From the NCBI GenBank assembly GCA_964557535.1, contig CAZLAD010000001.1, positions 58,482-122,481 of the forward strand: a stretch of DNA of 64,000 bases, read 5' to 3'. The position numbers were made by a program, and so were the translations under genes. The notes beneath the pieces were generated by a model. The model searched no databases. It was given only the letters and a program-made list of their open reading frames with translations, and was not told where the DNA came from. Origin of the DNA: an uncultured Candidatus Saccharibacteria bacterium. Lineage in GTDB: Bacteria > Patescibacteriota > Minisyncoccia > Phycocordibacterales > CSBR16-119. This document shows, in pieces, positions 1-64,000 of the stretch (its first letter is position 1; the number at the start of each line of letters is the position of its first letter).

Positions 1-69
1 TCTTGCCATAAGTGGGTAAAAGATAACATAGAATAAAATTTCACGCAATAGGGTAAATGGGGAACGAAC

Positions 70-97
70 AAGGCCCAGCAGTTTACTGCTGGGCCTT
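70..97 (-). terminator. Rho-independent terminator for the 113..691 minus-strand gene
   Basis: Perfect 12-bp stem AAGGCCCAGCAG/CTGCTGGGCCTT with loop TTTA, just downstream of the minus-strand stop codon. Confidence 0.6.
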
Positions 98-112
98 GGT
101 GTCGTTATGTGC

Positions 113-691
113 TTAGGGTGCCAAGAAGTACATGACTTCACCCGAAAAGTAATTGAGTGATGTCCGGCTGTGAATGTCTCCGGCGCTAACGGATGTTTGT
201 CGGTGACCATCTTCTTGATTGTATAACCTGAAATTGGCCACCAAGATGTCATTTTCTTCGTTGCAGACAACAAAGTGTGTGGCTCTGCTGATCTCTTCTC
301 GAGACGGAGGTTGTTCTTGGTCGAATACCCATTCTGCCTGTAGTAGGGACATTGCGATACCACGCTCAACCAATGAAAGATTGAAGGTGTCGTGAGTCGC
401 TTTCTGGAGACCCGTTGCTCTTCTCATCAAGGAGCTGAGTGGAGTTGCTTTCTGGGCTTCCATTAGTGAAGTTGATTCGAGGTGTAGTCTTGCGAGACGG
501 CCTCCATTTCGCTTCGGGACGTATTTTCCAAATTGCTCTATGAGCTTTGGACGATTGACCCAGAATCGGGACCTGTCTCGAACACAACTTGTCAAAAAGG
601 TCCTGGGGGTTTGTGGTACGAGGATATCACTAACCTCGTAGCCGAATTCTTCAACGGCGTTCCATTTGGCAGTGGCTAAGGTGGTTGGCAT
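113..691 (-). CDS. Hypothetical protein (192 aa) in a GC-elevated segment
   Basis: Long ORF with coherent codon usage, about 50% GC against a 40% background, and its own terminator hairpin; no recognisable motifs. Confidence 0.4.
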   Translation of the reverse strand: MPTTLATAKWNAVEEFGYEVSDILVPQTPRTFLTSCVRDRSRFWVNRPKLIEQFGKYVPKRNGGRLARLHLESTSLMEAQKATPLSSLMRRATGLQKATHDTFNLSLVERGIAMSLLQAEWVFDQEQPPSREEISRATHFVVCNEENDILVANFRLYNQEDGHRQTSVSAGDIHSRTSLNYFSGEVMYFLAP

Positions 692-746
692 GGTTCATGG
701 TGTTTGTTCTGAAAGACAATACCATTTTGTTGAGTTTTTGTCAATC

Positions 747-2483
747 TTAAAAAAGATTTTCTGGGTTTACGCGGATTTGCCAGTCGGGGGTGAGGGAGGT
801 GAGAATTTCGGAGAGTTTGGGGTCTTGGAATTCTTCGTTCCAAATTTTCTTCGAAAGTTTTAAGATTATCAGACTTTCAAAAGTTCTCCCGCGTTTTATT
901 CGACGAGCTAGAGGATTCCAAATTGAAAGATGAGACACAAGAGGTGAGACATTAGAATCAAAATCATCCTTGTTTGACGTTCGTGAAATTCTCATCAGTG
1001 TCCCAAATGGTGGATAGCCGAATTTTTCACGCATGGATTTTTCAAATTCGTAAAATTCTTGCAAGTTTCCGTTCGCCAAAGTTTTTATGGCCAAATTTTC
1101 TATGTCGCGAGTTTGCAAAATTGCTTTCGGTGATAAATTTTTTACAGCGAATCCTAGCGAGAGAATTTTTTCGTAAATTTTATAACTTGGAATTGATAAA
1201 AGCGCGTCGAGAGAGATGATGGCGGTAACGTCGAGTGGTTTGTAGAGGTGGGGGATAGCGAGCTCCGTGCCAACCAAAATCGAATTTGGCGTTTCATAAA
1301 ACTTTTGGACGGTTTCGCGAACTTTTTTGTTAGTCTTCGTCACGTCACCATCGATTTGAAAGATTTTTTTCTTTGGAAAAAGTTTCTTCGCTTCGAGGGC
1401 GATAGTATCGGTGCCGATGCCGAGCGTGTCAAAATTCCAACTACCACAATTCCCACACCTGGTCTTTGGATCAAGTGTTGCACCAGTTTGCGGATTTAGA
1501 AGCACTCTTTCTCCCGCACGCTCTCGCAAAACGAGACCGATATCACCATCTTTTACAATTTGCCCACAATCATGACATACGACCGAGCTTCCGAGGCCCT
1601 TGCGCAAAGCAAAGGCAAAAGCTTTGTCGCTCGTCTTAAATTCCTCAAAAACTTTTTTGGAAAAAATAAAACTTTTTTTCTCTCGATTCTCCTTGTCACT
1701 CATATCAATCACACGAATGGAGGTCGGACCTTGGGTTTTGGTGATTTTCAAATTGTTTTCGACAATTGTTTCGAGTGAAAGTGGTGCGCCAATGAATTCT
1801 ATTTTGATTTTTAAATTTTCGGCCAAGGTACGGAAAAAATATCGCAGATCAAAATATGGTCGTTTGAGGCTTCGATACGCCGAAGAATGTTCATCGTGAA
1901 TTATGATTTTGCCCAAATCGTGTCGTGGCGTAAATGCAAATGATGGAGTCATGATGACGACTACGGGTCCAGGATTTTCCAAAATTTCTTGGTAACGAGC
2001 GAGCAATGTCTTTTTTCTCAAACTTCCGTGGATGACGAAAACATCTCTGTCTAAAGTTTCGGCTAGGCGTTCGACGGCACGGACGGTCGGCGCGATATGA
2101 AAAACTGATGAGCCGACCGTCCGTGATACTGGCTTCGGCAGATCTTCATAATGTTCCAAAAATTCTATTGGCAGAAAGTAGTTGACAATTTGTCCTAAAT
2201 TGCCGACAAAAAATCTTTTCGTTTTATCGCAGGCGATAAAAAATTCTTTGTAAAATTTGGTCTTACCTTTGACGCTTTCAATCTTTTTGAAACCAAATAT
2301 TGCTGTTTTGATTTCTTGTTTCAAGTCTTTGGCGTCGCGAACTCCGACGACCAGAGCGTCGTATTTTTTCTTTCTGACTTCGATCTCGACGACATCACCT
2401 ATAGAAATGTCTTTGGCCGAGAAATAGGTTAGAGAGTCTTTTTGGACTTTGGCGGATATTGGGCTGACTTCGACGAGTTTCAT
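747..2483 (-). CDS. priA: Primosomal protein N' (PriA)-like helicase with degenerate ATPase motifs
   Basis: Helicase motif II IIIHDEHSSAY matches DEEH. C-terminal Cys-rich Zn-binding region CHDCGQ...CGNCGS is present. The Walker A position reads VGSSVFHIAP instead of GxGKT, and motif III SAT reads GAP. The N-terminal 3'BD/WH region is short. Confidence 0.7.
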   Translation of the reverse strand: MKLVEVSPISAKVQKDSLTYFSAKDISIGDVVEIEVRKKKYDALVVGVRDAKDLKQEIKTAIFGFKKIESVKGKTKFYKEFFIACDKTKRFFVGNLGQIVNYFLPIEFLEHYEDLPKPVSRTVGSSVFHIAPTVRAVERLAETLDRDVFVIHGSLRKKTLLARYQEILENPGPVVVIMTPSFAFTPRHDLGKIIIHDEHSSAYRSLKRPYFDLRYFFRTLAENLKIKIEFIGAPLSLETIVENNLKITKTQGPTSIRVIDMSDKENREKKSFIFSKKVFEEFKTSDKAFAFALRKGLGSSVVCHDCGQIVKDGDIGLVLRERAGERVLLNPQTGATLDPKTRCGNCGSWNFDTLGIGTDTIALEAKKLFPKKKIFQIDGDVTKTNKKVRETVQKFYETPNSILVGTELAIPHLYKPLDVTAIISLDALLSIPSYKIYEKILSLGFAVKNLSPKAILQTRDIENLAIKTLANGNLQEFYEFEKSMREKFGYPPFGTLMRISRTSNKDDFDSNVSPLVSHLSIWNPLARRIKRGRTFESLIILKLSKKIWNEEFQDPKLSEILTSLTPDWQIRVNPENLF

Positions 2484-2600
2484 CCCGTTAGAGATAGCAA
2501 ACCTTAGTTTGCGTACCTTTGTTATTGTTTTGTAAATAATTTACGACCACGGCGATATTTCCATCAAGATTAATTGTAACCAAGTTATCTCTAACGGGAT
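2482..2600 (-). repeat. Intergenic IR-bounded element E1 (119 nt), reverse orientation, abutting the priA start codon
   Basis: Terminal inverted repeats ATCCCGTTAGAGAT (2482-2495) and ATCTCTAACGGGAT (2587-2600). Read on the minus strand it ends TACGCAAA-hairpin-TTTGCTATCTCTAACGGG followed directly by the priA ATG. Confidence 0.75.
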
Positions 2601-2661
2601 TCATGCCTTCATCATAGCATTTTGGAAATTCGACACGAAAAGGTAAGATAGACACGTAATT

Positions 2662-3981
2662 ATGAGTGACATATTCAAGATCAAGGGCGGGAAAAAACTA
2701 AAAGGCACCATTAGACCACAAGGCTCGAAAAACGAGGCTTTTCAGGTTATCGCCGCGACGCTTCTGACTGACGAAGACGTGGTTATTGAAAATATTCCAG
2801 AAGTTTTGGATATCTTGAATTTGTTCGAAATCCTAAAAATTTTGGGCGTCGAAATTACGAAGCTCGGTCACGGTTCTTACAAACTAAACGCAAGCGCCGT
2901 CGATGTCGAGAAAATGAAATCGGAAGAATTTTCAAAACTTTTCTCCAAACTTCGCGGATCACTTTTGGTTGCGGGTGCGATGCTTGGGCGATTTGGAAAA
3001 AGTGTCATTCAACAGCCAGGCGGAGACAAAATCGGAATTCGTCCAATCACAACTCACGTCAAAGCCTTTGCCGATATTGGTGCGGATGTAGAAACAAAAG
3101 GAGATTTTCAGGAACTTGTTTTGAAAAATATTGTTTCGAAAAGGATCACTTTGAGCGAAACTTCGGTTACTGGAACAGCCAACGCAATCCTCTCGGCTGT
3201 TTTGGAAAAAGAATCTCCGCATGTTTTGGAAATTTATAACGCCGGTTGCGAAACTTATATCCAGCAGCTTTGCAAAATGTTAAACAATATGGGCGCCAAG
3301 ATTTCTGGTGCAGGCACGAATCTTGTCGTTATCGAATCAGTCAAAAAACTACACGCTACAAATCACACTCTTTTGCCGGACATGCTCGAAATCGTCAGCT
3401 TGATCGTGCTTGGAGTTGTGTGTGGCGAAGGAATTTTTATAGAAGGTGCCAAGAGAGAACACATCGGCGAAATTACAAATATTGTTTTGAAGAAACTCGG
3501 TGTGCGTTTCGAAGAGCGAGAAGATGGATTTTTCGTTCCCGAACACAAAGAATATGAAATCCAAAAACCGAGAACTCCAGGAAAAAATATTCGTATCATT
3601 TATGATGACAAATGGCCGGGACTTTCGCCGGACCACATCAGTAGTCTGATTGTGCTTTGTGTTTATGCCAAGGGCATGGTGACTATTCGTCAACGCATGT
3701 TTGATCGACGACTTCTGTTCTGTGACGTTTTGAACACCATGGGCGCAGAAATTGTCATGTCGCATCATCAGGAAGTTACGGTTGTTGGGAATAATCGAAG
3801 TCGAACTTTGGTTGGTCTCGAGATGGCATCACCTGATATTCGCGCCGGCATGGCACTACTTATCGCCGCGCTTTCAGCCAAAGGCGAAAGTATTATCCAA
3901 AATGCGCATCAGATAAATCGTGGTTACGAACAAATCGTTGAGCGACTTCAAACTCTCGGCGCCGATATAGAATATGCCTAA
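2662..3981 (+). CDS. murA: UDP-N-acetylglucosamine 1-carboxyvinyltransferase (MurA), active-site Cys replaced by Asp
   Basis: Full-length MurA similarity (KGGKKLKGTIRPQGSKNEA...). The active-site loop reads QPGGDKIGIRP where E. coli has LPGGCAIGARP. Confidence 0.95.
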   Translation: MSDIFKIKGGKKLKGTIRPQGSKNEAFQVIAATLLTDEDVVIENIPEVLDILNLFEILKILGVEITKLGHGSYKLNASAVDVEKMKSEEFSKLFSKLRGSLLVAGAMLGRFGKSVIQQPGGDKIGIRPITTHVKAFADIGADVETKGDFQELVLKNIVSKRITLSETSVTGTANAILSAVLEKESPHVLEIYNAGCETYIQQLCKMLNNMGAKISGAGTNLVVIESVKKLHATNHTLLPDMLEIVSLIVLGVVCGEGIFIEGAKREHIGEITNIVLKKLGVRFEEREDGFFVPEHKEYEIQKPRTPGKNIRIIYDDKWPGLSPDHISSLIVLCVYAKGMVTIRQRMFDRRLLFCDVLNTMGAEIVMSHHQEVTVVGNNRSRTLVGLEMASPDIRAGMALLIAALSAKGESIIQNAHQINRGYEQIVERLQTLGADIEYA

Positions 3982-4996
3982 CATCGAAGAAAATGTTTCT
4001 CTAAAAGAATTTACGACCTTCAAAGTTGGCGGCAACGCCAAATACTTTTTTGTTCTAAAAGACAAGTCGGAAGTTCCCGAAGTTGTGAGATTTGCTCGCG
4101 AGAAAGAAATCCCTCTTTTCGTTTTAGGCGGAGGATCAAATATTATTGTTGCCGACGAAGAATTGAATGCATGCGTAATAAAAAATGAAATCCTTGGACG
4201 CGAAATTTTAAACGAAAACGATAACCAGGTTTTGATTTCTGTTGGCGCGGGCGAGAATTGGGATGAGTTTGTTGGCTTTTGTGTTGAGCGAGGATTTTCT
4301 GGGGTTGAGGCACTATCGGCAATTCCAGGAACCGTTGGTGGGGCACCGATTCAAAACATTGGAGCCTATGGCGCCGAAGCAGGGAACACCATCGACTCAG
4401 TCTTGGTCTATGATATTGAAAAAGAAAATTTTGAAACTTTGTTAAAGACCGATTGCGAGTTTGCTTATCGCGACAGTATCTTCAAGAAATTTCCAGGAAG
4501 ATTTGTTGTGCTTGAAGTGGTTTTTAAATTATCTAAAAATCAAATTATAACCGTTCCAAATTATCCGGGAGTTTCTGAAAAGTTGGCTGAAAAAAACGTT
4601 ACAAATCCAAATCTTACGGATATACGTCAAACAATTACTGAAATCCGCGCCAATAAACTTCCTGATCCACGAGTTATTCCAAACGTCGGATCATTTTTCA
4701 AAAACCCAATTGTCTCAAAAGAAGTTTTTGAAAAAATAAAATCTATATTTCCAAATGTAAAATATTTTGAAATGGGCCCAGACTTCAAGATTCCGGCAGG
4801 CTGGCTTATTGAGACGGCCGGTCTTCGGGGTGTGGATTTTGGAAAGGTGGGTACTTATGCGAACAATGCTTTGGTTTTGGTAAACAAAGGCGACGCCGGG
4901 TACGAAGACGTGCTGGCAGCTCAGGGGAAAATTGTCTCTACTATAGAAGATAAATTCGGTATAAAATTAGAACGGGAGCCGATTTTAGTTGATTGA
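3974..4996 (+). CDS. murB: UDP-N-acetylenolpyruvoylglucosamine reductase (MurB)
   Basis: FAD-binding N-terminus KEFTTFKVGGNAKYFF...LGGGSNIIV. Overlaps the murA stop by 8 nt. Confidence 0.9.
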   Translation: MPNIEENVSLKEFTTFKVGGNAKYFFVLKDKSEVPEVVRFAREKEIPLFVLGGGSNIIVADEELNACVIKNEILGREILNENDNQVLISVGAGENWDEFVGFCVERGFSGVEALSAIPGTVGGAPIQNIGAYGAEAGNTIDSVLVYDIEKENFETLLKTDCEFAYRDSIFKKFPGRFVVLEVVFKLSKNQIITVPNYPGVSEKLAEKNVTNPNLTDIRQTITEIRANKLPDPRVIPNVGSFFKNPIVSKEVFEKIKSIFPNVKYFEMGPDFKIPAGWLIETAGLRGVDFGKVGTYANNALVLVNKGDAGYEDVLAAQGKIVSTIEDKFGIKLEREPILVD

Positions 4997-6432
4997 ATAT
5001 GAAATTAGAAGAGATTTTAAAAAACATTGAAGTCCTCGAAACCGTTGGCTCGGCCGATGTTATGGTCGAGCACCTTTCTCTTGATTCTCGAAATATAAAA
5101 CCAGATACTTTGTTTTTTGCCGTGTCGGGGACGAAAGTCGACGGACATGCTTTTATCGATACGGCGATTTCGGCTGGTGCCAAAATAATTGTTTGTGAAA
5201 AATTTCCAGAAAATTTAAATTCTGAAGTTACTTACGTTCGCGTCGAAAATACGAGTGAAATTGTCGGGCTTGTGGCTAAAAATTTTTTCGGCAACAACGA
5301 TTTTGAAATGAAAATTGTCGGTGTGACAGGCACGAACGGCAAAACCACGATTGCGACAATGCTTTATCAATTATTTACTTTGCTTGGCCACAAAGGCGGA
5401 CTACTTTCGACGGTTGAAAATATTATCGGGACAGAAGTTCTTCCGGCGACGCATACGACAGGCGATGCAATTCAAATCCAAGAAAATTTGGCCAAGATGC
5501 GCGAGGCCAAGACGAAATATTGCTTCATGGAGGTGAGCTCGCATGCGATTGATCAGAATAGAATTGCCGGAATTGATTTTACCGGCGGAATTTTTACAAA
5601 CTTGACCCAAGACCATCTCGATTACCATCAGACCCTTGATGAATACGCCAAAGTCAAGAAAGCTTTTTTCGATTCTTTAACCAATCAAGCTTTTGCACTT
5701 TATAATTCTGACGATAATCGGGGAAGTTTTATGGTTGCTGATACTCACGCAAAAATAATTTCATACGGTAAAGTTGCCGCAGATTTTATTTTTAAAGTAA
5801 AAAAATCTTCTGCCGACGGACTCGAGCTCGTCATTAACGATACGATAGTTGTAACGTCGCTTGTCGGAGAATTCAATGCGTACAATATCACAGCAATATT
5901 TGCGGCCGCCGTGACACTCGGCGCCAAGCCAGACGACGTCGTAACCGCAATCGCGAAGCTTTCCGGCGCGCGCGGACGCATGGAAAAAGCAACGAGCGCT
6001 TCGGGAATTTTTGGCTTGGTTGATTATGCGCACACGCCGGACGCTCTCGAAAATGTTTTGAAGACGATCAATACTTTCAAACAAGGTCGTGTCGTTACGG
6101 TTTTTGGTGCGGGTGGCGACAGAGATAAAACCAAGCGTCCCATAATGGGTGAAATCGCCTCAAGACTTAGTGATGTTGTTGTCGTTACATCAGATAATCC
6201 GCGAAGCGAACGACCCGAAGACATCGCCGATGACATTCTCGCCGGGATCAAAGATAAAACAAATGTCGAGACGATTCTCGATCGTCGTGAAGCGATCAAG
6301 CGGGCGGTCGAGATCTCAAAGCCTGGGGACATTGTTTTGGTCGCGGGCAAAGGCCACGAAGATTATCAGGATGTCGCCGGAGTCAAAAGTCATTTTTCTG
6401 ATTTAGAAGTTTTGAGAGAATTTTTATCATGA
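4993..6432 (+). CDS. murE: UDP-MurNAc-L-Ala-D-Glu:meso-DAP ligase (MurE)
   Basis: Mur ligase P-loop VGVTGTNGKTT. The DNPR motif (VTSDNPRSE) indicates meso-diaminopimelate specificity. The first ATG is at 4999; 4993 is a TTG. Confidence 0.92.
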   Translation: MNMKLEEILKNIEVLETVGSADVMVEHLSLDSRNIKPDTLFFAVSGTKVDGHAFIDTAISAGAKIIVCEKFPENLNSEVTYVRVENTSEIVGLVAKNFFGNNDFEMKIVGVTGTNGKTTIATMLYQLFTLLGHKGGLLSTVENIIGTEVLPATHTTGDAIQIQENLAKMREAKTKYCFMEVSSHAIDQNRIAGIDFTGGIFTNLTQDHLDYHQTLDEYAKVKKAFFDSLTNQAFALYNSDDNRGSFMVADTHAKIISYGKVAADFIFKVKKSSADGLELVINDTIVVTSLVGEFNAYNITAIFAAAVTLGAKPDDVVTAIAKLSGARGRMEKATSASGIFGLVDYAHTPDALENVLKTINTFKQGRVVTVFGAGGDRDKTKRPIMGEIASRLSDVVVVTSDNPRSERPEDIADDILAGIKDKTNVETILDRREAIKRAVEISKPGDIVLVAGKGHEDYQDVAGVKSHFSDLEVLREFLS

Positions 6433-7751
6433 GTAATTGGCAAGAATTTTTCAAAGGAAAAAAAGTAACGGTCATGGGACTCGGACTTTTGGGTCGGGGG
6501 ATTAACGATGTGAAATTTTTAGCGAAATATTGCGCTGAAGTCTTGGTGACCGATTTAAAATCTGCCGAAGAATTAAAAACCTCGCTTGATGAGATAAAAG
6601 ATTTTCAAAATATAAAACTAGTTCTTGGCGAGCATCGATTGGAAGACTTTGAAAATCGTGATTTTGTTCTAAAAGCCGCTGGGGTGCCGATTGACTCTCT
6701 ATATATAGAACATGCCAAGAAAAATAATGTGCCGGTTTATATGGATGAGGCGCTTTTTGTGAAGTTGGCTGGAGATATTCTAACCATCGGCGTGACTGGT
6801 ACGCGTGGCAAGACAACGACGACAATGATGATTGAGAAAATTTTGTCTGACGCGGGCAAACCAATACTTCTCGGAGGCAATATTCGCGGAATGGCGACAT
6901 TGCCACTTCTCGAAACTTTCAAATCCGGCGATATCATACTTATGGAACTGTCTTCGTGGCAACTTCAAGGCTTTGGTGACATAAAATTGAGTCCGCATAT
7001 TTCCGTCTTCACTAATTTCTACGATGATCATTTAAATTATTACAAGAACGACAAGAATTTGTATTTTGCCGACAAAGCTTTGATTTACAAAAATCAAACA
7101 CCACAAGATTTTCTAGTATATGGAGCGGATATTTCCGAAAATTTCAAAGAGGACATCAGAAATTCTGCCGGAAATAAATTTGAAATTTCTATCAAAGACT
7201 TTCCAGAGAATTTGGATTTGCGAATTCCGGGCGAGCACAACAAGATAAATGCGGCGCTCGCCCGACAAGTCGGTCTCGTTCTTGGTATTGACGAAGATTC
7301 GATTCAAAATTCCCTAAAAAATTTTTCTGGAGTTGCGGGACGTCTAGAATTTGTTCGAAATTTCAAGGGAATTGATTTTTACAACGACACGACAGCGACG
7401 AGCCCCGTTGCGACCATAACTGCCATCAATTCGCTTCACCAAAAAGATAAAAATTTGATTTTGATAATGGGTGGTGCGGACAAAAAGTTAGTCATGGATG
7501 AACTCTTGCCGGTCATAAAAAACAAAGTTTCAAAAGTTGTAATGCTTCCTGGGACAGGAACAGATTTGATAAAAGATAAATTTGAAACTAAAATTGAGGT
7601 GTCAAATATGAAGGAGGCAGTTTCGAAGGCCTTGGAAATATCGGAAAGTGGCGATACGGTGCTTTTGTCTCCAGCTTTTGCTTCGTTTGGTTTGTTTAAA
7701 AATGAATTTGATCGCGGAGATCAATTTGATGAAGCAGTAAAATCTTTATGA
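6429..7751 (+). CDS. murD: UDP-MurNAc-L-Ala:D-Glu ligase (MurD)
   Basis: N-terminal Rossmann-like VTVMGLGLLGRG and P-loop GVTGTRGKTTTT. ATGA overlap with murE. Confidence 0.9.
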   Translation: MSNWQEFFKGKKVTVMGLGLLGRGINDVKFLAKYCAEVLVTDLKSAEELKTSLDEIKDFQNIKLVLGEHRLEDFENRDFVLKAAGVPIDSLYIEHAKKNNVPVYMDEALFVKLAGDILTIGVTGTRGKTTTTMMIEKILSDAGKPILLGGNIRGMATLPLLETFKSGDIILMELSSWQLQGFGDIKLSPHISVFTNFYDDHLNYYKNDKNLYFADKALIYKNQTPQDFLVYGADISENFKEDIRNSAGNKFEISIKDFPENLDLRIPGEHNKINAALARQVGLVLGIDEDSIQNSLKNFSGVAGRLEFVRNFKGIDFYNDTTATSPVATITAINSLHQKDKNLILIMGGADKKLVMDELLPVIKNKVSKVVMLPGTGTDLIKDKFETKIEVSNMKEAVSKALEISESGDTVLLSPAFASFGLFKNEFDRGDQFDEAVKSL

Positions 7752-9046
7752 TAGAAAATTTCGACAAGTTTAAAAAAGTGCATTTCATCGGCATTGGCGG
7801 AATCGGTATTTCGGCTGTTGCCCAGATGTTTTTAGGAGAAGGCAAGAAAGTTTCTGGTTCAGATATTAGTGAATCAATGGTTACGGAAACTTTGCGAGAT
7901 TTGGGTGCAAAGATAAGTCTCGGTGCGTCGGCCAACAATATTTCTCCGGACACGGATTTGGTTGTCTATACGATTGCTATTGCGTCCGATAATCCGGAAA
8001 TGCTCGAGGCCAAGAAACGTAATCTGCCAATCATTTCTTATCCGGAGACACTCGCCGTAATTTCAAAAAATAAAAAAACTATTGCCGTTACTGGGACGCA
8101 CGGTAAAACGACGACGACGTCAATGATTGCCAAGGTGATGAAAGATTCTGGTTTCGATCCGACGGTCATCGTCGGGAGTTTCTTGAAAGAATGGAAAAGT
8201 AATTTCTTGCCGGGCAAAAGCGCGTATTTTGTTGTCGAGGGCTGCGAATATCGCAGGTCATTTTTAAATCTTCATCCATACATTTTGGTCATCAACAACA
8301 TCGAAGCCGATCATTTGGATTACTATAAAGATTTGGCTGATATAAAAAGTGCTTTTCGAGAACTTGCTGAGCGCGTTCCGTCGGATGGATTTATTGTTAC
8401 AGATTTGTCGAGTGATGCCGTCCGTGAAGTTGTCCAAGGACTTTCTTGTCAGGTGATTGATTATCGAAAAGTCGATTTGTCGGGCTTTGTTCTAGACAAA
8501 ATGCCAGGCGAGCACAATCTAAACAACGCTCGAGTTGCTCTCTCGGTTTTAGAAATTCTCGGCGGTAAAAGAGAAGAGGTAAAAAAATCTTTGAAAGATT
8601 TTGGCGGAGTGTGGCGACGGTTTGAGTTCAAAGGCCAAACGCAGTCTGGTGCCGTGGTCTACGACGATTACGCGCATCATCCAACCGAGATTCGGGCGTT
8701 TTTGTCCGGGGCGCGAGAAAAGTTTTCTGACAAGAAAATTTTGGCAGTTTTCCAACCGCATATGGTTTCTCGAACCAAAGATTTCTTGGACGAATTTGCC
8801 GAGGCACTTTCGGGATTTGATAAAGTTCTAATTCTACCGATTTTCAAGGCCCGTGACGAAGAAGAGCAAAACATTTCTTCGAAAGATTTGGTTGAAAAAA
8901 TAAATAAATTAAAAAATGTCGCCGAGACGGTGTCGGATTTTGATGGGGTTAAGAAAATTGTTGGAGAGCTGACAGACGAAGGCTGGGTCGTTGCCACAAT
9001 CGGTGCTGGCAAAACCAATATTTTAGCCGAAGAATTAGTTATATGA
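7748..9046 (+). CDS. murC: UDP-MurNAc:L-alanine ligase (MurC)
   Basis: N-terminus HFIGIGGIGISAVAQ...VSGSD and P-loop VTGTHGKTTTT. ATGA overlap with murD. Confidence 0.92.
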   Translation: MIENFDKFKKVHFIGIGGIGISAVAQMFLGEGKKVSGSDISESMVTETLRDLGAKISLGASANNISPDTDLVVYTIAIASDNPEMLEAKKRNLPIISYPETLAVISKNKKTIAVTGTHGKTTTTSMIAKVMKDSGFDPTVIVGSFLKEWKSNFLPGKSAYFVVEGCEYRRSFLNLHPYILVINNIEADHLDYYKDLADIKSAFRELAERVPSDGFIVTDLSSDAVREVVQGLSCQVIDYRKVDLSGFVLDKMPGEHNLNNARVALSVLEILGGKREEVKKSLKDFGGVWRRFEFKGQTQSGAVVYDDYAHHPTEIRAFLSGAREKFSDKKILAVFQPHMVSRTKDFLDEFAEALSGFDKVLILPIFKARDEEEQNISSKDLVEKINKLKNVAETVSDFDGVKKIVGELTDEGWVVATIGAGKTNILAEELVI

Positions 9047-10290
9047 CATTAAACGAGCTTTACAAAATTTTTTCTGAGAAAAATCTCAATATCTCGACCG
9101 ACACTAGGAAGATTTCACCCGGCGATATTTTTATCGCGCTTCGGGGGGAAAATTTTGATGGTGGAAAATTTATCGATGAAGCTTTTGAAAAAGGCGCGAG
9201 TTTCGTTGTGTCGGAAAATTCTGACATGCTGATGGATCGAAGTGTGTACGCGACGGACTCGCTTATGGCGCTTCAAGAATTTGCGAAAATGCACCGCGAC
9301 AGTCTGCAGATTCCGATAATTGCCATCACCGGTTCGAATGGTAAGACGACGACCAAAGAACTGGTCAGAGTTGTGCTTGCGAAAAAATACAAAGTTCTCG
9401 CAAGTCCAGCAAGTTTTAACAATCACATCGGCGTACCACTTACGATTCTTTCTATCAAACCAGAACATGAAATCGCCGTGATTGAAATGGGGGACAATCA
9501 CGAAGGTGAAATCAGACGTCTTTGCGAAATTGCGCGACCGACGCACGGACTTATTACGAATATCGGGCGTGATCACATTGGCGAAGCGGGCGGGGTAGAG
9601 GCAAATGTTCGGTCAAAACTTGAATTTTATGAATATTGTAAAAATTCCGGAGCGATAAACTTCCTCAATAAAAATGATGAAATTCTATTCCAACATTCGT
9701 ACGAATGTGCGAATGAATTTTATGTAGAGGGAAAAGTTTTGGAGGCGAATGATTATTTGAAAGTCGAAATCGATGGTCAAGAAATCAAAACCAAACTTGT
9801 CGGCGACTACAATCTCGACAATATTCGCGCAACTTTCACAATCGGCCGACATTTTGAAGTTCCAGTAGAAGAAATTGTTTCGGCTCTCGAGAATTACGAA
9901 CCGACAAACAATCGTTCGCAGAAAGTTATGACCGAGAAAAATGAAATTATTCTCGATGCTTACAATGCAAACCCGGACAGCATGAAGCTCGCACTAGAAA
10001 ATTTCGCCAAAATAAAAACCGATCGTAAGAAAATTGCAATCTTGGGCGATATGTTTGAGCTTGGAAGTTTCGCGGGGGAAGAACACCAAAAAGTTTTGGA
10101 CCTTGTGTCTGATTTAAAAATTGAAAGCTATTTCGCTGGCGTAGAATTTAAAAAGCTTGGAGTTGGATTTGAAACAACAAACGAACTTATCGAACATTTA
10201 AAAGAAAACAAAATTGAAAATTCTCTCATCCTCATCAAAGGCTCGCGAGGTATGAAGATGGAAAAAGTTTTGGAAGAAAATCTTTTATAG
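9043..10290 (+). CDS. murF: UDP-MurNAc-tripeptide:D-Ala-D-Ala ligase (MurF)
   Basis: P-loop ITGSNGKTTTKE and Mur ligase central and C-terminal domains. ATGA overlap with murC. Confidence 0.9.
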   Translation: MTLNELYKIFSEKNLNISTDTRKISPGDIFIALRGENFDGGKFIDEAFEKGASFVVSENSDMLMDRSVYATDSLMALQEFAKMHRDSLQIPIIAITGSNGKTTTKELVRVVLAKKYKVLASPASFNNHIGVPLTILSIKPEHEIAVIEMGDNHEGEIRRLCEIARPTHGLITNIGRDHIGEAGGVEANVRSKLEFYEYCKNSGAINFLNKNDEILFQHSYECANEFYVEGKVLEANDYLKVEIDGQEIKTKLVGDYNLDNIRATFTIGRHFEVPVEEIVSALENYEPTNNRSQKVMTEKNEIILDAYNANPDSMKLALENFAKIKTDRKKIAILGDMFELGSFAGEEHQKVLDLVSDLKIESYFAGVEFKKLGVGFETTNELIEHLKENKIENSLILIKGSRGMKMEKVLEENLL

Positions 10291-10302
10291 CTCAAATGAA
10301 AA

Positions 10303-10327
10303 ACCCGTCACATGGACGGGTTCTTCT
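10303..10327. terminator. Bidirectional intrinsic terminator between murF (+) and the 10345..10659 gene (-)
   Basis: Stem ACCCGTC/GACGGGT with loop ACATG, followed by TCTTCT on the + strand and an A-run on the other side. Confidence 0.6.
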
Positions 10328-10344
10328 GCGTTGTCATGGGTTGC

Positions 10345-10659
10345 TCAACGTGCGATCTTGCCCTTGAGGGCCCCACTCCACCGACCTTGCTTGTAGGCAA
10401 TGATCACGGTGTCACCAGGCTTGATCACCTCGTAAAGTTCCTTCGAGATGAAGACGCCGATCTCTCCCGCTTCCGTCGTGGCGTAGAAGAGCGCAACGTC
10501 ATCGTAAGTCGGATAGCCATTCAAGGCCAGCCGGAGTCGTCTTGTCCGATTCAGGTGGGTGATCGTGACCTTTTCGTAGCGGCTCTCGACGAACAGAAGT
10601 TCCAGCCAGCTAGGGACAGGAAGCGGGGTGTTTGAAAAAGCGAAGGGGACGTGTGTCAT
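10345..10659 (-). CDS. Hypothetical protein with a C-terminal AbrB/MazE-like (swapped-hairpin) motif, in a GC-rich islet
   Basis: About 55% GC. The C-terminal GEIGVFISKELYEVIKPGDTVII fits the G.v.iPkeiR..lgi..GD.v.i pattern of AbrB/SpoVT/MazE domains. A minus-strand promoter TTGACG-17-TATTTT lies at 10688-10716, so the second Met (MTHVPF, 10659) is the likely start; the ORF track extends to 10716. Confidence 0.45.
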   Translation of the reverse strand: MTHVPFAFSNTPLPVPSWLELLFVESRYEKVTITHLNRTRRLRLALNGYPTYDDVALFYATTEAGEIGVFISKELYEVIKPGDTVIIAYKQGRWSGALKGKIAR

Positions 10660-10687
10660 TGTTGGGGTGCGTTGGTTTCTTAAATAC

Positions 10688-10716
10688 AAAATATCAGAAG
10701 GATTACAAAACGTCAA
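10688..10716 (-). promoter_or_regulatory. Sigma70-like promoter for the 10345..10659 gene
   Basis: On the minus strand: TTGACG, a 17-nt spacer, then TATTTT, about 30 nt upstream of the ATG. Confidence 0.45.
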
Positions 10717-10740
10717 GGGTATTTAGCCTTCGCTTAAAAA

Positions 10741-10749
10741 TGCTATACT
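10741..10749 (+). promoter_or_regulatory. Extended -10 (TGcTATACT) 9 nt upstream of the mreB ATG; leaderless-type promoter
   Basis: TGcTATACT at 10741-10749, ATG at 10759, and no Shine-Dalgarno. Confidence 0.55.
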
Positions 10750-10758
10750 CCATTCCAC

Positions 10759-11772
10759 ATGGCATTTTTTTCAAAGAAAATCGGAGTTGATTTAGGCACG
10801 GCCAATATTTTGGTCTATGTGCCGGGCAAGGGCGTCGTTTTGAACGAACCGTCGGTTGTGGCCGTGTCTGAACAAGACAACCGTATCCTCGCCATTGGTG
10901 ATGCCGCCAAACAAATGATTGGTAGAACGCCCGAAAATATCGTTGCGCATCGTCCGATGAAAGACGGCGTGATTGCCGACTATCGTATGACCGAGGCAAT
11001 GCTCAAATATTTCATCGGTCGGGCAATGGGAAGTTTCTCGCTTTGGAAACCAGACGTAATGGTGTCGGTGCCGGCTGGAGTTACTTCGACCGAACGTCGT
11101 GCTGTTGTCGAAGCGACCATGAAAGCTGGTGCTAGAAACGCATATATTGTAAAAGAACCAATTCTCGCCGCAATCGGCGCCGGAATTCCAATTTATGAGT
11201 CGCGTGGGCACATGATTGTCGACATCGGCGGAGGTACAACCGACGTGGCGGTGATATGCCTCGGCGGAATTGTCGCATGTACGTCGGTCAAAGTCGCTGG
11301 AGATAAAATTGATTCTGCGATTGCGGATTTTATCAAGAAAACTTTTAATCTCGCGATTGGTGATCGCACTGCCGAACAAGTGAAAATCAAAATTGGTTCA
11401 GCCGTTGTGATGGAAGAACCACTTCTCGCAACTATCAAAGGCCGGGATTTTGTCCAGGGACTTCCACGCACCGCGCAGGTGTCGACGAACGATATAGTGA
11501 AAGCAATTGATAAAGAACTCCGTGCCATCGTGCGTGCTATCAAAGATGTACTCCAAGAAACTCCGCCGGAACTTGCCTCTGACATCATCGATCAGGGTAT
11601 AATTCTGACAGGCGGATCATCTTTGCTTCGAAATCTTCCAGAACTCATCTATCAGAAAACTGGCGTGAAGGCGAGGCTTGCCGATGAACCGCTTTATTGT
11701 GTCGTGCGGGGAACGGGCGTCGCGCTTGATCACTTGGATACCTACAAACGTTCGATTATTTCTAAACGTTAA
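10759..11772 (+). CDS. mreB: Rod-shape-determining actin homolog MreB
   Basis: IGVDLGTANILVYV, DIGGGTTDVAVI and LTGGSSLLRNL actin-fold motifs. Confidence 0.93.
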   Translation: MAFFSKKIGVDLGTANILVYVPGKGVVLNEPSVVAVSEQDNRILAIGDAAKQMIGRTPENIVAHRPMKDGVIADYRMTEAMLKYFIGRAMGSFSLWKPDVMVSVPAGVTSTERRAVVEATMKAGARNAYIVKEPILAAIGAGIPIYESRGHMIVDIGGGTTDVAVICLGGIVACTSVKVAGDKIDSAIADFIKKTFNLAIGDRTAEQVKIKIGSAVVMEEPLLATIKGRDFVQGLPRTAQVSTNDIVKAIDKELRAIVRAIKDVLQETPPELASDIIDQGIILTGGSSLLRNLPELIYQKTGVKARLADEPLYCVVRGTGVALDHLDTYKRSIISKR

Positions 11773-11775
11773 ACT

Positions 11776-12447
11776 ATGGGACTTGAAGAATTGAAAAATG
11801 GTTTGAATCATCACGCGTATCTGATCGAAGGTGATTTGGAGCTTTCTTTCAAGGAACTTTTGCTTGCACTCGAACGACTGGAGATACCGACGCTTGGTAA
11901 TCCAGACCTTTTTATGAAAGAATACGAAAACCTGCTCATCGATCACGCGCGTGAGATCAAAGATTTCCAAAGTGAATCAGCTTCCGAGAAAAACAAAAAG
12001 AAAATCATGATTTTAAAAACACGGATGTTTTCTTATCCGGCCCAGAACGCACTTCTGAAAGTTTTCGAAGAACCACGTCCGGGCGTGGTCGTGTTTCTCA
12101 TCATGCCGGATTCGACAAAACTTTATCCGACGCTTCGTTCTAGACTTCTTGGCACTGTCGGTGAATACGCCCCGCATGATCAGCTAAAAAAAGATGCGAA
12201 AGTTTTCTTGAAGGGGACAATCAAAAATCGCTTGGACTTCCTGAAAAAGTTTTTGGATATCGAATCAAAGCCCAAGCTCAAAGAAGTCGCACTTAATTTT
12301 CTAAACCAACTCGAAGAAGAACTGGCCAAAAGCGATACTTTGGCGGACAAGGACAAAGTCAAAGACATTTATATGGTCAAAAAATACATCGGCGATCAGG
12401 GTTCGAGCCCAAAGATTCTCCTTGAGCATTTGGCAGCGATTTTGTAA
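11776..12447 (+). CDS. holB: DNA polymerase III delta'-like clamp-loader subunit (HolB-like)
   Basis: NALLKVFEEPRPGVVVFLI...TLRSRL matches the delta' sensor and SRC region. No P-loop is present, which is typical of delta'. Confidence 0.6.
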   Translation: MGLEELKNGLNHHAYLIEGDLELSFKELLLALERLEIPTLGNPDLFMKEYENLLIDHAREIKDFQSESASEKNKKKIMILKTRMFSYPAQNALLKVFEEPRPGVVVFLIMPDSTKLYPTLRSRLLGTVGEYAPHDQLKKDAKVFLKGTIKNRLDFLKKFLDIESKPKLKEVALNFLNQLEEELAKSDTLADKDKVKDIYMVKKYIGDQGSSPKILLEHLAAIL

Positions 12448-12477
12448 GTTTTGGGTATAACATTTGAAAATGTCGTA

Positions 12478-12582
12478 TTGTTAAAAGTTCGCGTACGCGG
12501 ATTTTTAACAATATTTAGATTTATTAATATATTAATAAATTCATAAATCCGTAAATTCATAAACTAATTTATGAATTTACGG
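12478..12582. repeat. Cluster of three consecutive palindromes in the holB-to-GC-island spacer
   Basis: (1) TTGTTAAAA...TTTTAACAA enclosing the palindrome CGCGTACGCG (12478-12511). (2) A perfect 22-nt palindrome ATTTATTAATATATTAATAAAT (12519-12540). (3) CCGTAAATTCATAAA-ctaa-TTTATGAATTTACGG with 15-bp arms (12549-12582). Confidence 0.8.
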
Positions 12583-12638
12583 ATCTTAATACCTTACATC
12601 AGTTAGGTGATGCAAAGGTATTGAACTATTACGGAGAC

Positions 12639-12666
12639 TTGACAAGAATTTTGATTCGTGTATAAT
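12639..12666 (+). promoter_or_regulatory. Near-consensus sigma70 promoter (TTGACA-16-TATAAT)
   Basis: TTGACA at 12639-12644 and TATAAT at 12661-12666. An AAAGAGG RBS-like motif lies 10 nt upstream of the ATG at 12724. Confidence 0.7.
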
Positions 12667-12723
12667 ACCCCACGAACCAAAGCTCTTGTGGCAATATCGC
12701 CACATACAAAAGAGGTTCGCAAA

Positions 12724-13215
12724 ATGCCCCAATTCCTCAAGCGACCGTGGCACGTCCTCGGTCTGGTGGCCTTGTTGGCCATCGGTTATACGATCCCACT
12801 GCAGATGAAGGCCGCCAAGTTCGACAGCTACACCGCCAGCGCGCTGACCGTTCCGGATGATCCGGCGCTCGTGACCCACGACCGGTTGGCCGTGAGCTAC
12901 GAGAACCATTTCGCCAATTGGACCCTGATCGACGGCCGCGGCACCAGCACGGTGAGCGTGACCACGGATGACCCGTGGAGCGTGAGCACCAGCGAAAGCC
13001 CGCATTTCGAAGGATATCAGCATTACATCATCGAGAACTTCAAGCACGACGTGAACTTCAGCATTTCGGATGTGAACGTGAGCGCCCAGGTGGCCGGTGG
13101 CCTGCTGGTGCCCATCGTGGGCCCGGCGGACAGCGATCATCAGCGATGGAGCAGTACGGCCCGCGATTACCGTTTGGCAGTGCGCGTGGTGAACCTGCGA
13201 ACGTGTCGGTGCTAG
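12724..13215 (+). CDS. Secreted or exported hypothetical protein (about 164 aa) in a 60% GC cassette
   Basis: N-terminal hydrophobic signal/TM (WHVLGLVALLAIGYTIPLQ). GC3-rich, E. coli-like codon usage (ctg, ggc, agc, acc, ccg), which is foreign to the host. It has its own promoter upstream and a terminator downstream. The antisense ORF 12586..13221 is judged an artefact. Confidence 0.55.
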   Translation: MPQFLKRPWHVLGLVALLAIGYTIPLQMKAAKFDSYTASALTVPDDPALVTHDRLAVSYENHFANWTLIDGRGTSTVSVTTDDPWSVSTSESPHFEGYQHYIIENFKHDVNFSISDVNVSAQVAGGLLVPIVGPADSDHQRWSSTARDYRLAVRVVNLRTCRC

Positions 13216-13285
13216 AAGCACGAGCTTCCTAGCACCTTCACTCTTTCCGCCCGCACGGGAACCCCCGAGCGAGTAGGAAACCCCG

Positions 13286-13319
13286 AACCCCGGCCCGTAA
13301 GCCGGGGTTCTTCTTTTTT
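13286..13319 (+). terminator. Rho-independent terminator of the GC-rich cassette
   Basis: Stem AACCCCGGC/GCCGGGGTT with loop CCGTAA, followed by TCTTCTTTTTTA. Confidence 0.8.
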
Positions 13320-13333
13320 ATAAAACAAATTTC

Positions 13334-13342
13334 TGCTACAAT
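13334..13342 (+). promoter_or_regulatory. Extended -10 TGcTACAAT 6 nt upstream of the frr ATG (leaderless)
   Basis: TGCTACAAT, then ttgccc, then ATG at 13349. Confidence 0.55.
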
Positions 13343-13348
13343 TTGCCC

Positions 13349-13903
13349 ATGCAATTTAATTTCAAACCTTTCGAAGACGCGGTCAAAAATACCAAAGATT
13401 GGCTTACCAAAGAATACGCCTCGCTTCATACCGGCGCTGCGAGTCCGATGGTTCTTGACGGTATCATGGTTGATTCTTATGGTACGCGTCAGCCGATCAA
13501 AAACGTCGCCTCGATTTCGATCGAAGACCCAAAAACTTTGCGTGTGATGCCGTGGGACAAGGGTCAGCTCAAAGAAATCGAAAAAGAAATCATGACTTCG
13601 GACCTTGGACTTTCTGTTGTAATCGATGCCACCGGGCTTCGCGTGATTTTTCCCATGCTTACGACCGAGACCCGTGAAAAACTTGTTAAGGTTTTAAAAA
13701 CCAAACTCGAAGACGCGCGAGTAACTGTTCGCAAGGAGCGCGAAAACAATTTACGAGAAATTGATCGTATGGCGCGCGAAGGTGAAATGTCCGAGGACGA
13801 GAAAATCCGCGCCAAGGATCGTTTGCAGGGTATAGTCGATGAAGCCAATACCGATCTTGAAAAGATATTTTTAGCCAAAGAAGCCGTTGTAATGGGTAAA
13901 TAA
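13349..13903 (+). CDS. frr: Ribosome recycling factor
   Basis: Full-length RRF similarity (…HTGAASPMVLDGIMVDSYG…TREKLVKVLKTKLEDARVTVRKERENNLREI…). The ORF track starts at a TTG at 13343. Confidence 0.9.
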   Translation: MQFNFKPFEDAVKNTKDWLTKEYASLHTGAASPMVLDGIMVDSYGTRQPIKNVASISIEDPKTLRVMPWDKGQLKEIEKEIMTSDLGLSVVIDATGLRVIFPMLTTETREKLVKVLKTKLEDARVTVRKERENNLREIDRMAREGEMSEDEKIRAKDRLQGIVDEANTDLEKIFLAKEAVVMGK

Positions 13904-13907
13904 TTTT

Positions 13908-15011
13908 GTGTCCGTTATTATTTTTATAATCATTTTGGCCGTTCTTATTATCGTTCATGAATACGGGCACTTTATTGTGGCGAAAAAAAGCGGAATTCGG
14001 GTTGACGAATTTGGATTGGGCTACCCACCAAAAGCCAAAACATTATTTAGAAAAAACGGAACAGATTTTACTTTAAACTGGCTTCCGTTTGGCGGATTTG
14101 TAAAAATCTTTGGTGAAAATCCGGACGATGAATCACTCGAAGGAATTCATAAAAACTCTGCATTTGTAAACAAGCCAAAACTTATTCAAGCAGGGGTTCT
14201 TTTTGCTGGTCCGGCGTTTAATTTTATTTTCGCTTGGCTCATTATCATCATTACACTGTTCGTCGGACTCCCAACAACTATCAATGATTCTATGCAGGAA
14301 CGATTTGTTTCTGATCAGGCGACAATTGTTACTCAGGTCGTGTCTGGTTCGCCGGCCGAAGTCGCCGGACTTGTCGTGGGTGACAAGATTTCTTCGGTTG
14401 TGGTTGGTGTTGAAAAATACGATCATATAAATACCAAAGATTTGCGTGATTTAGTTATTGCCAATCCTGAAAAAACATTTGTTATAAATTACAAAAGAGT
14501 CGACGCAGAAAATAGCGTGGAATTAACACCAAAATTAGATGTCGAAACGGGCGAAAAATTATTGGGTGTTGGGATAGATAATTACGGTATTTATAAACCA
14601 AATTTTAGCAATGCTGTCCTCGACAGTTTTAAATTTACGGGCGCAATGATTGCTAACATATCTGTGGCTTTGTGGTCGCTTATCAAAGGGGTTTTTGTTG
14701 GTGGGGCAGATATTGCAAATTTGACTGGCCCGATTGGAATTGTCGGACTCGTGGGAGATGCAAGCAAAATGGGCTTGGCGTACGTTTTGACATTTACCGC
14801 TCTTATATCGATAAACCTAGGACTCATCAATTTGATACCTTTTCCGGCTCTAGATGGCGGAAGACTATTGTTTTTGCTTATTGAGAAAATAAAGGGTGGA
14901 CGAGTGAACTACAAAATTTTAAATTTTTTGAATTTAATTGGTTTTTCAATTTTGATACTTCTGATGTTGTTTATAAGCTACAAAGACATTGGGAGACTCA
15001 TAGGATCCTAG
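13908..15011 (+). CDS. rseP: Site-2 zinc metalloprotease RseP/RasP family (M50) with PDZ domain
   Basis: HEYGHFIVAK HExxH motif in TM1, a central PDZ-like region, a C-terminal LDGG motif, and multiple TM helices. GTG start. Confidence 0.85.
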   Translation: MSVIIFIIILAVLIIVHEYGHFIVAKKSGIRVDEFGLGYPPKAKTLFRKNGTDFTLNWLPFGGFVKIFGENPDDESLEGIHKNSAFVNKPKLIQAGVLFAGPAFNFIFAWLIIIITLFVGLPTTINDSMQERFVSDQATIVTQVVSGSPAEVAGLVVGDKISSVVVGVEKYDHINTKDLRDLVIANPEKTFVINYKRVDAENSVELTPKLDVETGEKLLGVGIDNYGIYKPNFSNAVLDSFKFTGAMIANISVALWSLIKGVFVGGADIANLTGPIGIVGLVGDASKMGLAYVLTFTALISINLGLINLIPFPALDGGRLLFLLIEKIKGGRVNYKILNFLNLIGFSILILLMLFISYKDIGRLIGS

Positions 15012-15127
15012 CCCAAATCTCTGGGGTTGACAGGTATTTGACATTAATTTGCTTTAATGATAGTATACAAACTACAAAGATTTTGAATTTAAAAAGAATA
15101 AATTATTAGCAATTTAAAGGTATATTT

Positions 15128-16165
15128 ATGGCAATTATTTCCTTCAGACCAAAACAAGTTAGTAAGAAGCTTTTGTCCTCCCTCAAGGACCGTTCTTTTG
15201 ATGTCATTGCGAACCGCTATGGTCTCACGGATGATGCCGAAAGAAAGACTCTAGAGGCTATTGGACAGAAGTACGGAATTACCCGCGAACGTGTTCGACA
15301 GATTGAAAATACCGCTTTGGCCACGATTCGCAAGTCAAAGGAAATGTCCGAATCACAAGAGGTTTTTGATGAATTAAAAAATCTTTTACACTCTCTCGGT
15401 GCTATTGTGTCCGAAGAAGAGTTTTTGGAACATGTTTCGAAAGATAAATCGACACAAAACCACATCCATCTATATTTGGTTTTGGGTGATGAATTTGAGA
15501 AGTCTAAAGAAGATGACGATTTCAACGCGCGTTGGTCCTTAAATCACGAAATTGTCGAAAACGTTCACGAGGCTTTGCGTAAACTCTATGCATCTTTGGG
15601 TGACGACGAACTTCTTCCAGAATCGAAAATCGTAGAAAAATTCCTCAGTTTCATCAAGACTGTTTCTGAAGAGCATCGCGATGCTGAAATTGCTAAACGA
15701 TGGTTGCGATTATCAAAGAAGGTTGGCAAAAATCCTTTGAATGAATGGGGCAAGGCTGAATCTAAAAATGTCAAAACTCGCGGTGTCAAAGACTACACAT
15801 TCCTCGTGATGCGAAGACATGGTGAACCTATGCACTTCCGAGAAGTCGCCGAGGCCATCACAAAAACTTTCAACAGAAAGACTTTGGCTGCCACTACTCA
15901 TAACGAACTAATCAAAGACCCTCGTTTTGTTCTTGTTGGACGTGGACGATATGCGTTACGTGAATGGGGTTACAAACCAGGAATAGTGCGCGAAGTCATC
16001 GAAGGCATTATCCGAGAAAATGGTCCAATGACCAAAGACGAAATTGTCGACGCAGTTCTAAAAGAAAGATTTCTAAAAAGAAACACTATCCTCGTAAATC
16101 TCCATAACCCAAAATATTTCAAGAAACTCAAAGACGGACGATACGATAACGTTTCAAGTAAGTAA
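15128..16165 (+). CDS. Sigma-70 region-4 HTH fused to a C-terminal HARE-HTH winged helix; putative transcription factor
   Basis: The N-terminus LTDDAERKTLEAIGQKYGITRERVRQIENTALATIRK is an excellent sigma region 4.2 match. The C-terminus FREVAEAI...HNELIKDPRFVLVGRGRYALREWGY matches the HARE-HTH signature of the RNAP delta subunit. No sigma regions 2 or 3 are present. Confidence 0.6.
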   Translation: MAIISFRPKQVSKKLLSSLKDRSFDVIANRYGLTDDAERKTLEAIGQKYGITRERVRQIENTALATIRKSKEMSESQEVFDELKNLLHSLGAIVSEEEFLEHVSKDKSTQNHIHLYLVLGDEFEKSKEDDDFNARWSLNHEIVENVHEALRKLYASLGDDELLPESKIVEKFLSFIKTVSEEHRDAEIAKRWLRLSKKVGKNPLNEWGKAESKNVKTRGVKDYTFLVMRRHGEPMHFREVAEAITKTFNRKTLAATTHNELIKDPRFVLVGRGRYALREWGYKPGIVREVIEGIIRENGPMTKDEIVDAVLKERFLKRNTILVNLHNPKYFKKLKDGRYDNVSSK

Positions 16166-16173
16166 GAAAGAAC

Positions 16174-16262
16174 ACAAAAAGCCGTTTATAAATTTTTTCC
16201 CCTGCGAAAGCGTGTCTACGCACTAAAGTCCTCGGGTTCAAAAATTTATAAACGGCTTTTTG
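16174..16262. repeat. Long inverted repeat (23-bp AT-rich arms around a 42-nt GC-richer loop) between 15128..16165 and the next gene
   Basis: CAAAAAGCCGTTTATAAATTTTT ... AAAAATTTATAAACGGCTTTTTG. The loop contains GCGTGTCTACGCAC. It is immediately followed by a TGcTACAAT -10. Confidence 0.7.
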
Positions 16263-16265
16263 CTA

Positions 16266-16274
16266 TGCTACAAT
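16266..16274 (+). promoter_or_regulatory. Extended -10 TGcTACAAT 6 nt upstream of the ATG at 16281 (leaderless)
   Basis: TGCTACAAT, then tattcc, then ATG. Confidence 0.5.
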
Positions 16275-16280
16275 TATTCC

Positions 16281-17528
16281 ATGGAATTTTTTGCAATGTT
16301 TTCTGAACCACTTTTACCGAAGGTTTTTTCTATGCTTACTAAAGCCCTACTTTATCTTTCTCCCATTATTTTAATTTTCGTGGGTTGGCATCTGTGGGTT
16401 AGACATCGAAATGCCGAATGGATATCTGAGCTTAAATGGGTATTACTTGAAATAAAAGTGCCCAAAGATATTTACAAAACTCCGCGTGCGATGGAGATAG
16501 CCCTTGGCAATGCATTGTCCCAGACCGGGGGCATAGGCACACGATACAAGAAATATTGGGAGGGTAGGGTACTTTTTTGGTTTTCTCTGGAGATAATTTC
16601 TATTGAAGGGGAAATTCGTTTTTTGATTCGAACTCCTAAAAATTTTCAAAACATAATTCAGTCACAAATTTATGCCCAATATCCTCAAGCAGAAATATTT
16701 GAGGTGCCGGATTATACTTTGGATGTTTTGCGTTCCATGCAGGAAGAAGAATGGGGTATGTGGGGTTGTGAACAACATCTTAAAAAACCCGATGCTTATC
16801 CAATAAGAACATATTCGGATTTTGGTTTGGATAAAGCCACCACCAAAATCGAAGAAGAGGCCGGACTTATAGATCCGATCGTCTCACAAATTGAATGGAT
16901 GGGAACAATGGGAAAGGGCGAGCATTTTTGGATGCAAATACTCGTTCGATCTACAAAAGATAGTTATATCAATCCTTATTCTCTCATACCTAAAACAGAA
17001 GACTGGAAAGACAAAGCCAAGAGGGAAATGGAAAAAATCAAAGCAAAATATGACGGCGCTGACGCGATAGATAAACTTGGCAAGGCTTTGAAAATGTCCA
17101 AAGCCGAACAAGAAGTAATAAATGCCATTGAACGAAGTCTAGACAAGCCAGCTTTTGACGTTGGAATCAGGACTTTGTATGTGGCCAAAAAAGATAATTT
17201 CCGCCCAGAACATATTGCTGGCCTGGTCGGGTTTATGAGACCATATGGTTCGAACAATTTAAATAGTTTTAAAATTGCCAATGAAACTGATTTTGACAAT
17301 CCGTGGGAAGATATATCTGGAGACGGTAAAATTGGCAAGAAACTAGATATGTTGAGAGCATATGTCGAACGAGGTTATTTTTATCCGCCTTTCAAGGGGC
17401 AATACTATGTTTTGACTGCCGAAGAATTGGCCACGATTTATCACTTTCCAGGACGAGTATCCACGACTCCGACATTCAAACGCATCGAGTCTAAAAAGTC
17501 CGAACCGCCAGTCAATTTACCGCTTTAA
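16281..17528 (+). CDS. Hypothetical membrane-anchored protein (about 415 aa)
   Basis: N-terminal TM (ALLYLSPIILIFVGWHLWV) followed by a large soluble domain with a conserved-looking C-terminus (LTAEELATIYHFPG). No recognisable family. The start is chosen after the -10; the ORF track gives 16260. Confidence 0.55.
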   Translation: MEFFAMFSEPLLPKVFSMLTKALLYLSPIILIFVGWHLWVRHRNAEWISELKWVLLEIKVPKDIYKTPRAMEIALGNALSQTGGIGTRYKKYWEGRVLFWFSLEIISIEGEIRFLIRTPKNFQNIIQSQIYAQYPQAEIFEVPDYTLDVLRSMQEEEWGMWGCEQHLKKPDAYPIRTYSDFGLDKATTKIEEEAGLIDPIVSQIEWMGTMGKGEHFWMQILVRSTKDSYINPYSLIPKTEDWKDKAKREMEKIKAKYDGADAIDKLGKALKMSKAEQEVINAIERSLDKPAFDVGIRTLYVAKKDNFRPEHIAGLVGFMRPYGSNNLNSFKIANETDFDNPWEDISGDGKIGKKLDMLRAYVERGYFYPPFKGQYYVLTAEELATIYHFPGRVSTTPTFKRIESKKSEPPVNLPL

Positions 17529-17531
17529 TTT

Positions 17532-18527
17532 ATGTACGAATTTTATACAGAAGACGAACAGTATAAAACTGCTCGAAAACCCAACTGGAAAACTATCATT
17601 TTATTGTCTCTAGTGACGGGCGTTTTGATCTTTGGTGGTTTTTCTATATCTTCCCCAAGAGATTTTCCAACAGACAAAGTGATAACCATCAGAAGTGGTT
17701 CATCTTTGGATGCTATTGCCAAACAGTTCGAGGAGGCTGGAGTTGTGAAGTCTGCGGGAATTTTCAAGACTTTCGTCGTCGCGCTTACCAGTGATAGAAA
17801 TATTTCTGACGGGGATTATCTATTTAATCGACGTTTAAATGCATGGCAGATCGCTGAACGGTTGGCGTTTGGTCGGTTTGGAGTTGAGAAAATCACGATA
17901 ACTTTGTTCGAAGGATTGTCGAACAAGGAAATGTCAGAAATTCTGGCGAGTAAACTCGAATCATTTAATCAAGAAGAATTTCTATATCTTACAAAAAATT
18001 TAGAAGGGTATATGTTTCCTGATACATACTACTTTTTCGGATCGGCTACGGCCGTAGATGTGGTCAAAGCCATGCGAGATAATTTTAATAAAAAGGTTAC
18101 CGAGGGTTTACGAGAAGAAATTGAATCATCAGACAAAACCATGGATGAAATCATAACAATGGCATCTATTATCCAAGACGAAGCGCACGACGGATATACC
18201 GAGAAGCAGATGATTTCTGGAATACTTTGGAAAAGAATCAAAATGGGGATGCTTCTACAAGTTGATGCCAGTTTACGTTATGCAAACGGCAAAGACTCAA
18301 AAAGCCTCACGTTGAAAGATTTAGCCGAAGATCATCCTTACAATACTTATGTGCACAAAGGTCTGCCACCGACACCTATTGGCAATCCTGGCGTTGACGC
18401 GATAAGAGCCGCCATGAATCCCGTAGAATCACCATATTTGTTTTATTTACATGATAAAAATGCTAAGATTCACTACGCCAAAAATTACACAGAACACAAA
18501 CAAAACATTGCTAAATACTTAAAATAA
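17532..18527 (+). CDS. mltG: Endolytic murein transglycosylase MltG (YceG-like)
   Basis: N-terminal TM, and a YceG domain with the ASIIQDEA motif and a C-terminal NTYV..GLPPTPIGNPG region. Confidence 0.85.
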   Translation: MYEFYTEDEQYKTARKPNWKTIILLSLVTGVLIFGGFSISSPRDFPTDKVITIRSGSSLDAIAKQFEEAGVVKSAGIFKTFVVALTSDRNISDGDYLFNRRLNAWQIAERLAFGRFGVEKITITLFEGLSNKEMSEILASKLESFNQEEFLYLTKNLEGYMFPDTYYFFGSATAVDVVKAMRDNFNKKVTEGLREEIESSDKTMDEIITMASIIQDEAHDGYTEKQMISGILWKRIKMGMLLQVDASLRYANGKDSKSLTLKDLAEDHPYNTYVHKGLPPTPIGNPGVDAIRAAMNPVESPYLFYLHDKNAKIHYAKNYTEHKQNIAKYLK

Positions 18528-19072
18528 TGAACAAAGAAGATTTAATTTTTGTAGACATTGAAACAACCGGTTTTGATCCGGAGAAACACGAGATCATTGA
18601 GCTCGCGTACATCCTCGTTCGTCAGAAAGGTGGAGAAGGCAAAGAGTTTGAAATAATCGAAGAGAGAGAATTCCGTATAAAGCCAGAACATATTGAAACC
18701 GCCGAACCCCAAGCCTTGAAAGTAAATGGATATGACGAAGGTCAGTGGCTTTTTGCGAACAGCTTGGCTGAAGTCATGAAAGTTTTTGCTGAGAAGTCAA
18801 AGGGTGCGGTGTTTTTGTCTCACAATGTAACGTTTGATTATTCATTTATTGAAAGAGCTTTTACAAAAACTGGTATCAAAAATGAAATGTTCTATGCCAA
18901 AATGGATACTATTTCCATCGCCTACGCCAAACTTCATGCCAATAAACACATTGAGCGATTCGCTCTCCAAAAGCTGTGTGAATTTTTCGGTATCGAAAAC
19001 ACTCGGGCACATTCCGCTCTCGCTGACACTCGCGCTTTGTTCGAAATCTACAAAAAATTGATGCAATTGTAA
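18527..19072 (+). CDS. DEDDh 3'-5' exonuclease (DnaQ/epsilon-like)
   Basis: Exo I IFVDIETTGFD, Exo II FLSHNVTFDYSFI, Exo III HSALADTRALFEIY. Confidence 0.8.
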   Translation: MNKEDLIFVDIETTGFDPEKHEIIELAYILVRQKGGEGKEFEIIEEREFRIKPEHIETAEPQALKVNGYDEGQWLFANSLAEVMKVFAEKSKGAVFLSHNVTFDYSFIERAFTKTGIKNEMFYAKMDTISIAYAKLHANKHIERFALQKLCEFFGIENTRAHSALADTRALFEIYKKLMQL

Positions 19073-19116
19073 TTCGCCAAAAATCTGTTAGTATTGTCGG
19101 CAAAACCACCACCGCC

Positions 19117-19788
19117 ATGACCAGCGAAAGCTACGAGAAACTCTGCGTGCTCTTGCTGAAAGAGAGACGCGCCCTCGAAGAATCTTTGGGCCGATCGATG
19201 GGACGTTTCGGTCTCATTATGGACGAGCTCGAGGTTACGTTCGTTACCTGGAACTGGATAAGAATTTCTTTCACGGCTAGCATCGTGGGTAAGGGTTCCA
19301 GTAAGCTCTCTTTCATGTTCGTGCCTTCTCCAGCCATGAAAAGTAAGGCGGTCGTTCGTACGCAAGTTGGATCACCCCACTTCGTGATGGGCGCTGACTG
19401 TGAACCGAAGGACCTCTTACTTGCCATCCGTCGCGATGTGTCGTACTCCTACGTAGGTTATCGTGCCGAACGTCTGGCTGTCCGATACTTCGAGAAGCTT
19501 GCCAAGACCTATCCACACATTCTGTCTGTGCGATTGGCTACGCTAGAAGAAGACGCCAAGCGTATGGACGTGATCGTTCGTGCGCGATTCCCGGGATTTC
19601 CAGAGACCGATGTGCCAATACAGATCAAATCAAGAGAGAGGGAACAGAAATACCATCGTGCCGACAAAGAGAAGGCGGGAGTTCCTTCAATTCTTATGCC
19701 CAGGAAGGTCTCGTTTGATCGACTCTGTCCGGGGATGAAAGGAATTCTGCGAGCCTTTGTTTGCAAGGGGCAGGCAATGCACATCTGA
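19117..19788 (+). CDS. Hypothetical protein (223 aa) in a GC-elevated islet
   Basis: About 52% GC. Coherent ORF with a downstream terminator. No recognisable motifs. Confidence 0.45.
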   Translation: MTSESYEKLCVLLLKERRALEESLGRSMGRFGLIMDELEVTFVTWNWIRISFTASIVGKGSSKLSFMFVPSPAMKSKAVVRTQVGSPHFVMGADCEPKDLLLAIRRDVSYSYVGYRAERLAVRYFEKLAKTYPHILSVRLATLEEDAKRMDVIVRARFPGFPETDVPIQIKSREREQKYHRADKEKAGVPSILMPRKVSFDRLCPGMKGILRAFVCKGQAMHI

Positions 19789-19800
19789 GCTGTAGCAACG

Positions 19801-19840
19801 GCTCACCAATGACCTTGGTGAGCTTTGCTTTTTATTGTTT
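19801..19840 (+). terminator. Rho-independent terminator
   Basis: Stem GCTCACCAA/TTGGTGAGC with loop TGACC, followed by TTTGCTTTTTATTGTTT. Confidence 0.75.
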
Positions 19841-19860
19841 TTGTTTTAGATTATCTTTAC

Positions 19861-20910
19861 ATGCATAAGTTCAAGACGGTATTTGTCGGTGTCTCGGGCG
19901 GAGTCGATAGCTCCGTTTCTTTGGCGTTGCTTAAAGAACAGGGGTTCAATGTCGTTGGGTGTTTTATCAAGACCTGGCAACCGGATTTTATAACTTGTAC
20001 TTGGCGTGAAGAACGTCGCGATGCCATGCGTGTCTGTGCTGCACTTGATGTGCCTTTTATAACTATTGATGCTGAAAAAGAATACAAAGAGTTGGTGGGG
20101 GAATATTTTATAAATGAATACCGCGCCGGTCGCACGCCAAATCCAGACGTAATGTGCAACAAAGAAATAAAATTCGGAGTATTTTTAAAATACGCCCTGG
20201 CACATGGAGCTGACTTTGTGGCAACGGGCCATTATGCAATTTCTAAAGAAGGCCAACTTTTTGCTGGCATAGATAAAACGAAAGACCAGAGTTACTTTTT
20301 GTGGACTTTAAAAAAAGATCAAATAGAAAAAATAATTTTCCCAGTTGGGAATTTACAAAAATCCGAAGTTCGAAAATTGGCCGACAAATATAACTTACCG
20401 ACCGCGACAAAAAAAGATTCTCAGGGCGTGTGTTTCCTTGGGCCAATCGATATGAAAGAATTTTTGGCACATTATATCCCGAAAAAAGTTGGCGACGTCT
20501 TAAATATCTCGGGCGAAGTTATCGGAACTCACGACGGAGCGCTCTTTTTCACACTGGGCGAACGCCACGGATTTACGATTACGAAAAAGGGAAATGATGA
20601 CGAGCGACTGTATGTTGTTGATCGGGACTTGAACAAAAACACGATTACGGTTTCAAGCAATACGATTAGAGGTCGGACCTCTAATCGTGGAGAGAAAATA
20701 AAAATCGAAAATATAAATTGGATTTCGGGTGTTGGGCCGGAGCCGACCAAGAAACTTGGGGCCCGGATTCGCTATCAGCAACCGTTACAATCATGTCGAA
20801 TCGAAAACGACGTCGTGATTTTTGACGAGCCGCAAATTGCTGTTAGTTCAGGACAGTCAATCGTCATATACGACGATGAAAAAGTTCTCGGAGGAGGAAT
20901 TATTGCTTAA
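19861..20910 (+). CDS. mnmA: tRNA-specific 2-thiouridylase MnmA
   Basis: PP-loop VGVSGGVDSSV, catalytic Cys region and a C-terminal barrel. The start is chosen at MHKFKTV; the ORF track gives 19825. Confidence 0.9.
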   Translation: MHKFKTVFVGVSGGVDSSVSLALLKEQGFNVVGCFIKTWQPDFITCTWREERRDAMRVCAALDVPFITIDAEKEYKELVGEYFINEYRAGRTPNPDVMCNKEIKFGVFLKYALAHGADFVATGHYAISKEGQLFAGIDKTKDQSYFLWTLKKDQIEKIIFPVGNLQKSEVRKLADKYNLPTATKKDSQGVCFLGPIDMKEFLAHYIPKKVGDVLNISGEVIGTHDGALFFTLGERHGFTITKKGNDDERLYVVDRDLNKNTITVSSNTIRGRTSNRGEKIKIENINWISGVGPEPTKKLGARIRYQQPLQSCRIENDVVIFDEPQIAVSSGQSIVIYDDEKVLGGGIIA

Positions 20911-20970
20911 TTGACTCTTAAAATTACACGTGGTATAAGTTGGTAAACATAACCCCTAAACCCCGAAGTC

Positions 20971-21360
20971 ATGAAAGAATATCTGGATCGGCTTGAGGGT
21001 ATAGACTTGCCCCTCGCCATCAAGGAAAATGACCTGATTCCGCAACTCGTTGATATCGGTATTGAAGCCAGGCGTATAGTGCTGGCTTGTGCTGATCGTC
21101 ACTTTTACTATAAAAGCGACGGCGGACACTTTCTTCCGGCCATTACTCATCTGAAGCCGGTTTACAATGGAAGCGGTAATCTCTCCGCGATCTTACGCCG
21201 AGACTATCCGCCATCATACGATGATGCTGTCGCGAGTTTAGAAGACATACTGAGCGACGGAGTTGGTAAGAAGGTTTACGTCAGAGTTGACCTGAGTGTT
21301 TCTGGCAGAAGCGTCGCCGTGCAGGTGTACGTTTATGTCGGCGTATGGGCCAAGAAGTAG
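20971..21360 (+). CDS. Hypothetical protein (129 aa)
   Basis: Coherent ORF with slightly elevated GC and no motifs. Its 3' end lies upstream of the alaS promoter. Confidence 0.4.
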   Translation: MKEYLDRLEGIDLPLAIKENDLIPQLVDIGIEARRIVLACADRHFYYKSDGGHFLPAITHLKPVYNGSGNLSAILRRDYPPSYDDAVASLEDILSDGVGKKVYVRVDLSVSGRSVAVQVYVYVGVWAKK

Positions 21361-21436
21361 CTCTCTCGAACGACGGCCACAAAGGCCAAGTGAGACAGCC
21401 CCGGGCAGGGGGCTTTTTCATTTCCTGTATTTCCGC

Positions 21437-21442
21437 TATACT
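21437..21442 (+). promoter_or_regulatory. -10 TATACT 7 nt upstream of the alaS ATG (leaderless)
   Basis: gcTATACT, then ttcactc, then ATG at 21450. Confidence 0.45.
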
Positions 21443-21449
21443 TTCACTC

Positions 21450-23168
21450 ATGACAAGCAACGAAATTCGCAATAGATTTCTAAAATTCTTTGAATCAAAA
21501 GGCCACACAATTTTGCCTTCGGCTTCTCTTGTGCCTCAGGGCGATTCCTCGGTCCTATTTACGACGGCTGGTATGCAACCACTCGTGCCGTATCTTTTGG
21601 GTGAGAAGCATCCCGGTGGAACACGTTTGGCAAGTGTCCAGAAATGTTTGCGCACGGGCGACATCGACGACATAGGAGACAATCGTCACCTAACATTTTT
21701 TGAAATGCTCGGGAACTGGTCATTGGGAGACTATTTCAAAGATGAATCAATTGCTTGGAGTTATGAATTTTTGACGGACAAGAATGTTGGACTCGGGCTT
21801 GATCCGACGCGGCTTTATATCACATGTTTTGAGGGTGATGCCAATGCGCCTCGCGATCTCGAATCTGCTGAACTTTGGAAGAAATCTGGAATTCCCGAAT
21901 CGCGAATCTATTTTTTGGGTAAAGAAGATAACTGGTGGGGACCGGGTGACAATGGCCCGTGTGGACCGGATACGGAAATCTTTTACGATGTCACTGGAAA
22001 ATGCGGGGAACTTTCGCATGAAGAATTTTTACGTGCTCAAAAAGAAGAAAAGGTGATCGAGATCTGGAACAACGTTTTCATGGAATATCGATCCGAGAAC
22101 GGCAAAGTCGTCGGCAAACTCGAACAGAAAAATGTCGACACCGGAATGGGATTGGAACGCATTACGGCGGTGGTAAATGGACTGGATAATGTTTACGAAA
22201 CAGATCTTTTCTTCGGAGAAAAAACCAAAGAAGAAAGAATTGTTGTTGATCACGTCAAAGCCGCACTTTTCTTGATTACTGACGGAATTTTGCCAGGAAA
22301 TACCGGTCAAGGCTACATCTTGCGTCGTTTGATTCGTCGGGCTGCCCGATTTTCCAAAGAACAACTCACAGAAATGATTACTAAAGTAAAAGAAATCTAT
22401 AAAGGAATTTACGATTTGGATGACAAAGGTGAAATCACTAAAGAAGAAGTTAAATTCCGCGAAACTCTGGAAAAAGGTTTGAAAGAATTTGAAAAAGGAA
22501 CTGATCCTTTTGTTTTGTTTACGACATACGGTTTTCCAATTGAATTGACGGACGAACTTGCAAAGGAGAAAGGTAGAATAATTGATCATAAAGACTTTTA
22601 TATAAAAATGAAGAACCACCAACAACTCTCCCAAACCTCGTCTGCTGGAATGTTCAAGGGAGGTCTAGCGAACCACAACGAAGCGACGATCAAACTCCAC
22701 ACTGCGCACCATTTGCTACTCGCAGCACTACAGAGTATCCTTGGTCCTGAGGTTAAACAGCGGGGAAGTAACATCACCGAAGAACGTCTGCGCATCGATT
22801 TCTCTTTTGATCGTAAAATGACTGATGAAGAAAAAGCTCGTGTCGAAAATATTGTAAACGACGCTATCCAAAAAGATTACAAAGTCGTCAGACGCGAAAT
22901 GACGAAAGATGAAGCGGAAAAAATTGGCGCCCAGATGGAATTTGGCGCGAAGTATGGTGACATGGTCTCGGTTTATTTTATTGGCGGGGAAAGGTCGGAC
23001 CTTAAAGACGTCAAAGGTCCGATCTTGAGGAGCCAAGAAAATCCTTTCAGTATCGAATTCTGCGGTGGGCCTCATGTGGAACACACGGGTCTTCTGGGTA
23101 AATTTAAAATTCAAAAAGAAGAAGCTTCTTCGGCCGGCGTTCGAAGAATAAAAGCAATTTTGGAGTAA
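21450..23168 (+). CDS. alaS: Alanyl-tRNA synthetase, short form lacking the C-terminal C-Ala domain
   Basis: Class II catalytic core (FTTAGMQP, GNWSLGDYFK), an editing domain with HxxxH...CxxxH (HTAHHLL...CGGPHV), and about 570 aa against about 870 for the canonical enzyme. The start follows the -10; the ORF track gives 21345. Confidence 0.9.
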   Translation: MTSNEIRNRFLKFFESKGHTILPSASLVPQGDSSVLFTTAGMQPLVPYLLGEKHPGGTRLASVQKCLRTGDIDDIGDNRHLTFFEMLGNWSLGDYFKDESIAWSYEFLTDKNVGLGLDPTRLYITCFEGDANAPRDLESAELWKKSGIPESRIYFLGKEDNWWGPGDNGPCGPDTEIFYDVTGKCGELSHEEFLRAQKEEKVIEIWNNVFMEYRSENGKVVGKLEQKNVDTGMGLERITAVVNGLDNVYETDLFFGEKTKEERIVVDHVKAALFLITDGILPGNTGQGYILRRLIRRAARFSKEQLTEMITKVKEIYKGIYDLDDKGEITKEEVKFRETLEKGLKEFEKGTDPFVLFTTYGFPIELTDELAKEKGRIIDHKDFYIKMKNHQQLSQTSSAGMFKGGLANHNEATIKLHTAHHLLLAALQSILGPEVKQRGSNITEERLRIDFSFDRKMTDEEKARVENIVNDAIQKDYKVVRREMTKDEAEKIGAQMEFGAKYGDMVSVYFIGGERSDLKDVKGPILRSQENPFSIEFCGGPHVEHTGLLGKFKIQKEEASSAGVRRIKAILE

Positions 23169-23176
23169 ATTTTCTT

Positions 23177-24358
23177 TTGTTTTCAAAATCTATTCTTGCT
23201 ACAATTAGACAATCTATGGGATTGTTTTCTAGTAAAATAGAAGAAGAATTTGTTGTTGTGCTAGACATTTTTTCCGGTGGAGTTTCTGGGGCGGTTGTTT
23301 TGAAAAATAGAAAAAAGTTACCACTTGTCTTGGCGACAAACACCAAAACTTTTCGCACTCGGGAGAAAATTTCACCCGACAGATTTTATCGAGAGATGAT
23401 CGAAGCAATCGATGGTGTTTGTTTGGCGTTGCAGAGCAAGACGAAGATAATACCAGCAAAAATTTATTGCATTTTATCTGTACCTTGGTCGCATGGCGAA
23501 ATCAAATCCGTTTATGTCGTGCGAGACAGAGAATTTTATTTCACTGATACTTTTGCAGAGAAAATCCTGAACGAAGAGATTTCTAAATTTCAGAAAAATA
23601 ATTCAAAGTATTCCAAAATCATTGACAAAAAAATAACAAAAATTTCTCTAAACGGCTATACCGTAAAATCTCCTCACGGACAAAAGACCAAAAGTGTTGA
23701 AATAGATTTTTTCTTGAGCGTGTCCCCAAACGCTGTCGTAGAAGCCATACAAGATAAAATCAACAAAACATTTAAATCAAAAATTTTGTTTACATCACAA
23801 ATGCTTTCTGATTATATTTTCGTCAGAAATTTTTTGCCGACAACAAAAGAATTTGCGGTTTTAAATGTTGGAGCGGAGGTTTCTGAAGTTTTGATTTCAA
23901 AAAACGAATTTTTGGTTGGCACAGCATTTTTTCCTTTTGGTACAAAAAGCATCTTACGTAAAATATCTGAGATTTTAAATAAAACCGAAGGAGAAACAGA
24001 ATCTTTGCTTCGTCTGCATGTAAGTGGCCTATTAGACGAAGATATTAGTGTCGATTTCAAAAAAGCACTAAATGTTGCTCTCGATATGTGGCAATCAGAG
24101 CTAAAACAAATATTTTTAGACATTTTGCCAAACAGACATATTCCACATCAGATATTTCTTCTCACAGATCGAGTAACTTCGGTGTGTTTGGGTGAAAGAT
24201 TTAATTTCCGGTTTTTTCCAGAATTCACAGCCGGAAGTATGGACTTTGATGTTATAATAAATGACACAAATACCCTGAGAGATTTCTATAACAAAACGGA
24301 GTACGTAACACCAGATCTAAATATTTTGATTAAAGCAATTTATATAAATCAAATTTAA
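23177..24358 (+). CDS. Hypothetical protein, possibly a divergent actin-fold ATPase (FtsA/PilM-like)
   Basis: VVVLDIFSGGVSGAVV resembles a phosphate-1 motif and LNVGAEVSEVLI...GTAFFPFGTKSI resembles a phosphate-2 or adenosine motif. The match is weak. Confidence 0.4.
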   Translation: MFSKSILATIRQSMGLFSSKIEEEFVVVLDIFSGGVSGAVVLKNRKKLPLVLATNTKTFRTREKISPDRFYREMIEAIDGVCLALQSKTKIIPAKIYCILSVPWSHGEIKSVYVVRDREFYFTDTFAEKILNEEISKFQKNNSKYSKIIDKKITKISLNGYTVKSPHGQKTKSVEIDFFLSVSPNAVVEAIQDKINKTFKSKILFTSQMLSDYIFVRNFLPTTKEFAVLNVGAEVSEVLISKNEFLVGTAFFPFGTKSILRKISEILNKTEGETESLLRLHVSGLLDEDISVDFKKALNVALDMWQSELKQIFLDILPNRHIPHQIFLLTDRVTSVCLGERFNFRFFPEFTAGSMDFDVIINDTNTLRDFYNKTEYVTPDLNILIKAIYINQI

Positions 24359-24359
24359 T

Positions 24360-25685
24360 ATGAATCGTAACTATATTCACGACATCAAACCATCGTCACG
24401 AACACAAAAACGTCGCGAGGCTTTGGCGTTGGAGGAAAGTTTGCGTTTAAAGAAACTCTCAGGGGCGCGACCTCGTGCGCGTGTTGCCAAACATGAATAC
24501 GAAGACTACGGCATGCAAAAAGATTCTTCTGGTCGTGGTGTTTGGTATGTCGCCGGACTTGCGATTATAATTTTGGTTTTTGCGCTCACGTATGTTTTTG
24601 CTGGTGCGACCGTATATATAACTCCACGAGAAGGTTCTGTTGAGCTAACAGGGCCGTTACTTGCTGAAAAAGTACCTCAGGACGGTCTCGGATTTCAGAT
24701 GTTGGTTATCGAAGACACCGCTTCTGCGACAGTTGCCGCCTCGGGAACATCATATGTCGAGAAAAAGGCTACTGGTACTGTTAGACTTTTTAATAATCAC
24801 AGCACTTCTCCACAAAAACTTTTAATCGACACGAGACTCGTGGCGCCAAATGGAAATATTTACAAAACCAAAGTCGCCACAACTATTCCAGGACAGAAAA
24901 TGGTTTCTGGTAAACTTACTCCTGGTACGGTGGATGTAGAGGTCTACGCCGACGAATCAGGAGAAAATTACAATGCCAAAGATTTAGATTTAAAAATACT
25001 TGGATTCAAAGGTGGTCCAAAATACGAAACCATTTATGCTCGCACGACGACCGAAATAAAAGGTGGTTTCAAGGGAGAATCTTCAAATATTTCTGAAGAA
25101 GAGTTAGAAAATCAAACAGAAGTTTTGCGAACACAACTCTCAAAATCTCTTATAGAGAAAGCGCGAGCACAGTTACCAGAAAGTTTTGTCATGTATGATA
25201 AAGTCACGGTAATTAATTTTGATGAACCAGCAATTTCGACATCACTTGATGGGTCTGGCGCAGAGATAAAACAGCGAGCTGTTATGAACGCGATTCTTTT
25301 CAAAGAATCAGATTTAACCAAAGCGCTCGTTTCTGGGGTTGTGGCTGATGACGACAAAGAAAAAGTCGCAGTTTCAAATATTCGAGATTTAAATATCGAA
25401 TTAGATCCGGCTTATAAGATTGGCGATCCGTCGACAATGCAGAGTATAAAAATCATCATAAATGACAAAGTAAACGTTGTTTGGCTGGTTGATTATGATG
25501 AATTAAAAACTGTACTTGCTGGAACAAAGAAAAGGGAATTTGAATCTAAAATGCTTCAATTTAAAAATATCGACAAGACAGAACTTAGTTTGAAACCATT
25601 TTGGAAGAGTCGTTTACCAGAAAAACTAAACGCGATAAATATAGTCAATACTTTGGACAAAGAATCCGCATTGACCAACGAATAA
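24360..25685 (+). CDS. Hypothetical membrane-anchored protein (441 aa)
   Basis: N-terminal basic segment, a single TM (VWYVAGLAIIILVFALTYVFAG), and a large extracytoplasmic domain. Immediately follows the previous gene. Confidence 0.5.
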   Translation: MNRNYIHDIKPSSRTQKRREALALEESLRLKKLSGARPRARVAKHEYEDYGMQKDSSGRGVWYVAGLAIIILVFALTYVFAGATVYITPREGSVELTGPLLAEKVPQDGLGFQMLVIEDTASATVAASGTSYVEKKATGTVRLFNNHSTSPQKLLIDTRLVAPNGNIYKTKVATTIPGQKMVSGKLTPGTVDVEVYADESGENYNAKDLDLKILGFKGGPKYETIYARTTTEIKGGFKGESSNISEEELENQTEVLRTQLSKSLIEKARAQLPESFVMYDKVTVINFDEPAISTSLDGSGAEIKQRAVMNAILFKESDLTKALVSGVVADDDKEKVAVSNIRDLNIELDPAYKIGDPSTMQSIKIIINDKVNVVWLVDYDELKTVLAGTKKREFESKMLQFKNIDKTELSLKPFWKSRLPEKLNAINIVNTLDKESALTNE

Positions 25686-25712
25686 TTTACTGATATTATT
25701 TGACCGCTGAAA

Positions 25713-25931
25713 ATGAGTGAAAATAATCAAGCGAAAATAATCACGGGTACTGTATTGGAATCACTTCCTAATACTACTTTTCGGGTTGAATCTGACGATG
25801 GTGCCAAAATTATTTTGGCATATTTGTCTGGTAAAATGCGCAAATTTAGGATCAAGATTATGATAGGTGACAGGGTCGAAGTTGTTACCGATGAGGCCCA
25901 AGAAAAGGGACGCATCTCAAGGAGGCTGTAA
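25713..25931 (+). CDS. infA: Translation initiation factor IF-1
   Basis: S1-like fold: IITGTVLESLPNTTFRVESDDGAKIILAYLSGKMRKFRIKIMIGDRVEV. Confidence 0.9.
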   Translation: MSENNQAKIITGTVLESLPNTTFRVESDDGAKIILAYLSGKMRKFRIKIMIGDRVEVVTDEAQEKGRISRRL

Positions 25932-25942
25932 GAGAGTAAAAG

Positions 25943-26083
25943 GGGGGCTTGCCCACACACCAAGTTAAAACGAAAATCGCCAGATAGCCCAATGTTAATT
26001 TATTACCCTAAAGCATAAAACCACTTCCAGAAATCATTAACTTGGTGTGAGGGCTTGCGTTAATTTTTGATTTGGGTTAGTAT
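25943..26083 (+). repeat. Structured intergenic element A (GGGGGCTTGCCC + long-range IR + GGGCTTGC/-35 + -10) between infA and rpmJ
   Basis: GGGGGGCTTGCCC at 25943-25955. IR CCACACACCAAGTT (25953-25966) and AACTTGGTGTGAGG (26039-26052) with one mismatch. Then GGGCTTGCGT containing a -35 TTGCGT (26055-60), a 17-nt spacer, and TAGTAT (26078-83). It is a homolog of element B at 39980-40151. Confidence 0.65.
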
Positions 26084-26149
26084 ATAAACCTATATTAAGG
26101 GTTACACCTTAATTTTAAATTTTAGGCCTAAAACCTTTTAATAAAGAAC

Positions 26150-26272
26150 ATGAAAATAAAGGCGTCCATTAAAAGAAGCGGTTTGGTCCAGGGTGATCAA
26201 ATCGTCAAAAGGAGAGGAAAAATTTATAGGATAAACAAGAAAAACCCTCGTCGTAAAGCTAGACAGGGATAA
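26150..26272 (+). CDS. rpmJ: Ribosomal protein L36 (non-zinc form)
   Basis: A 40-aa [43 protein letters not shown], matching L36 and sitting in the canonical infA-rpmJ-rpsM position. The ORF track missed it because of its length. It lacks the C/C/C/H zinc ligands. Confidence 0.75.
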
Positions 26273-26280
26273 TTTTAAAT

Positions 26281-26661
26281 ATGCGAATTTCAGGTATAAC
26301 AATAAAAGACAATGTTCGACTAGAAATGGGATTAACTGCCCTTTTTGGGGTTGGACGATCTCGAGCAAGAAAAATTTTAGACGAATCTGGGGTTGAATAT
26401 GGTAAAAAATCAAAAGACCTCACTACCGAAGAAGAAAATACAATCCGAAAAGTCGTCGAACAATACAATATCGAAGGAAATCTTAAGCGCGAAATTTCTA
26501 GTAACATAAAGCGATTAAAAGACATCGGTTCTTATAGAGGTTCTCGACACGCAAAGAGACTTCCTGCTCGTGGTCAGCGAACCAAGACTAACTCTCGCAC
26601 TATTCGAGGAAACGTTAGAAAAACAATGGCATCTGGACGAGTAACCGCAACTAAGACATAA
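26281..26661 (+). CDS. rpsM: Ribosomal protein S13
   Basis: MRISGITIKDNVRLEMGLTALFGVGRSRARKIL... Confidence 0.93.
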   Translation: MRISGITIKDNVRLEMGLTALFGVGRSRARKILDESGVEYGKKSKDLTTEEENTIRKVVEQYNIEGNLKREISSNIKRLKDIGSYRGSRHAKRLPARGQRTKTNSRTIRGNVRKTMASGRVTATKT

Positions 26662-26664
26662 AAT

Positions 26665-27090
26665 ATGGGAAAGAAAAGAATTGTAAAATCTGGTGGATCG
26701 TCTGAGGCGAAATCAAAATCGTCTTCTAAAGGCACAAAAAAGAAAATCGCCGAAGGCGTATTGTTTGTCGAAGCAACATTTAACAATACCAAAGTGTCTC
26801 TTGCGGACAAAAAGGGAAACATTATTTTTTGGTCATCCTCGGGGTCTCTCGGTTTCAAGGGCGCCAAAAAGGGAACTCCGTTTGCTGCCGCCAAGGTCGG
26901 AGACTTGCTTGCTGAAAAAGCCGAGACAATTGGCCTCAAAGAAGTTGACGTGATTGTCAAAGGTGTCGGAACAGGCCGAGAATCAGCCATAAGATCTTTT
27001 ATGTCCCGAGGGGTTGAAATATTGTCAATCAAAGACAAAACTCCAATACCTTTTAATGGACCAAAACCTAAAAAACCTCGAAGAGTATAA
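26665..27090 (+). CDS. rpsK: Ribosomal protein S11
   Basis: GVLFVEATFNNTKVSLADKKGNIIFWSSSGSLGFKGAKKGTPFAA... Confidence 0.93.
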   Translation: MGKKRIVKSGGSSEAKSKSSSKGTKKKIAEGVLFVEATFNNTKVSLADKKGNIIFWSSSGSLGFKGAKKGTPFAAAKVGDLLAEKAETIGLKEVDVIVKGVGTGRESAIRSFMSRGVEILSIKDKTPIPFNGPKPKKPRRV

Positions 27091-27119
27091 AAATTATTAA
27101 CAAGAAGAATGATTGAGTT

Positions 27120-27728
27120 ATGAAAATAGGACCTAAATATAAAATCGCAAGACGTCTCGGATCACCTGTGTTTGATAAAACTCAAACACAGAAATTTACT
27201 CTTTCCGAAAGTCGTCGCGCTAAAAGCGGAAAAGGTAAAAAGAAAAAACAACTCTCAGAATACGGACAACAGTTGATTGAAAAACAAAAAATTCGTTACA
27301 CCTACGGGGTTTCTGAAAAACAATTTAAAAATTATGTAGAAGAAGCAATTTCCACAAAAGGAGCAAATGCCTCCGAACTTCTACAGCACCTCCTTGAAAT
27401 ACGCCTTGATAACGTTGTCTACCGCTTTGGTCTCGCTCCATCACGTCAGGCTTCACGACAAATGGTCTCCCATGGACATTTTTTGGTCAACGGTAAGCGT
27501 GTCACTGTTCCATCATATCGTCTGAAAGTCGGAGATGTTATCGGTGTTCGAGAAGGTTCAAAGAAAAGTGTCATGTTCGCAGATCTAAACACCAAACTCG
27601 ATAAATACATGTATCCAGCCTGGCTTTCTTTTGATCCAAGTGCGATGTCAGGGACACTTAAAAGCAATCCTACTCGCGAAGGCTCGTTGCTTGATTTTGG
27701 TCGCGTTCTTGAATTCTACAGTCGTTAA
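27120..27728 (+). CDS. rpsD: Ribosomal protein S4
   Basis: S4 N-terminus and S4 RNA-binding domain (LDNVVYRFGLAPSRQASRQMVSHGHFLVNGKRV). Confidence 0.93.
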   Translation: MKIGPKYKIARRLGSPVFDKTQTQKFTLSESRRAKSGKGKKKKQLSEYGQQLIEKQKIRYTYGVSEKQFKNYVEEAISTKGANASELLQHLLEIRLDNVVYRFGLAPSRQASRQMVSHGHFLVNGKRVTVPSYRLKVGDVIGVREGSKKSVMFADLNTKLDKYMYPAWLSFDPSAMSGTLKSNPTREGSLLDFGRVLEFYSR

Positions 27729-27759
27729 AATTTAATTATTTATTATTAATAAAAATTCT

Positions 27760-28746
27760 ATGGTTGAATCAAATATTATATTGCCATCGAAACCACGACT
27801 GGTTTTGGAAGAGGGGAACAAGGGGGTATACGAGATAGACAATCTCTATCCGGGTTATGGACATACTCTGGGTAATTCTTTGCGACGCATAATTTTGTCG
27901 TCTTTGACTGGCGCGGCTATTACGAGTTTGAAAATCGACGGTGTCGATCATGAATTTGCCGTCATGGATGGTGTCAAAGAAGATGTTTTAAATATTATCT
28001 TGAACCTAAAGAAAGTACGTTTTAAAGTAATTGGTGATGAACCACAAGTTGTAAACCTCAAATGGAAAGGCGTTGGTCAAGTTACCGCCAAAGATATCGA
28101 AGTTTCTGGACAAGTCGAGATTCTTTCGGGAGATCAATACATTTGCGAAGTCACGGACAAGAAAGCTGAATTAAATATTGAAATCTATGTTCAGAAAGGC
28201 TTGGGCTATGTTTCCAAAGAAGAAATTCAAAAAGAAAAGATGTCTATCGGTCATATTGCCGTTGACGCCATCTTTACACCAATCCGCCGAGTTTCTTATG
28301 AAGTCGAAAACATGCGCGTAGGTGATTCAACAAACTACAACAGACTTCGTATTTCAGTTGAAACAGACGGTACTTACACGCCTCGAGAAGCCGTCGAAAG
28401 ATCAATCGAAATTATGATTCTTCAGCTTCAGTCAATTCATGATTTCAAAGGACTTGATGAAAAGCCAGAAGCGATAATTGAAGCAGTTGAGAAAGAGATC
28501 AAAGATGTTCACAATGAAAAAGAGCTTGCCGAAGGCGAAGAAGAGAAAGAGGTCATGAAAACACGCATCGAAGACCTAAATCTTTCTACTCGCACATTGA
28601 ACGCCCTAACAAATGCGAAGATTAGGACAGTCGGTGGCATTGCCAGAAAGACAAGTGAGGATTTGCTCGCCGTCGAGGGTATGGGGGACAAGGGCTTACA
28701 AGAAATTAAGCGCACCTTGAGTAATTTTGGAATTCTGCTAAAGTAG
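27760..28746 (+). CDS. rpoA: DNA-directed RNA polymerase alpha subunit
   Basis: Alpha NTD plus CTD (LNLSTRTLNALTNAKIRTVGGIARKTSEDLLAVEGMGDKGLQEIK). Confidence 0.93.
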   Translation: MVESNIILPSKPRLVLEEGNKGVYEIDNLYPGYGHTLGNSLRRIILSSLTGAAITSLKIDGVDHEFAVMDGVKEDVLNIILNLKKVRFKVIGDEPQVVNLKWKGVGQVTAKDIEVSGQVEILSGDQYICEVTDKKAELNIEIYVQKGLGYVSKEEIQKEKMSIGHIAVDAIFTPIRRVSYEVENMRVGDSTNYNRLRISVETDGTYTPREAVERSIEIMILQLQSIHDFKGLDEKPEAIIEAVEKEIKDVHNEKELAEGEEEKEVMKTRIEDLNLSTRTLNALTNAKIRTVGGIARKTSEDLLAVEGMGDKGLQEIKRTLSNFGILLK

Positions 28747-28767
28747 AGCAATTGATAAAATCAAGCC

Positions 28768-29124
28768 ATGAGACATCATAACAAAAACCGAAAATTTGGA
28801 CGAAATAGAGCTCAGCGAGGAGCCCTTCTAAAGGGTTTGGCGGTTAACTTAATTCGTGCCGGACGTATCAAGACAACCGAAGCCAAGGCCAAGGAACTTC
28901 GTCCGTATATGGAGAAACTTGTTACTCGTGCAAACATCGGAACTCTCGCTTCCAAGAGAATTATAATTTCTCGTCTCATGAATCGTGCCAAAGAATCAAA
29001 AATGCTGATCGAGGAAATTGCCCCAAAGTTCAAAGGTGTCGCTGGTGGATATACTCGAGTGCTTAAATTACCACCACGAAAATCTGACGGAGCAAAGCTC
29101 GCCTTAATCGAATTTGTTAAATAA
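28768..29124 (+). CDS. rplQ: Ribosomal protein L17
   Basis: MRHHNKNRKFGRNRAQRGALLKGLAVNLI... Confidence 0.92.
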   Translation: MRHHNKNRKFGRNRAQRGALLKGLAVNLIRAGRIKTTEAKAKELRPYMEKLVTRANIGTLASKRIIISRLMNRAKESKMLIEEIAPKFKGVAGGYTRVLKLPPRKSDGAKLALIEFVK

Positions 29125-29125
29125 T

Positions 29126-29470
29126 ATGGAATACAAGATAGACGCAAAAGGCAAAAAACTAGGACGAGTCGCAGCAGAAGCGGCGTCAATTTTGATGGGC
29201 AAAAATGATCCTAGTTTTGAAAGAAATAAAGTTTCTGACAATAAAGTCGTTATTGAAAATGCTTCACAGGCTGACATTTCAATCAATAAGCTTGAAACCA
29301 AAGAATACGATAGCTACTCTGGTCACCCAGGAGGTCTGAAATACGAGAAAATGAAAAGAACGATTGAGAAGAAGGGTTATGCCGAGGTGTTTCGATTGGC
29401 CGTTGTTGGTATGTTGCCAGCCAACCGCATTGCGGCGGAAATGATGAAGAATCTAACTGTCAAAGAATAA
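29126..29470 (+). CDS. rplM: Ribosomal protein L13 (short form), fused to the alpha operon
   Basis: KLGRVAAEAASILMGK...GHPGGLKYE L13 signature. Starts 2 nt after the rplQ stop. Confidence 0.85.
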   Translation: MEYKIDAKGKKLGRVAAEAASILMGKNDPSFERNKVSDNKVVIENASQADISINKLETKEYDSYSGHPGGLKYEKMKRTIEKKGYAEVFRLAVVGMLPANRIAAEMMKNLTVKE

Positions 29471-29476
29471 ATTTAT

Positions 29477-29887
29477 ATGACAACAACAAACAAAGACAAA
29501 TATTTTGAAGCCGTTGGACGCAGAAAAACTGCAACCGCTCGTGTGCGCCTAACTCCGGCTTCCAAGACTTCTGTTGTGGTTAACGACAAGACTTTGGTCC
29601 AATACTTCCCAGTCGTCGACATGCAGATGGTCGTGAGTGAGCCTTTCGAAAACAGTAATCTCGAAAAGAAATTTTCCGTTACGGCAAAAGTTTCTGGTGG
29701 CGGGATGAATGCTCAAGCCGAAGCTGTTCGACACGGAATCACTCGATGTCTAGTCGAATTTGACGAAACACTTCGAACATCTTTGAAAAAATCAGGATTC
29801 CTTAAACGTGATCCTAGGTCACGTGAACGACGAAAAGCGGGCTTGGCTCAAGCCGCTCGAAAGAGAAAACAATGGAGTAAACGCTAA
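29477..29887 (+). CDS. rpsI: Ribosomal protein S9
   Basis: GRRKTATARVRL...C-terminal KRDPRSRERRKAGLAQAARKRKQWSKR. Confidence 0.92.
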   Translation: MTTTNKDKYFEAVGRRKTATARVRLTPASKTSVVVNDKTLVQYFPVVDMQMVVSEPFENSNLEKKFSVTAKVSGGGMNAQAEAVRHGITRCLVEFDETLRTSLKKSGFLKRDPRSRERRKAGLAQAARKRKQWSKR

Positions 29888-29893
29888 GAAAAA

Positions 29894-29922
29894 GCCCCGC
29901 GTCAAACGTGGGGCTTTTTCTT
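29894..29922 (+). terminator. Rho-independent terminator after rpsI
   Basis: Stem GCCCCGCG/CGTGGGGC (one G-U wobble) with loop TCAAA, followed by TTTTTCTTATC. Confidence 0.8.
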
Positions 29923-30180
29923 ATCTGTGAAAAGTTATACACAGAAATATCAATTTATTGCTTTAAATATTTCAAGGAGAGTTATAATAAACGCAAGTAT
30001 AAGTTCTGTCTCCCTTGCGAAATAACCAAGGTCAAAAGACCTTATTAACATAATGGCAGTTCCGAGGAGGTTCTGTCAGAGTAGGTGGAAGAGGGTTCTT
30101 GGTAAGCTAGGTGGCCAGAGAGGGCCAAAGGGGGACAAAGGGCGTCCAGTTCTGGCGCCCTTTGTTCTACCTGGGATGCA

Positions 30181-30209
30181 TTGACAAATAACAGATAATA
30201 TGCTATTTT
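30181..30209 (+). promoter_or_regulatory. Promoter, copy 1 of the TTGACAAATAA-N5-AATATGCTA module
   Basis: TTGACA at 30181-86, a 17-nt spacer, and an extended -10 TGcTATTTT. A near-identical 25-nt motif occurs at 43084-43112. Confidence 0.55.
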
Positions 30210-30269
30210 ATATTTGAGTAACTACGTACAAACCGCCGATGGTAAAACATTGGCTTCAAACTTAAAAAC

Positions 30270-30722
30270 ATGGACACCTTCACCATTGACTACGGAGTTA
30301 ATATTGTGGATATGTTGAAGATCCACAATATTAAGGTAAATACAAGTATCAAGACGAACAGCTTCGAGATGCTCCATGAAGGAAAAGGGATACAGGATAT
30401 CCAGTATGAAGTCTTCAAAGCAACGCGGAGCCACCGAAGTCATTGGGCTGGCTATGTGGGTATTCGTACTCATGAAGTTCGTGAGGAAATGGCAGAAAAG
30501 GGTTTCCGGAATGCTACGCTCCAAGAACTGATAGCTTATGGCGTCTCCGAGAAATGCCCACCAACCAACTCGGGCATAAGAATTCTTGATTGGGCTCTAG
30601 AAGGCCTTCCAGGATACATCCCTCGTTTTGATAAAGGTAAGTACAGTACCTGGCTCACTGTTGATAAAAACGAATGGTCGTGGCACGGCCAAGAAAAGTT
30701 CCTCGGCATTCGTACACAGTAA
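30270..30722 (+). CDS. Hypothetical protein (150 aa)
   Basis: Coherent ORF with its own promoter (30181) and terminator (30739-30768). No motifs. Moderately GC-elevated. Confidence 0.45.
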   Translation: MDTFTIDYGVNIVDMLKIHNIKVNTSIKTNSFEMLHEGKGIQDIQYEVFKATRSHRSHWAGYVGIRTHEVREEMAEKGFRNATLQELIAYGVSEKCPPTNSGIRILDWALEGLPGYIPRFDKGKYSTWLTVDKNEWSWHGQEKFLGIRTQ

Positions 30723-30738
30723 GCTACAAAGTGCAGCA

Positions 30739-30768
30739 GGCCCCGCAAGTCGGGGCCTTTTGCTTTTA
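30739..30768. terminator. Bidirectional intrinsic terminator
   Basis: Stem GGCCCCG/CGGGGCC with loop CAAGT, then TTTTGCTTTT. It sits between convergent genes. Confidence 0.75.
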
Positions 30769-30773
30769 ATTTA

Positions 30774-31298
30774 TTACATCCCAAAAGTTTCTCTGAGAGA
30801 CTTTTCGGTCACGGGGTCGATGTGTTGCGTGACGATGATCATGATTTCGTCAGCGAGATTCATGTCAGTTTTTATATTCATAAACAAATGTTCAAAAGGG
30901 TAGGGCGAGATCCACACAGAATTTTTCATACACAAAAATCCAGCTTTTTTGAGGATGTAGCGGATCGAGTCGCGCTCGCTTTTTCTCGATTCGGGGAAGT
31001 CCAGCATAACCATGCGCCAGTAGCCATCCCAGCGTGTATCGACGAGGCTGGTCGGAGTGCTAAGTTTGATATTTCGGAGTTTGTTTCGTCCCTCAGCTGT
31101 TAGACGTAGAAAAGACGACCGGTCGGTTGGGATTTCCTCTATAAGCCCGGATTCGGCCATGTTTTTGAGGCTTCGAGTTATGGCATATTTCTCGGCCGAA
31201 TCGCTTTCTAGGGCGAAAATTTCGCGGTTTATGGCCTTCTTGGAGCCCAATTTCTCGAGAATTTGCTTTTGGAGATTGGATTTTCTTGACATGCCCAA
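30774..31298 (-). CDS. PaaX-family winged-helix regulator-like protein (paralog 1), divergent from grpE
   Basis: C-terminal WDGYWRMVMLDFPESRKSERDSIRYILKKAGFLCMKNSVWISPYPFE matches the PaaX_C-type signature W..W..v.fD.pe....R..lr..L...GF..lq.SvW..P. It is paralogous to 35886..36455. Confidence 0.6.
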   Translation of the reverse strand: MGMSRKSNLQKQILEKLGSKKAINREIFALESDSAEKYAITRSLKNMAESGLIEEIPTDRSSFLRLTAEGRNKLRNIKLSTPTSLVDTRWDGYWRMVMLDFPESRKSERDSIRYILKKAGFLCMKNSVWISPYPFEHLFMNIKTDMNLADEIMIIVTQHIDPVTEKSLRETFGM

Positions 31299-31349
31299 AA
31301 TGTAGCATATAATACTTTAACTAGCAAGTTTTCCACGGTCGTGAAAAAC

Positions 31350-31377
31350 TTGTCAAAATTATAAAATTGATTATAAT
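31350..31377 (+). promoter_or_regulatory. grpE-dnaK operon promoter (TTGTCA-16-TATAAT), 6 nt from the ATG; leaderless
   Basis: TTGTCA at 31350-55 and TATAAT at 31372-77, with ATG at 31384. It is preceded by the palindromic motif CACGGTCGTG (31339-31348), which also occurs in element E7. Confidence 0.65.
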
Positions 31378-31383
31378 TGGCCC

Positions 31384-31926
31384 ATGAATGATGAATTAGA
31401 TAATGAAATAGAATTTACTGACGAGGACGGAGAATCGAGCCAAGCTGACAAGATCAAAAAGCTTCGGTCCGAACTCAAGGAGTCCAAAGACCAGTCGCAA
31501 AAGAATCTAGATGGCTGGCAACGCGCTCTCGCGGACTATGCGAACCTCCAGAAGACTTCGAACGAGCAGATGAAGGAACTCAAAAGTTATGTGCTCGAGG
31601 GTTTTGTCGAAGAACTTCTGCCTACGCTCGATGCGTTTGAGATGGCGATGAAGAACAAGGAGACGTGGGAATCAGTTTCAGAGAATTGGCGCAAGGGAAT
31701 CGAATACATTTACGAGCAACTTCGCGCGATTCTCACGAACAATGGAGTGACCGAAATTGGCGATACGAAAGAAAAGTTTAATCCAGAACACCATCACGCG
31801 ATCGAAGAAATTGAAACGAGCGATGCTTCTAAAGATCACACCATTTCCGAAGTTGTTCAGAAAGGTTACAAGTCGGCGAAGGGTGTCATCAGGCCAGCGA
31901 AAGTGAAAATATTTATTAAAAAATAA
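31384..31926 (+). CDS. grpE: Nucleotide exchange factor GrpE
   Basis: Acidic N-terminus, coiled coil, GrpE core (YANLQKTS...LPTLDAFEMA...FNPEHHHAI). Confidence 0.9.
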   Translation: MNDELDNEIEFTDEDGESSQADKIKKLRSELKESKDQSQKNLDGWQRALADYANLQKTSNEQMKELKSYVLEGFVEELLPTLDAFEMAMKNKETWESVSENWRKGIEYIYEQLRAILTNNGVTEIGDTKEKFNPEHHHAIEEIETSDASKDHTISEVVQKGYKSAKGVIRPAKVKIFIKK

Positions 31927-31948
31927 TTATTAGCATAATTCAAAAAAT

Positions 31949-33835
31949 ATGAGCAAAATTATTGGAATCGATTTAGGAACTACAAACAGTGCTGTCGCCA
32001 TCATTGAGGGTGGTCAGCCGAAAATTATTGAGAATGCGGAGGGGATGAGAACGACGCCCTCGATTGTTGCTTTGGCCAAAAACGGCGACACGATGGTGGG
32101 TGTAACAGCCAAGCGCCAATCAATCACAAATCCGAAAAACACGATCTACCAAATCAAACGCTTTATCGGCCACAATTTCGACGAACCAGAAGTCCAGAAG
32201 GATATAAAAGCCGTGCCTTTTGAAACGCGAAAATCTGCAAATGGCGGTATCGAAGTAAAATTCGGTGAAGACTGGAAACGTCCAGAAGAAATCTCGGCGA
32301 TGATTCTCCAGAAAATCAAAGCCGACGTTGAAGCGAAAATCGGCCAGAAAGTTACCGAAGCTGTCATCACTGTTCCGGCATATTTCAACGACGCACAACG
32401 CCAAGCGACAAAAGATGCCGGTAAAATTGCCGGACTCGACGTCAAACGCATCATCAACGAACCGACTGCGGCGGCCCTCGCGTACGGATTTAACAAGAAA
32501 AAAGATGAAAAGGTAGTCGTCTTTGACTTTGGAGGTGGAACATATGACGTATCTATTCTTGAAGTATCCGAAGACACGATCGAGGTCAAGTCTACCGACG
32601 GCGACGCGCACTTGGGCGGCAAGGATATCGATCAGAAAATCATGGACTGGCTAGCTGAAGGATTCCAAAAGGAAAATGGTATTGATTTGCGTAAAGATCC
32701 ATTGGCTAAACAGCGTCTCGACGATGCCGCGGAGAAAGCGAAAATCGAACTCTCAACTGCTGTGCAGTCAGAAATCAACATTCCATTTATCACATCTGGT
32801 GAAGCCGGACCACTTCACCTCGTTCGCACTATGAAGCGTGCCGAGCTCGAAGAACTAACACGTGAATTTATTGATCGTGCGATGATGATCACCAAGCGTG
32901 CGATGGAAGCTTCGCCGTTCAAAATTTCTGATATCAACGAAGTTATTCTCGTCGGCGGTCAGACTCGCATGCCGGCTATTCAGGAAGCTGTCGAAAAATT
33001 CTTTGGCAAAAAGGTAAACCTATCTGTTAACCCAGACGAAGTTGTAGCACTCGGCGCAGCGATTCAGGGCGGAGTTTTGCAGGGTGATGTCAAAGACGTT
33101 CTCTTGCTCGACGTGATCCCGCTCTCACTCGGTATAGAGACTTTGGGAGGTGTTGCGACAAAACTCATCGAGAAAAATACGACAATTCCCGCAAGCAAGT
33201 CACAAGTGTTCTCAACCGCAGCTGACAATCAGACTTCAACAGAGATTCACATCGTTCAGGGCGAGCGACCAATGGCAACGGACAACAAATCTCTCGGACG
33301 ATTCGTCCTCGAAGGAATTCCGCCGGCGCCACGAGGCGTACCGCAAATTGAAGTTACGTTTGATATCGACGCGAACGGAATCTTGAATGTTAAGGCGAAA
33401 GACAAAACTTCCGGCAAAGAACAGTCTATCCGTATCGAAGCCTCGTCCGGTCTCTCTGATGCTGAAATTGAGAAGATGAAGAAAGATGCCGAGCTCAATG
33501 CCGAAGCAGACAAGAAAAAGAAAGAACTTGTTGATATAAAAAATAATGCCGAGATGACGATATTCACTGCAGAAAAAGCAATGAAAGACGCCGAAGGCAA
33601 AATTGGCGATGATGTGAAGAAGTCTGTTGAAGAAAAAGTTGCTAAACTAAAGGAGGTCAAAGAGTTGCCAGATCACCATACCGATGACGGTGGACGCCTA
33701 AAGTCTGCGACAGATGAGCTTATGACCGAAATGCAGAAAATCGGCGAGGCGATGAGTAAGGCGCAGGCCGCTGAACCAAAAGCCGAAGAAACAAAAAAGG
33801 ATGACAATATTCAAGACGCTGAGGTTCAAAACTAA
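31949..33835 (+). CDS. dnaK: Chaperone DnaK (Hsp70)
   Basis: [25 protein letters not shown] and [11 protein letters not shown] motifs. Full length. Confidence 0.97.
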
Positions 33836-33837
33836 TT

Positions 33838-34488
33838 ATGAGTCTTGTTAGTGATGTAAAAGATAATATTGTAGACTTTGTGAAAGAAAGAGGGTCAAGT
33901 CCCTTTTGGGTGCCGTATGTTATTGCATGGGCATTTCTTCACTGGAAAGCAGTCTATGTAACAATTTTTGTTGGTTCGGATAGTTTGGAAGGTATAACTA
34001 AGTTGGATTATGTGATAAAAAATTTACCTCGAATGGAGTGGTGGTGGACGACACTTGTTGCGCTTGGGATTACTTACTTTTACTACATATTCATACGTTT
34101 TATTGTTAATCCAACATACTGGCTTAAATATTGGGCAATAAAACATAGGTTTAAGATAAAAGAGGAAGCTGACAGAGAAATAATCGAGGAAAAAATAAAA
34201 ACAGAACAAGCTCAGGATAGTTTAGACAACCAGTGGATTCAAGATTATGAGGAATTCACCATAAGTGCTGAGAATAGAGTAAAACTAGATTCGCTAATAA
34301 ATCTTATCTACAGCGATTCGGCTGGAAATTTACAGCACTCAGGTAACTATAATCTCAATAGATCTGATGTTGCCTTTTTTGATGCTTTAAAAATAGTTCA
34401 CATCGAGGAAGATAAATACGGTAATAAAAGAGCTTCTTTAACCGACAAGGGTAAATATTTCTATAGTCTGTCGAAAAAAAATAAATAA
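33838..34488 (+). CDS. Hypothetical two-TM membrane protein embedded in the dnaK operon
   Basis: Starts 3 nt after the dnaK stop. Two hydrophobic helices, an Arg/Glu-rich cytoplasmic segment, and about 35% GC, which is lower than dnaK (about 46%). Confidence 0.55.
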   Translation: MSLVSDVKDNIVDFVKERGSSPFWVPYVIAWAFLHWKAVYVTIFVGSDSLEGITKLDYVIKNLPRMEWWWTTLVALGITYFYYIFIRFIVNPTYWLKYWAIKHRFKIKEEADREIIEEKIKTEQAQDSLDNQWIQDYEEFTISAENRVKLDSLINLIYSDSAGNLQHSGNYNLNRSDVAFFDALKIVHIEEDKYGNKRASLTDKGKYFYSLSKKNK

Positions 34489-34489
34489 A

Positions 34490-34942
34490 ATGTCAAAAGA
34501 TCACAGAGATAAAATTATTGAGATGACTTCTGGGTTAGATGTTAAACATTCAGTTCATGAACCAGTCGGAAAGAGTAAGGAAGCTTCAGAGCTTCGTGGT
34601 GTTCCACTTTCTTCGGGAGCGAAAGCTATCCTTATCCAAGGCAAGAAAACAGACAAAAGATATTTGTTTGTCGTACCGGCCCATAAAAGATTAGACTCAA
34701 AAAGTGTCCAAAATACGATCGGAGAAAAGTTTTCGTTTGTCTCGGATGTTGAAAAGGAGTTTGATTGCGTTCCGGGATCAGTATCGCCGTTTGGTAGTGT
34801 CTTGGGTCTTCAAACGTATGCCGATGAGGGACTTGAAGATGTGCTAAACTTTAACATCGGTCTTCTGACAGAATCTCTACAAATGAAGAAAGAAGATTAT
34901 TTGAAATTAGAAAACCCGATTCTTGGAAATTTCACTGAATAA
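34490..34942 (+). CDS. YbaK/ProX-family aminoacyl-tRNA trans-editing deacylase-like protein
   Basis: [11 protein letters not shown]...[16 protein letters not shown]...[22 protein letters not shown] fits the YbaK/EbsC fold signature. Translationally coupled between the membrane-protein ORF and dnaJ. Confidence 0.6.
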
Positions 34943-34943
34943 A

Positions 34944-35825
34944 ATGTCAAAAGACTATTACAAAATTCTAGAAGTTGATAAAAGCGCTTCCAAAGAAGAG
35001 CTGAAAAAAGCTTTTCGTAAAAAGGCGCACGAATATCATCCGGACAAGAAAACTGGCAATGAAGCCAAGTTCAAGGAAGTGAACGAGGCTTACCAGGTTC
35101 TTTCTGACGACCAGAAACGCGCACAGTACGATCGGTTTGGTTCTGCCGGACCGCAGTTTGGCGGTCAAGGAAGTCAGGGCTTTGGTGGATTCGATTTTGG
35201 CGGATTCAATATCAACTTCGACGGTTTCCAGAATGGTCAGGAATTTGATTTGAACGACTTGTTCTCGGCTTTTGGTGGCGGAGGATTCGGCCGCCGCGTC
35301 AAACGCGGCAGGGACATAATTTTGTCACTTAGTATTTCGTTTAAAGAATCTGTTCAGGGAACTTCCAAAACTATCAAAGTTCCGTCCGAAAGCGCACAGA
35401 AAGGAAAGGGTGAAGTCGAATTCAAAATCCCAGCCGGTATCGAGTCAGGACAGATGATGAAGCTCCAAGGCTATGGCGAGCCAGTTGCCGATGGTCAGCC
35501 AGGAGATCTACTTCTCAAAATCTACGTCGAGTCACATAAATCTTTGCGCAAAGAGGGAATTCATCTTGTCACGAATCTCTCTGTCAAACTTACCGACGCC
35601 ATCCTCGGCGCGACGTATGACGTCGAAGGTGTTGATGGTCCGATCAAAATCAAAATTCCAAAAGGCATAAACACTGGCAAAATTCTCCGCATCAAAGGCG
35701 CCGGCGTCGCCGCAGGGCGTTTCCAGCATGGCGACCTGCTCGTCGTTGTCGAAGTTGAAATTCCAGATTCACTTTCTCGCGAACAAAAGAAAATCATTGA
35801 AGATCTCCAAAAATCCGGTTTGTAA
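34944..35825 (+). CDS. dnaJ: DnaJ-class co-chaperone (CbpA-like, no zinc-finger domain)
   Basis: J-domain with HPD (YYKILEV...YHPDK), a G/F-rich region, and C-terminal substrate-binding domains. No CxxCxGxG repeats. Confidence 0.85.
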
Positions 35826-35885
35826 ACAAGAAACCCATATATCTATCGGTGGTTTATAATTTACATATGTTACACTTAGACCACC

Positions 35886-36455
35886 ATGAAAAAGGTTTTT
35901 CGGAAGGCTAAAATAGATTACAAAGAAATCGTATTGAAATCACTTTTAGCTCTTGGTATTGTCGGACTTGCTACTCTAGCTCCAAATGCATTACAAATAA
36001 TAAAACTATTCCAAAACGACAAGGATTACAAATACCGAAAATATAATTTAAACAAAAAGATTTTTCTTTTACAAAAACAAGGCTATATTTATTTTGTCAC
36101 GAGAAATGGACAAAAGTTTGTGACGCTGACACCAAAAGGTAAGAAAGAAGTTGATAAATATTTACTTGGAGATCTGCAAATAAAAAAGCCCAAGAAGTGG
36201 GACAAGAAGTGGCGGATTGTTAGTTTTGATGTGAAAAATACCAGAACACCGCTTCGCAATCTCTTACGGCATCACTTGCGCCGTCTTGGATTTGTGCAAT
36301 ATCAGAAAAGTATTTGGATTCATCCGTATGATTGTGAGGAAATTATCATTATGATGAAATCGTATTTTAAATTCGGCAAGGAAGTAATGTATATAGTGGC
36401 TGAGCATTTAGAAAATGATAAAGATCTTCAGAAACATTTTGAAATAAAACGATAA
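35886..36455 (+). CDS. PaaX-family regulator-like protein (paralog 2)
   Basis: WDKKWRIVSFDVKNTRTPLRNLLRHHLRRLGFVQYQKSIWIHPYDCEE aligns with the C-terminus of 30774..31298. About 36% GC. Confidence 0.6.
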   Translation: MKKVFRKAKIDYKEIVLKSLLALGIVGLATLAPNALQIIKLFQNDKDYKYRKYNLNKKIFLLQKQGYIYFVTRNGQKFVTLTPKGKKEVDKYLLGDLQIKKPKKWDKKWRIVSFDVKNTRTPLRNLLRHHLRRLGFVQYQKSIWIHPYDCEEIIIMMKSYFKFGKEVMYIVAEHLENDKDLQKHFEIKR

Positions 36456-36500
36456 TTAAGGTTGCTTATCTTGAACATATGTAAATAATAAGCAACTTGG

Positions 36501-36569
36501 GGTAAAGGTAAAATCGAAATTCCAGAAAGTCTTTCAAGAGAGCAGAAGAAGTTGGTGAAGGAGGTATAA
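36501..36569 (+). pseudogene. Displaced 3'-terminal fragment of a dnaJ gene
   Basis: Translates to [22 protein letters not shown]. There are 12 identities in 17 residues with the current DnaJ C-terminus [17 protein letters not shown], many synonymous nucleotide differences, and no upstream ORF. Confidence 0.5.
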
Positions 36570-36596
36570 AAGCGAGACCTCTAAGATTTAATTAAT

Positions 36597-37082
36597 TTAA
36601 TATCCAACACAATCACCCATTGACGCGCCTAATATTGGAATACCCAAAAGACTTGTATTTTTTGTGTAGGTAGAAACCCCTTTATTTTTGTATATCGTAT
36701 GAACAGTTATGTAATTTTCCCCTGTGCCTTCGATGTAGACTATTTTTTCTTCATTTTCGACTAATTTCAAAAGCGGGACATTAGTGATTGTTTTAGTTGC
36801 ATCAATATAGCTTAATTGACCCGTTTCGCTATTTTCTAGATCAGAGAACGTAAAAATTAAAGGATTGGTTTCGGGTTTGTTTAATGAATGAGAAATAAAG
36901 TTGTCAGAATAATTTGCACTTAAGGTTTGGGGGTAAGTACAGGTTATTTGTTGACCAAACGATAGATTTGTGTCCCAGAAGGGTCTCCTTGCTTCACTGT
37001 AATTAATAAAATTATAATGAAAAATTATATATCCAATCAACACTCCAACACTTATAAATCCGATTATTTTTAATATTTTCAT
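36597..37082 (-). CDS. Hypothetical exported or membrane-anchored protein (161 aa), AT-rich
   Basis: N-terminal TM/signal (ILKIIGFISVGVLIGYIIF). About 33% GC. No motifs. Confidence 0.5.
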   Translation of the reverse strand: MKILKIIGFISVGVLIGYIIFHYNFINYSEARRPFWDTNLSFGQQITCTYPQTLSANYSDNFISHSLNKPETNPLIFTFSDLENSETGQLSYIDATKTITNVPLLKLVENEEKIVYIEGTGENYITVHTIYKNKGVSTYTKNTSLLGIPILGASMGDCVGY

Positions 37083-37103
37083 ATAAATTTACTTATAATA
37101 ATT

Positions 37104-38468
37104 TTATATCTTCCTCACCTCAAATTCCTCTCCCAAGTCTTTAATCTCGTAACCAAGAGACTTTATTTTATCGCGAAGCTCGTCTGATTTGTCCCAGTCT
37201 TTGGCGAGGCGGGCGGAGTTGCGTTCACGGGCGAGAGACAGGACTTCATCAGGAATTTCGTCACGGGTCCATGTGTCCATTCCGAGTCCGAGGACCTGGT
37301 CAAAGTCGAGAAGTGTCGCGCGTTTGTCGGCGAGGAGTGTTTCTTTGTCATTTACAAGTTCCCACATGACGGCCAAGGCTTTCGGCGTATTCAAATTGTC
37401 TTCCAAGGCCTCGGTAAATATTTTTTTATAATGCGCGCTCACGGTTCCGATGTCGGTTCCGAGATCGAGAAAATTATTTTTGAGTTTCTTCAGAGCATTT
37501 TGCGAAGCTTCGAGTGACTCCCAAGTGAAGTTTACAAGGCTTCGATAGTTGGCCTGGAGCAAAAAGTAGCGGTAGTCGATCGGACTGAAACCTTTTTCTT
37601 CCAAAGTTTTTAAGTAGACATCATTGCCCAAAGATTTGGAAATTTTTTCATCGTTTACGTTTAGGAAATTGTTGTGAAGCCAGAAGTTTACATATTTTTG
37701 ACCAGTGGCGTTTTCGGACTGGGCGATTTCGTTGTTGTGATGGATGGAGATGTGATCAATCCCGCCGGTGTGGATATCAAAATGCTCGCCCAAATATTTC
37801 ATCGACATACCGGAACATTCGATGTGCCAACCAGGAAAGCCTTTACCCCATGGCGTGTCCCAGCCGAGTTCGGAATTGAATTTCCAAAGCGCAAAGTCAC
37901 GCGGGTTTTTCTTTTCATTGTTTGTCTCCACACGTGCGACATTTTCATCTGAGAGTCCGCCAAGCGCGCCGTATTTGGAATCTTTGGAAGTATCAAAATA
38001 AAGTCCGTCAGAAGTTTTGTAGACGAAACCTTTTTCTTTCAGCTTTTTGATAATCTCAATGTCCTCGGCAATGTGATCAGTCGCGCGAGGGAACTTGTCG
38101 GCGAGAATTATGTTTAGTTTTTGTAAGTCTTCGATATAAGCTTTTTCGTATTTTTCGGCAACTTCTTTCATGGCTTCCACGGTCATTGGCAGACCCTCAC
38201 GTTTCAGGGCCTTGGTCATTTTGTCCTCGCCATCATCGCCGTCCGAAACGAGATGCCCGACGTCGGTTATGTTGATGACGTGTTTTACTTCCAGTCCTTC
38301 GTACCTTAGGGTTCGTTTCAAAATATCGGCGAAAACATACGAACGGAGATTTCCGATGTGGGCATAATTGTAAACGGTCGGTCCGCACGAATACATCTTG
38401 ACCAGACCTTCGGTCCGGGGCTTAAATTCTTCCTCGGTTTTTGAAAGGGTATTGTAAATTTTCAACAT
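37104..38468 (-). CDS. cysS: Cysteinyl-tRNA synthetase
   Basis: CGPTVYNYAHIGNLRSY (HIGH) and KMSKSLGN motifs, with Zn-binding Cys/His positions. Confidence 0.93.
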   Translation of the reverse strand: MLKIYNTLSKTEEEFKPRTEGLVKMYSCGPTVYNYAHIGNLRSYVFADILKRTLRYEGLEVKHVINITDVGHLVSDGDDGEDKMTKALKREGLPMTVEAMKEVAEKYEKAYIEDLQKLNIILADKFPRATDHIAEDIEIIKKLKEKGFVYKTSDGLYFDTSKDSKYGALGGLSDENVARVETNNEKKNPRDFALWKFNSELGWDTPWGKGFPGWHIECSGMSMKYLGEHFDIHTGGIDHISIHHNNEIAQSENATGQKYVNFWLHNNFLNVNDEKISKSLGNDVYLKTLEEKGFSPIDYRYFLLQANYRSLVNFTWESLEASQNALKKLKNNFLDLGTDIGTVSAHYKKIFTEALEDNLNTPKALAVMWELVNDKETLLADKRATLLDFDQVLGLGMDTWTRDEIPDEVLSLARERNSARLAKDWDKSDELRDKIKSLGYEIKDLGEEFEVRKI

Positions 38469-38474
38469 TTGTAA

Positions 38475-38480
38475 ATTATA
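38475..38480 (-). promoter_or_regulatory. -10 TATAAT 6 nt upstream of the cysS ATG (leaderless)
   Basis: Minus strand: gatgaTATAAT, then ttacaa, then ATG. Confidence 0.5.
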
Positions 38481-38552
38481 TCATCAAAAGTTTTTAAACC
38501 TCGGCGTTGACTAAAGTAAGAATTTAAGATAAAAATAAGCCAAACCCCAGAT

Positions 38553-38951
38553 TTGATCATGACCACCTTCACACAACCAATCCGCTCTGCTGTTACTTCC
38601 ATCTTTCTCTGTCCCGCGGAGCGCCTTCATTGGATCCCCATCATGGACAGGTTGGCCCACGAACAACCGACTTTTCCAAGACACATGCATCGCGTGGCCG
38701 ACAAGGTTCTTGATATGATCCCAGAAAAGGGTCCGTGCATTGTGATCACCGACTCGCTTGTATCGGGTACTATGAAAGACGCTGCAGAATTTGCCCGGCT
38801 TTGCCGTGAGCGAAATGCTTTGTGCAGGGTGATTCTGTACACCGGAGAATCTTACGATCTCAATCCGAAAGACTTCGACTGTCACATCAATGCCTTTGAT
38901 TCAGAAGGCTATGATGAGCTCTTCAAGAAGATCGCGGAGTACATTTCATAA
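38553..38951 (+). CDS. Hypothetical protein (132 aa) in a GC-elevated islet; weak receiver-domain-like pattern
   Basis: About 50% GC. CIVITDSLVSGTM...RVILYTGES loosely resembles a CheY-like D...T fold. A downstream bidirectional terminator is present. The antisense ORF 38511..38885 is judged an artefact. Confidence 0.35.
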   Translation: MIMTTFTQPIRSAVTSIFLCPAERLHWIPIMDRLAHEQPTFPRHMHRVADKVLDMIPEKGPCIVITDSLVSGTMKDAAEFARLCRERNALCRVILYTGESYDLNPKDFDCHINAFDSEGYDELFKKIAEYIS

Positions 38952-38970
38952 GTGAGATCGGACGATAAGA

Positions 38971-39006
38971 AATGGCGGACCGTACCCGGTCCGCCATTCC
39001 GCTTTT
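38971..39006. terminator. Bidirectional terminator between the 38553 ORF (+) and corA (-)
   Basis: 12-bp stem AATGGCGGACCG/CGGTCCGCCATT with loop TACC, then CCGCTTTTC. Confidence 0.75.
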
Positions 39007-39926
39007 CACATCCATTTCTTGCCTTTGAAATAGATTATAGTTATGAGTCCGACGATGACCATAAGAACCAAAACCAAGAAAAAGTCATTTGGACTATGGA
39101 TGAAAAGCACGTTTTCAGAAGTGTTCATACCGAAAATTCCAGTAATAAGCGTGACGGGCAGAAGAACCGACGTCATGGCGGTGAGGCGACCCATGGCCGT
39201 GTTTGTCTTTGTGGTCAAAAGTGAGTCGTTCGTGTCTCGCAAGTCAGTTAAAATCTCTTTGCCAACATCGAGGGTGTTTTTGACCCGGTTGTATTCTGAA
39301 GTAGCGATACCGAGAAGGTGATGAAAATTCTGTCCAAATAATTCGACAGACGATATTTCGAAAGATTTAAAAATTTCCCCATGATGACGCAAGGCTTGTT
39401 TGAAATTCAAGAATTTTCTATTCGTTTCAGAGATTTGTGAGACAGCCTCGACTTGTTTTTCTTTGAAAATATTTTTCTCGATCATTTTGAGTGAGTCATT
39501 GATATTTTCGAGGTTGTCGAGAGAGTTTTTGTAAATTTCGCGCAATAAATGTACAAAAAGATATCCGGCATTCTCGCCAATATTTGTTTTGTCGAGGTAT
39601 GATTCGCGTTCAAACATCCGAGAAAAATTGTTTACGGGATCGATTTTTTCATATCGAGTCGTGATTAGAAAATTTTGACCGATAACAAAATCGATTTCTT
39701 GTTCCACGGAATCTTCACCTTGGCCGATGACAGGAAAATGGAGAACCAGATATATAAGACCAAGTTTTTTATAATAATCGACTTTTGAACGAATCGTGCA
39801 AGTCCCGAGTTCTTCAGCGATTGTCTCCGGCAACTTGTATTCTTCGGCAATATCTAGAATCTCGCCACGGGTCGGAGATTCAAGATCAACCCAAGTAGTA
39901 TTTTTATATTTGTATTTGAAAATCAT
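39006..39926 (-). CDS. corA: Magnesium/cobalt transporter CorA
   Basis: C-terminal two TM helices with the signature FGMNTS (GMN) motif. Confidence 0.85.
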   Translation of the reverse strand: MIFKYKYKNTTWVDLESPTRGEILDIAEEYKLPETIAEELGTCTIRSKVDYYKKLGLIYLVLHFPVIGQGEDSVEQEIDFVIGQNFLITTRYEKIDPVNNFSRMFERESYLDKTNIGENAGYLFVHLLREIYKNSLDNLENINDSLKMIEKNIFKEKQVEAVSQISETNRKFLNFKQALRHHGEIFKSFEISSVELFGQNFHHLLGIATSEYNRVKNTLDVGKEILTDLRDTNDSLLTTKTNTAMGRLTAMTSVLLPVTLITGIFGMNTSENVLFIHSPNDFFLVLVLMVIVGLITIIYFKGKKWM

Positions 39927-39979
39927 TTAAAAATTATAACACCCAAACTATGAAAAAACGTCAAAAATATGGGGAATTC

Positions 39980-40151
39980 GGGGGCTTGCCCCCACACCTA
40001 TATTTCCATTATTCTGCTTTTTCAAAATAAGCTTTCAAAATTATCAAAATTATTGGCAATATCAACGGTTGGACTAGTCAAATTTGCAGAATAAAAAGCC
40101 ATGGAAACATAGGTGTAGGGGGCTTGCAATTTTTTGGATTTCATATAGAAT
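39980..40151 (+). repeat. Structured intergenic element B (homolog of element A) carrying the rplU promoter
   Basis: GGGGGCTTGCCCCC hairpin at 39980-39993. IR ACACCTATATTTCCAT (39994-40009) and ATGGAAACATAGGTGT (40101-40116). Then AGGGGGCTTGC with a -35 TTGCAA (40124-29), a 16-nt spacer, and TAGAAT (40146-51), 9 nt before the rplU ATG. Confidence 0.65.
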
Positions 40152-40160
40152 ACTTCCGTT

Positions 40161-40475
40161 ATGAAATTTGCTGTAATCAAAACCGGCGGAAAGCAATATA
40201 AAGTCGCTGAAGGCGAGATTCTAAAGATCGAGAAGCTCGACGGTGACTTCCAAAAAGGTGACAAAGTAACTTTTGATCAAGTTATGGCTGTTATCGATGG
40301 CGACAAAATCGAAGTCGGGACTCCAACGCTTGCCAAGAAAGTTGAGGCCACCTTCGAAGAAGCTGGACGCAACAAAACCATCGACGTTATCAAATACAAA
40401 GCGAAATCAAACTATTTCAAAAAGCGTGGTCACCGACAGCCATTTATAAAGGTAAAAATTGGAAAAATAGCTTAA
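40161..40475 (+). CDS. rplU: Ribosomal protein L21
   Basis: MKFAVIKTGGKQYKVAEGEILKIEKL... No rpmA follows. Confidence 0.92.
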   Translation: MKFAVIKTGGKQYKVAEGEILKIEKLDGDFQKGDKVTFDQVMAVIDGDKIEVGTPTLAKKVEATFEEAGRNKTIDVIKYKAKSNYFKKRGHRQPFIKVKIGKIA

Positions 40476-40481
40476 AGAAAA

Positions 40482-40520
40482 AGCAAAAATCCGCCAGACA
40501 GGCGGATTTTTGCTTCGTTT
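40482..40520. terminator. Intrinsic terminator after rplU
   Basis: 14-bp stem AGCAAAAATCCGCC/GGCGGATTTTTGCT with loop AGACA, then TTCGTTT. Confidence 0.8.
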
Positions 40521-40575
40521 ACAAAATTTGGTAAATATGGTACTTTGATTGATAAAGAACCAAACACGACCAGCC

Positions 40576-40932
40576 ATGAACACCAAGCTTTTCGGCATTT
40601 TCTTTTTCCTCGTCCTGTGTACAATCTCTCCAGCACGGGGTCAGACCTACATCGAGCCCAAGATGCCCATCGATAGCCTCGATATCGCCCTCGACAAGGA
40701 CGGGTGTATGAGCATCATTGTTGAATATGAAAGTGACATCCTGTGTTTCTTCACGGAAGACGGCCAACAATACAACCCAAGTGGTTATGTTGGGTTTCGT
40801 CCGGGGACGAAGATGCGCGATGTTTCGTTCTGCAACAACTCGGCGTTCATATATGATCCCGCGAGCAAGACATTGTCCTTGGGTGGACGTGTGATCAAGC
40901 AGTGGGCGTATCGGGCACGAGGCAGGCGTTAG
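40576..40932 (+). CDS. Small secreted hypothetical protein (about 118 aa, 4 Cys) in a GC-elevated islet
   Basis: Signal peptide MNTKLFGIFFFLVLCTISPARGQ. About 50% GC. Flanked by strong terminators on both sides. Confidence 0.5.
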   Translation: MNTKLFGIFFFLVLCTISPARGQTYIEPKMPIDSLDIALDKDGCMSIIVEYESDILCFFTEDGQQYNPSGYVGFRPGTKMRDVSFCNNSAFIYDPASKTLSLGGRVIKQWAYRARGRR

Positions 40933-40952
40933 CGATCGATCATGGTCATTTG

Positions 40953-40988
40953 AAGGGCCCCGGATTCCGGGGCCCTTCTTGTTTATTT
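40953..40988. terminator. Bidirectional terminator between the secreted ORF (+) and recR (-)
   Basis: 11-bp stem AAGGGCCCCGG/CCGGGGCCCTT with loop ATT, then CTTGTTTATTT. Confidence 0.8.
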
Positions 40989-41603
40989 ACGATTCGAAAA
41001 TGCTGATTCAAATGTTTCTTTGTCAGAGTATTCAAGTTCGGTGCCGGTTGAGAGTCCACGTCCGAGAATTGAAATCTTGATTCCTTTTTGTTCGAAGTCT
41101 GCTAACTTTTCTTTTAAATATTCGAGCGTATATTCACCTTGTGGATTGACCGAGAGTCCCAGAATTATTTCTACCAATTCTCCAGCGGCAATTTTTTTCT
41201 CAATAATTTTTTTTAACTCATTTATACGGATGAGATTTTCTGGATCTTTGGCGAGTACTGGAATCGAGCCCCCGAGGACGAAGTAAAGCCCGCGATAAAA
41301 ATGCATTGATTCTAGGTTTTCCAAATCAGAATCTTTTTCGACTACAAGCAGGAGACTTCGATCGCGATTTGGATCGCGCGCGATAGGGGAAAGCGTGGCC
41401 TTTGGGTCGCTTGAATAAAAGTATTGAAAAGATTCTTGGCACAAGTGAATGTTTTCTTTCAGTCTTGAAATTGCTGTCGCAAGGTCGCGATTGAAATTTA
41501 CATTTTTGCGAAGTAAGTAATAAACGAAACGCTTGGCCTGGCGTTTGCCGACGCCTGGGAACTTCTCAAATATTTCTGCTAAGTTTTCAATGCTATTTGG
41601 CAT
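40983..41603 (-). CDS. recR: Recombination protein RecR with degenerate zinc finger
   Basis: HhH (FPGVGKRQAKRFVYYLL) and Toprim (SLLLVVEKDSDLENLE) domains are conserved. The C4 zinc-finger region retains only one Cys (HLCQESFQYFYSS...). Confidence 0.8.
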   Translation of the reverse strand: MPNSIENLAEIFEKFPGVGKRQAKRFVYYLLRKNVNFNRDLATAISRLKENIHLCQESFQYFYSSDPKATLSPIARDPNRDRSLLLVVEKDSDLENLESMHFYRGLYFVLGGSIPVLAKDPENLIRINELKKIIEKKIAAGELVEIILGLSVNPQGEYTLEYLKEKLADFEQKGIKISILGRGLSTGTELEYSDKETFESAFSNRK

Positions 41604-41606
41604 AGG

Positions 41607-42998
41607 CTAAAAGCTATCAAATGCTTCGTCGGCATTAACTACCGGTCCGTAACCGCCACTTTTCTCGATCGGCAAGAATGTTGAATTTTTCTCGTCGAAA
41701 TACAAATCAACTTTTCCAACCGGACCGTTTCGGTGTTTTTCGATCAAGATCTCGGCGATACCAGTAGACTCGCTGTCGGTTCTGGTACCGGATCTGTCTT
41801 CGCGGTGGATGAACATGACGACGTCGGCGTCTTGTTCGATGGAACCGGAGTCGCGAAGGTCAGAAAGTCTCGGTTTACCACCACGAGATTCGACGGCACG
41901 CGAAAGCTGAGAAAGTGCAAGGACGGGGACGTTTAGTTCGCGAGCGAGGCCTTTGAGCGAGCGGGAAATTTCGGTAACTTGGTTGACCATCGAATCGTAA
42001 TTTTTGCTCGTGTTCATGAGTTGGAGGTAGTCGACGACGATGAGTCCGAGACCGAATTCGGTTTTCCAGCGACGGGCGACGGACTTCATTTTGATGATAG
42101 AGTTTCCAGCTTGGTCGTCGATGTAAATTGGCGCTTTTGAAAGTTCGTTCAAGGCGTCGCGGATTTTATTGAAATCTGACTCGGCGCTAAGTTTCCCGGT
42201 GCGGAGTTTCCAGGCATCGACGTGGGCTTGGGCAGAGAGCATGCGTTGGGTTAATTGTTGCGCAGACATTTCCAGAGAAAATACGCCGACCGGAACACCG
42301 GCTTTGACCGCGGCGTTTCTGGCGATGTCGAGCGCGAGAGTTGTTTTACCGACTGATGGACGCGCCGCGAGAATAATGAGATCGGATTTGTGAAGTCCAC
42401 CAAGCAGGTTGTCGAGACTTGTAAATCCAGTTGTGACGCCACCCAAGCCTTCTTTGTTGTCGTGAAGTTTTTCGAGATGCTCCCAAGTTTCGTGCAAGCT
42501 TTGTTTTAGACTAACGAATGTCTGACCTTTCGGATCGCCGGTAATAGCAAAAACTTTTTTCTCGGCTTCGTCCATCAAGTCTTCGACGGGTACATCGGAT
42601 TCGGAAAATCCAACATTGGCCAAATGTTCTCCGGCTTCGATAAGCCTCCTCATCAAACTTTTCTTGTAAACGATGCGAGCGTAATGCTTCACATTGGTCG
42701 AAGCGGGAACGGAATTTGTCAGATCGGTCAGATATGTGCGGCCACCGATTTGTTCGAGTTGTCCGCGATTTTTTAGAGATGTTGAAAGTGACAAGAGATC
42801 AATCGGTTCGTTTTTGGAAAACAGATCAATCATCGCTTTGAAAATTATGCGATGTTTTTCGGAATAAAAAGTTTCAGCTTGGACGATGTCGATGATTTCG
42901 TTTAGGGCTTGCGGATTTAGCATAATCGAACCCAAAGTTGCTTGCTCGGCATCGAGATCGTGGGGCGGAATGCGTACATGTTTTTTGACTTCAGACAT
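41607..42998 (-). CDS. dnaB: Replicative DNA helicase DnaB
   Basis: Walker A LIILAARPSVGKTTLAL, Walker B VVDYLQLM, and a RecA-like C-terminal domain. Confidence 0.93.
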   Translation of the reverse strand: MSEVKKHVRIPPHDLDAEQATLGSIMLNPQALNEIIDIVQAETFYSEKHRIIFKAMIDLFSKNEPIDLLSLSTSLKNRGQLEQIGGRTYLTDLTNSVPASTNVKHYARIVYKKSLMRRLIEAGEHLANVGFSESDVPVEDLMDEAEKKVFAITGDPKGQTFVSLKQSLHETWEHLEKLHDNKEGLGGVTTGFTSLDNLLGGLHKSDLIILAARPSVGKTTLALDIARNAAVKAGVPVGVFSLEMSAQQLTQRMLSAQAHVDAWKLRTGKLSAESDFNKIRDALNELSKAPIYIDDQAGNSIIKMKSVARRWKTEFGLGLIVVDYLQLMNTSKNYDSMVNQVTEISRSLKGLARELNVPVLALSQLSRAVESRGGKPRLSDLRDSGSIEQDADVVMFIHREDRSGTRTDSESTGIAEILIEKHRNGPVGKVDLYFDEKNSTFLPIEKSGGYGPVVNADEAFDSF

Positions 42999-43083
42999 AG
43001 GCTGATTTTAGCACGACCGTCGAAACCCAACTCATTGCCAAAAGTTTGTGGATTGTGTGGAGAAGGGGGATAAAGACAGGTGC

Positions 43084-43112
43084 TTGACAAATAATTTCTA
43101 ATATGCTACATT
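43084..43112 (+). promoter_or_regulatory. Promoter, copy 2 of the TTGACAAATAA-N5-AATATGCTA module
   Basis: TTGACA at 43084-89, a 17-nt spacer, and an extended -10 TGcTACATT at 43107-12. Confidence 0.5.
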
Positions 43113-43327
43113 TAACCAGCTTGCATTTCGCTTGCAATAACCGGCCTAGGGCCACAAACCCGCCCTTTCACAACTATCGTCATTTGGGCTGATAACCCCA
43201 CAGATGGTCTTCGGACCCCAGACCTACCAAGGAATCTGTGTTTGACATACGATTACACGGCTCGAAGTTTTCTGTCGGCCATTAATCTTCCGCCCCGCGC
43301 AGCAATGTGCGGGGCAACTTTTTTGTA
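43113..43327 (+). ncRNA. Candidate small non-coding RNA or leader of about 200 nt (promoter to intrinsic terminator), class unknown
   Basis: Lies between the promoter at 43084 and a strong terminator at 43292-43327. There is no ORF. It contains hairpins GGCCTAGGGCC and GGTCTTCGGACC. trpS downstream has its own -10 right after the terminator. Confidence 0.3.
43292..43327 (+). terminator. Rho-independent terminator immediately upstream of the trpS promoter
   Basis: Stem GCCCCGC(g)CA/TG(t)GCGGGGC with a 4-nt loop, followed by AACTTTTTTG. Confidence 0.75.
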
Positions 43328-43341
43328 TAAACCCTAAACTT

Positions 43342-43350
43342 TGCTAAAAT
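43342..43350 (+). promoter_or_regulatory. Extended -10 TGcTAAAAT 6 nt upstream of the trpS ATG (leaderless)
   Basis: TGCTAAAAT, then taggca, then ATG at 43357. Confidence 0.55.
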
Positions 43351-43356
43351 TAGGCA

Positions 43357-44331
43357 ATGGAAAAAAAGATTCTAGTTTCGGGGGCCAAGCCGACAGGCAG
43401 ACTTCATATCGGTAATTATTTTGGCGCGTTGAAACAATTTGTTGATTTACAAAAAGACTACAAAGTCCATATTTTTTTGGCTGACTATCACGCGCTCACA
43501 AGCATTCACGACCGACAAGAAATGCAGAGACTTTCTTTTGATCTTATTTGCGCATACCTCGCTATTGGAATCGATCCCAAAAAATCTATTTTATATCGTC
43601 AGTCAACGCTTCCCGAACACGCAGAGCTCGCCTGGATATTTAACTGCCTTATCAGTGTTCCTTGGCTTGAGCGCGCGCATGCCTTCAAAGATGCTCAAGC
43701 GAAAAAATCAGACATAAACGTTGGAACTTTTGATTACCCGGTTCTCATGGCTGCGGACATCCTCATGTACGATGGTGAGGTGGTGCCGGTCGGTAAAGAT
43801 CAGGTTCAGCACATCGAAATGGCGCGCGAGATAGCGAACAAGTTCAACAACACGTTCGGCGAAACTTTCAAAACACCCAAAGAACTGCTCGTCAAAGAAG
43901 TTGAAATTGTGCCAGGCACTGATGGACAAAAAATGTCCAAAAGCTACGGCAACGTCATTCCGCTTTTTGGAACTGACGCCGAGATTGAAAAGGCGGTTAA
44001 GAGCATTGTCACAGATTCGAAATCTCCAGCCGAGAAAAAAGTCGCCGAGGAAAATAATATTTACAAAATTTACAAGCTCGTCGCAACAGCAGAAGAGCGC
44101 GAAGCGATGCGTGCCGGATTTGAGCAGGGCGGACTTGGGTATGGCGAAGCGAAAAAGATGCTTCTTGCGAAAATTTTGGAATACTTTGGACCCATGAGAA
44201 AAGTATATGACAAGTTTCAAGCCAATCCGAAAAAGGTGTATAATATCTTGGCCCGCGGTGAGAAAAAGATGCGCAAACTCGCCGAGAAGAAAATGGCCAC
44301 AGTGCGCAAGTTAACGGGTTTGAGAAATTAA
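43357..44331 (+). CDS. trpS: Tryptophanyl-tRNA synthetase
   Basis: HIGH-class motif (GRLHIGNYFGA) and KMSKSYGN. Confidence 0.93.
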   Translation: MEKKILVSGAKPTGRLHIGNYFGALKQFVDLQKDYKVHIFLADYHALTSIHDRQEMQRLSFDLICAYLAIGIDPKKSILYRQSTLPEHAELAWIFNCLISVPWLERAHAFKDAQAKKSDINVGTFDYPVLMAADILMYDGEVVPVGKDQVQHIEMAREIANKFNNTFGETFKTPKELLVKEVEIVPGTDGQKMSKSYGNVIPLFGTDAEIEKAVKSIVTDSKSPAEKKVAEENNIYKIYKLVATAEEREAMRAGFEQGGLGYGEAKKMLLAKILEYFGPMRKVYDKFQANPKKVYNILARGEKKMRKLAEKKMATVRKLTGLRN

Positions 44332-44344
44332 TAAAAAAGATGGG

Positions 44345-44459
44345 TCCCGTAAGAGATGTTTTGTTAAAAACAATCACTTCGCGGGTAGGGGTTCGAAGAG
44401 TTATTTAATTACAAAAATTAACAGGGTACGCAAATTAATAATTTGCTATCTCTAACGGG
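44345..44459 (+). repeat. IR-bounded element E2 (115 nt) ending at the ATG of a 49-aa membrane ORF
   Basis: TCCCGTAAGAGAT ... TACGCAAATTAATAATTTGCTATCTCTAACGGG followed by ATG. It begins 14 nt after the trpS stop. Confidence 0.75.
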
Positions 44460-44609
44460 ATGAAAAATTTTGTTTTGGGTTTGGTTTTTGTTTTGATTTT
44501 GATTGCGGTTATCGTTTTATTCAAGAGAATGGGCGAAGAGAAAGAACCAGAACTTAGGAGCTTGGACGAATTTTCAAATATTCAGGAGGGCGACATATTG
44601 CCACAATAG
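44460..44609 (+). CDS. Small hydrophobic protein (49 aa), putative
   Basis: MKNFVLGLVFVLILIAVIVLFKRMGEEKEPELRSLDEFSNIQEGDILPQ. The start codon is the ATG that terminates element E2. A terminator follows. It is below the ORF-track length cutoff. Confidence 0.4.
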   Translation: MKNFVLGLVFVLILIAVIVLFKRMGEEKEPELRSLDEFSNIQEGDILPQ

Positions 44610-44628
44610 ATTTATATAAAAACGAATG

Positions 44629-44652
44629 AAGGCGGACCATGTGGTCCGCCTT
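44629..44652. terminator. Bidirectional hairpin terminator
   Basis: AAGGCGGACCA-TG-TGGTCCGCCTT perfect palindrome, between the small ORF (+) and the 44681 gene (-). Confidence 0.65.
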
Positions 44653-44680
44653 CGCGTTTCGCTCTATGAGCGAGGTTGTT

Positions 44681-45373
44681 CTATGAACCTGCCGGCCGAA
44701 TACCGTTGTTCACGAAGCCGCTTCCGTTGCCCATCTGTACTTCGACTCGTGTTCCTTTCGGAACAGAGAAGAGATACTGGTCATTTCCAGCGATTGTCCC
44801 CGTGGGGACGGCCGTCGGGGCAGGTGCTGAAGCCTGTTGTGTCGGCGGGGGCTGATGGCTTGTCGCTGGCGATGTGCTGGTCTGCCAGAAACGATTCCAT
44901 GCGTCACGTAACACTCCGAGCAATGCCAATGCCAGGGCCAACAGAAAAAGGCCGACCAAGATGGCGAGAACAGGCGGCACCCAATCGAAGTGTTTACCCC
45001 AGTTGATACCGGAGTATTTCGTTCGAGCGTTACAGCCGTCGGCTGCCATCTTGGCATCCAACGGCTTGCCTTGGACCACGAAGGTCGTATCCACGTGTTG
45101 CGACACGCAGATATCCTTTTCGTAGGCCGTGCCGGAGCACCACCTGCGGGTTTCCTTGCTGGGCACCGCTTTCTCGTAGGAGAGATGCACGGTGTCTCCG
45201 CGCAGGTGCAGGCCCTCGAAGTTCTCCTTGGTGAAGGGCGAGGGATTGTTGCAGGCGCTCGCGAAGAGCAGGATGATGCCCAAAAGGGCGATCACTGGGA
45301 GCTTCCAGGTCGGTTTCAGGTTGTTCATGATCATTGGGAATGTGCCGGTCAGGGCGGTTTGGTTTATAAGCAT
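44681..45373 (-). CDS. Putative lipoprotein or membrane protein with a Pro/Thr/Gln-rich linker, in a 57% GC island
   Basis: Signal plus lipobox-like ...LLFASAC. A second TM (VLAILVGLFLLALALALLGVL) and a low-complexity PATSHQPPPTQQASAPAPTAVPT segment. Foreign codon usage. The start is probably at an internal Met (45334 or 45328). Antisense ORFs are artefacts. Confidence 0.5.
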   Translation of the reverse strand: MLINQTALTGTFPMIMNNLKPTWKLPVIALLGIILLFASACNNPSPFTKENFEGLHLRGDTVHLSYEKAVPSKETRRWCSGTAYEKDICVSQHVDTTFVVQGKPLDAKMAADGCNARTKYSGINWGKHFDWVPPVLAILVGLFLLALALALLGVLRDAWNRFWQTSTSPATSHQPPPTQQASAPAPTAVPTGTIAGNDQYLFSVPKGTRVEVQMGNGSGFVNNGIRPAGS

Positions 45374-45558
45374 ACTAGCATATTAAATTGTTTATGTCAA
45401 TAGTTTAAAAGGGAAGTCAATTTTACCCCTTGCTTTTTTAAAACAAGTGTGTTACTATGCATCCACAATCAAATATTGTTCTGTAGATTTCCGAAAACGT
45501 TAATTATTTCGATGTTCTAGAGAGCTTTCGAGATTAATTAATATTTTAGGAATTTTCT

Positions 45559-46902
45559 ATGAATAATTCTCATAAACCAAAGCCTTCGGGCGGTTCACAT
45601 TACAAATCACGGGGTACGGGCGGATTTAGAAAAGGTCCCGCTAAGTCTCCAGTTAAATACACGTCAACTCCAGGATCGCGACCAGCATCGGCGGGTTCTT
45701 ATTCTGCACGACCAGGATCGGGCGGAGGTCGTCCATCTCGTCCAAGTTTCCATCGCGGTGGAAATTCTGGCGGTACACGCAAGAAATTTGAACGTAAATC
45801 AACGCTCGATTTTACAAAGCTTGTTCGCAAAGCGACTCCGATAAAGGAAGCGATTATTCCAGCAATCAAACACAAGTTTACTGATTTCAAACTAGATAAA
45901 GTTTTGGAAGCGAACATTTTGAAAAAAGGTTACAACACTCCAACGCCAGTTCAGGATCAATCAATTCCACACGTCATGACAGGAAGTGACGTAATTGGAC
46001 TTGCAAACACAGGAACGGGTAAGACCGGTGCATTTCTTATTCCACTTATTGAGAAAGTGAACAAAGATCGCACTCAGAAAGTTCTCATCCTCGCTCCCAC
46101 ACGCGAACTTGCAGTTCAGATAGAAAAAGAGTTCCGTGAGTTTTCTGCGACGATGAGAATATTTTCAACTCTCGCTGTCGGTGGTATGCCGATTTATAAT
46201 CAAATCCAAGGATTGGCCCGTAATCCAAACTTCGTCATCGGCACGCCGGGACGTATCAAAGATCTGAGTCAGCGAGGCAATATCAAATTTGCGCAATTCA
46301 ACAACATCGTGCTCGACGAGGTTGATCACATGCTCGACATGGGATTCATCGAGCCGATTACCGAAATTCTCGGTAAAATTAATCCTGATCGCCAGTCGCT
46401 CTTCTTTTCAGCTACAATGCCGATCAAAATTCGCGAACTCATCAAGAAATTTATGAAGTCACCCGTGACTGTCGAAATCGCTTCACGTGATCATGTTACG
46501 TCTATTGATCAAGATATAGTCAAAGTTTCTTCGGAGACAGAGAAATTTCCCGAACTCAAGAAGATTTTGGCTAAACCCGGATTTGACAAAGTGCTCATTT
46601 TCTCTGAGACAAAACGCCAAGTTGATAAATTGACCAAAGCTCTCGTTGCCGATGGTTTCAAAGCCGAATCGATTCATGGCGACAAACGTCAGAGTCAGAG
46701 ACGCAAAGCGTTATCGATGTTTGATGACAACAAGGTAAAAATTCTCGTCGCGACCGACGTTGCTGCGCGAGGACTTGATATCAAAAATATCACCCACGTT
46801 ATAAACTACACGGCCCCAAAAACAACCGAAGATTACACACATCGCATCGGCCGAACTGGTCGGGGTTCGAACAAGGGAATGGCGCTAACGTTTGTTCACT
46901 AA
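45559..46902 (+). CDS. DEAD-box ATP-dependent RNA helicase with N-terminal RG/S-rich tail
   Basis: Q-motif, AxTGTGKT, DEVD(H), SAT and HRIGRTGR motifs. An approximately 80-aa disordered Gly/Arg/Ser-rich N-terminus. Confidence 0.9.
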   Translation: MNNSHKPKPSGGSHYKSRGTGGFRKGPAKSPVKYTSTPGSRPASAGSYSARPGSGGGRPSRPSFHRGGNSGGTRKKFERKSTLDFTKLVRKATPIKEAIIPAIKHKFTDFKLDKVLEANILKKGYNTPTPVQDQSIPHVMTGSDVIGLANTGTGKTGAFLIPLIEKVNKDRTQKVLILAPTRELAVQIEKEFREFSATMRIFSTLAVGGMPIYNQIQGLARNPNFVIGTPGRIKDLSQRGNIKFAQFNNIVLDEVDHMLDMGFIEPITEILGKINPDRQSLFFSATMPIKIRELIKKFMKSPVTVEIASRDHVTSIDQDIVKVSSETEKFPELKKILAKPGFDKVLIFSETKRQVDKLTKALVADGFKAESIHGDKRQSQRRKALSMFDDNKVKILVATDVAARGLDIKNITHVINYTAPKTTEDYTHRIGRTGRGSNKGMALTFVH

Positions 46903-46925
46903 TAGCAAATTTTTATAAATTAGTT

Positions 46926-46931
46926 TAGAAT
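46926..46931 (+). promoter_or_regulatory. -10 TAGAAT 6 nt upstream of the ATG at 46938 (leaderless)
   Basis: tttTAGAAT, then attgcc, then ATG. Confidence 0.45.
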
Positions 46932-46937
46932 ATTGCC

Positions 46938-47087
46938 ATGGCAAAAAGAGCAAGTCAGGATATCAAGCCTCAGAATGCGAATCCACGCAAGACCAAGAAG
47001 CGTCTCGCAGTGAAGAAAGCAATGCTCGAGGCGCGAGCAGCCAAGAAAGAAGCTAATAAAAAGCCTTGGCTCAAAAAGAAGAAATAA
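46938..47087 (+). CDS. Lysine-rich small protein (49 aa), putative
   Basis: MAKRASQDIKPQNANPRKTKKRLAVKKAMLEARAAKKEANKKPWLKKKK. It has its own -10 and a downstream terminator (47098-47140). Below the ORF-track length cutoff. Confidence 0.45.
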   Translation: MAKRASQDIKPQNANPRKTKKRLAVKKAMLEARAAKKEANKKPWLKKKK

Positions 47088-47097
47088 TTATAAGAAA

Positions 47098-47140
47098 CAA
47101 AATCCGTCTCTCGAATACTCTCGGGACGGATTTTGTTTTT
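47098..47140 (+). terminator. Rho-independent terminator
   Basis: Stem AATCCGTC/GACGGATT followed by TTTGTTTTT. Confidence 0.7.
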
Positions 47141-47157
47141 GGTGGTAAAATATATGT

Positions 47158-47355
47158 ATGAAAAATTCTGAAGGTGGATATGTTGGTTTGGTAATACTTT
47201 TACTCAGTCTTTGTTTCATCGTATTTTTTATACTACGGACAGATATTTTTTCTGGAACTGATGGCAATATGATTGAGCGTGGTAATAGTTCTATAGATAG
47301 AGCAAATGACGTGACTACTCAAATAGAATTTCGGAATCAACAATCGGGAGAATAA
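47158..47355 (+). CDS. Small membrane protein (65 aa), putative
   Basis: TAAAAT -10 6 nt upstream (leaderless). One TM (YVGLVILLLSLCFIVFFIL). Confidence 0.4.
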   Translation: MKNSEGGYVGLVILLLSLCFIVFFILRTDIFSGTDGNMIERGNSSIDRANDVTTQIEFRNQQSGE

Positions 47356-47358
47356 TTT

Positions 47359-47637
47359 ATGAAAGACAAGCTAACCGATATTCCAAACGTGGGGAAAAGA
47401 GTTGAAAAAGATTTGTTGGCACTTGGAATTAAAAAGATTTCCGATCTCAAGAAAAAGGATCCATACAAAATGTATGTCGATTTGTGCAAGAAAACAAAAG
47501 TTCGGCATGATCCGTGCCTGCTCGACGTCTTCATGTCGGCTGTTGACTACGCGAACGGCGCTCCCAAAACTCCATGGTGGTTTTATACTCCGGAGAGAAA
47601 AAGAAAATATCCTGATTTGAAATTTGTGTTAAAATAA
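47359..47637 (+). CDS. Helix-hairpin-helix motif protein (Cdd1/TfoX-C-like), putative DNA-binding
   Basis: LTDIPNVGKRVEKDLLALGIKKISDL HhH motif. GGAGA SD-like sequence 7 nt upstream. Confidence 0.45.
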   Translation: MKDKLTDIPNVGKRVEKDLLALGIKKISDLKKKDPYKMYVDLCKKTKVRHDPCLLDVFMSAVDYANGAPKTPWWFYTPERKRKYPDLKFVLK

Positions 47638-47641
47638 AATT

Positions 47642-48175
47642 ATGGAAACTAAAGCAACAAAACTTTGGCAAGTAATTCTAGGGGTTATTGTCGTGGCAAT
47701 TTTGGCAATCATTTTGATTTCCAAACCAGTGCCTGTCGCACAAACTCCCGGAGAATATGACGAATCCGTTCTTGAAAATCCAAGCGTAAATGCTGTGCAA
47801 ATGTGTTACATCTGGAATACCGAAGCTGGCGACAAAGCAATGCTTTCAATGGATATCCGTGGAGAAAATGTCGTCGGCGAATTTAATTGGCTTCCGGCCG
47901 AGAAAGATAAAAAAACGGGAATCTTCAAGGGAACCGTTGGACCGCTCAATCAAATGGAGATGGCGCGAACAGTCAACGCTTGGTGGGAGACGACAGCCGA
48001 GGGTGTGAAAAATACCGAGCAGATCATCATTAAGTTCGGTGATGGGTCAGCCGGAGTCGGATTTGGTGAGATGGTCGAAGATGGGCAGGGCAGATGGGTT
48101 TATGTTGACCCGAACAAATTATCTTTTGAACCAAATTTGTCTCAGACAGATTGTGGTGACGAAGCAATGGATTAA
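47642..48175 (+). CDS. Hypothetical membrane-anchored protein (177 aa)
   Basis: TAAAAT -10 6 nt upstream. N-terminal TM (LWQVILGVIVVAILAIILI) followed by a soluble domain. Confidence 0.5.
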   Translation: METKATKLWQVILGVIVVAILAIILISKPVPVAQTPGEYDESVLENPSVNAVQMCYIWNTEAGDKAMLSMDIRGENVVGEFNWLPAEKDKKTGIFKGTVGPLNQMEMARTVNAWWETTAEGVKNTEQIIIKFGDGSAGVGFGEMVEDGQGRWVYVDPNKLSFEPNLSQTDCGDEAMD

Positions 48176-48267
48176 TTATTAGTTTAATTTTTAAATTTAT
48201 GGGAAAAGGAGATTTTAGTCAGAGGAAAGAGAAGAAGAAGCCAAAAAAGGTGAAATAAAGATACGGA

Positions 48268-48292
48268 AGAGCCCCGGCAATTGCCGGGGCTC
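48268..48292 (-). terminator. Hairpin terminator for the 48323..48946 gene
   Basis: Perfect palindrome GAGCCCCGGCAA/TTGCCGGGGCTC. T-rich on the minus strand after the stem. Confidence 0.6.
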
Positions 48293-48322
48293 AAGTGCTA
48301 CTTCGTTGCCATGAAAAGGATC

Positions 48323-48946
48323 TTACGCTGCCCTCCGTCGTTTCTGTTCGCCACCGTGTAGGGTCCTTAGAGCAGCTTCGGCAATAGTTCCGACACCAAC
48401 CACGCGAATGTTTCTTTCTGTCGCGTAGTCGAGTAGTTCGCGCAGGTCCGTTGGAATCAATCCATCGTAGAGATGGACTTCTTGGATGAATCCGCGTCGC
48501 AACAGGTCTCGAGTCAAAGCTGGGTCTTCCGGATATAGGACCAAGTAAGAAACCATCTTTTTGTGGGAGGTTTCTCGGTTGGCGACCTCGCGTAGTTCTT
48601 CTGGCCCGCGTTTGCCGGAGACCAATAGTACAATCTTGCGACTCCCGTGCGATGGCATGTTCTGGTCGGCGCTGAAGATTGGCCCACCAGGATACAGCTG
48701 GAGATATGTTCGAAAGATCAACGCCTTGTTCTTTTTGGCTCTTTTTAGGGCGTCAACGTCATCCTTTTTTACTCGCCAAAGGCGTACCTCGTGCTGAATG
48801 TCGGTCACGGTGGCCGATTGGAGGAAATCCTCATCGTGACGACCGTCGATCGTCAGAAGTTCTACGATGACCCTGTCGGTATGGGTATCGTTGGTGTAGA
48901 CATACCATGTTGGTGCGTATGTCAACTTGTCCGTGAGCTTTTTCAT
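48323..48946 (-). CDS. Hypothetical protein (207 aa) in a GC-elevated islet
   Basis: About 52% GC. Coherent ORF. No recognised motifs. Confidence 0.45.
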   Translation of the reverse strand: MKKLTDKLTYAPTWYVYTNDTHTDRVIVELLTIDGRHDEDFLQSATVTDIQHEVRLWRVKKDDVDALKRAKKNKALIFRTYLQLYPGGPIFSADQNMPSHGSRKIVLLVSGKRGPEELREVANRETSHKKMVSYLVLYPEDPALTRDLLRRGFIQEVHLYDGLIPTDLRELLDYATERNIRVVGVGTIAEAALRTLHGGEQKRRRAA

Positions 48947-49071
48947 CGTGGCTATGTTGTTGTGTTGTTTACGTGTCTAAAATCACTATAAAAATAATTA
49001 CCTCTTATGTCAATAATTTGTTTAGCACAATATACAAAATTCAATTTCTGTATTAGAATGTAGATCATACA

Positions 49072-49151
49072 ATCCCGATAGTGAAAGCGGTCGCTTTCGG
49101 GAGAATTACTGGTATTTATTAATCTAAAGACCGCAAACTATCACTATCGGG
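49072..49151 (+). repeat. IR-bounded element E3 (short variant, 80 nt) ending at the aspS ATG
   Basis: AATCCCGATAGTGA ... TCACTATCGGG followed by ATG. Internal palindrome GAAAGCGGTCGCTTTC. Confidence 0.7.
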
Positions 49152-50573
49152 ATGCAATCAAGAACTTATATCCGCGATCTTTCGAGTCGCGCTGGGGAAG
49201 AAGTCGTCATAAAAGGCTGGATTCAGATTCGCCGTGACCAGGGGAAAATGATTTTCTTTGATTTTCGTGACGCCACCGGCGTCGTGCAGGGCGTCGTCCT
49301 TCCGGGTTCTAATGCTATGGATACGGCCAAAGAAACTCGCTCCGAATGGGTGGTTGCGGTCACGGGAAAAGTAAATGCTCGCCCTGAAAAAAATATCAAA
49401 GTCGGGGTTTTAAACGGTGACATCGAACTTGAAGTTTTGGGTATGGAAGTTTTAAACAAGGCCGAGACTCCGCCATTTGATATTTTGGCCGATACGCGCG
49501 AAGTCAACGAAGAAACACGTCTGACCAATCGTTACATCGATATTCGTTCCGAACGCCTCCAGAAAAATCTGCGCATGCGTCACAAGGTTCAGAATTTTGT
49601 GCGAGCAAATTTGGACGCGCAAAATTTCGTGGAAGTTGAAACTCCAATTTTCACCAAATCCACTCCCGAAGGCGCTCGCGATTATGTCGTACCATCTCGC
49701 ATTTATCCGGGAAACTTTTACGCGCTTCCACAATCTCCGCAACAATACAAACAACTTCTCATGGCTGGTGGCATGGAACGCTACTATCAATTCGCTCGTT
49801 GTATGCGTGACGAGGACCTGCGCGGTGATCGCCAACCAGAATTTACTCAGCTCGACATGGAAATGTCTTTTGCGACCGAAGAAGATGTCATGGCGGTGAC
49901 CGAAAATCTGCTCATAAAAATTGTCACAGAGCTTTATCCTGAGAAAAAAATTCAAGCAATTCCTTTCCCGAGAATTCCTTATAAAGAAGCGATGGAAAAA
50001 TATGGATCCGATCGGCCGGACATTCGCGAAAACAAAGAAGACCCAAACTCTCTCGCGTTTTGCTGGGTAGTGGATTTTCCATTTTTCGAAAGAACTGACA
50101 AATCTGACAATCCTCAGGCCGAGGGAGAATGGACATTTACTCACAATCCGTTTTCGATGTGCAAACCAGAGCATTTACCAAATGTTATGAACAAGGAAAA
50201 TATTGGTGATGTTCTCGCGGCGCAATACGACATCGTCCTCAATGGTTATGAAATCGGCGGGGGATCGATTCGTGCGCATGATCCGGAGATTTTGAAAAAT
50301 ATTCTCGGCATCCTCGGCTACACTCCAGAGAAAATCGAAACCGACTACGGCCACATGCTTCGGGCGCTTGCATCCGGCACGCCTCCGCACGGCGGACTTG
50401 CTTGGGGCTTTGATCGTCTGATGATGATTCTCCAAAACGAACCGAACATCCGCGAAGTTATTGCATTTCCGAAAACTCGAGAGGGAAGAGATCCAATGAT
50501 GCAATCACCGTCACCAGTTTCGGATAAACAACTCGCGGAACTAAATATTTCGATAAATAAAAGAAGGGAATAA
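49152..50573 (+). CDS. aspS: Aspartyl-tRNA synthetase (short form without GAD insertion domain)
   Basis: N-terminal OB anticodon-binding domain. Class II motifs (FRDATGV...; GGGSIR; GLAWGFDRL). 473 aa. Confidence 0.93.
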   Translation: MQSRTYIRDLSSRAGEEVVIKGWIQIRRDQGKMIFFDFRDATGVVQGVVLPGSNAMDTAKETRSEWVVAVTGKVNARPEKNIKVGVLNGDIELEVLGMEVLNKAETPPFDILADTREVNEETRLTNRYIDIRSERLQKNLRMRHKVQNFVRANLDAQNFVEVETPIFTKSTPEGARDYVVPSRIYPGNFYALPQSPQQYKQLLMAGGMERYYQFARCMRDEDLRGDRQPEFTQLDMEMSFATEEDVMAVTENLLIKIVTELYPEKKIQAIPFPRIPYKEAMEKYGSDRPDIRENKEDPNSLAFCWVVDFPFFERTDKSDNPQAEGEWTFTHNPFSMCKPEHLPNVMNKENIGDVLAAQYDIVLNGYEIGGGSIRAHDPEILKNILGILGYTPEKIETDYGHMLRALASGTPPHGGLAWGFDRLMMILQNEPNIREVIAFPKTREGRDPMMQSPSPVSDKQLAELNISINKRRE

Positions 50574-50644
50574 TCGCTGGTTGAGGTCGGACCTTGCACA
50601 CTTAACGAACTCTTTTAAAGTTGTAAAAAGATATTAAAAGTGAG

Positions 50645-50680
50645 CGAGCCCCCGTGATACGGGGGCTCGAATCGTTTGTT
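50645..50680. terminator. Bidirectional intrinsic terminator after aspS
   Basis: Stem CGAGCCCCCG/CGGGGGCTCG with loop TGATA. Confidence 0.75.
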
Positions 50681-50986
50681 CTATGGCAGGGCATCAAGTC
50701 GGTTTCTCAGTTCTCTAGTGTCATTTAGCGATGCCCAGAAAAAGAGCAATGTTGCGATGTTGCCACCGATGCTTATCACCAAGCTTCCGAAACCAAGAAT
50801 AAGGCTATGGGCCGTTGCTTGATTGGAAAGTATTTTCATCTTCAGCACATAGAAGCTCTCGTATACTACAAAACCCAGATGCCATGCACATATTGGCATT
50901 GCAAACACTACGATAACCGTAAAGACGAGTTGAATTTTAATGTTACGGCTCAAGACAGGGGTTCTCATGGTGTTCGGTTTTCCCAC
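50681..50986 (-). CDS. Hypothetical small membrane protein (101 aa)
   Basis: Two or three TM helices. No motifs. Confidence 0.45.
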   Translation of the reverse strand: MGKPNTMRTPVLSRNIKIQLVFTVIVVFAMPICAWHLGFVVYESFYVLKMKILSNQATAHSLILGFGSLVISIGGNIATLLFFWASLNDTRELRNRLDALP

Positions 50987-51042
50987 ACAATAATTGAATA
51001 ATTTGGATAAGTCAACAAGTCGTTCGTGTTAAAATATCCCTA

Positions 51043-51771
51043 ATGACCGAAACGTCTTATCAGGTAAAAACAGTAGGTTTTGAGGGCCCTCTCGAGGTCC
51101 TTTTGGGTCTTATCGAAAAGCGCAAATTGTTCATCAACGAAATCTCGCTTGCCTCGATTACCGACGACTTCATCACGTATATTAAAAGTCTGCCGAAAAC
51201 GGATTTGGATTCCTACGCATCTTTTATCGCAATTGCGGCAACGCTCATTCTCATCAAGTCCCGCTCGCTTATTCCAAATCTCGAACTTTCGCCCGAAGAA
51301 GAACAAGACGTGTCGATACTCGAACGCCGACTCGAACTTTATAAAGTTATAAAAGACATTGGCGTAGAAATTGCCGAACAATTCGGTAAGCAGATTATTT
51401 TCCCTCGCCTTGAGACCAAAATCGAAATGAAAGTTTTCGCGCCACATGCCGGGGTTACAATTGATTCGATGTTTGCGAATATGCAGGATGTCATCCATGC
51501 GATTCCTGAACCCGAAGCCGTAAAACCAGAAGTCAAAGTTTTGAAAATCAAATCACTCGAAGAAACAATCAACGAAGTGATCGAACGCGTCACTCGTGCC
51601 ATCAAGACAAGTTTCAAAGAAATTTCCGCAAGTGTCCCGGGCGAGGGCAAGGAGAAAAAGGTTGGTGTTATCGTCTCATTCTTGGCCATGCTAGAATTGG
51701 TACGTAACGGATTTATGCACGCCGAGCAGGAAAATGATTTTGCAGATATAAACTTAGAGAAAATAAACTAA
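51043..51771 (+). CDS. scpA: Segregation and condensation protein A
   Basis: FEGPLEVLLGLIEKRKLFINEISLASITDDFITYI kleisin N-terminal domain. Confidence 0.85.
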   Translation: MTETSYQVKTVGFEGPLEVLLGLIEKRKLFINEISLASITDDFITYIKSLPKTDLDSYASFIAIAATLILIKSRSLIPNLELSPEEEQDVSILERRLELYKVIKDIGVEIAEQFGKQIIFPRLETKIEMKVFAPHAGVTIDSMFANMQDVIHAIPEPEAVKPEVKVLKIKSLEETINEVIERVTRAIKTSFKEISASVPGEGKEKKVGVIVSFLAMLELVRNGFMHAEQENDFADINLEKIN

Positions 51772-51773
51772 TG

Positions 51774-51875
51774 AATCCCGATAGTGATTATAAGTCGGGT
51801 TAAATAATTTACTTAGATAAAGTTTGTAATTTGTTGTAAAATGAAAAAATCTCTTAATCAATAATCACTATCGGG
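51774..51875 (+). repeat. IR-bounded element E4 (102 nt) filling the scpA-scpB spacer
   Basis: AATCCCGATAGTGATTA ... AATCACTATCGGG followed by the scpB ATG. It begins 2 nt after the scpA stop. Confidence 0.75.
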
Positions 51876-52430
51876 ATGAATTTGGAATCAAAAATCGAAT
51901 CTTTTTTGTTTTGGAAAGGTGAACCGCAGACAGAGTGGGAGATAGCTGTTGCTATGCGAGTTGATCCGGCTGAAATTCCGGGAGCCCTGGCAAAGCTCGA
52001 AGAATCGCTAAAAGGCCATGGTGTTACACTTGTCCGTCATGGAAACAAGGTGATGCTTGGCACGAATCCCGAAATGTCACATTTTTTTGAAGAACTTCAG
52101 AAAGAAGAACTGAGCAAAGAACTTTCCAAAGCTGCGCTCGAGACACTTTCGATAATTCTCTACAAGGATTCGGTGACGCGAAGCGAGATAAATTTTATTC
52201 GCGGAGTGAACTCAGGATACATCTTGAGAAATCTGGAAATTCGCGGATTGGTGGAGAAAGCAAACCAAAAAAACGATGCCCGCACGTATGTTTACAAGCC
52301 GACTCTCGAATTGTTATCATATCTCGGGGTTTCCAAGGTCTCCGATTTGCCACAGTTCGAAACGATCAGAAATACACTCGAGACCAAGCTCTCCGGTCAG
52401 CCAGATCAGGAAGGAAATGAATCCCGTTAG
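51876..52430 (+). CDS. scpB: Segregation and condensation protein B
   Basis: Tandem winged helices (ALETLSIILYKDSVTRSEINFIRGVNSGYILRNLEIRGLVEK). Confidence 0.85.
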   Translation: MNLESKIESFLFWKGEPQTEWEIAVAMRVDPAEIPGALAKLEESLKGHGVTLVRHGNKVMLGTNPEMSHFFEELQKEELSKELSKAALETLSIILYKDSVTRSEINFIRGVNSGYILRNLEIRGLVEKANQKNDARTYVYKPTLELLSYLGVSKVSDLPQFETIRNTLETKLSGQPDQEGNESR

Positions 52431-52539
52431 AGATTGATTGGTTACAAATTCAGAAAAAAGCGGGTAGAATACGAAGGGTAAATTAATTATAAATTTTAAT
52501 ACAAGCTACGTCGCGCCGGGTGCGACTATCTCTAACGGG
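52421..52539 (+). repeat. IR-bounded element E5 (119 nt); left IR overlaps the scpB stop codon
   Basis: ATCCCGTTAGAGAT at 52421-52434 contains the scpB TAG. ...GTCGCGCCGGGTGCGACTATCTCTAACGGG is followed by ATG (dacA-like). Confidence 0.75.
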
Positions 52540-53481
52540 ATGAAGATTAGAATTAAAGAATCCGAAAGACAAATTATATTTGCGATGGTCTTACTGGCCA
52601 TCGTGGGTGTTTTTTATGTTCGTCAAATAAATCAAGAAATTATTTTAGGTGAAATAAAAGACAAAGAAATTCTCGCATACGAGGAATCGATTAAACCGTT
52701 TTTGAACTTGGCGCTCGAGGCCAAATCTTTCGCTATTTATGACGCTGATATAAATAATTTTGTTTACAAGAAAAACGCCGAGAGCGCCATGCCGCTTGCA
52801 AGTCTGGCCAAAGTCATGAGCGCGATTGTGGTGATGGAGAATGCACCGGCCGACACGGTGTTTGAAATTTCCAAAGAATCGCTTGACCAAGCCGCCGATC
52901 ATGGACTTCTACTTCATGAGAAATGGACTCGTGACGAACTTTTGAAATTTGCGCTACTTGTCTCTTCAAATGACGCTATTCACGAGCTTGCACTTGAAAC
53001 AGGCCAGATCATGGATCCCGAAGCCAAAGACTCGCTCCAAGTTTTCGTAGCGCGTATGAATACCAAAGCATCCGAACTAGGGCTCAAAAGTTTTGTCTTC
53101 AAAAACGAATCAGGACTTGATCTAAATGAAGCAGAAAATGGTGCGTATGGTTCGGCGCGCGACATGGCCAAACTTTTTGCTTACGCGGTCAAAACCTATC
53201 CAGAAATTTTTGACGTAACTCGCACCAAGATTGCGACGATTGCCTCACTTGATAAATCGCACAACATCGACAACACCAACACTGTCGTCGAAGAAATTCC
53301 TGGAATTGTCGCTTCAAAGACTGGATTTACGACTCTCACTGGTGGGAATTTGGTCGTAGCGACAACCCCCGATGCCAAATCAACTCGCGTTATGATAGTC
53401 ATGGGATCGACATATGATGAACGCTTTACCGACATGAAAACTCTCACCAGTGCCGTGGCCCATAGTAACAATAATTTATGA
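52540..53481 (+). CDS. dacA: D-alanyl-D-alanine carboxypeptidase (S11, PBP5/6-like)
   Basis: SLAKVMS (SxxK), SSND (SxN) and KTGFT (KTG) motifs. N-terminal TM or signal. Confidence 0.8.
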   Translation: MKIRIKESERQIIFAMVLLAIVGVFYVRQINQEIILGEIKDKEILAYEESIKPFLNLALEAKSFAIYDADINNFVYKKNAESAMPLASLAKVMSAIVVMENAPADTVFEISKESLDQAADHGLLLHEKWTRDELLKFALLVSSNDAIHELALETGQIMDPEAKDSLQVFVARMNTKASELGLKSFVFKNESGLDLNEAENGAYGSARDMAKLFAYAVKTYPEIFDVTRTKIATIASLDKSHNIDNTNTVVEEIPGIVASKTGFTTLTGGNLVVATTPDAKSTRVMIVMGSTYDERFTDMKTLTSAVAHSNNNL

Positions 53482-54548
53482 TGCTCGACCTCGTTAAAAT
53501 TTTCGTACCTGTCGTTCTGACTTTTACAATCGGGATTTTGATCACGCCTTTTTTCACGGGAATTTTTTACAAATATCGCATGTGGAAGCGTGTGGCTAGA
53601 AACGTCGATGGTGAAAGAAAAGACGATACGATGTCGGACGCTTTCAAAGCTTTAAAGACCGATAACGCCGAGAAAAAAACGCCGCGCGTTGGCGGGATTA
53701 TCATTTGGGCTTCAATAGTTCTGTCTACGCTTCTGCTTTTGCTTGTGGCGAAATTCCACCCAACGTATGTCACGACCAAACTAAACTTTGTTTCAAAAAA
53801 TCAAACATACTTGCCGTTCGTGGCACTACTTATCGGCGCCTTGTTTGGGCTCATAAATGATCTGATGACGATTTATGTCAAAAAGGGAATTTTCGTGAAC
53901 GGCTTTCCGAGGGGCTACATGATAAGTTTTGTCACGATTATCGGACTTGTCTTTGCTTCGTGGTTTTACTGGAAGCTTGGTGTTGATTATGTGATGTTGC
54001 CACTCACTCATCACTACATGTTTTTGGGAATTTGGTTTATTCCGGCGTTTGTCGGAGTTTTCTTGGCGACGTTTTCGTCCGGCGTGATTGACGGCATTGA
54101 TGGACTGGCTGGTGGCGTCATGGCAATTATTTTTGCCGCGCTTTCGGCTATTGCATATTTCCAAAACCAAATCGACATTGCGGCGTTTGCGCTCGTTATT
54201 GCCGGTGCCATCTTGGCATTTCTTTGGTTTAATATTCCGCCTGCACGTTTCTGGATGGGGGAGACGGGGATGCTCGGGCTTATGTTTGCGCTTGTCGTGA
54301 TCGTCTTTCTAACTGACACGGTGCTCATCCTCCCAATTATTGGATTACCACTCGTTCTCACTTCAGCATCGTCTTTTATCCAAATTATTTCCAAGAAGCT
54401 GCGTGGCCCGCAGGGTAAGGTGTTTCGCATTGCGCCACTCCATCATCACTTCGAAGCCCTCGGCTGGTCTCGTGAAAAAATCACCATGCGTTACTGGATC
54501 CTCTCGCTTATGTTTGCCGTCGTCGGTGTAATCGTAGCGCTCCTCTAG
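53478..54548 (+). CDS. mraY: Phospho-N-acetylmuramoyl-pentapeptide transferase
   Basis: 10 TM helices. DGIDGLAGG and HHHFE motifs. ATGA overlap with dacA. Confidence 0.9.
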   Translation: MMLDLVKIFVPVVLTFTIGILITPFFTGIFYKYRMWKRVARNVDGERKDDTMSDAFKALKTDNAEKKTPRVGGIIIWASIVLSTLLLLLVAKFHPTYVTTKLNFVSKNQTYLPFVALLIGALFGLINDLMTIYVKKGIFVNGFPRGYMISFVTIIGLVFASWFYWKLGVDYVMLPLTHHYMFLGIWFIPAFVGVFLATFSSGVIDGIDGLAGGVMAIIFAALSAIAYFQNQIDIAAFALVIAGAILAFLWFNIPPARFWMGETGMLGLMFALVVIVFLTDTVLILPIIGLPLVLTSASSFIQIISKKLRGPQGKVFRIAPLHHHFEALGWSREKITMRYWILSLMFAVVGVIVALL

Positions 54549-54613
54549 GTCTATTGACTTTTTTCAAAAAAACAAGATATAAAAAATACGAAAACCAACA
54601 AAGAACCTTCCCA

Positions 54614-55333
54614 ATGAAACTCAATCCCAACTTCGTCTTCGGGGCGGTTCTCGCCCTCGTCTTTACCTGCTTCCTTGCTGGCATGAAGGATAGCACGCTT
54701 CCATTCGTGCCGACACTCATCGTATCCTTCCTGGTGTGCTATCCCTGGAAGATCGGTAAGAATGTCTGGTCCGTCTTTGGCGGATTCAATGATGATGGGA
54801 GTGTCTATTCGCTTTTTGGTGTAGTCCAAATGGCTTCTGGTAGCGCCATTTCCGGTGGAGGAATCAGTCTTTTCCAATATGCTGGCGACAACTCTTTTCA
54901 GGCCATCGGACTCTGTCTCTATCAATATGCCGAAGGCCCAAGCCCCTTAAAAGTACAAGGCCAAGGTGTCGGCATAGCTGTGTGTATGAGGACTCGAGGT
55001 GGCTCTCTAGGACAACTCGTTGGCCTAACTCTATTCATGGAGTGTGAAAACGATAACGCAGTCCAAATTGCAGGCGTTGTCCTGTTTCAGAGAGGCATGC
55101 AGGTCTTTCAGGGTGTTGGTTTGTGCGGTGTGCAAATCTCTACCGAAACAAAGCTTAGTCAGTCGGATGATGGTGAAGCCATACAACGAGCTGGTCTGGT
55201 CCTGTATCAAAAGGCAAATCAGAGAGCTTATCAGGATATTGGCCTAAGGCTGTTCGTCAGTGGCGCCATCAAACGAGGAACATTCCTTACCATCACGATC
55301 TTTGAGAAGGAGAAGGAGGTGGTTCTGGCATAG
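54614..55333 (+). CDS. Membrane-anchored tandem-repeat protein (about nine 16-residue repeats), GC-rich insertion between mraY and ftsW
   Basis: About 54% GC. N-terminal TM (FVFGAVLALVFTCFLAG), then repeats with the core xQxxGLxL[FY]Q (FQAIGLCLYQ, GQLVGLTLFM, VQIAGVVLFQ, FQGVGLCGVQ, IQRAGLVLYQ, YQDIGLRLFV). It has its own terminator (55358-55392). The start is chosen at MKLNPN; the ORF track gives 54554. Confidence 0.5.
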   Translation: MKLNPNFVFGAVLALVFTCFLAGMKDSTLPFVPTLIVSFLVCYPWKIGKNVWSVFGGFNDDGSVYSLFGVVQMASGSAISGGGISLFQYAGDNSFQAIGLCLYQYAEGPSPLKVQGQGVGIAVCMRTRGGSLGQLVGLTLFMECENDNAVQIAGVVLFQRGMQVFQGVGLCGVQISTETKLSQSDDGEAIQRAGLVLYQKANQRAYQDIGLRLFVSGAIKRGTFLTITIFEKEKEVVLA

Positions 55334-55357
55334 AACACCATTGAACATAAGCGTTAC

Positions 55358-55392
55358 GCGCCCCGGAGAATACCGGGGCGCTATCGTTTTTC
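55358..55392 (+). terminator. Rho-independent terminator
   Basis: Stem CGCCCCGG/CCGGGGCG with loop AGAATA, then CTATCGTTTTTC. Confidence 0.8.
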
Positions 55393-55410
55393 TATGCTAA
55401 AATTTAGTCT

Positions 55411-56514
55411 ATGTCATCTCTTGGAAAAGTCGACAAGTTTTTTCTTTATACGGTTATTGCGCTACTCGTACTTGGCTACGTCAGTTTCGTATCCGCGTCT
55501 TTTGGTGTACTCGCCAAAAGTTCTTCTAAGTTTTGGAGCATGATCATTTCACAATCAATTGGACTTGTTCTCGGAGGATTTTTCATGTATTGGTTTTCGC
55601 GCATTGATTATAAGGTCTGGCGCAAATACGCCTTTTTTATTTTTATCGCTTCAATCGGACTCACACTTCTCGTTTTTATACCAGCGATCAGTCTCGAGCA
55701 TGGCGGAGCGAGGCGTTGGATTGATATCGGACCATTTTCTTTTCAGCCCGTCGAAGTTTTAAAAATCGCATTTGTGATGTACTTTGCCGGCTGGCTCTCG
55801 TGGGTCAAAGGTCGCGCCAAAGAGATAAAATATGGAATCTTGCCAATGCTTATCATGCTTGGAATTGTTGCGGGAATACTTTTACAACAACCAGACACAA
55901 AAAGCATAATTCTTTTGTTTGTTGCCGGATCATCAATGTTGCTTTTGTCTGGCGTACCATGGAAATATGTTTTGTATGGAATGATAATCGCAGTTTTGTT
56001 TTTCGGGGTCTTGGCTTTTTCGAAATCTTATCTGATGAATCGCGTAAAAACTTTTCTTGATCCAAGTGCCGACAGATTGGGTTCTTCTTACCAGTTAAAT
56101 AATGCAATTATCGCCGTTGGTTCTGGGGGAATTTTTGGTCGTGGTTTGGGTCAAAGTATTCAAAAATTTACTTATTTGCCAGAACCCCAGGGCGACTCGA
56201 TTTTCGCCGTAATTGGTGAAGAATTTGGCCTCGTCGGATCTCTAATCATCGTATTGCTCTTTATTATTTTTGGTCTAAGGGGTCTCCGGATAGCTTATCG
56301 AGCACCGGATTCGTTCGGTAGACTAATGGTCGCCGGAATTGTTATACTGATGGTAGGGCAATCATTTTTAAATATTGCTTCGATTATTGGTCTTTTCCCT
56401 TTGACGGGAGTTCCGCTTGTTTTTATAAGTCAGGGGGGGACAGCTCTGATTGTCGCCATGATGGCCACAGGGATTATTCTAAACGTTTCTAGATATCAGT
56501 TACAAAATCGGTAG
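55411..56514 (+). CDS. ftsW: SEDS-family peptidoglycan glycosyltransferase FtsW/RodA
   Basis: 10 TM topology. Conserved loop NAIIAVGSGGIFGRGLGQSIQKFTYLPEPQGDSIFAVIGEEFG. Confidence 0.88.
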   Translation: MSSLGKVDKFFLYTVIALLVLGYVSFVSASFGVLAKSSSKFWSMIISQSIGLVLGGFFMYWFSRIDYKVWRKYAFFIFIASIGLTLLVFIPAISLEHGGARRWIDIGPFSFQPVEVLKIAFVMYFAGWLSWVKGRAKEIKYGILPMLIMLGIVAGILLQQPDTKSIILLFVAGSSMLLLSGVPWKYVLYGMIIAVLFFGVLAFSKSYLMNRVKTFLDPSADRLGSSYQLNNAIIAVGSGGIFGRGLGQSIQKFTYLPEPQGDSIFAVIGEEFGLVGSLIIVLLFIIFGLRGLRIAYRAPDSFGRLMVAGIVILMVGQSFLNIASIIGLFPLTGVPLVFISQGGTALIVAMMATGIILNVSRYQLQNR

Positions 56515-56521
56515 GATATAA

Positions 56522-56638
56522 ATCCCGTTAGAGATGTCGTAGTCAAAATTATTCAGGAAGGTTATAAAATAATGGTCGTCAATTACTTACAAAATATTAA
56601 GTCAGATACGCAAACCAAAGTTTGCTATCTCTAACAGG
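56522..56638 (+). repeat. IR-bounded element E6 (117 nt) filling the ftsW-murG spacer
   Basis: ATCCCGTTAGAGAT ... GGTCGTCAATTACTTACAAAAT...GATACGCAAACCAAAGTTTGCTATCTCTAACAGG followed by the murG ATG. Confidence 0.75.
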
Positions 56639-57769
56639 ATGAAAATTGTTATTACAGGCGGTGGTTCGGGAGGGCATTTTTATCCTGCTATCGCAATAGC
56701 AGAGAAGTTGAACGAACTTGCATTGGCTGAAAAAATTTTAGATCTTGAGCTTTTTTATATTGCCGACACCCCATACGACAAACGCGCGCTCGACGACAAT
56801 CGAATGACTTTTTTGGAACTAAATACTGGAAAACAAAGAACATATTTTTCTGTTCAAAATTTTTTTGATATCTTCAAAACTTTTTTCGCGACAATTCGAG
56901 CAATTTTTATCCTTTATAAAATTTTTCCAGATGTTGTTTTCTCCAAAGGTGGCTATCCGTCGGTTCCGGTGACTATTGCTTCGAGAGTGCTTGGGATACC
57001 TGTCGTTATCCACGAATCAGATTCTGTACCTGGACGCGCCAACAAAATGGCTGGTAAGTGGGCAAAACGTATTGCGATTTCTTACAAAGAAGCTTCGGAT
57101 TATTTCCCCAAAGAAAAAACCGCTTTCGTTGGACACATTGTCAGAAAAGAAATTCGAACACCGCTTAGAGAGGGGGCTTTTGAATATCTAAAATTAAAGT
57201 CTTCTTTGCCTGTTATTTTTATTTTGGGTGGTTCGCAAGGTGCCAAGATAATAAACGAGACGATTTTAAATGCTTTGCCAGAGCTTGTCACGAGATATCA
57301 AATTATCCATCAGACAGGAGTAAAAAATTTTGAAGAAGTGAAAATTATTGCCGATCTAAATCTAAAAGAATCAGAAGCCAAACAAAATTATTATCCATAT
57401 CCATATCTAAACAAACTAGCCATACGTATGGCGGCGGGGGTCGCGGAGCTTGTCGTCTCTCGTGCGGGAGCAAATTCTATTGCCGAAATAGCATCATGGG
57501 GACTACCGTCTATCATCATCCCGATAACAAAAACAAATGGTGATCACCAGCGCAACAATGCGTTTAACTATGCTGAAACAGGAGCATGTGTAGTAATCGA
57601 AGAATCCAATTTGGCTCCGAATGTTTTGATCGAAGAAATAGATAGGCTTTTTGCTGATACAGCGACCTTTAAAAACATGAAGGAAGCAACATCAAAATTT
57701 GTTTTTCCAGACGCCGAAGAAAAAATTGCCCGAGAGATAATTAATATCGGACTTTCCCATGAGCAATAA
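56639..57769 (+). CDS. murG: UDP-GlcNAc:MurNAc-pentapeptide GlcNAc transferase
   Basis: N-terminal GGGSGGHFYPA loop. GT-B fold. C-terminal UDP-binding region. Confidence 0.9.
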   Translation: MKIVITGGGSGGHFYPAIAIAEKLNELALAEKILDLELFYIADTPYDKRALDDNRMTFLELNTGKQRTYFSVQNFFDIFKTFFATIRAIFILYKIFPDVVFSKGGYPSVPVTIASRVLGIPVVIHESDSVPGRANKMAGKWAKRIAISYKEASDYFPKEKTAFVGHIVRKEIRTPLREGAFEYLKLKSSLPVIFILGGSQGAKIINETILNALPELVTRYQIIHQTGVKNFEEVKIIADLNLKESEAKQNYYPYPYLNKLAIRMAAGVAELVVSRAGANSIAEIASWGLPSIIIPITKTNGDHQRNNAFNYAETGACVVIEESNLAPNVLIEEIDRLFADTATFKNMKEATSKFVFPDAEEKIAREIINIGLSHEQ

Positions 57770-59060
57770 TATTGTCACAAGAATGGCGCCGTCCCCGACG
57801 GGGAAATTTCATATCGGTTCTGCTCGAACGGCGCTTTTTTCATATCTTTTTTCTCGACACCATAATGGCAAATTTATTCTGCGTATCGAAGACACCGACA
57901 AAGAACGTTCGAAACCAGAATTTGAGGCGAACATTATCGAATCTTTCGAATGGCTTGGTCTTAAGTACGATGAATTTTATCGACAATCAGAGCGCACCGA
58001 AATATACAAAGAACAATTGAAAAAATTGATTGATTCTGGTTCGGCTTATGTTTCCAAAGAAGAAATTAAAGAAGTTGGCGACAGGGAAGAAGTAATCCGT
58101 TTCAAAAATCCGAACATCAAGATTAAATTCGAAGACGTTGTCCTCGGAGATATTGAATTTGATACGACTGACCTTGGGGATTTTGTTATTGCCAAAGATT
58201 TAGAAACACCTCTTTATCATTTAACTGTGGTTGTTGATGACGGTCTCATGGGAGTAAGTCATGTAATCCGCGCTCAGGAACACCTGTCAAATACTCCAAG
58301 ACAAATACTTATCCTCGAGGCGCTGGGCTTTGCTAGGCCGATTTATGCGCATATTCCGCTTGTCCTCGCTCCGGATAAGACCAAGATGTCGAAAAGGCAT
58401 GGTGCGACGGCGCTCCTTGATTTTCGCGATATGGGATATCTGCCGGAGGCCGTTTTGAACTTCTTGGCATTTCTCGGCTGGAATCCTGGAACGGAACAAG
58501 AGCTTTTCTCACTTGAAGAATTAGTCAAAGAATTTTCACTCGAAAAAGTCCAGAAATCGGGTGGCGTTTTCAATATCGAAAAATTAAATTGGTACAACAA
58601 AGAATACATCAAGAAAATGTCACAGGAAGTATTGCTTACCGAGATCAAAAAATATTTGGATTGGCCAGAAGACATGATTATGCGCGCCAAAGAGGCCATC
58701 GTTGAACGTATCAATAAATTCTCTGATTTGTCGGACGAGGCGGAATTTGGATTTTACAAAACTTTGCCAGATTACTCGGCCGAAAATCTGATTTGGAAAA
58801 AGTCTGACAAGGAAAAAACTTTGGTTCACTTAGAAAAAATGCGGGACATGCTTTCGAACGCTGATTTCACTTCTGTTGATTCTATAAAAAATGCTGTTTG
58901 GGATTATGTCGAAGTGAATGGCAGGGGTGACGTCTTGTGGCCAACCCGATTTGCACTTTCTGGCAAGGATAAATCTCCCGATCCAATAACGCTTGCGTAT
59001 ATTTTTGGAAAAGAAGAAACAATAAAGCGAATTAGTTTAGCCATAGATAAAATTAAATAG
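57759..59060 (+). CDS. gltX: Glutamyl-tRNA synthetase (short form)
   Basis: PSPTGKFHIGSART (HIGH) and KMSKR motifs. 433 aa. Overlaps the murG end by 11 nt. Confidence 0.92.
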   Translation: MSNNIVTRMAPSPTGKFHIGSARTALFSYLFSRHHNGKFILRIEDTDKERSKPEFEANIIESFEWLGLKYDEFYRQSERTEIYKEQLKKLIDSGSAYVSKEEIKEVGDREEVIRFKNPNIKIKFEDVVLGDIEFDTTDLGDFVIAKDLETPLYHLTVVVDDGLMGVSHVIRAQEHLSNTPRQILILEALGFARPIYAHIPLVLAPDKTKMSKRHGATALLDFRDMGYLPEAVLNFLAFLGWNPGTEQELFSLEELVKEFSLEKVQKSGGVFNIEKLNWYNKEYIKKMSQEVLLTEIKKYLDWPEDMIMRAKEAIVERINKFSDLSDEAEFGFYKTLPDYSAENLIWKKSDKEKTLVHLEKMRDMLSNADFTSVDSIKNAVWDYVEVNGRGDVLWPTRFALSGKDKSPDPITLAYIFGKEETIKRISLAIDKIK

Positions 59061-59317
59061 CAGAAAACCTCGGCGAACGCCGAGGTCTAGCAGAAGCAAT
59101 TCCTTTAGGGTTAGGTGTTTGGGGCACCCACATTCAATACCAGACATCACCGAAGTGACTGCCGTCTAGTACATACTCCAGCCCGAAGGCTTTGCCCTGT
59201 TCGTGTGCGAGGCGCATACCCAAATTATCGCACGTGAATCAGCATTGCTTTTCTTGGAAGAACTTCTGCCGTACAGAAGATTATCAAAAGCCGTAATTCC
59301 TGTCAATTGAATCAAAA

Positions 59318-59326
59318 TGCTATACT
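59318..59326 (+). promoter_or_regulatory. Extended -10 TGcTATACT 6 nt upstream of the GTG start of the M23 peptidase gene
   Basis: TGCTATACT, then tggttc, then GTG at 59333. Confidence 0.5.
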
Positions 59327-59332
59327 TGGTTC

Positions 59333-60649
59333 GTGAGATCAGGATTCTTTAAGATTTTCGTAATTCTCGTTTTGATTGTGACGGTAATAAATACTGGCAA
59401 GGTAATTCTCTTTGCCCAAAATTCCGACATCCAGGCTGAACTCGACGCCAAAGCGAAAGCCAAAGCTGAACTCGAAGAACAACTTCGAAAAGATCAGGCG
59501 AAACTAGATGCTATCAGTGCCGAGAAAAATACGCTAGACAAGACTGTTAAAGAACTTGATCTAACCGGCAAAAAACTCACCACCGAAGTAAAACTTACTC
59601 AGTCAAAAATTGGTGTTGTCGCCGAAAATATTCAGATTTTGAATTCAACGATCTCTGAGCGCCAAAAAACTATAAATAATTTCAAAAAGACAATCGGTCA
59701 AAACATCAAAAGTCTAGATGAATCAAGCAATGAACCATTCGTGTTGCGTGTATTGTCAAAGGGCAACATAACAGACGCAATCAAAGAATCCGAAGAGCAG
59801 AGAATTTTGAATGAAAAAATGGGTGAAGCGATTAATTCACTTTTGACCGAGACCGAACGACTGAATCGCGACAAAGAAGATCGCGAAGCCAAGAAGCAGG
59901 ATCTGGAAGAATACAAGGGCGAAGTTGTTGATCAGAAGAATCAGGTTGACGCCAACAAGAAAGAAAAAACTGTTCTCCTGACTCAAACCAAGAGCCAAGA
60001 AGCCGCTTACAAAAAAATTATTGAGGAAAAACTAAAACTAAAAGCTCAGTTCGAATCAGATTTGGCGGCGCTCGAAGCCAAACTTAGTTTTGATTCTGGT
60101 TCGGCCAATTATCCAAAAGCCAAGCACGGACTTTTGGCTTGGCCACTCGAACACGTACTTATCACCCAAGGGTTTGGTCTTACGGAAAGTTCATACAGAC
60201 TTTATTCATATCGCACGGGGCCATTTCGTGGTCGTCATGCTGGGGTAGATTTTCGGGCGAATTCTGACAAAGTTTTCGCCATGGCTGATGGAGTGGTGGT
60301 GGGGGCGGGCAATACCGATACTGTTTGTCCGAAAGCCTCGACCGGTATCTGGGTGCTTCTCAAATACGACAACGGTTTAGCTAGTACTTACTTTCATCTG
60401 TCGCAGACCTTGGTCAAAGCCGGTCAGCGTGTCAAAACGGGCGATCTCATCGCATATAGTGGTAATACCGGGTATTCGACCGCACCACATTTGCATGTGG
60501 GTGTCATGCCAGCTCAGGCCGTGTCCGTGACAACTTGGGCCTCGGCGGGGTGCCCCGGCAAGAACTATACGACGCCGGTTGTGGCGAACTCTTTCTATCT
60601 CAACCCGCTTGATTATCTACCTCAGGCAACCGATGCAATGTTTAAATAA
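59333..60649 (+). CDS. M23/LytM-family peptidoglycan metalloendopeptidase with N-terminal coiled coil (EnvC-like)
   Basis: N-terminal TM, an approximately 230-aa coiled-coil region, and a C-terminal LytM domain (HAGVDFRA...YFHLSQ...HLHVGV). Confidence 0.8.
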   Translation: MRSGFFKIFVILVLIVTVINTGKVILFAQNSDIQAELDAKAKAKAELEEQLRKDQAKLDAISAEKNTLDKTVKELDLTGKKLTTEVKLTQSKIGVVAENIQILNSTISERQKTINNFKKTIGQNIKSLDESSNEPFVLRVLSKGNITDAIKESEEQRILNEKMGEAINSLLTETERLNRDKEDREAKKQDLEEYKGEVVDQKNQVDANKKEKTVLLTQTKSQEAAYKKIIEEKLKLKAQFESDLAALEAKLSFDSGSANYPKAKHGLLAWPLEHVLITQGFGLTESSYRLYSYRTGPFRGRHAGVDFRANSDKVFAMADGVVVGAGNTDTVCPKASTGIWVLLKYDNGLASTYFHLSQTLVKAGQRVKTGDLIAYSGNTGYSTAPHLHVGVMPAQAVSVTTWASAGCPGKNYTTPVVANSFYLNPLDYLPQATDAMFK

Positions 60650-60656
60650 TTTATTT

Positions 60657-60914
60657 ATGAAAAGTTTTTCTGATAAAGTTTTAGATATTGTTCGGCACAT
60701 CAAAAGAGGCCAAACTTTGACGTACAAACAAGTTGCAAAGAAAGCGGGGAATGAGAAAGCCTCGCGCGCGGTTGGTACGATCATGGCGCACAATTTCCGA
60801 CCAGATGTCCCATGTCATCGCGTCATCAGATCGGATGGGACTATCGGAAACTATAATCGTGGCGGAACACTTGCAAAAAAGAGGCTGTTGAGAACTGAGG
60901 GCGCATTGGCGTAG
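60657..60914 (+). CDS. Methylated-DNA-protein-cysteine methyltransferase family DNA-binding domain protein (MGMT/Ogt C-terminal domain, 85 aa)
   Basis: The active-site motif PCHRVI is present together with an HTH (TYKQVAKKAG). The start is chosen at MKSFSDK; the ORF track gives 60579. Confidence 0.7.
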   Translation: MKSFSDKVLDIVRHIKRGQTLTYKQVAKKAGNEKASRAVGTIMAHNFRPDVPCHRVIRSDGTIGNYNRGGTLAKKRLLRTEGALA

Positions 60915-60937
60915 ATTTGCTATTATTTAAGTACGTG

Positions 60938-61056
60938 TCCCGGTAGTGATACCTCGGTTTTGGATGGGATAATTAGTAATCTAACCACGGTCGTGAATTC
61001 TTTACAAAAAACTAACTTCGATACGCAAATTTAATAAATTTGCTATCACTATCGGG
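60938..61056 (+). repeat. IR-bounded element E7 (119 nt) ending at the ATG of the 61057 gene
   Basis: TCCCGGTAGTGATA ... CCACGGTCGTGAATTCTTTACAAAAAACTAACTTCGATACGCAAATTTAATAAATTTGCTATCACTATCGGG followed by ATG. It contains the same CACGGTCGTG motif as the grpE promoter region. Confidence 0.75.
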
Positions 61057-61386
61057 ATGATAAAAATCCTCGTCGGTGTGATTCTCTTGCTTGTTGTGCT
61101 CGGACTTTTGGGTGTATCTGTCCAGCACGATGTTATCGAACATGAAGGTGTTCAAGAAAACGTCTCGTATGTCTCGACAGGGGTCGTGGGATTTTGGAAT
61201 ACATATTTATCTCAACCCGCGCAATGGTTATGGCAAGAACTCATTGTAAATATTCTCTGGGAAACTTTTGCTCGAAATATGGAACGTCTACGTGACGGCG
61301 AGACTCCGACTGACTTCACCAATTCGCACCTCGACGACTGGCCAAGTATCCCGGAACTTATCGACAATTACAACGCGAATAATTAA
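61057..61386 (+). CDS. Hypothetical membrane-anchored protein (109 aa)
   Basis: N-terminal TM (IKILVGVILLLVVLGLLGV). No motifs. Confidence 0.45.
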   Translation: MIKILVGVILLLVVLGLLGVSVQHDVIEHEGVQENVSYVSTGVVGFWNTYLSQPAQWLWQELIVNILWETFARNMERLRDGETPTDFTNSHLDDWPSIPELIDNYNANN

Positions 61387-61401
61387 AAATAGATTCAAAA
61401 C

Positions 61402-61911
61402 ATGCAATATAACATTCACCCGCTCTTCGTTCATTTTCCGATAGCTTTTTTATTGTTTTATTCCGCCATAAGAATTTTGCCACTCGAGCGATGGCTCTCA
61501 AACATTAACTGGAAATCTACAAGACTGGTTCTCTTGGTATGTGGTGTCGCTGGAGCAATTTTTTCAAATCTGACTGGCGAGATTGCCGAACATATTGCAA
61601 GACCAAATCATGACATTGTCGAAACCCACGCGTTCTTTGCATTGACCTCTAGCTGGATATATGGAATCTTGCTTGTTGGTGAATTAATTTCTGTCATTAA
61701 ATCTTATGTTCGCAAGGTAATTTCCATTGATTGGTTAATGAAAGTTCTTGATTTCGTTGACCGTATTTTGAATAATAAATACATAGCTATTCTGCTTTCT
61801 TTGGCTGGGGTTTTGGCTATTTCTGTCACCGGCCTTCTAGGCGGAGTAATGGTCTACGGCGTATCGGCAGACCCACTCGCGCCATTTGTACTACGGATCC
61901 TTGGTTTGTGA
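61402..61911 (+). CDS. Hypothetical integral membrane protein (169 aa, about 4 TM)
   Basis: Multiple hydrophobic helices. No recognised motifs. Confidence 0.5.
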   Translation: MQYNIHPLFVHFPIAFLLFYSAIRILPLERWLSNINWKSTRLVLLVCGVAGAIFSNLTGEIAEHIARPNHDIVETHAFFALTSSWIYGILLVGELISVIKSYVRKVISIDWLMKVLDFVDRILNNKYIAILLSLAGVLAISVTGLLGGVMVYGVSADPLAPFVLRILGL

Positions 61912-61969
61912 TAAAATGAGTGTATTAAAGGTTTCGTAACCAATATGGTAAAACCACGGAGTAAATTTT

Positions 61970-62383
61970 ATGGAATATTCCAAGTACAATAAAATAATCT
62001 TTTTCGTGAGCCTTGGGGGACTCCTGTTTTCTGGATATCTAAGCGCGATAAAATTATTTACTTCTACCTGTGCCTTTAACGAAACCTGTCCGTACTTTTT
62101 GGGCTATCCGACATGTTTCTATGGATTCTTTATATTCCTCGTCATTTTTGTCGCCTCGCTTCTCGGAATGTTTAAAAATGCGAGAAGAGAAACCGTGATA
62201 CTTGCTCATGTCATTGTCTCGATTTTGGGCATTATGTTTGCTGGTTATTTTGTCGTCCATGAAATCGATCTTACTGTCGGCAATTTCATGCTCGGTCTTC
62301 CAACATGCGTTTACGGATTTGTTTTTTATGTCGCGATTTTTATCTTCTCAATTAAACAATTTGTAAAAAGCAAAGGTTATTAA
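61970..62383 (+). CDS. Hypothetical 4-TM membrane protein with Cys pairs (possible VKOR/DsbB-like thiol oxidoreductase)
   Basis: Four TM helices. TCAFNETC loop Cys pair. Repeated PTCFYGF and PTCVYGF motifs inside TM helices. Weak resemblance to VKOR topology. Confidence 0.35.
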   Translation: MEYSKYNKIIFFVSLGGLLFSGYLSAIKLFTSTCAFNETCPYFLGYPTCFYGFFIFLVIFVASLLGMFKNARRETVILAHVIVSILGIMFAGYFVVHEIDLTVGNFMLGLPTCVYGFVFYVAIFIFSIKQFVKSKGY

Positions 62384-62399
62384 AAATAATTTTAATGTT

Positions 62400-62903
62400 A
62401 TGACAACCAAGAAACAAAGCCTCGCCGCAAAAAAGAATATAAAGAAAGCTCAAGCGGTATGGAATGGTATGACCAAGAGACAACATTCTCTAGCCCAGCC
62501 AGAAGGGCGAATGCGTCAAAAACCTGGCGCAACAGGGAAGGGTGAATTTTATAGAATCGAAGTTCGGCCAAAGGGCGAGTTCAAGACTTTTCGCGTTCAG
62601 GACGTCGGAGGCAAAGGCGGACTTGAGCGGCTGGCCGGCAAGAGGACCTCTGGATCATGGGACACTGTTTCGTGGCTGGTATCAAAGAAAGATGCGAAAG
62701 TCGTAGACAAGAAATTGGTCATCACTGGTACAAAAGCCAAATCAGTTTTGAAAAGTTTGCGTGGCCCGATAGTTTGGGTCAAGGGAGATATCTTCAAATC
62801 TCATCCCGTAAAGAATGTTCCCGAGTCCAAAAAACCAACTCCAGCAATGCGTAAGGCTCAAATGTCTAATATCAAAAAAGCCCAGGCAGTCCGACGGAAA
62901 TAA
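62400..62903 (+). CDS. Hypothetical basic protein (167 aa) with matching N- and C-terminal KKAQAV repeats
   Basis: AAKKNIKKAQAVWNG at the N-terminus and KAQMSNIKKAQAVRRK at the C-terminus. Lys/Arg-rich. Confidence 0.45.
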   Translation: MTTKKQSLAAKKNIKKAQAVWNGMTKRQHSLAQPEGRMRQKPGATGKGEFYRIEVRPKGEFKTFRVQDVGGKGGLERLAGKRTSGSWDTVSWLVSKKDAKVVDKKLVITGTKAKSVLKSLRGPIVWVKGDIFKSHPVKNVPESKKPTPAMRKAQMSNIKKAQAVRRK

Positions 62904-63003
62904 AAATTCTCGAGAACTTCGTAATCGGATTTTAAATGAAAAAATGAAAAAGAAGAAGCCCGGCATAACCGGGCTCTCCAAAAGTACGTAAGTGTTGGTC
63001 TTG

Positions 63004-63765
63004 CTAGAATCTTCCTCCAGCGCCACCACCACCAAAGCTTCCGCCTCCGAAACCACCTCCGCCAGAGTAACCACCGGAAGATCCACTACTGTAGCCACCA
63101 CTGTATCCTCCGTAACTTCCGCCGCCGCCTGACTGGTTGCTTACCCAGACTATGAACAAGATTGCGACGACGACAACGATTGCCAGTATCACGATCAACC
63201 ACACCGCCATCCGTGTTGTGGCTTCTTCACGAAGCCTCTTCACTTCAGCGCGCTCCTCTGGCGTCATCAGGATGTTCCTGTTGATTTCCTGGAGTCCTGC
63301 TTGTAGACCTTCGAACCACTTCTCCTCCTTCAAAAAGGGGATCATAGTGTCCTCGATGATTTGCTTGCAAGTCGCATCGGGCAAGTCGTCCTCATGGCCG
63401 TATCCTGTGGCAATGAAAAGATCTCGGTCGCCTTCGCCTTGACCCATGGATAAAAGGATCAGAATTCCGCTGTCGCGGTCTTTGCGGCCGACGCCCCATT
63501 TGTTGCCGATCTCGAATGCCGTGGTTGCAACATCAGCACCGTCAAGATCAGATAGAATGACGATGACGATCTGACTCAACGTGCTATCGCTATATGCGCG
63601 CAGTTGTTGTTCGAGACTCGCCACCTCTTCGGGCGTGAGTACGCCAGCGATGTCGTTCATGAACGTAGCGGGCTCGGGTCGTTCGGGGATGTTGTTGCCC
63701 CGCATGTTCGAAGTTCCAAGCATGCTGAGCATGACAAGGAAGAAAGACAAAAGGCGTGTTTTCAT
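63004..63765 (-). CDS. TPM-domain protein (YgcG/TLP18.3-like) with C-terminal TM and Gly/Ser/Tyr-rich tail
   Basis: Signal peptide. TPM fold signature (IVIVILSDLDGADV...GNKWGVGRKDRDSGILILLSMG...IATGYGHE). TM. GGYSGG repeats. GC about 52%. Confidence 0.75.
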   Translation of the reverse strand: MKTRLLSFFLVMLSMLGTSNMRGNNIPERPEPATFMNDIAGVLTPEEVASLEQQLRAYSDSTLSQIVIVILSDLDGADVATTAFEIGNKWGVGRKDRDSGILILLSMGQGEGDRDLFIATGYGHEDDLPDATCKQIIEDTMIPFLKEEKWFEGLQAGLQEINRNILMTPEERAEVKRLREEATTRMAVWLIVILAIVVVVAILFIVWVSNQSGGGGSYGGYSGGYSSGSSGGYSGGGGFGGGSFGGGGAGGRF

Positions 63766-63895
63766 GAGTGTTGGTTCGGTTTGGTTTGTCAGAGGTCAAA
63801 AATCCTTATGCCTTATATCATATAAACAGTATAATGTCAATACAAAAAGATAGGGAATTATGAGAAGAAAAGTTTAATACAAAAGAAGAAGCCCC

Positions 63896-63926
63896 GGCAT
63901 TGCGCCGGGGCTTCGTTCGAAAACGA
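63896..63926 (-). terminator. Hairpin terminator for a minus-strand gene entering from the right edge
   Basis: Stem GCCCCGGC/GCCGGGGC with loop ATTGC. T-rich on the minus strand after the stem. Confidence 0.5.
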
Positions 63927-64000
63927 CCGTTCTCAACTTCTCACCGAGGAAGAGCCTCTTGTGTTTTTGGACGCGGTTCACTCCGTTGTTGCTGTGTGCT

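What the first reader, a model, noticed from the sequence alone, without database searches (positions are those of the whole stretch)
10741..10761. Pervasive leaderless gene architecture: a -10 hexamer (often extended TGn) 6-9 nt upstream of the start codon, no Shine-Dalgarno
The same arrangement recurs at mreB (TGcTATACT-9-ATG), frr (TGcTACAAT-6-ATG at 13334-13351), the 16281 gene (TGcTACAAT-6-ATG), alaS (TATACT-7-ATG at 21437), grpE (TTGTCA-16-TATAAT-6-ATG), cysS (TATAAT-6-ATG, minus strand), rplU (TTGCAA-16-TAGAAT-9-ATG), trpS (TGcTAAAAT-6-ATG), the M23 peptidase (TGcTATACT-6-GTG at 59318), and the small ORFs at 46938, 47158 and 47642. First genes of transcription units therefore appear to be translated from 5'-terminal AUG/GUG. 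Internal operon genes are coupled by ATGA overlaps or occasional SD-like GGAGA (47359). The E-element right ends (TGcTATCTC-7-ATG) mimic this geometry with a weaker -10.
Basis: seen in the sequence. Interest (0 to 1): 0.6.

Follow-up and report, generated by a model that had tools for sequence, protein, structure and literature searches.

The report
Promoters abutting start codons, no Shine-Dalgarno
In this uncultured ultra-small bacterium (Candidate Phyla Radiation, Parcubacteria/Paceibacteria), about half of the transcription units have a promoter -10 box only 6-10 bases before the start codon. Ribosome-binding (Shine-Dalgarno) sites are essentially absent, so many messenger RNAs probably begin at or within 3-4 bases of the AUG; this gene layout is known from other bacteria but I found no report of it for this group.

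Summary
All twelve quoted sites exist as written. In an ORF-independent count, TGnTAnnnT sits exactly 6 nt before an ATG/GTG that opens at least 100 codons ten times; most other spacers score 0-2.

Of 37 curated unit-first genes, 14 have TAnnnT at spacer 6-7 (p=3e-8) and 19 at spacer 6-10. SD-like 4-mers occur before 4 of 60 genes called by the same method, against 49/70 in an E. coli control.

The organism is a CPR/Patescibacteria bacterium of the Parcubacteria (Paceibacteria). In 80 relatives (1.3 Mb), TAnnnT peaks at spacer 6 and 7 (90 and 63 of 568, background 23). These sites carry an extended -10 TG and a TTG 17 nt upstream, so they are sigma-70 promoters. SD-like motifs are at chance level (64/1181).

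Best reading: leaderless or near-leaderless mRNAs in an SD-free lineage. This is the known "group C" architecture in a new lineage, without SD even at internal genes. There are no TSS data, and the 16S anti-SD could not be read.

Corrections:
- About a quarter of units have SD-less leaders or no recognisable signal.
- mreB itself probably has a 2-3-nt leader.
- The "E-element" is a mobile MITE that inserts at start codons; its -10-like hexamer is not conserved across subfamilies.

The parts
10741..10761 (+). mreB: extended -10 TGCTATACT, 9-nt spacer, ATG at 10759. The predicted TSS is 2-3 nt before the AUG (near-leaderless).
   Evidence: At the orthologues, 55/77 have TAnnnT at N5-12 and 3/77 are SD-like.
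13334..13351 (+). frr: TGCTACAAT-N6-ATG. An intrinsic terminator at 13285-13310 lies just upstream.
   Evidence: The Pfam RRF match covers residues 19-182.
16266..16283 (+). DUF8128 gene: TGCTACAAT-N6-ATG (ATG at 16281).
   Evidence: An independent gene call on L001 uses the same start.
19847..19863 (+). mnmA: TAGATT-N8-ATG (ATG at 19861). A terminator at 19800-19824 lies upstream.
   Evidence: The independent gene call has the same start.
21437..21452 (+). alaS: TATACT-N7-ATG (ATG at 21450). A terminator at 21397-21414 lies upstream.
   Evidence: (the Pfam domain starts at residue 5).
23197..23218 (+). Hypothetical 380-aa gene: TGCTACAAT-N10-ATG (ATG at 23216).
28753..28770 (+). rplQ: internal promoter TGATAAAAT-N6-ATG, 21 nt after rpoA.
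31290..31307 (-). PaaX-like gene: TGCTACATT-N6-ATG (ATG at 31292), divergent from grpE.
31350..31386 (+). grpE: TTGTCA-N16-TATAAT-N6-ATG (ATG at 31384).
35868..35888 (+). Second PaaX-like gene: TGTTACACT-N9-ATG.
38466..38483 (-). cysS: TGATATAAT-N6-ATG.
39924..39941 (-). corA: TGTTATAAT-N6-ATG.
40124..40163 (+). rplU: TTGCAA-N16-TAGAAT-N9-ATG.
42996..43013 (-). dnaB: TGCTAAAAT-N6-ATG.
43342..43359 (+). trpS: TGCTAAAAT-N6-ATG. The Pfam domain starts at residue 5, and an in-frame stop lies one codon upstream.
46926..46940 (+). 49-codon basic ORF: TAGAAT-N6-ATG. Whether this is a real gene was not tested.
47143..47160 (+). 65-codon ORF: TGGTAAAAT-N6-ATG. Whether this is a real gene was not tested.
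47627..47644 (+). 177-aa gene: TGTTAAAAT-N6-ATG. The promoter lies inside the 3' end of the upstream gene (gap of 4 nt).
51027..51045 (+). scpA: TGTTAAAAT-N7-ATG.
55395..55413 (+). ftsW: TGCTAAAAT-N7-ATG.
59318..59335 (+). M23 peptidase: TGCTATACT-N6-GTG.
2622..2664 (+). murA: TTGGAA-N16-TAAGAT-N12-ATG. This gives a short SD-less leader of about 5 nt.
25671..25715 (+). infA: TTGACC-N17-TATTAT (with TGa)-N13-ATG. This gives a short SD-less leader of about 6-7 nt.
15038..15130 (+). Counter-example. The Sigma70_r4/HARE-HTH gene has a canonical promoter, TTGACA-N17-(TGa)TAGTAT. Its leader is about 55 nt, A/U-rich and SD-less, before the ATG at 15128.
2484..2598 (-). E-element copy (MITE, 115 nt, 14-nt terminal inverted repeats) abutting the ATG of the 578-aa gene. 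The old leaderless promoter TGCTATGAT-N6-ATGAAT survives at 2619-2599 beyond its other end.
49074..49151 (+). E-element copy abutting the aspS ATG. The flanks are ATACAAT / ATGCAAT.
51777..51875 (+). E-element copy abutting the scpB ATG. The flanks are ATGAAT / ATGAAT.
52423..52539 (+). E-element copy abutting the ATG of the D-Ala-D-Ala carboxypeptidase gene. The scpB stop codon lies inside its left repeat.
56524..56638 (+). E-element copy abutting the murG ATG.
60939..61056 (+). E-element copy abutting the ATG of a 109-aa gene. TGCTATTAT-N8-GTG survives on its far side.

Best explanation
The window comes from an uncultured Patescibacteria (CPR) bacterium of the Parcubacteria/Paceibacteria. 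In this lineage, sigma-70-type promoters sit directly against start codons. They are mostly extended -10 promoters (TGnTAnnnT) with a weak or absent -35.

With 6-7 nt between the -10 hexamer and the ATG, RNA polymerase should start at the A of the start codon. The mRNA then has no 5' UTR and is decoded from a 5'-terminal AUG (rarely GUG). With 8-10 nt the leader would be 1-4 nt. About 40% of transcription units in the window are of the first type and a further 15% or so of the second.

No gene class uses Shine-Dalgarno pairing. Internal genes appear to be served in three ways:
- stop/start overlap (ATGA, TAATG), that is, termination-reinitiation;
- their own internal -10-N6-ATG promoters;
- SD-independent initiation on A-rich, G-poor spacers.

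What is shown: motif identity, spacing, extended -10 and -35 signals, packing against terminators, conservation of the geometry across 80 relatives, and absence of SD motifs. What is inferred: the actual 5' ends, translation from the 5'-terminal AUG, and loss or disuse of the anti-SD.
For: Taxon:
- The closest MreB relatives (72-91% identity) are MAGs labelled Nomurabacteria, Taylorbacteria, Paceibacterota or Parcubacteria.

Spacing peak:
- Window: TGnTAnnnT-N6 before long ORFs occurs 10 times, against 0-2 at most other spacers.
- Window: 14/37 unit-first genes have TAnnnT at N6-7 (p=2.6e-8) and 19/37 at N6-10.
- Relatives (568 unit-first genes, starts chosen naively as the first start codon): TAnnnT at N6 = 90 (p=1e-27) and at N7 = 63 (p=2e-12), against a background of 23.
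- Relatives: TGnTAnnnT at N6 = 47 and at N7 = 24, against about 2.

Promoter identity:
- In the N6 subset the two bases before the hexamer's neighbour are T 62% and G 60%.
- TTG (49/56/33%) lies exactly 23 nt before the hexamer start, which is a 17-nt spacer.
- Position -1 is a pyrimidine in 75%, with A at +1.
- ATG is the start codon in 139/153, against 81% overall.

Other support:
- Terminators end 20-30 nt before the -10 at frr, mnmA and alaS.
- Start codons are well anchored. Pfam domains begin at residue 5 (TrpS, AlaS), 11 (DnaB) and 15 (CysS, GrpE). MreB tblastn alignments begin at residue 1 in 76/80 loci.
- mreB orthologues: 55/77 have TAnnnT at N5-12 (mode N6) and 3/77 are SD-like.
- SD-like 4-mers: window 4/60, relatives 64/1181, E. 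coli control 49/70.

Literature:
- A Pribnow box 6-8 nt from gene starts is the signature of leaderless 'group C' genomes (PMC6028130).
- The anti-SD CCTCCT is undetected in about half of Parcubacteria (PMC9297842).
Against: - No transcription-start data exist for this organism, so all 5' ends are predicted from promoter geometry.
- The 16S 3' end of this genome or of a close relative could not be obtained. No rRNA is present in the window or in the 80 relatives' loci.
- About a quarter of unit-first genes show no proximal -10. Several have clear promoters 20-55 nt upstream, so leadered, SD-less initiation also operates.
- Internal genes also show a smaller N6 peak (39/373). This must be read as internal promoters rather than as a translation signal.
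- Six genes sit behind E-elements, and their mode of expression is unexplained.
Confidence: 0.85

Rival explanations
1. The TAnnnT motif is a non-SD, AT-rich ribosome-binding or 'upstream signature' element on leadered mRNAs, as in Bacteroidota (GeneMarkS-2 group B). On this reading it is not a promoter.
For: Internal genes with gaps of 25 nt or less also show a TAnnnT peak at N6 (39/373, against a background of about 8). Upstream regions are generally A/T-rich and G-poor.
Against: - The aligned sites carry promoter-specific features that a ribosome would not need: TG at -15/-14 and TTG at a 17-nt spacer.
- The peak is stronger at unit-first genes: 27% at N6-7, against 14% at internal genes.
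- Terminators immediately upstream leave no room for a leadered transcript.
- The motif equals the sigma-70 consensus at the exact -10-to-TSS distance.
Confidence: 0.04
2. The promoters are real, but the dominant transcripts are leadered: read-through from upstream units or promoters further upstream. Translation then initiates internally without SD, on unstructured A-rich sites dependent on protein S1. The proximal -10 boxes would be secondary.
For: - Leadered SD-less units clearly exist in the same genome: 15128 with a leader of about 55 nt, rpmJ, rpmA, and several hold-out genes with -10 boxes 20-35 nt upstream.
- Genes behind E-elements must be translated after a structured insert of 78-118 nt.
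Against: - Strong terminators precede several of the promoters.
- The spacing distribution is sharply peaked at N6-7 rather than broad.
- Such exact spacing to the start codon has no selective reason if those transcripts were minor.
Confidence: 0.08
3. The pattern is a compositional or annotation artefact. TAnnnT would be common in AT-rich intergenic DNA, or the starts would have been chosen to fit the motif.
For: - Five window starts were moved downstream of the first start codon in the ORF (13349, 16281, 19861, 21450, 31292). A further one (23216) rests on the motif alone.
- TAnnnT occurs at about 3-4% of any upstream position.
Against: - The peak is also present with starts chosen blindly as the first start codon, and in a count that ignores my gene list.
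- Most of the moved starts agree with independent gene calls on L001 and with Pfam domain positions.
- The E. coli control gives 2/70.
Confidence: 0.02

Closest known systems
Bacterial genomes with frequent leaderless transcription (GeneMarkS-2 'group C': Actinobacteria such as Mycobacterium and Streptomyces, and Deinococcus-Thermus; PMC6028130)
   Same: A Pribnow-type -10 box lies 6-8 nt before the start codon of unit-first genes, and a strict ATG/GTG sits at the predicted 5' end. The share of units affected is 25-50%.
   Different: - Group C genomes keep SD sites for internal and leadered genes; here SD-like motifs are at chance level for all gene classes.
- The genome is moderate in GC (43%) rather than high-GC.
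- The promoters are mostly of the extended -10 type.
- The lineage (CPR Paceibacteria) is not among those named for group C.
Parcubacteria lacking the 16S anti-SD motif (Tsurumaki et al. 2022, RNA 28:1041; PMC9297842)
   Same: The major clade is the same. That paper found CCTCCT in only 48% of Parcubacteria 16S 3' ends and inferred that SD helices do not form. The absence of SD motifs upstream of genes here is the mRNA-side counterpart.
   Different: That study looked at rRNA and ribosomal proteins, not at gene starts or promoters. It proposed no alternative initiation mode. Whether this particular genome lacks the anti-SD could not be checked.
Extended -10 (TGn) promoters of sigma-70 family holoenzymes
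   Same: TG lies one base upstream of the -10 hexamer, and the -35 is weak or dispensable. In the window, 9 of the 11 N6 sites among unit-first genes carry TG, as do 60% of N6 sites in relatives.
   Different: Here the promoters are fused to start codons.
Correia-type bacterial MITEs (Neisseria). This comparison rests on my own knowledge, not on a search here.
   Same: The E-element is 76-118 nt long, with terminal inverted repeats and target-site duplication. It has many copies next to genes and folds into a long hairpin if transcribed.
   Different: - Every E-element copy abuts a start codon.
- The duplicated target begins with the ATG.
- There is no TA target.
- No conserved outward promoter was found.

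Membership tests
Leaderless-rich bacterial genome architecture (GeneMarkS-2 group C) | A -10 (Pribnow) motif localised about 6-8 nt upstream of the start codons of first genes in operons. | tested here: met
   Peak at N6-7 in the window (14/37; TGnTAnnnT 10 times at N6) and in 80 relatives (90 and 63 of 568, against a background of 23).
Leaderless-rich bacterial genome architecture (GeneMarkS-2 group C) | The motif is a promoter, not an RBS: it carries promoter-specific context and is stronger at unit-first genes. | tested here: met
   TG at -15/-14 (T 62%, G 60%) and TTG at a 17-nt spacer. First genes show 27% at N6-7, against 14% for internal genes. Terminators lie directly upstream.
Leaderless-rich bacterial genome architecture (GeneMarkS-2 group C) | Remaining genes (internal or leadered) use SD-type RBS sites (the dual model). 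| tested here: not met
   GGAG/GAGG/AGGA never exceeds 2-3% at any position. Counts are 64/1181 genes in relatives and 4/60 in the window, against 49/70 in E. coli.
Leaderless-rich bacterial genome architecture (GeneMarkS-2 group C) | Mapped transcription starts coincide with start codons. | not testable with these tools
   No TSS or metatranscriptome data are accessible for this uncultured organism.
Anti-SD-lacking Parcubacteria (PMC9297842) | Membership of Parcubacteria/Paceibacteria. | tested here: met
   The closest genomes by MreB (72-91%) are labelled Nomurabacteria, Taylorbacteria, Paceibacterota or Parcubacteria. uL13 is short (118 aa), as reported for Parcubacteria.
Anti-SD-lacking Parcubacteria (PMC9297842) | The 16S rRNA 3' end lacks CCUCC(U). 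| not testable with these tools
   No rRNA gene is present in the window or in the 80 relatives' loci.
Non-SD RBS genomes (group B, Bacteroidota-like) | The same AT-rich motif lies upstream of all genes, first and internal alike, on leadered mRNAs. | tested here: not met
   The motif has a sigma-70 -10/TG/-35 context and is enriched at unit-first genes.
MITE (for the E-element) | Short non-coding element with terminal inverted repeats, multiple copies, and target-site duplication shown by a filled versus an empty site. | tested here: met
   The terminal repeats are 14 nt, and there are 6 full copies plus 1 solo end in the window. L005 frr is the filled site (ATGCAAT|element|ATGCAAT), and window frr is the empty site (ATGCAAT). 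No autonomous partner was looked for.

The most novel reading that the evidence does not exclude
This Paceibacteria lineage may have abandoned SD/anti-SD pairing for all genes and rely on 5'-end-dependent (leaderless) initiation as its main entry route.

On top of this, a family of MITEs (E-elements) integrates specifically at start codons and duplicates 6-7 bp that begin with the ATG. Essential genes (frr, aspS, murG, scpB) stay functional behind a hairpin of up to 118 nt.

That would imply a so-far undescribed way of presenting the AUG. One option is that the terminal-repeat stem brings the old leaderless 5' end next to the real AUG, a shunt-like mechanism. Another is that processing of the stem creates a new 5'-terminal AUG. 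It would also imply that the transposition machinery recognises leaderless start sites.
Probability: 0.2. Interest if true: 0.8.

Novelty: new member of a known kind. Interest (0 to 1): 0.5.

Why it matters
CPR/Patescibacteria make up a large share of bacterial diversity, and their ribosomes are known to be reduced. About half of Parcubacteria 16S genes reportedly lack the anti-SD, but how these cells select start codons has not been addressed in the papers I could search.

These data give a concrete, testable answer for one lineage and about 80 relatives. Promoters are fused to start codons (leaderless mRNAs), and initiation or coupling elsewhere is SD-free.

In practice, gene callers that reward SD sites will misplace starts in these genomes. 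Several first-start-codon calls here were wrong by 2-36 codons. A -10-N6-ATG model would improve annotation and small-ORF discovery.

The start-codon-targeting MITE is a natural perturbation of this architecture and deserves its own study.

Tried and rejected
1. Reading the 16S 3' end failed. There were no Rfam or tRNA hits in the window. No 16S/23S signature motifs were found in the window or the 80 relatives' loci. Walking out of the window with exact-protein look-ups gave 20 kb more of the same genome but no rRNA. Two other look-ups found nothing.

2. I tried to place the genome in the uL1-lacking Parcubacteria subgroup by locating the L11 gene. No L11 motif was found in any locus.

3. I tested whether the E-element encodes an upstream ORF coupled to the gene. 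One copy has an intact 38-codon leaderless ORF ending 4 nt before the gene's ATG. The other copies have stops or no ATG, so this was rejected as a general feature.

4. I tested whether the E-element's right end is a conserved outward promoter. TGCTATCTC occurs only in the window's subfamily. The L005, L014, L055 and L073 subfamilies have CTGCTTCTAACGGG, TTTCGTACGGG or ATTTCTAACGGG, with no -10-like hexamer. This is not supported as a general property.

5. I looked for an alternative C-rich 'new SD' (AAACCCC, AACC) in the leaders of genes lacking a proximal -10. A/C-rich 4-mers are enriched 2.5-3-fold near starts but show no positional peak. This is probably unstructured-leader composition rather than a pairing site.

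6. Literature searches on leaderless or Shine-Dalgarno combined with Patescibacteria, CPR or Parcubacteria found no paper describing leaderless architecture in CPR. The TM7x TSS paper (PMID 35975994) is not held.
Full report
**1. What is at the coordinates**

Window 10741-10761 reads TGCTATACT-CCATTCCAC-ATG. This is an extended -10 promoter element (TGn + TATACT), nine bases, and then the ATG of a 337-aa MreB (Pfam MreB_Mbl).

With the last T of the hexamer at -7, the mreB transcript should start at 10756-10757. That gives a 2-3-nt leader, so mreB is near-leaderless rather than strictly leaderless.

**2. Which organism**

The window has 43% GC and no tRNA or Rfam hit. The identical MreB is found only on metagenome contigs.

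A scan of one genome per species returned 80 loci with 72-91% MreB identity. All are metagenome-assembled or uncultured-bacterium genomes, and those carrying a taxon label are called Nomurabacteria, Taylorbacteria, Zambryskibacteria, Paceibacterota, Parcubacteria or Patescibacteria. The 'Saccharibacteria' titles of one submitter sit among these.

The gene content is that of a small CPR genome:
- murA-F, mreB, frr, an M50 protease, alaS and infA;
- rpsM-rpsK-rpsD-rpoA-rplQ-rplM-rpsI;
- grpE-dnaK-dnaJ, cysS, corA, rplU, dnaB-recR and trpS;
- a DEAD helicase, aspS, scpAB, ftsW, murG and gltX.

uL13 is short (118 aa), as reported for Parcubacteria.

**3. Is the pattern more than chance in the window?**

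I used three counts of increasing independence from my own judgement.

(a) Curated list. Of 37 unit-first starts, 14 have TAnnnT with a 6-7-nt spacer. The per-position background is 3.2%, giving binomial p=2.6e-8. Nineteen have it at 6-10 nt (p=2.8e-7). TGnTAnnnT occurs 9 times at N6, twice at N7, twice at N9 and once at N10.

(b) Naive starts. Taking the first ATG/GTG/TTG of each called ORF, 7 of 30 unit-first genes have TAnnnT at N6 and 3 at N7.

(c) No gene list at all. Among all ATG/GTG codons that open at least 100 codons on either strand, TGnTAnnnT precedes them with spacer 6 ten times, spacer 7 three times and spacer 9 twice. Most other spacers from 0 to 30 score 0-2.

- corA, dnaB, a PaaX-like gene (31292, minus strand), rplQ and the 47642 gene at N6;
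- scpA and ftsW at N7;
- mnmA (ATG 19861) at N8;
- 35886 at N9 and 23216 at N10.

**4. Are the start codons right?**

- For many of these genes the stop-to-stop frame opens only a few codons upstream of the ATG.
- Pfam domains begin at residue 5 (TrpS, AlaS), 11 (DnaB) and 15 (CysS, GrpE).
- Independent gene calls on the identical contig L001 give the same starts for frr, the 16281 gene, mnmA and alaS.
- MreB tblastn alignments start at residue 1 in 76 of 80 relatives, and the codon there is ATG (GTG once) in all but two.

**5. Is it a promoter?**

I used the 80 relatives (1.3 Mb, GC 28-60%) with a simple self-trained ORF caller. Starts were fixed blindly at the first start codon.

Among 568 unit-first genes, TAnnnT occurs 90 times at N6 (p=1e-27) and 63 times at N7 (p=2e-12). 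It occurs 40 times at N8 and 38 at N9. The background is 23 with sd 6.5. TGnTAnnnT occurs 47 and 24 times at N6 and N7, against about 2.

Aligning the 90 N6 cases on the hexamer gives T 62% and G 60% at the extended -10 positions. TTG (49/56/33%) lies 23-21 nt before the hexamer, which is a -35 element at the canonical 17-nt spacing. The base at -1 is a pyrimidine in 75%, with A at +1, which fits the usual preference at transcription starts. The start codon is ATG in 139 of 153 N6/N7 cases, against 81% overall.

These features belong to sigma-70 promoters, not to ribosome-binding sites.

In the window, strong intrinsic terminators end 20-30 nt before the -10 of frr (13285-13310), mnmA (19800-19824) and alaS (21397-21414). 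A transcript that includes the gene must therefore start in the short stretch between terminator and ATG.

At the orthologous mreB start the upstream sequence is not conserved, but the geometry is. Of 77 orthologues, 55 have TAnnnT at N5-12 with the mode at N6 (18), and only 3 have an SD-like 4-mer.

**6. No Shine-Dalgarno**

GGAG, GAGG or AGGA at -17..-5 occur as follows:

| Gene set | SD-like |
|---|---|
| Window, auto-called genes | 4/60 |
| Relatives | 64/1181 (5.4%) |
| E. coli K-12 control, scored identically | 49/70 |

- A wider -20..-3 scan of the 66 curated window genes finds 6.
- No upstream position exceeds 2-3% in either gene class.
- TAnnnT at N6-8 occurs in 2/70 E. coli genes.
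- Upstream regions of internal genes are A-rich (40-48%) and G-poor (8-15%).

The SD-like GGGAGA before 47359 exists, but such hits are at about the number expected by chance.

A high-GC island holds a gene at 12724-13215. It has a perfect TTGACA-N16-TATAAT promoter (12639-12666), a leader of about 50 nt and a GAGG 10 nt before the ATG. It looks foreign.

**7. How general within the genome**

Exact-protein look-ups gave about 20 kb of the same genome outside the window (L085, L087).

These contain further -10-proximal starts:
- S41 peptidase, TGtTAAAAT-N6;
- PdaC-like gene, TGcTAGAAT-N6;
- TP_methylase, N7;
- a pyridine-nucleotide oxidoreductase, N7;
- ECF sigma, TTGTCA/TATAAT-N8;
- ftsZ, N9.

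They also contain units whose best -10 lies 20-35 nt upstream, with A/C-rich, SD-less leaders.

In the window, some genes are leadered or short-leadered:
- the Sigma70_r4/HARE-HTH gene (15128) has a canonical promoter and a leader of about 55 nt;
- rpmJ (26150-26266, unannotated in my ORF list) has -10-like hexamers (TAGTAT/TATATA) about 60 nt upstream, suggesting a leader of about 55 nt;
- infA has a 13-nt spacer and murA a 12-nt spacer.

The picture is mixed:

| Class of unit-first gene | Share |
|---|---|
| Strictly leaderless geometry (N6-7) | about 40% |
| 1-4-nt leaders (N8-10) | about 15% |
| Behind E-elements | about 15% |
| Longer SD-less leaders or no recognisable signal | the remainder |

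**8. Internal genes**

- Of the roughly 30 closely spaced same-strand pairs in the window, about a dozen overlap. These include four ATGA, one TTGA, one TAATG, and overlaps of 8-20 nt.
- The others are 1-31 nt apart.
- In the relatives, 153 of 899 same-strand pairs overlap, and 150 are 0-10 nt apart.
- Some internal genes have their own -10-N6-ATG promoter inside the preceding gene (rplQ, the 47642 gene). The relatives' internal set shows a smaller N6 peak with TG.

So coupling by overlap is part of the answer but not all of it.

**9. The E-element**

The motif before six window genes is the end of an element of 78-118 nt with 14-nt terminal inverted repeats (CCCGTTAGAGAT...ATCTCTAACGGG). There are six full copies and one solo end, with 15 motif matches against 1.8 expected.

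It is mobile. In the closest relative (L005), frr is preceded by TGCTAGAAT-N10-ATGCAAT|element (114 nt)|ATGCAATTC. The window has the empty site TGCTACAAT-N6-ATGCAATTT. The insertion therefore duplicated 7 bp beginning at the start codon.

A more distant relative (L014) carries a different subfamily (76 nt, CCCGTACGAAAT) at the same ATGCAAT of frr.

Across all loci I found 15 distinct insertions. Every one has an end abutting the ATG of an ORF of at least 109 codons. The flanks are direct repeats of 6-7 bp starting with ATG. They are perfect in four cases and differ by one base in most of the others. An alternative parsing, in which the element ends in AT and the duplication is 2-3 bp, fits equally well.

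In four cases the old -10 box survives beyond the far end of the element. The clearest is TGCTATGAT-N6-ATGAAT at 2619-2599. This is independent evidence that the pre-insertion sites were leaderless starts.

The genes concerned are housekeeping genes (aspS, scpB, a D-Ala-D-Ala carboxypeptidase, murG, and frr in L005).

This cannot be excluded for this subfamily. However, the hexamer lacks the T at -7, two of the six copies lack the TG, and other subfamilies have nothing -10-like there.

If transcribed from the old promoter, the element folds into a long terminal-repeat stem that ends at the AU of the AUG (z = -3.8 and -7.0). How these genes are expressed is unexplained.

**10. Comparison with what is known**

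A Pribnow box 6-8 nt from gene starts is the defining signal of GeneMarkS-2 'group C' genomes. These are 90% of Actinobacteria and 97% of Deinococcus-Thermus, with 25-50% of transcripts leaderless (PMC6028130). The present case works like that.

It differs in three respects. SD sites are missing for the remaining genes as well, the promoters are mostly extended -10, and the lineage is CPR.

Tsurumaki et al. (PMC9297842) found the anti-SD motif in only 48% of Parcubacteria 16S genes. They inferred that SD helices do not form, without examining gene starts. The data here supply the matching mRNA-side picture.

Full-text searches combining leaderless or Shine-Dalgarno with Patescibacteria, CPR or Parcubacteria found no description of leaderless architecture in this group. 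The library does not cover most subscription journals, so this is not proof of absence.

**11. Verdict**

It is a new member, and arguably a more extreme one, of a known kind of gene organisation.

It is of moderate interest on its own. Interest would be higher if the link to anti-SD loss and the start-codon-targeting MITE hold up.

The main missing pieces are experimental 5' ends and the 16S 3' end.

Noticed in passing
window 2484-2598, 49074-49151, 51777-51875, 52423-52539, 56524-56638, 60939-61056, solo end 44446-44459; L005 13223-13336, 11024-11138, 18545-18658; L014 11749-11824; L055, L073, L034: The E-element is a mobile MITE (76-118 nt, 14-nt terminal inverted repeats). In all 15 distinct insertions found, one end abuts a gene's ATG. 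It duplicates 6-7 bp starting with that ATG. The filled site is L005 frr and the empty site is window frr. A different subfamily occupies the same frr site in L014. How genes behind it are expressed is unexplained.
   Followed up: partly
window 2599-2619 (minus strand); 60918-60938; 49050-49073; L005 13198-13222: Old -10 boxes (TGCTATGAT-N6-ATGAAT, TGCTATTAT-N8-GTG, TAGAAT-N7-ATACAAT, TGCTAGAAT-N10-ATGCAAT) survive on the far side of E-elements. In two copies the duplicated upstream ATG has become ATA.
   Followed up: partly
window 12639-13215: A high-GC island holds a 163-aa gene with no Pfam match (12724-13215). It has a perfect TTGACA-N16-TATAAT promoter (12639-12666), a leader of about 50 nt and GAGG 10 nt before the ATG. 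This is unlike the rest of the window and may be horizontally acquired.
   Followed up: no
window 12476-12513 and 12547-12584: Two long AT-rich palindromes lie in the 900-nt gap between holB and frr. One has 19-nt arms at 89% complementarity. The other has 17-nt arms at 100% complementarity, separated by 4 nt.
   Followed up: no
window 25951-26054: An inverted repeat with 18-nt arms (94% complementary), 68 nt apart, lies between infA and rpmJ (GCCCACACACCAAGTTAA...TTAACTTGGTGTGAGGGC). It may be a second MITE family or a structured leader of the rpmJ-rpsM operon.
   Followed up: no
window 26150-26266: An unlisted 38-codon rpmJ (L36) gene, [40 protein letters not shown]. It is preceded by an SD-less leader.
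   Followed up: partly
window 30774-31292 (minus strand) and 35886-36455: Two paralogous PaaX_M (Cas2-like domain) proteins flank the grpE-dnaK-dnaJ operon. Both have -10-proximal starts. They may be regulators of the chaperone operon.
   Followed up: no
window 691, 19117, 20971, 48946, 63765; L085 6331, 9125; L087 872, 9333: Genes without a proximal -10 tend to have A/C-rich, G-poor leaders (for example aaaaacccccaacgatcATG and aaccaaaccgaaccaacactcATG). A/C-rich 4-mers are enriched 2.5-3-fold near starts in relatives, but without a positional peak.
   Followed up: partly
window 15128-16165: A 345-aa protein combines Sigma70 region 4 with a HARE-HTH domain. It is expressed from one of the few canonical leadered promoters in the window.
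   Followed up: no

Follow-up and report, generated by a model that had tools for sequence, protein, structure and literature searches.

A species-specific array of hairpins sharing an 8-nt unit in the holB-frr interval of a Saccharibacteria genome

Directly downstream of holB, the genome of an uncultured Saccharibacteria species carries five back-to-back dyads (H0, IR1, IR2, IR3 and H4) in the 191 nt between the holB stop codon and the -35 element of the next promoter (12448-12638; all positions refer to the window, which is the whole 64,000-nt stretch of DNA that was analyzed). A palindrome density of this kind arising by chance is excluded, and the palindromes are not independent events, as their arms consist of copies of a single 8-nt unit, TTNNTAAA, in both direct and inverted orientation. 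Judged from the alignment with related loci, the palindromes are a recent insertion of approximately 165-180 nt, specific to one Saccharibacteria species. We read the array as a group of young, locally generated hairpins with a mostly ordinary explanation, the first member probably being a terminator.

The genes around the array all lie on the + strand and comprise two Mur ligase-family genes, a 107-aa open reading frame (ORF), mreB, holB, a GC-rich ORF, frr and an M50 protease gene (rseP). An earlier note on this DNA had described a spacer of 105 nt, which is the span of the palindromes; the spacer itself measures 191 nt to the -35 element and 276 nt to the ATG of the GC-rich ORF. That ORF is part of a cassette consisting of a consensus promoter, a 5'UTR hairpin, the GC-rich ORF and a terminator. 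The promoter lies outside the insertion, is 75-91% identical in relatives and is the sole TTGACAAG..TATAAT site within the window. The cassette ORF (12724-13215) has a third-position GC content (GC3) of 0.82 compared with 0.36-0.48 in the neighboring genes, belongs to no Pfam family and has a single distant relative among 1.84 billion representatives. There is no tRNA in the window, and no integrase or transposase among the flanking genes that were scanned or have precomputed Pfam calls (approximately 7.7-18.5 kb of the window). Elsewhere in the window, two further GC-rich ORFs, at 44681-45373 and 48323-48946, are preceded by different promoters and lack palindrome arrays upstream.

Anatomy and non-randomness of the array

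The three palindromes described in the earlier note (IR1, IR2 and IR3) are all present where it placed them (Table 1), although their extent has to be revised: the arms of IR3 are 17 nt long rather than 15, IR1 has perfect outer arms of 11 nt (TATTGTTAAAA/TTTTAACAATA), and H0 and H4 are two further dyads. The stability of the elements differs widely. H0 forms a hairpin in both RNA and DNA folds, although a weak one (-0.4 kcal/mol), and IR2, which consists entirely of A and T, also folds weakly (-3.7 kcal/mol). IR3 reaches -19.2 kcal/mol on either strand. In H4 the outer arms AATACCTT/AAGGTATT enclose the inner pair CATCA/TGATG, and the fold energy is approximately -14 kcal/mol on both strands. 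Public annotations call a 54-aa minus-strand ORF across the palindromes, which we judge to be spurious, given that a protein database search with it returns only itself.

Table 1 Features of the mreB-frr region (window coordinates)
Feature	Position	Strand	Description	Basis
mreB	10759-11772	+		
holB	11776-12447	+	DNA polymerase III delta'; last gene of the mreB-holB pair	Pfam DNA_pol3_delta2, E=1.8e-14
Lineage-specific segment	12454-12635	+	~165-180 nt of extra DNA, no counterpart in any relative	blastn blocks
H0	12460-12473		Small dyad ACATTT-GA-AAATGT (ACATTTGAAAATGT)	Read from sequence
IR1, full	12476-12513	+	A-rich arm TATTGTTAAAA, core GTT-CGCGTACGCG-GAT, T-rich arm TTTTAACAATA, then TTTAGATTTATT	
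IR1, inner description	12478-12511		TTGTTAAAA-gtt-CGCGTACGCG-gat-TTTTAACAA	
GC core of IR1	12490-12499		CGCGTACGCG	
Period-8 array	12504-12583		AT-rich, ~10 units TTNNTAAA/TTTANNAA, both orientations	TRF, 12-mer scan
IR2	12519-12540		22-nt perfect palindrome ATTTATTAATA|TATTAATAAAT	Own reverse complement, verified
Extra direct copy of IR3 half-unit	12536-12548	+	TAAATTCATAAAT	Inverted-repeat search, 13 nt, 100% complementary
IR3	12547-12584		17-bp perfect arms ATCCGTAAATTCATAAA / TTTATGAATTTACGGAT, loop CTAA	Inverted-repeat search
H4	12586-12623		Nested dyad TTAATACCTT-a-CATCA-gttagg-TGATG-ca-AAGGTATTGA	Inverted-repeat search
Promoter of GC-rich cassette	12639-12666	+	Sigma-70 type, TTGACA-16-TATAAT	12/12 consensus matches
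GC-rich cassette ORF	12724-13215	+	163 aa, signal-peptide-like N-terminus	GC 0.62, GC3 0.82
Cassette terminator	13285-13310	+	Strong GC-stem terminator, kept in relatives	10 pairs, 8 GC, then TTCTTTTTT
frr	13349-13903	+		

The shared unit of the arms is visible as a period-8 array that begins in the T-rich arm of IR1 and includes IR2 and IR3. Tandem Repeats Finder (TRF) reports a period of 8 for 12504-12583, with 4.5-5.1 copies and 76-81% matches, and a 12-mer scan of the same segment returns a match every 8 nt. Exact TTNNTAAA/TTTANNAA sites number 7 in 110 nt, compared with 2.3 per kb in the window (0.26 expected). The unit recurs in several forms: TTGTTAAA twice (the arms of IR1), TTAATAAA twice (IR2), TTCATAAA three times and TCCGTAAA twice (IR3, plus the extra direct copy at 12536-12548), and TAAATTCATAAA is found in three exact copies. 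The extra TAAATTCATAAAT copy lies 16 nt upstream of the copy within IR3 and pairs with 12567-12579. The 16-nt sequence TTCATAAATCCGTAAA is present 1.5 times and is then followed, after a 4-nt loop, by an inverted repeat of itself.

When arms are counted only if they are perfect, are 8 nt or longer and enclose a loop of 20 nt or less, inverted-repeat arms cover 101 nt of the 191-nt spacer. Among 5000 dinucleotide-preserving shuffles the mean was 4.2 nt and the maximum 48, and a 17-nt arm was reached in none. A sliding scan of the 64 kb gave 46 nt in arms for the best other 191-nt stretch and at most 32 nt for other stretches below 33% GC. Hence, the earlier description of an exceptional density of dyad symmetry holds, and the compositional artefact that the earlier note had named as its possible undoing does not account for it. 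The folding of the spacer is also far from that of random sequence, with -68.6 kcal/mol (z=-10.2) for the + strand RNA, -54.6 kcal/mol (z=-9.6) for the - strand RNA and -40.7 kcal/mol (z=-8.5) as DNA.

The array sequence is identical in 7 contigs from seven different samples (L001-L008, of which L003 and L006 are one contig) and is therefore not an assembly artefact; SRR12487045, SRR12900997 and ERZ4208449 are among the samples in which the species occurs. Among these strains the whole block 11650-12995, including holB, is invariant, with mosaic differences of approximately 1% in the flanks; because holB is equally invariant, the identity of the spacer is uninformative on constraint. All strains being identical, no intermediate alleles of the array were seen.

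Comparison with related loci

We compared the locus with 12 related Saccharibacteria loci found through holB homologues of 63-96% identity (L009-L012, L014-L019 and L021-L023). Between holB and frr, all of them except L023 carry from one to three modules that each run from a promoter to a terminator. One module is always a GC-rich ORF with a signal-peptide-like N-terminus, whose promoter (TTGACAAG...TATAAT) and GC-stem terminator are homologous to 12639-12666 and 13285-13310, respectively. L023, compared at the level of promoter and terminator, has the latter but lacks a consensus promoter. In eight of the related loci, blastn homology to the window ends at 12447-12453 and restarts at 12636-12638. 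From the holB stop codon to the first -35 element, 10 related loci have 3-29 nt and L010 has 91 nt, compared with 191 nt in the window, and the 3-29 nt spacers contain no hairpins or palindromes. Given that relatives carry the cassette behind such short, palindrome-free spacers, we regard the cassette as old and the palindromes as recent, and the array as an addition that the cassette does not need.

This age difference bears directly on the earlier proposal of an att/dif-like recombination site marking the point at which the GC-rich cassette was inserted. The cassette is present in all related loci but L023, in each case without the palindromes, so these do not mark its boundary: the cassette of the relatives is older and the array is species-specific. 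A lack of association with the boundary is the outcome that the earlier note had named as refuting its proposal. Like dif, the target of XerC/D, the array is AT-rich, partly palindromic and was seen in a single copy, but its best match to the dif sequences of E. coli or B. subtilis has 13 mismatches in 28 positions, which 87% to 97% of shuffles equal. The cumulative GC skew climbs monotonically from 0 to 4.3 over the window, with no switch or inflection at 12.5 kb, and the array is therefore not at a replication terminus. With integron attC sites and cassette arrays it shares a richness in imperfect palindromes beside a small, variable, foreign-looking ORF and a variable number of cassettes. 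In contrast to attC, the array lies upstream of the cassette and occurs in one species only, each cassette has its own strong promoter and terminator, the cassettes of the relatives lack any such site, and no integrase gene is seen among the scanned genes that flank the locus. We rejected both kinds of site.

IR1 as a candidate terminator, and rival readings

A terminator scan selects IR1, with 18 pairs followed by a T-rich tail. As + strand RNA, IR1 folds into a continuous 18-bp helix with 3 G.U pairs (-19.9 kcal/mol), compared with -11.6 kcal/mol on the - strand, which is weaker by 8 kcal/mol because the three G.U positions become A.C mismatches. IR1 is situated on the transcribed strand, with 29 nt separating it from the holB stop codon upstream and 125 nt from the -35 element of the next gene downstream, and its A-tract/GC-stem/T-tract design recurs in gene-end palindromes at 29885-29923, 40481-40515 and 47095-47138. 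It thereby resembles intrinsic terminators of the A-tract/GC-hairpin/U-tract ('bidirectional') type in its A-rich 5' arm, GC core, T-rich 3' arm and place after a stop codon. It differs from them in a short GC core (4 GC pairs, at the top of the stem), an interrupted U-tract, a prediction on the + strand only and the three non-terminator hairpins behind it. The stem is weaker than those of the GC-rich terminators elsewhere in the window; the clear terminators of this genome have 8-10 GC pairs. Interrupted as it is, the tail after the full stem, UUAGAUUUAUU, passes the consensus scan, and a hairpin limited to the upper stem would have UUUUU immediately behind the GC core. In the same species, at least one other AT-rich long palindrome is found beside a terminator (L030, 7826-7867).

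None of IR2, IR3 and H4 is followed by a U-tract, their + strand tails being CAUAAAUCCG, CUUAAUACCUU and ACUAUUACGG, respectively, and IR2 is without any GC pair; we therefore rejected all three as intrinsic terminators. Of the bidirectional terminator array that the earlier note had suggested, what is left is IR1, and on the + strand only, given its weak fold on the - strand.

Our tentative preference, held at slightly less than even confidence, is that IR1 serves as the terminator and insulator of holB and is followed by hairpins that slippage or template switching made and that have little or no separate function. The steps would be as follows. AT-rich hairpin DNA of approximately 165-180 nt would recently have been placed between the holB stop codon and the older cassette promoter. 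As + strand RNA, IR1 would then terminate the mreB-holB transcript in a Rho-independent manner and insulate it; in the relatives this transcript would enter the cassette promoter directly, with no terminator between. IR2, IR3 and H4 may have grown from the T-rich arm of the terminator through direct and inverted duplication of TTNNTAAA by fold-back or template switching, and would probably have no sequence-specific function, at most shielding the 3' end of the holB mRNA from exonucleases.

From what is established on quasipalindrome mutagenesis, slippage combined with fold-back or template-switch duplication is expected to leave arms that match perfectly, very small loops and a single unit in either orientation. 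The array shares with such cases its perfect arms, its loops of 0 and 4 nt and a single unit that is both direct and inverted, and duplication of TTNNTAAA in this way would explain the perfect arms and tiny loops; it differs in that its mechanism is read from the pattern alone. Alternatively, the perfect 17-, 13- and 11-nt arms could reflect selection on the palindromes as double-stranded DNA. Two further points weigh against termination at IR1: its strand asymmetry hangs on three positions, with a chance probability of approximately 1 in 8, and the relatives manage without a terminator after holB.

A shielding role would have a parallel in the REP/BIME elements and 3'-UTR hairpin arrays of E. 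coli, in which several stable hairpins are likewise packed directly 3' of a gene, and by analogy the array may share with REP/BIME a possible role in protection from 3'-to-5' exonucleases. REPs are multi-copy, repeat one sequence in alternating orientation within a cluster and depend on a RAYT transposase. In contrast, the array is single-copy in the DNA searched, its hairpins share only TTNNTAAA (in the arms of IR1-IR3) and no RAYT transposase gene is nearby.

The reading that comes closest to the terminator, although we consider it unlikely, is that the array is a scar without function, either filler or slippage DNA or the remnant of a lost extra cassette, with the hairpins as a mutational by-product. 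This would sit well with an array that is species-specific, dispensable in all 12 related loci and has an 8-nt periodicity typical of slippage. It is also consistent with what occupies the same position elsewhere: L017, L018 and L012, the last being the closest relative (holB 96% identical), carry an extra cassette of normal GC content, 'cassette A', which follows the holB stop codon and precedes the promoter of the GC-rich cassette, at precisely the place that the array takes up in the window. L010 has acquired at this point, independently, a hairpin of unrelated sequence whose arms are 14 bp long and which is flanked by an imperfect 21-nt copy of the 3' end of holB. However, when the array is aligned locally with the flanks of cassette A in L012 and L017, no significant residual similarity emerges (p of 0.14-0.2), and the match to the L010 spacer is marginal (p of approximately 0.013 before correcting for 5 tests). 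A weak connection with the dynamics of the cassettes persists through cassette A and the L010 hairpin. The resemblance of IR1 to a working terminator, with its + strand asymmetry, also argues against a mere scar, as does the general observation that long perfect palindromes are usually unstable unless they are selected.

An improbable alternative is that the unit TTNNTAAA is the half-site of operator or activator sites, giving species-specific control of the strong cassette promoter, in line with the stacked operators of the earlier note. Nine copies of TYNNTAAA, head-to-head and in tandem, fall within 110 nt just upstream of the consensus promoter, the arms pair perfectly and 16 nt separate the end of the last dyad from the -35 element. 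We found no positive evidence that they are operators: relatives that have the same promoter lack the array, the unit spacing of 8 or 16 nt places the copies on alternate faces of the helix rather than in helical phase, and the dyad centers, at approximately -68 to -178, do not overlap the promoter. Nor is there an adjacent regulator gene or a comparable cluster of the motif elsewhere in the 64 kb, the next-best one, with 5 sites, being a terminator, and the motif is not known to match any operator consensus.

The discreteness of the insertion relative to all relatives, a holB-frr slot that holds 1 to 3 cassettes among them and the duplication flanking the L010 hairpin could also point to a small non-autonomous mobile palindromic element (MITE, REP/BIME or PATE-like) or to a recombination site for gain and loss of cassettes, a reading that we regard as quite improbable. 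A mobile family would be expected to leave further copies, and the searches returned none. With blastn-short, the spacer gave only self-matches and 10-13-mers against the window and 19 loci, and there is no other copy in the window plus 19 kb more of the species (approximately 83 kb, a minority of the genome if its size is usual for Saccharibacteria) or in approximately 80 kb of related loci. The earlier note had suggested looking elsewhere in the genome for the 22-mer of IR2 and the CGCGTACGCG core; the core has no second copy in the window at up to 1 mismatch, which is the chance expectation for a 10-mer. In viral contigs the IR3 arms and the IR1 core had 0 matches, and one match to the 22-mer, in an AT-rich phage spacer, was judged to be chance. 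The IR3 arms matched three unrelated single hairpins with different flanks and loops in JGI metagenomes, a collection from which the species is apparently absent, and blastn against phages and plasmids gave only low-complexity matches of approximately 40 nt. The literature we searched held nothing on such arrays in Saccharibacteria. The lack of a second copy fits a local origin rather than a mobile family.

The architecture of the insert argues in the same direction. A 6-nt direct repeat, GTATTG, flanks 12481-12617, but it is within chance, and no inverted match of at least 5 nt joins the borders of the insert. At these borders there are neither the terminal inverted repeats nor the target-site duplication of a MITE-, REP- or PATE-type element. 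The five hairpins have no common sequence beyond TTNNTAAA in the IR1-IR3 arms, unlike REP/BIME, the cassettes of the relatives are not flanked by such sites, and the flanking genes scanned (approximately 7.7-18.5 kb) include no integrase or transposase. A bolder version, to which we give marginally less credence again, is that the array is the footprint or active site of an undescribed mechanism of cassette gain and loss at the holB-frr slot; if true, folded AT-rich TTNNTAAA palindromes would be a recombination substrate that swaps promoter-to-terminator modules for GC3-rich secreted proteins.

Least probable of all is a stand-alone structured non-coding RNA gene of approximately 190 nt: the + strand fold is very stable and its ends pair (12448-12452 with 12632-12638) to close a helix around the five hairpins, but perfect AT-rich palindromes fold equally well as DNA, a promoter of its own has at best 10/12 matches, there is no terminator at the end and no homologue in any relative, and cmscan against Rfam (E up to 1, over 11500-14000) finds nothing in 12448-12640, the only match being sub-threshold and at the cassette terminator.

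The holB-frr slot in Saccharibacteria

With IR1 as a terminator, the array would illustrate how a terminator together with a set of 3'-UTR hairpins can arise de novo in the reduced genome of an epibiont, and the stakes are modest. A de novo terminator at this place would uncouple a housekeeping operon from the very strong promoter that lies downstream of it.

The more unusual feature of the locus is not the palindromes but the hypervariable slot with its GC3-rich cassettes. Conserved as a slot, the spacer between holB and frr houses proteins that evolve rapidly, bear signal peptides and have a GC3 of approximately 0.8 in a genome of approximately 42% GC. Each of them comes with a consensus promoter, a 5'UTR hairpin that covaries and a strong terminator, and the GC3 of the slot proteins remains at 0.79-0.85, compared with 0.36-0.48 in neighboring genes, across a clade in which holB has diverged to 63% identity. 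Hence, it is the holB-frr slot, rather than the palindromes, that we put forward as a candidate for host-interaction biology in Saccharibacteria.

The holB-frr slot and its modules

Between holB and frr lies a conserved slot, which carries one to three promoter-to-terminator modules per locus. Besides the loci with tabulated slot positions, the comparison took in the related Saccharibacteria loci L014, L016, L017, L019, L021 and L022, and in every case one module encodes a small protein of 145–207 aa with a signal peptide or lipobox. This module has a GC content of 0.55–0.62 and a GC3 of 0.70–0.85, versus a GC3 of 0.36–0.48 in the housekeeping neighbours, and its high-GC codon usage is maintained across the clade down to 63% holB identity. 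Its flanks (promoter, 5'UTR and terminator) are conserved among the slot loci, the ORF body can hardly be aligned between loci (BLOSUM62 local scores 24–452), and for the ORF in the window a single distant relative was found among 1.84 billion representatives. That the high GC3 mirrors the codon usage of an actinobacterial host is speculation.

Only some relatives carry an extra normal-GC module, cassette A, at exactly the position of the window's palindrome array, the hairpin-rich spacer downstream of holB. It has its own promoter, 3–5 nt past the holB stop codon, and its own terminator, and it encodes a protein of 172–173 aa without a signal peptide; the copies in L012, the closest relative, and L017 are homologous (score 106). 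L017 also has approximately 400 nt without a called gene, bounded by a promoter-like site (TTGACAAG...TAGTAT) on one side and by a GC-stem terminator (GAACCCCGGC...) on the other; this stretch could be a decayed ORF in the same slot or a cassette for a non-coding RNA.

Positions of features in the window and in related or same-species loci
Feature	Locus	Position	Strand
Slot	Window	12639-13320	
Slot	L009	4683-5370	
Slot	L010	4755-5410	
Slot	L011	4693-5420	
Slot	L012	2185-2780	
Cassette A	L012	1495-2140	
Cassette A	L017	3670-4310	
Cassette A	L018		
Module without called gene	L017	4330-4783	
54-aa ORF	Window	12396-12560	-
5'UTR hairpin	Window	12687-12704	
19-nt inverted repeat	Window	12642-12660 / 12671-12689	
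Hairpin insertion	L010	4664-4724	
42-nt palindrome	L030	7826-7867	
AT-rich palindrome	Window	30298-30334	
ORF with this palindrome at its start	Window	30270-30722	
GAG to TAG	Window (L005)	13033 (5949-6260)	
Dense difference blocks	Window	9400-11650, 13384-13495, 15035-15123	

Promoter and leader of the GC-rich cassette

The 5'UTR of the cassette contains a small hairpin (TGTGGCAATATCGCCACA) that is conserved at the equivalent position in nine related loci, with compensatory double changes in five of its six predicted pairs (RNAalifold, 10 sequences). It may stabilise the leader or be a regulatory stem-loop. The -10 hexamer of the cassette promoter lies between the arms of a 19-nt inverted repeat (84% complementary), which could be a promoter-overlapping operator or part of the leader structure; only the inner TTCGTG/CACGAA part of the repeat is found again, in some relatives.

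Palindromes at the array site and elsewhere

An independent hairpin insertion, CATAGGACAGACCT-gtgtacat-AGGTCTGTCCTATG, lies in L010 at the site corresponding to the array. It is followed by an imperfect (17/21) copy of holB's final 21 nt, which resembles a long target duplication. The same-species contig L030 has an AT-rich, near-perfect palindrome of 42 nt (AATCTCTCTTATTTTTTATAT|ATGTAAAAAATAAGAGAGATT) approximately 5–6 kb past the left end of the window, in the gap between convergent genes and next to a GC-stem terminator. This genome thus has long AT-rich palindromes at other places too, singly and not in clusters. Within the window, another AT-rich palindrome with perfect 14-nt arms (TTAATATTGTGGAT-N9-ATCCACAATATTAA) is located where an ORF starts and could be an operator or 5' leader element.

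Public assemblies call a 54-aa gene that crosses the inverted repeats IR1–IR3 of the array and extends into the 3' end of holB. Its only homologue is itself, and it is most likely spurious.

Variation within the species

In one strain (ENA ERZ4208449), codon 104 of the GC-rich ORF is a stop codon with five SNPs nearby and the product is 103 aa; part of the population therefore carries a truncated cassette gene. Compared with the window, same-species contigs differ in mreB by as many as 56 SNPs that look synonymous and in frr by 11 SNPs within 110 nt; they also differ in the AT-rich spacer that precedes the sigma70_r4/HARE-HTH gene, which is rich in indels. The dense SNP and indel blocks alternate with long identical stretches, and such a mosaic is typical of strains that exchange DNA by homologous recombination.

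What the first reader, a model, noticed from the sequence alone, without database searches (positions are those of the whole stretch)
12639..13319. Self-contained 60% GC expression cassette: consensus sigma70 promoter, E. coli-like codon usage ORF for a secreted protein, intrinsic terminator
The components are TTGACA-16-TATAAT (the best promoter match in the window), an AAAGAGG SD-like element, a 164-aa ORF with a signal/TM segment and codon usage (ctg/ggc/agc/ccg/acc bias, GC3-rich) alien to the 40% GC host, and a canonical GC-stem/U-tract terminator. It is preceded by the three-palindrome cluster at 12478-12582. This is the strongest candidate for a recently acquired, highly expressed foreign gene, perhaps an effector or surface protein.
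Basis: seen in the sequence. Interest (0 to 1): 0.65.

Follow-up and report, generated by a model that had tools for sequence, protein, structure and literature searches.

The report
Hypervariable secreted-protein cassette in a Patescibacterium
The GC-rich "foreign-looking" gene is real, but it is not a recent import: it is a fast-evolving, mosaic, probably secreted orphan protein that a small clade of Paceibacteria (candidate phyla radiation) keeps in one fixed, strongly expressed slot between two housekeeping genes, written in a codon set unlike the rest of the genome.

Summary
Observation: confirmed with small corrections. The region holds a 12/12 TTGACA-16-TATAAT promoter, a 5'UTR hairpin, a 163-codon ORF with an N-terminal hydrophobic segment, 3' hairpins and a GC-stem/T-run terminator. 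GC is about 0.60 against about 0.42. GC3 is 0.82 against 0.30-0.50 for housekeeping genes.

Interpretation: "recent foreign acquisition" is not supported. The genome is a Paceibacteria/Nomurabacteria-like MAG. The same unit sits between holB and frr in every cassette-bearing relative found (frr 71-99% identical). All have a perfect promoter, GC3 of 0.79-0.88 and the same codon set (Ser AGC, Val GTG, Ile ATC, Phe TTC, Lys AAG). One relative has an empty site, and distant relatives lack it.

No homologue exists outside this locus in 1.8 billion representative proteins, plasmids, phages or E. coli. The codon set is not E. coli-like.

The gene bodies are nearly unalignable between species (20-40% aa), while the flanks are 68-80% nt identical. 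Near-identical strains differ by sharply bounded block replacements. One pair has a 100% identical cassette 5' part inside flanks only 80-93% identical.

Best reading: a clade-restricted, self-contained, probably highly expressed locus for a hypervariable secreted protein whose alleles recombine across lineages. Why the codon set persists is unexplained.

The parts
12476..12584 (.). Three AT-rich palindromes in the holB-promoter spacer: 12476-12513, about 12519-12542, and 12547-12584 (perfect 17-nt arms). They are specific to this species and their role is unknown. The first looks like a holB terminator. The others could be operators or an inserted element.
   Evidence: Absent from the relatives, where the promoter follows the holB stop by about 20-60 nt.
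12639..12666 (+). Consensus sigma-70-type promoter TTGACAAG-N14-TATAAT. Conserved as 12/12 with a 16-nt spacer in all seven cassette-bearing loci where the upstream region had been fetched when the scan was run.
12673..12723 (+). 5' UTR of about 50 nt. A 5'-proximal stem-loop (outer stem CGAACC/GGUUCG, inner GUGGC/GCCAC) is followed by an unpaired A-rich stretch before the AUG. It contains the SD-like AAAGAGG (12709-12715). Inferred to stabilise the mRNA.
   Evidence: -17 kcal/mol, z = -4.4. Every relative's UTR also folds into a 5'-proximal hairpin (z -1.6 to -4.8) despite different sequence.
12724..13215 (+). CDS of 163 aa plus TAG, an orphan family. It has an N-terminal hydrophobic signal/anchor (about 12748-12798), a central D-x-P-W motif and a C-terminal GPAD...LRTCRC. 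GC3 is 0.82 and the codon set is non-host.
12996..13078 (+). Variable patch inside the CDS. Six substitutions, all transversions and one giving GAG to TAG, separate the window from assembly L001, with the rest of the cassette identical. Relatives with L001's flank haplotype (L226, L227) keep the intact ORF.
13197..13236 (+). Conserved 3' end. GCGAACGT leads into the hairpin GGUGCUAGAAGC-ACGA-GCUUCCUAGCACC, which contains the stop codon (13213-13215). The hairpin is shared with L084, L004/L083 and L002. In L002 one stem pair is U-A changed to C-G, a compensatory change.
   Evidence: read; folds; window-L004 19/19 nt at 95%
13243..13280 (+). Second 3'UTR hairpin.
13285..13319 (+). Intrinsic terminator: GAACCCCGGC-CCGUAA-GCCGGGGUUC plus a U-run. 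It insulates frr from the cassette promoter.
   Evidence: Conserved at 86-89% in L002.
13334..13351 (+). frr's own extended -10 (TGCTACAAT) ends 6 nt before the frr ATG (13349). It is not part of the cassette and marks its right-hand limit. The same sequence follows holB directly in the empty site of L085.

Best explanation
The region is a monocistronic, self-contained expression unit for a hypervariable, Sec-exported orphan protein. It is fixed at the holB|frr junction of one small clade of Paceibacteria (Patescibacteria/CPR).

How it most likely works:
- A consensus sigma-70 promoter drives strong transcription. This is inferred from the sequence, which is 12/12 in every lineage.
- A 5'-proximal stem-loop and two to four 3' hairpins plus an intrinsic terminator protect the mRNA ends and insulate frr. 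This is inferred.
- The ORF carries an N-terminal signal peptide. Relatives have an AxA cleavage motif followed by a Pro-rich linker. The window's copy looks more like a signal anchor.
- The body diverges extremely fast and is rebuilt by block-wise recombination between alleles circulating in the clade. This is shown by comparison of the loci.
- The promoter/UTR and the last ~20 nt of the ORF plus the terminator stay conserved.

This pattern is what is expected of a surface-exposed or secreted protein under diversifying selection, for example in host-cell or phage interaction of an episymbiont. That function is inferred, not shown.

The GC3-rich codon set is a stable property of the whole allele pool, not a trace of recent transfer. 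It is most likely maintained by selection on synonymous sites (mRNA stability or expression), or inherited from an old, unidentified source and preserved by continual exchange within the pool. This last step is the least certain.
For: Same architecture at the same junction:
- It is present in L001, L002, L004, L005, L006, L082, L083, L084 and L220-L227.
- All examined cassette ORFs have GC1/2/3 of about 0.5-0.58/0.40-0.48/0.79-0.88.

Shared codon set:
- Ser AGC is 0.67 against 0.07 in the host. Val GTG is 0.85 against 0.16, with GTC only 0.09. Phe TTC is 0.98, Ile ATC 0.93 and Lys AAG 0.86.
- A log-likelihood score trained only on other species' cassettes ranks the window ORF first among all window ORFs, at 0.62 bit/codon. 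The next is 0.18 and the median is -0.76.
- It is not the genome's translational optimum: S4 has GC3 0.31 and DnaK 0.48.

Homology and rate:
- The family members are homologous. They share D-x-P/G-W, (S/G)PAD and WRTxRC* motifs.
- They are only 20-40% identical where frr is 71-89% identical.
- Cassette interiors are mostly unalignable at the DNA level, while the flanks are 68-80% identical.

Mosaicism:
- L004 against L083: the flanks are 80-93% identical. The cassette from the holB stop through 443 nt is 100% identical. A block of about 160 nt is then unalignable, and the rest is near-identical.
- L082 against L220: the flanks are identical, with a block of about 50-75 nt swapped in the signal peptide.
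- L004 against L082: a 117-nt segment is 93% identical inside flanks that are 77% identical.

Substitution pattern:
- L005 against L224: the cassette has pS 0.017 and pN 0.013. holB has pS 0.137 and pN 0.004. frr has pS 0.074 and pN 0.007.

Distribution and integrity:
- Homologues occur only in this context among 5.8 billion and 1.84 billion protein sets.
- The intact ORF recurs in the three loci read from three independent sequencing runs; five contigs carry the exact protein on record.
- holB|frr adjacency with a gap of 11-60 nt is the common arrangement in Paceibacteria, and L085 is an empty site within the clade.
Against: - No expression or localisation data exist, so promoter strength and export are inferred from sequence.
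- No signal-peptide predictor was available. The window's own N-terminus lacks a clear AxA cleavage site.
- AF2 gave no usable model (pLDDT 36-40), so the fold and function are unknown.
- One assembly (L001) carries a nonsense codon, so the gene is dispensable at least sometimes.
- Low synonymous divergence could reflect recent sweeps rather than selection on codons.
- The number of independent lineages is small (about 6-7 alleles).
- The cause of the codon set is not established.
- Recombination donors were not identified.
Confidence: 0.7

Rival explanations
1. Recently acquired foreign gene. A GC-rich donor's gene with its own promoter and terminator was inserted into this 42% GC genome a short time ago and has not yet ameliorated.
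For: Composition and codon usage are strongly atypical. One clade member has an empty site. The unit's limits coincide with a clean insertion relative to that empty site.
Against: - The same slot, promoter, UTR plan, terminator and codon set occur in lineages whose frr is only 71-88% identical.
- No homologue was found in any donor, plasmid, phage or E. coli.
- No integrase, tRNA or repeats are present.
- The codon set is more extreme than a plain GC-rich genome average. It is not E. coli-like.
Confidence: 0.05
2. Intragenomic antigenic-variation system. The cassette is a single expression site whose central blocks are replaced by gene conversion from promoterless silent donor segments elsewhere in the same genome, as in Anaplasma msp2, Neisseria pilE/pilS or Treponema tprK.
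For: The ends are conserved and the centre is hypervariable. Near-identical genomes differ by sharply bounded block replacements. There is a 6-substitution patch in L001.
Against: No partial copy or other long GC-rich, dialect-matching segment exists in the 64-kb window, except an unrelated gene at 44681-45373. No recombinase is adjacent. Cross-lineage identity (L004/L083, L004/L082) points to exchange between genomes. Only about 6-10% of a genome was inspected, assuming a genome of about 0.7-1 Mb (assumed from typical CPR genome sizes, not measured here).
Confidence: 0.15
3. The GC richness is a by-product of GC-biased gene conversion at a recombination hotspot, not of selection on codons or of foreign origin.
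For: The locus is demonstrably recombinogenic. GC3 is raised while GC1 and GC2 change less.
Against: The bias is codon-specific, not just AT to GC. Val GTG is 0.85 but GTC falls from 0.31 to 0.09. Ser AGC is 0.67 while TCC and TCG stay at about 0.1. His and Ala barely change. GC2 and amino-acid composition are also shifted.
Confidence: 0.12
4. It is a structured non-coding RNA gene, and the ORF is incidental to GC richness.
For: Strong promoter plus terminator. GC-rich in an AT-rich genome. The whole transcript folds better than dinucleotide shuffles (z = -4.6). The antisense frame is also open.
Against: - No Rfam family matches, even at E of 10 or less.
- There is strong 3-periodicity (GC3 0.82 against GC2 0.45) in all alleles.
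- The reading frame and an N-terminal signal segment are kept wherever the 5' end is present, across unalignable sequences; the one exception is L220, where a block swap puts the canonical ATG out of frame.
- CDS folding is no better than synonymous-codon shuffles: z is -0.04 for the window and 0.1 to -1.4 for the others, with one at -2.7.
- The reverse strand also gives z = -3.7.
Confidence: 0.03
5. Assembly chimera or contamination: a fragment of a GC-rich organism was mis-joined into a CPR contig.
For: There is an abrupt compositional step at both ends.
Against: The identical junctions were recovered in every independent assembly read, from different runs and projects (ENA, JGI, Logan, NCBI). 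Homologous cassettes lie at the same junction in other species.
Confidence: 0.01

Closest known systems
Mycoplasma variable surface lipoprotein loci (vlp, vsp, vsa)
   Same: A wall-less or reduced symbiont genome has a conserved promoter and 5' region, followed by a signal peptide and a highly divergent external domain. Variation arises by recombination of blocks. (Comparison from general knowledge of these systems.)
   Different: Here there is one copy per genome at a housekeeping junction. No tandem gene family, no promoter homopolymer tract, no invertase or vis sites, and no internal tandem repeats were seen. Signal peptides look like AxA (SPase I) types rather than canonical lipoboxes. The protein family is unrelated. 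The distinct codon set has no counterpart that I know of.
Single-expression-site segmental gene conversion (Anaplasma msp2/p44, Neisseria pilE/pilS, Treponema tprK, Borrelia vlsE)
   Same: Conserved 5' and 3' ends flank a hypervariable centre. Sharp-edged replaced blocks distinguish otherwise identical genomes.
   Different: No silent donor cassettes were detected in the 64 kb available. Identical cassette segments are shared between lineages whose flanks differ by 7-23%, which indicates inter-genome exchange.
Compositionally atypical ORFan or genomic islet from horizontal transfer
   Same: Atypical GC and codon usage, an orphan protein and a clean presence/absence polymorphism.
   Different: It is conserved in position and composition across deep relatives. 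No donor or mobility apparatus was found. Composition has not ameliorated.
E. coli lpp / ompA-type high-output monocistronic units (strong promoter, stabilising 5' stem-loop or structured mRNA, efficient terminator)
   Same: The same design logic is inferred: consensus promoter, 5'-proximal hairpin, structured 3' end and an exported product.
   Different: There is no sequence or protein relationship. Expression level and mRNA half-life are untested here.

Membership tests
Recently transferred genomic islet | Composition and codon usage deviate from the host | tested here: met
   GC 0.60 against 0.42. GC3 0.82 against 0.30-0.50 for housekeeping genes. Codon fractions correlate r about 0.2 with host genes.
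Recently transferred genomic islet | Absent from close relatives at the orthologous site | tested here: not met
   Present at holB|frr in all loci with frr 71-99% identical except L085. Absent only from L085 and from relatives with frr at 62% or below.
Recently transferred genomic islet | Homologues in a plausible donor lineage or mobile element | tested here: not met
   Only 13 proteins were found. All whose locus was fetched lie in the same CPR context. None were found in plasmids, phages, IMG/VR or E. coli.
Recently transferred genomic islet | Mobility signatures (integrase, tRNA target, flanking direct repeats) | tested here: not met
   Neighbours are the mur genes, mreB, holB, frr and rseP. 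No tRNA or Rfam hit exists in the 64 kb. No flanking repeats were found.
Structured non-coding RNA | Match to a described RNA family | tested here: not met
   Rfam 15 at gathering threshold and at E of 10 or less returned only noise hits on hairpins.
Structured non-coding RNA | No coding periodicity; structure exceeds what composition gives | tested here: not met
   GC1/2/3 are 0.58/0.45/0.82 in all alleles. CDS minimum free energy against synonymous-codon shuffles gives z = -0.04.
Gene-conversion antigenic variation (msp2 / pilE / tprK type) | One expression site with conserved ends and a hypervariable centre | tested here: met
   The promoter/UTR and the last ~20 nt plus the terminator are conserved, while the interior is unalignable.
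Gene-conversion antigenic variation (msp2 / pilE / tprK type) | Sharp-edged block replacement between otherwise identical genomes | tested here: met
   L004/L083 have replaced blocks of about 160 nt and 18 nt. L082/L220 have a replaced block of about 50-75 nt.
Gene-conversion antigenic variation (msp2 / pilE / tprK type) | Silent donor copies in the same genome | tested here: inconclusive
   None in the 64-kb window by repeat search, blastn, tblastx and GC/codon scans. The rest of the genome was not available.
Mycoplasma-type variable lipoprotein locus | Lipobox signal peptide; multigene tandem family, or invertase or homopolymer switch | tested here: not met
   Signal peptides end in AxA followed by C or S (ASA-C, ALA-C, VSA-S, TTA-S), and the window's has none of these. 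The gene is single-copy, with no recombinase and no variable homopolymer.
Diversity-generating retroelement target | Template/variable repeat pair, nearby reverse transcriptase, adenine-specific changes | tested here: not met
   No second copy of any cassette segment exists in the window. Neighbours are housekeeping genes. Differences fall at G, C and A, and as indel-containing blocks.
Sec-exported protein | N-terminal n-h-c signal peptide | tested here: inconclusive
   A basic n-region and a hydrophobic core of 14-17 residues occur in every allele whose 5' end was recovered (L084 is cut off by its contig end). An AxA motif is present in 5 of the 6 such alleles. AF2 models a helix at 8-22. No dedicated predictor was available.

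The most novel reading that the evidence does not exclude
This may be the first contingency or antigenic-variation-like locus described in Patescibacteria. It would be a single, maximally expressed slot holding a secreted or surface protein. Its alleles would form a clade-wide, horizontally exchanged mosaic pool. Their non-host codon set (GC3 about 0.8, AGC/GTG/ATC/TTC/AAG) would be actively maintained, either by selection on synonymous sites for an unusually stable or efficiently handled mRNA, or because the variable blocks are copied from a dedicated GC-rich donor reservoir not yet seen.
Probability: 0.25. Interest if true: 0.75.

Novelty: new variant of a known kind. Interest (0 to 1): 0.55.

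Why it matters
CPR/Patescibacteria are thought to live attached to host cells, but the molecules that mediate contact and specificity are almost unknown. This locus combines five features:
- the strongest possible promoter;
- an exported orphan protein;
- extreme divergence;
- block-wise recombination;
- allele sharing across lineages.

That makes it a concrete candidate for a host- or phage-interaction determinant under an arms race.

The persistence of a codon set opposite to the genome's own, across lineages whose housekeeping genes differ by 20-30% at the DNA level, is also a clean natural test case. It bears on what maintains synonymous-site composition: selection on mRNA, biased conversion or a hidden donor pool.

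It is also a caution for genome scans. Atypical composition alone would have mislabelled this as a recent transfer.

Tried and rejected
- Rfam on the whole window and permissively on the island gave nothing.
- Pfam on the window protein and seven relatives, and a profile search of PDB sequences, gave nothing meaningful.
- AF2 as a single sequence and with a 7-sequence alignment gave pLDDT 39.6 and 36.1. No fold search was run because matches to such models are meaningless.
- DGR idea, prompted by six clustered substitutions against L001: no template repeat exists, the changes are not A-specific, and other genes show similar SNP clusters between these assemblies.
- Silent donor cassettes: none in 64 kb.
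- Viral origin: the alignment was too variable for a protein-pattern scan. A DNA motif scan of IMG/VR gave 55 chance hits, none encoding the family. INPHARED phages and PLSDB plasmids gave no match.
- E. coli likeness: no DNA match, and the codon correlation is only about 0.5.
- Selection for mRNA structure inside the CDS: synonymous-codon shuffles give z near 0 (the first attempt timed out).
- Stop-codon read-through through the hairpin: the downstream frames are open for 19-35 codons but not conserved (read). Rejected.
- Translational-optimum explanation: the ribosomal protein S4, RpoA and DnaK genes do not use the codon set.
- Literature searches for a prior description in CPR found none.
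Full report
WHAT IS THERE

- Promoter: TTGACA-16-TATAAT at 12639-12666 scores 12/12.
- 5'UTR: about 50 nt, folding into a 5'-proximal stem-loop (-17 kcal/mol, z = -4.4).
- ORF: 12724-13215, 163 codons plus TAG.
- 3' end: a hairpin containing the stop codon (13208-13236), a second hairpin, and a 10-bp GC-rich terminator stem followed by a T-run (13285-13319).
- GC is 0.57-0.60, against about 0.42 for the window.

Three corrections are needed.
- The ORF has 163 codons, not 164.
- A second perfect promoter lies at 31286-31313, before grpE-dnaK.
- The SD-like AAAGAGG is partly inside the UTR stem and is not conserved in relatives.

CODING OR RNA?

The evidence favours coding.
- Rfam finds nothing.
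- The ORF has textbook coding periodicity, with GC1/2/3 of 0.58/0.45/0.82.
- The folding excess of the whole transcript (z = -4.6) comes from the UTR hairpins. The CDS folds no better than versions with synonymous codons permuted (z = -0.04).
- The reverse strand scores similarly.
- The long antisense ORF is a by-product of avoiding the codons TTA, CTA and TCA.

WHOSE GENOME, AND IS THE ISLAND NEW?

The flanking genes are the mur genes, mreB, a holB-like gene, frr, rseP and a sigma-domain gene. frr-anchored scans place the window in Patescibacteria, in a Paceibacteria/Nomurabacteria-like group.

holB directly followed by frr, with a gap of 11-60 nt, is the common arrangement. holB lies directly upstream of frr in 132 of 170 loci.

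In the window's own clade (frr 71-99% identical) the junction carries the same kind of unit in every locus but one. The cassette-bearing loci are L001, L002, L004, L005, L006, L082, L083, L084, L220-L224 and L225-L227. In the loci compared in detail the unit has these parts:
- a perfect TTGACAAG-N14-TATAAT promoter;
- a 46-54-nt UTR with a 5' hairpin;
- a 157-194-codon ORF with GC3 of 0.79-0.88;
- hairpins around or after the stop codon;
- a GC-stem terminator;
- frr's own TGCTA(C/A/G)AAT -10 element.

L085 (frr 74% identical) is an empty site. There holB's stop is followed after 40 nt by frr. Relatives with frr at 62% or below have no such island. About 20 of them have unrelated insertions of host-like composition at the same junction.

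The exact window protein is on record on five contigs. The three loci read, from three different sequencing runs, carry it with the same junctions. This excludes chimerism.

NO DONOR

Four kinds of search found nothing outside this locus.
- A word-indexed search of 5.8 billion proteins returned one protein.
- An exhaustive HMMER pass over 1.84 billion representatives returned two.
- A family profile search returned five.
- Cluster listing added a few more.

Every one whose locus was fetched sits at holB|frr in a CPR contig. Plasmids, phages, IMG/VR and E. coli genomes give nothing.

THE CODON SET

Pooled over seven cassettes, usage differs sharply from the host.

| Codon | Cassettes | Host |
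|---|---|---|
| Ser AGC | 0.67 | 0.07 |
| Val GTG | 0.85 | 0.16 |
| Val GTC | 0.09 | 0.31 |
| Phe TTC | 0.98 | 0.30 |
| Ile ATC | 0.93 | 0.35 |
| Lys AAG | 0.86 | 0.23 |
| Leu CTG | 0.46 | 0.07 |

Ala and His hardly change.

- A score trained only on other species' cassettes singles out the window ORF among all ORFs of the window.
- The set is not the genome's translational optimum. S4 has GC3 0.31, RpoA 0.39 and DnaK 0.48.
- It is not E. coli-like. The correlation with E. coli is r about 0.5, whereas host genes correlate r = 0.78 with E. coli. AAG, GAG, GTG and AGC go the opposite way to highly expressed E. coli genes.
- From general knowledge, it resembles an exaggerated version of usage in GC-rich bacteria. 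I could not test a specific donor.
- Simple GC-biased conversion does not predict GTG far above GTC, or AGC far above TCC and TCG.

HYPERVARIABILITY AND MOSAICISM

The proteins are homologous. They share D-x-(P/G)-W, (S/G)PAD and a C-terminal WRTxRC motif. They are only 20-40% identical where frr is 71-89% identical.

At the DNA level the interiors are mostly unalignable, while holB and frr are 68-80% identical. Against this background there are patches of anomalous identity.
- L004 and L083 have flanks 80-93% identical. From the holB stop through 443 nt of cassette they are 100% identical. A block of about 160 nt is then unalignable, and after a further 18-nt variable patch the rest through the terminator is near-identical.
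- L004 and L082 share 117 nt at 93% identity, inside flanks that are 77% identical.
- L082 and L220 have identical flanks. They differ by a swapped block of about 50-75 nt in the signal peptide. The swap also puts the canonical ATG out of frame.
- The window and L001 differ by six transversions within 85 nt, one of them a nonsense change. Two other strains with L001's flank haplotype keep the window's intact sequence.

Within one species pair (L005/L224) the cassette shows pS 0.017 and pN 0.013. holB shows 0.137 and 0.004, and frr shows 0.074 and 0.007. Synonymous change is unusually low and non-synonymous change unusually high.

Allele type is not fully congruent with the frr tree. L002's cassette resembles L006's more than those of its nearer relatives.

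MECHANISM

Shown:
- a fixed, discrete promoter-to-terminator unit;
- conserved ends and a hypervariable, recombining centre;
- a codon set shared by the whole allele pool;
- clade restriction.

Inferred:
- strong constitutive transcription;
- mRNA protection by the 5' stem-loop and 3' hairpins;
- insulation of the probably leaderless frr;
- Sec export, based on AxA motifs and Pro-rich linkers in relatives, and a signal-anchor-like segment in the window;
- a surface or extracellular role under diversifying selection.

Unknown:
- the protein's fold and partner (AF2 pLDDT 36-40);
- the source of the replacement blocks. No silent copies exist in the 64 kb, so exchange between co-occurring genomes is currently the better-supported route;
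- the force that maintains the codon set.

COMPARISON WITH KNOWN SYSTEMS

The locus works like the single-expression-site variable surface protein loci of reduced-genome bacteria, such as Mycoplasma vlp/vsa and Anaplasma msp2. In its expression design it resembles high-output monocistronic units such as E. coli lpp and ompA.

It fails the defining tests of those families that could be tested. It has no multigene family, no switch elements, no detected donors and no related protein.

It also fails the tests for a recent genomic islet, a DGR target and a structured RNA.

I found no prior description in the searchable literature.

VERDICT

The 'recent foreign gene' reading is wrong on its own criterion.

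What is there is a lineage-specific, mosaic, hypervariable secreted-protein cassette with an unexplained, stably maintained non-host codon set. It is of moderate interest and worth following up with population-level reads and complete genomes.

Noticed in passing
window 44640-45420 (minus strand; ORF 44681-45373, probable start at ATG 45334): A second self-contained, GC3-rich (0.70) orphan gene. It has a TTGACA-17-TAGTAT promoter with an upstream TG, a product with a lipobox-like LFASAC and a later TM segment, and a hairpin terminator. It has the second-highest score for the cassette codon set in the window and no Pfam hit.
   Followed up: partly
window 31286-31313 (+): A second perfect TTGACA-16-TATAAT promoter, upstream of the grpE-like and dnaK genes (31384-33835). 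The finding's promoter is therefore tied for best in the window, not unique.
   Followed up: partly
window 13334-13351; also L002, L004-L006, L082-L085 just upstream of frr: The frr ATG lies 6 nt after an extended -10 (TGCTACAAT) with no room for a leader. This suggests a leaderless frr mRNA. The arrangement is conserved in all relatives, including the empty site.
   Followed up: no
window 12476-12584: Three AT-rich palindromes, one with perfect 17-nt arms, lie between the holB stop and the cassette promoter. They are found only in this species (window, L001, L225-227). They could be a holB terminator plus operator-like sites, or a small inserted element.
   Followed up: partly
window 44440-44486, 52526-52558, 56619-56665, 61037-61083; inverted copies at 2574-2604, 52417-52447, 56510-56535; 132-nt inverted pair 2473-2604 / 56518-56649: A repeat family, GCTATCTCTAACGGGATG, ends in the start codon of several genes (ATG at 52540 and 56639, for example). 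Inverted copies lie about 100 nt upstream, so whole intergenic spacers could form long hairpins. L004 has an analogous CCCGATAGTGAT...ATCACTATCGGGATG pair before frr.
   Followed up: no
L224 2640-3100 (identical in L221 and L222): An extra module of about 430 nt lies between the cassette terminator and frr. It has no ORF, its own TTGACA...TGCTAAGCT promoter-like site and a terminator that duplicates the cassette's. It has no Rfam hit and folds with z = -4.05. L005 lacks it and looks like a terminator-to-terminator deletion. It may be an unknown small RNA or a decayed cassette.
   Followed up: partly
L001 10273-10355 (window 12996-13078): Six substitutions, all transversions, fall within 85 nt of an otherwise identical cassette. 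One creates a premature TAG. The assembly has 6.5x coverage, so this may be a short conversion tract, a private pseudogene or consensus errors.
   Followed up: partly
L009, L010, L015, L018, L025, L026, L047, L050, L071, L079, L081, L095, L097, L119, L122, L128, L151, L163 (between holB and frr): In about 20 of 132 more distant Paceibacteria loci the holB|frr junction holds unrelated insertions of 0.5-2.7 kb with host-like composition. Several encode small membrane or secreted proteins. The junction seems to be a general landing site for accessory genes.
   Followed up: partly
L220 940-1010 versus L082 1344-1410: A block swap in the signal-peptide region, between strains with identical flanks, changes length by 26 nt. 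The canonical ATG then runs into TAA after six codons. The new block still encodes a signal-peptide-like segment in the downstream frame, but without an obvious start codon. This may be an OFF allele.
   Followed up: no
window 13288-13326 and 63872-63910: The cassette terminator resembles, at 74% complementarity over 39 nt, another GC-stem/T-run hairpin near the window's end, next to a GC3-elevated TPM-domain gene (63004-63765, minus strand).
   Followed up: no
window 1-64000: No tRNA, rRNA or any other Rfam family reaches its gathering score anywhere in the 64 kb.
   Followed up: no
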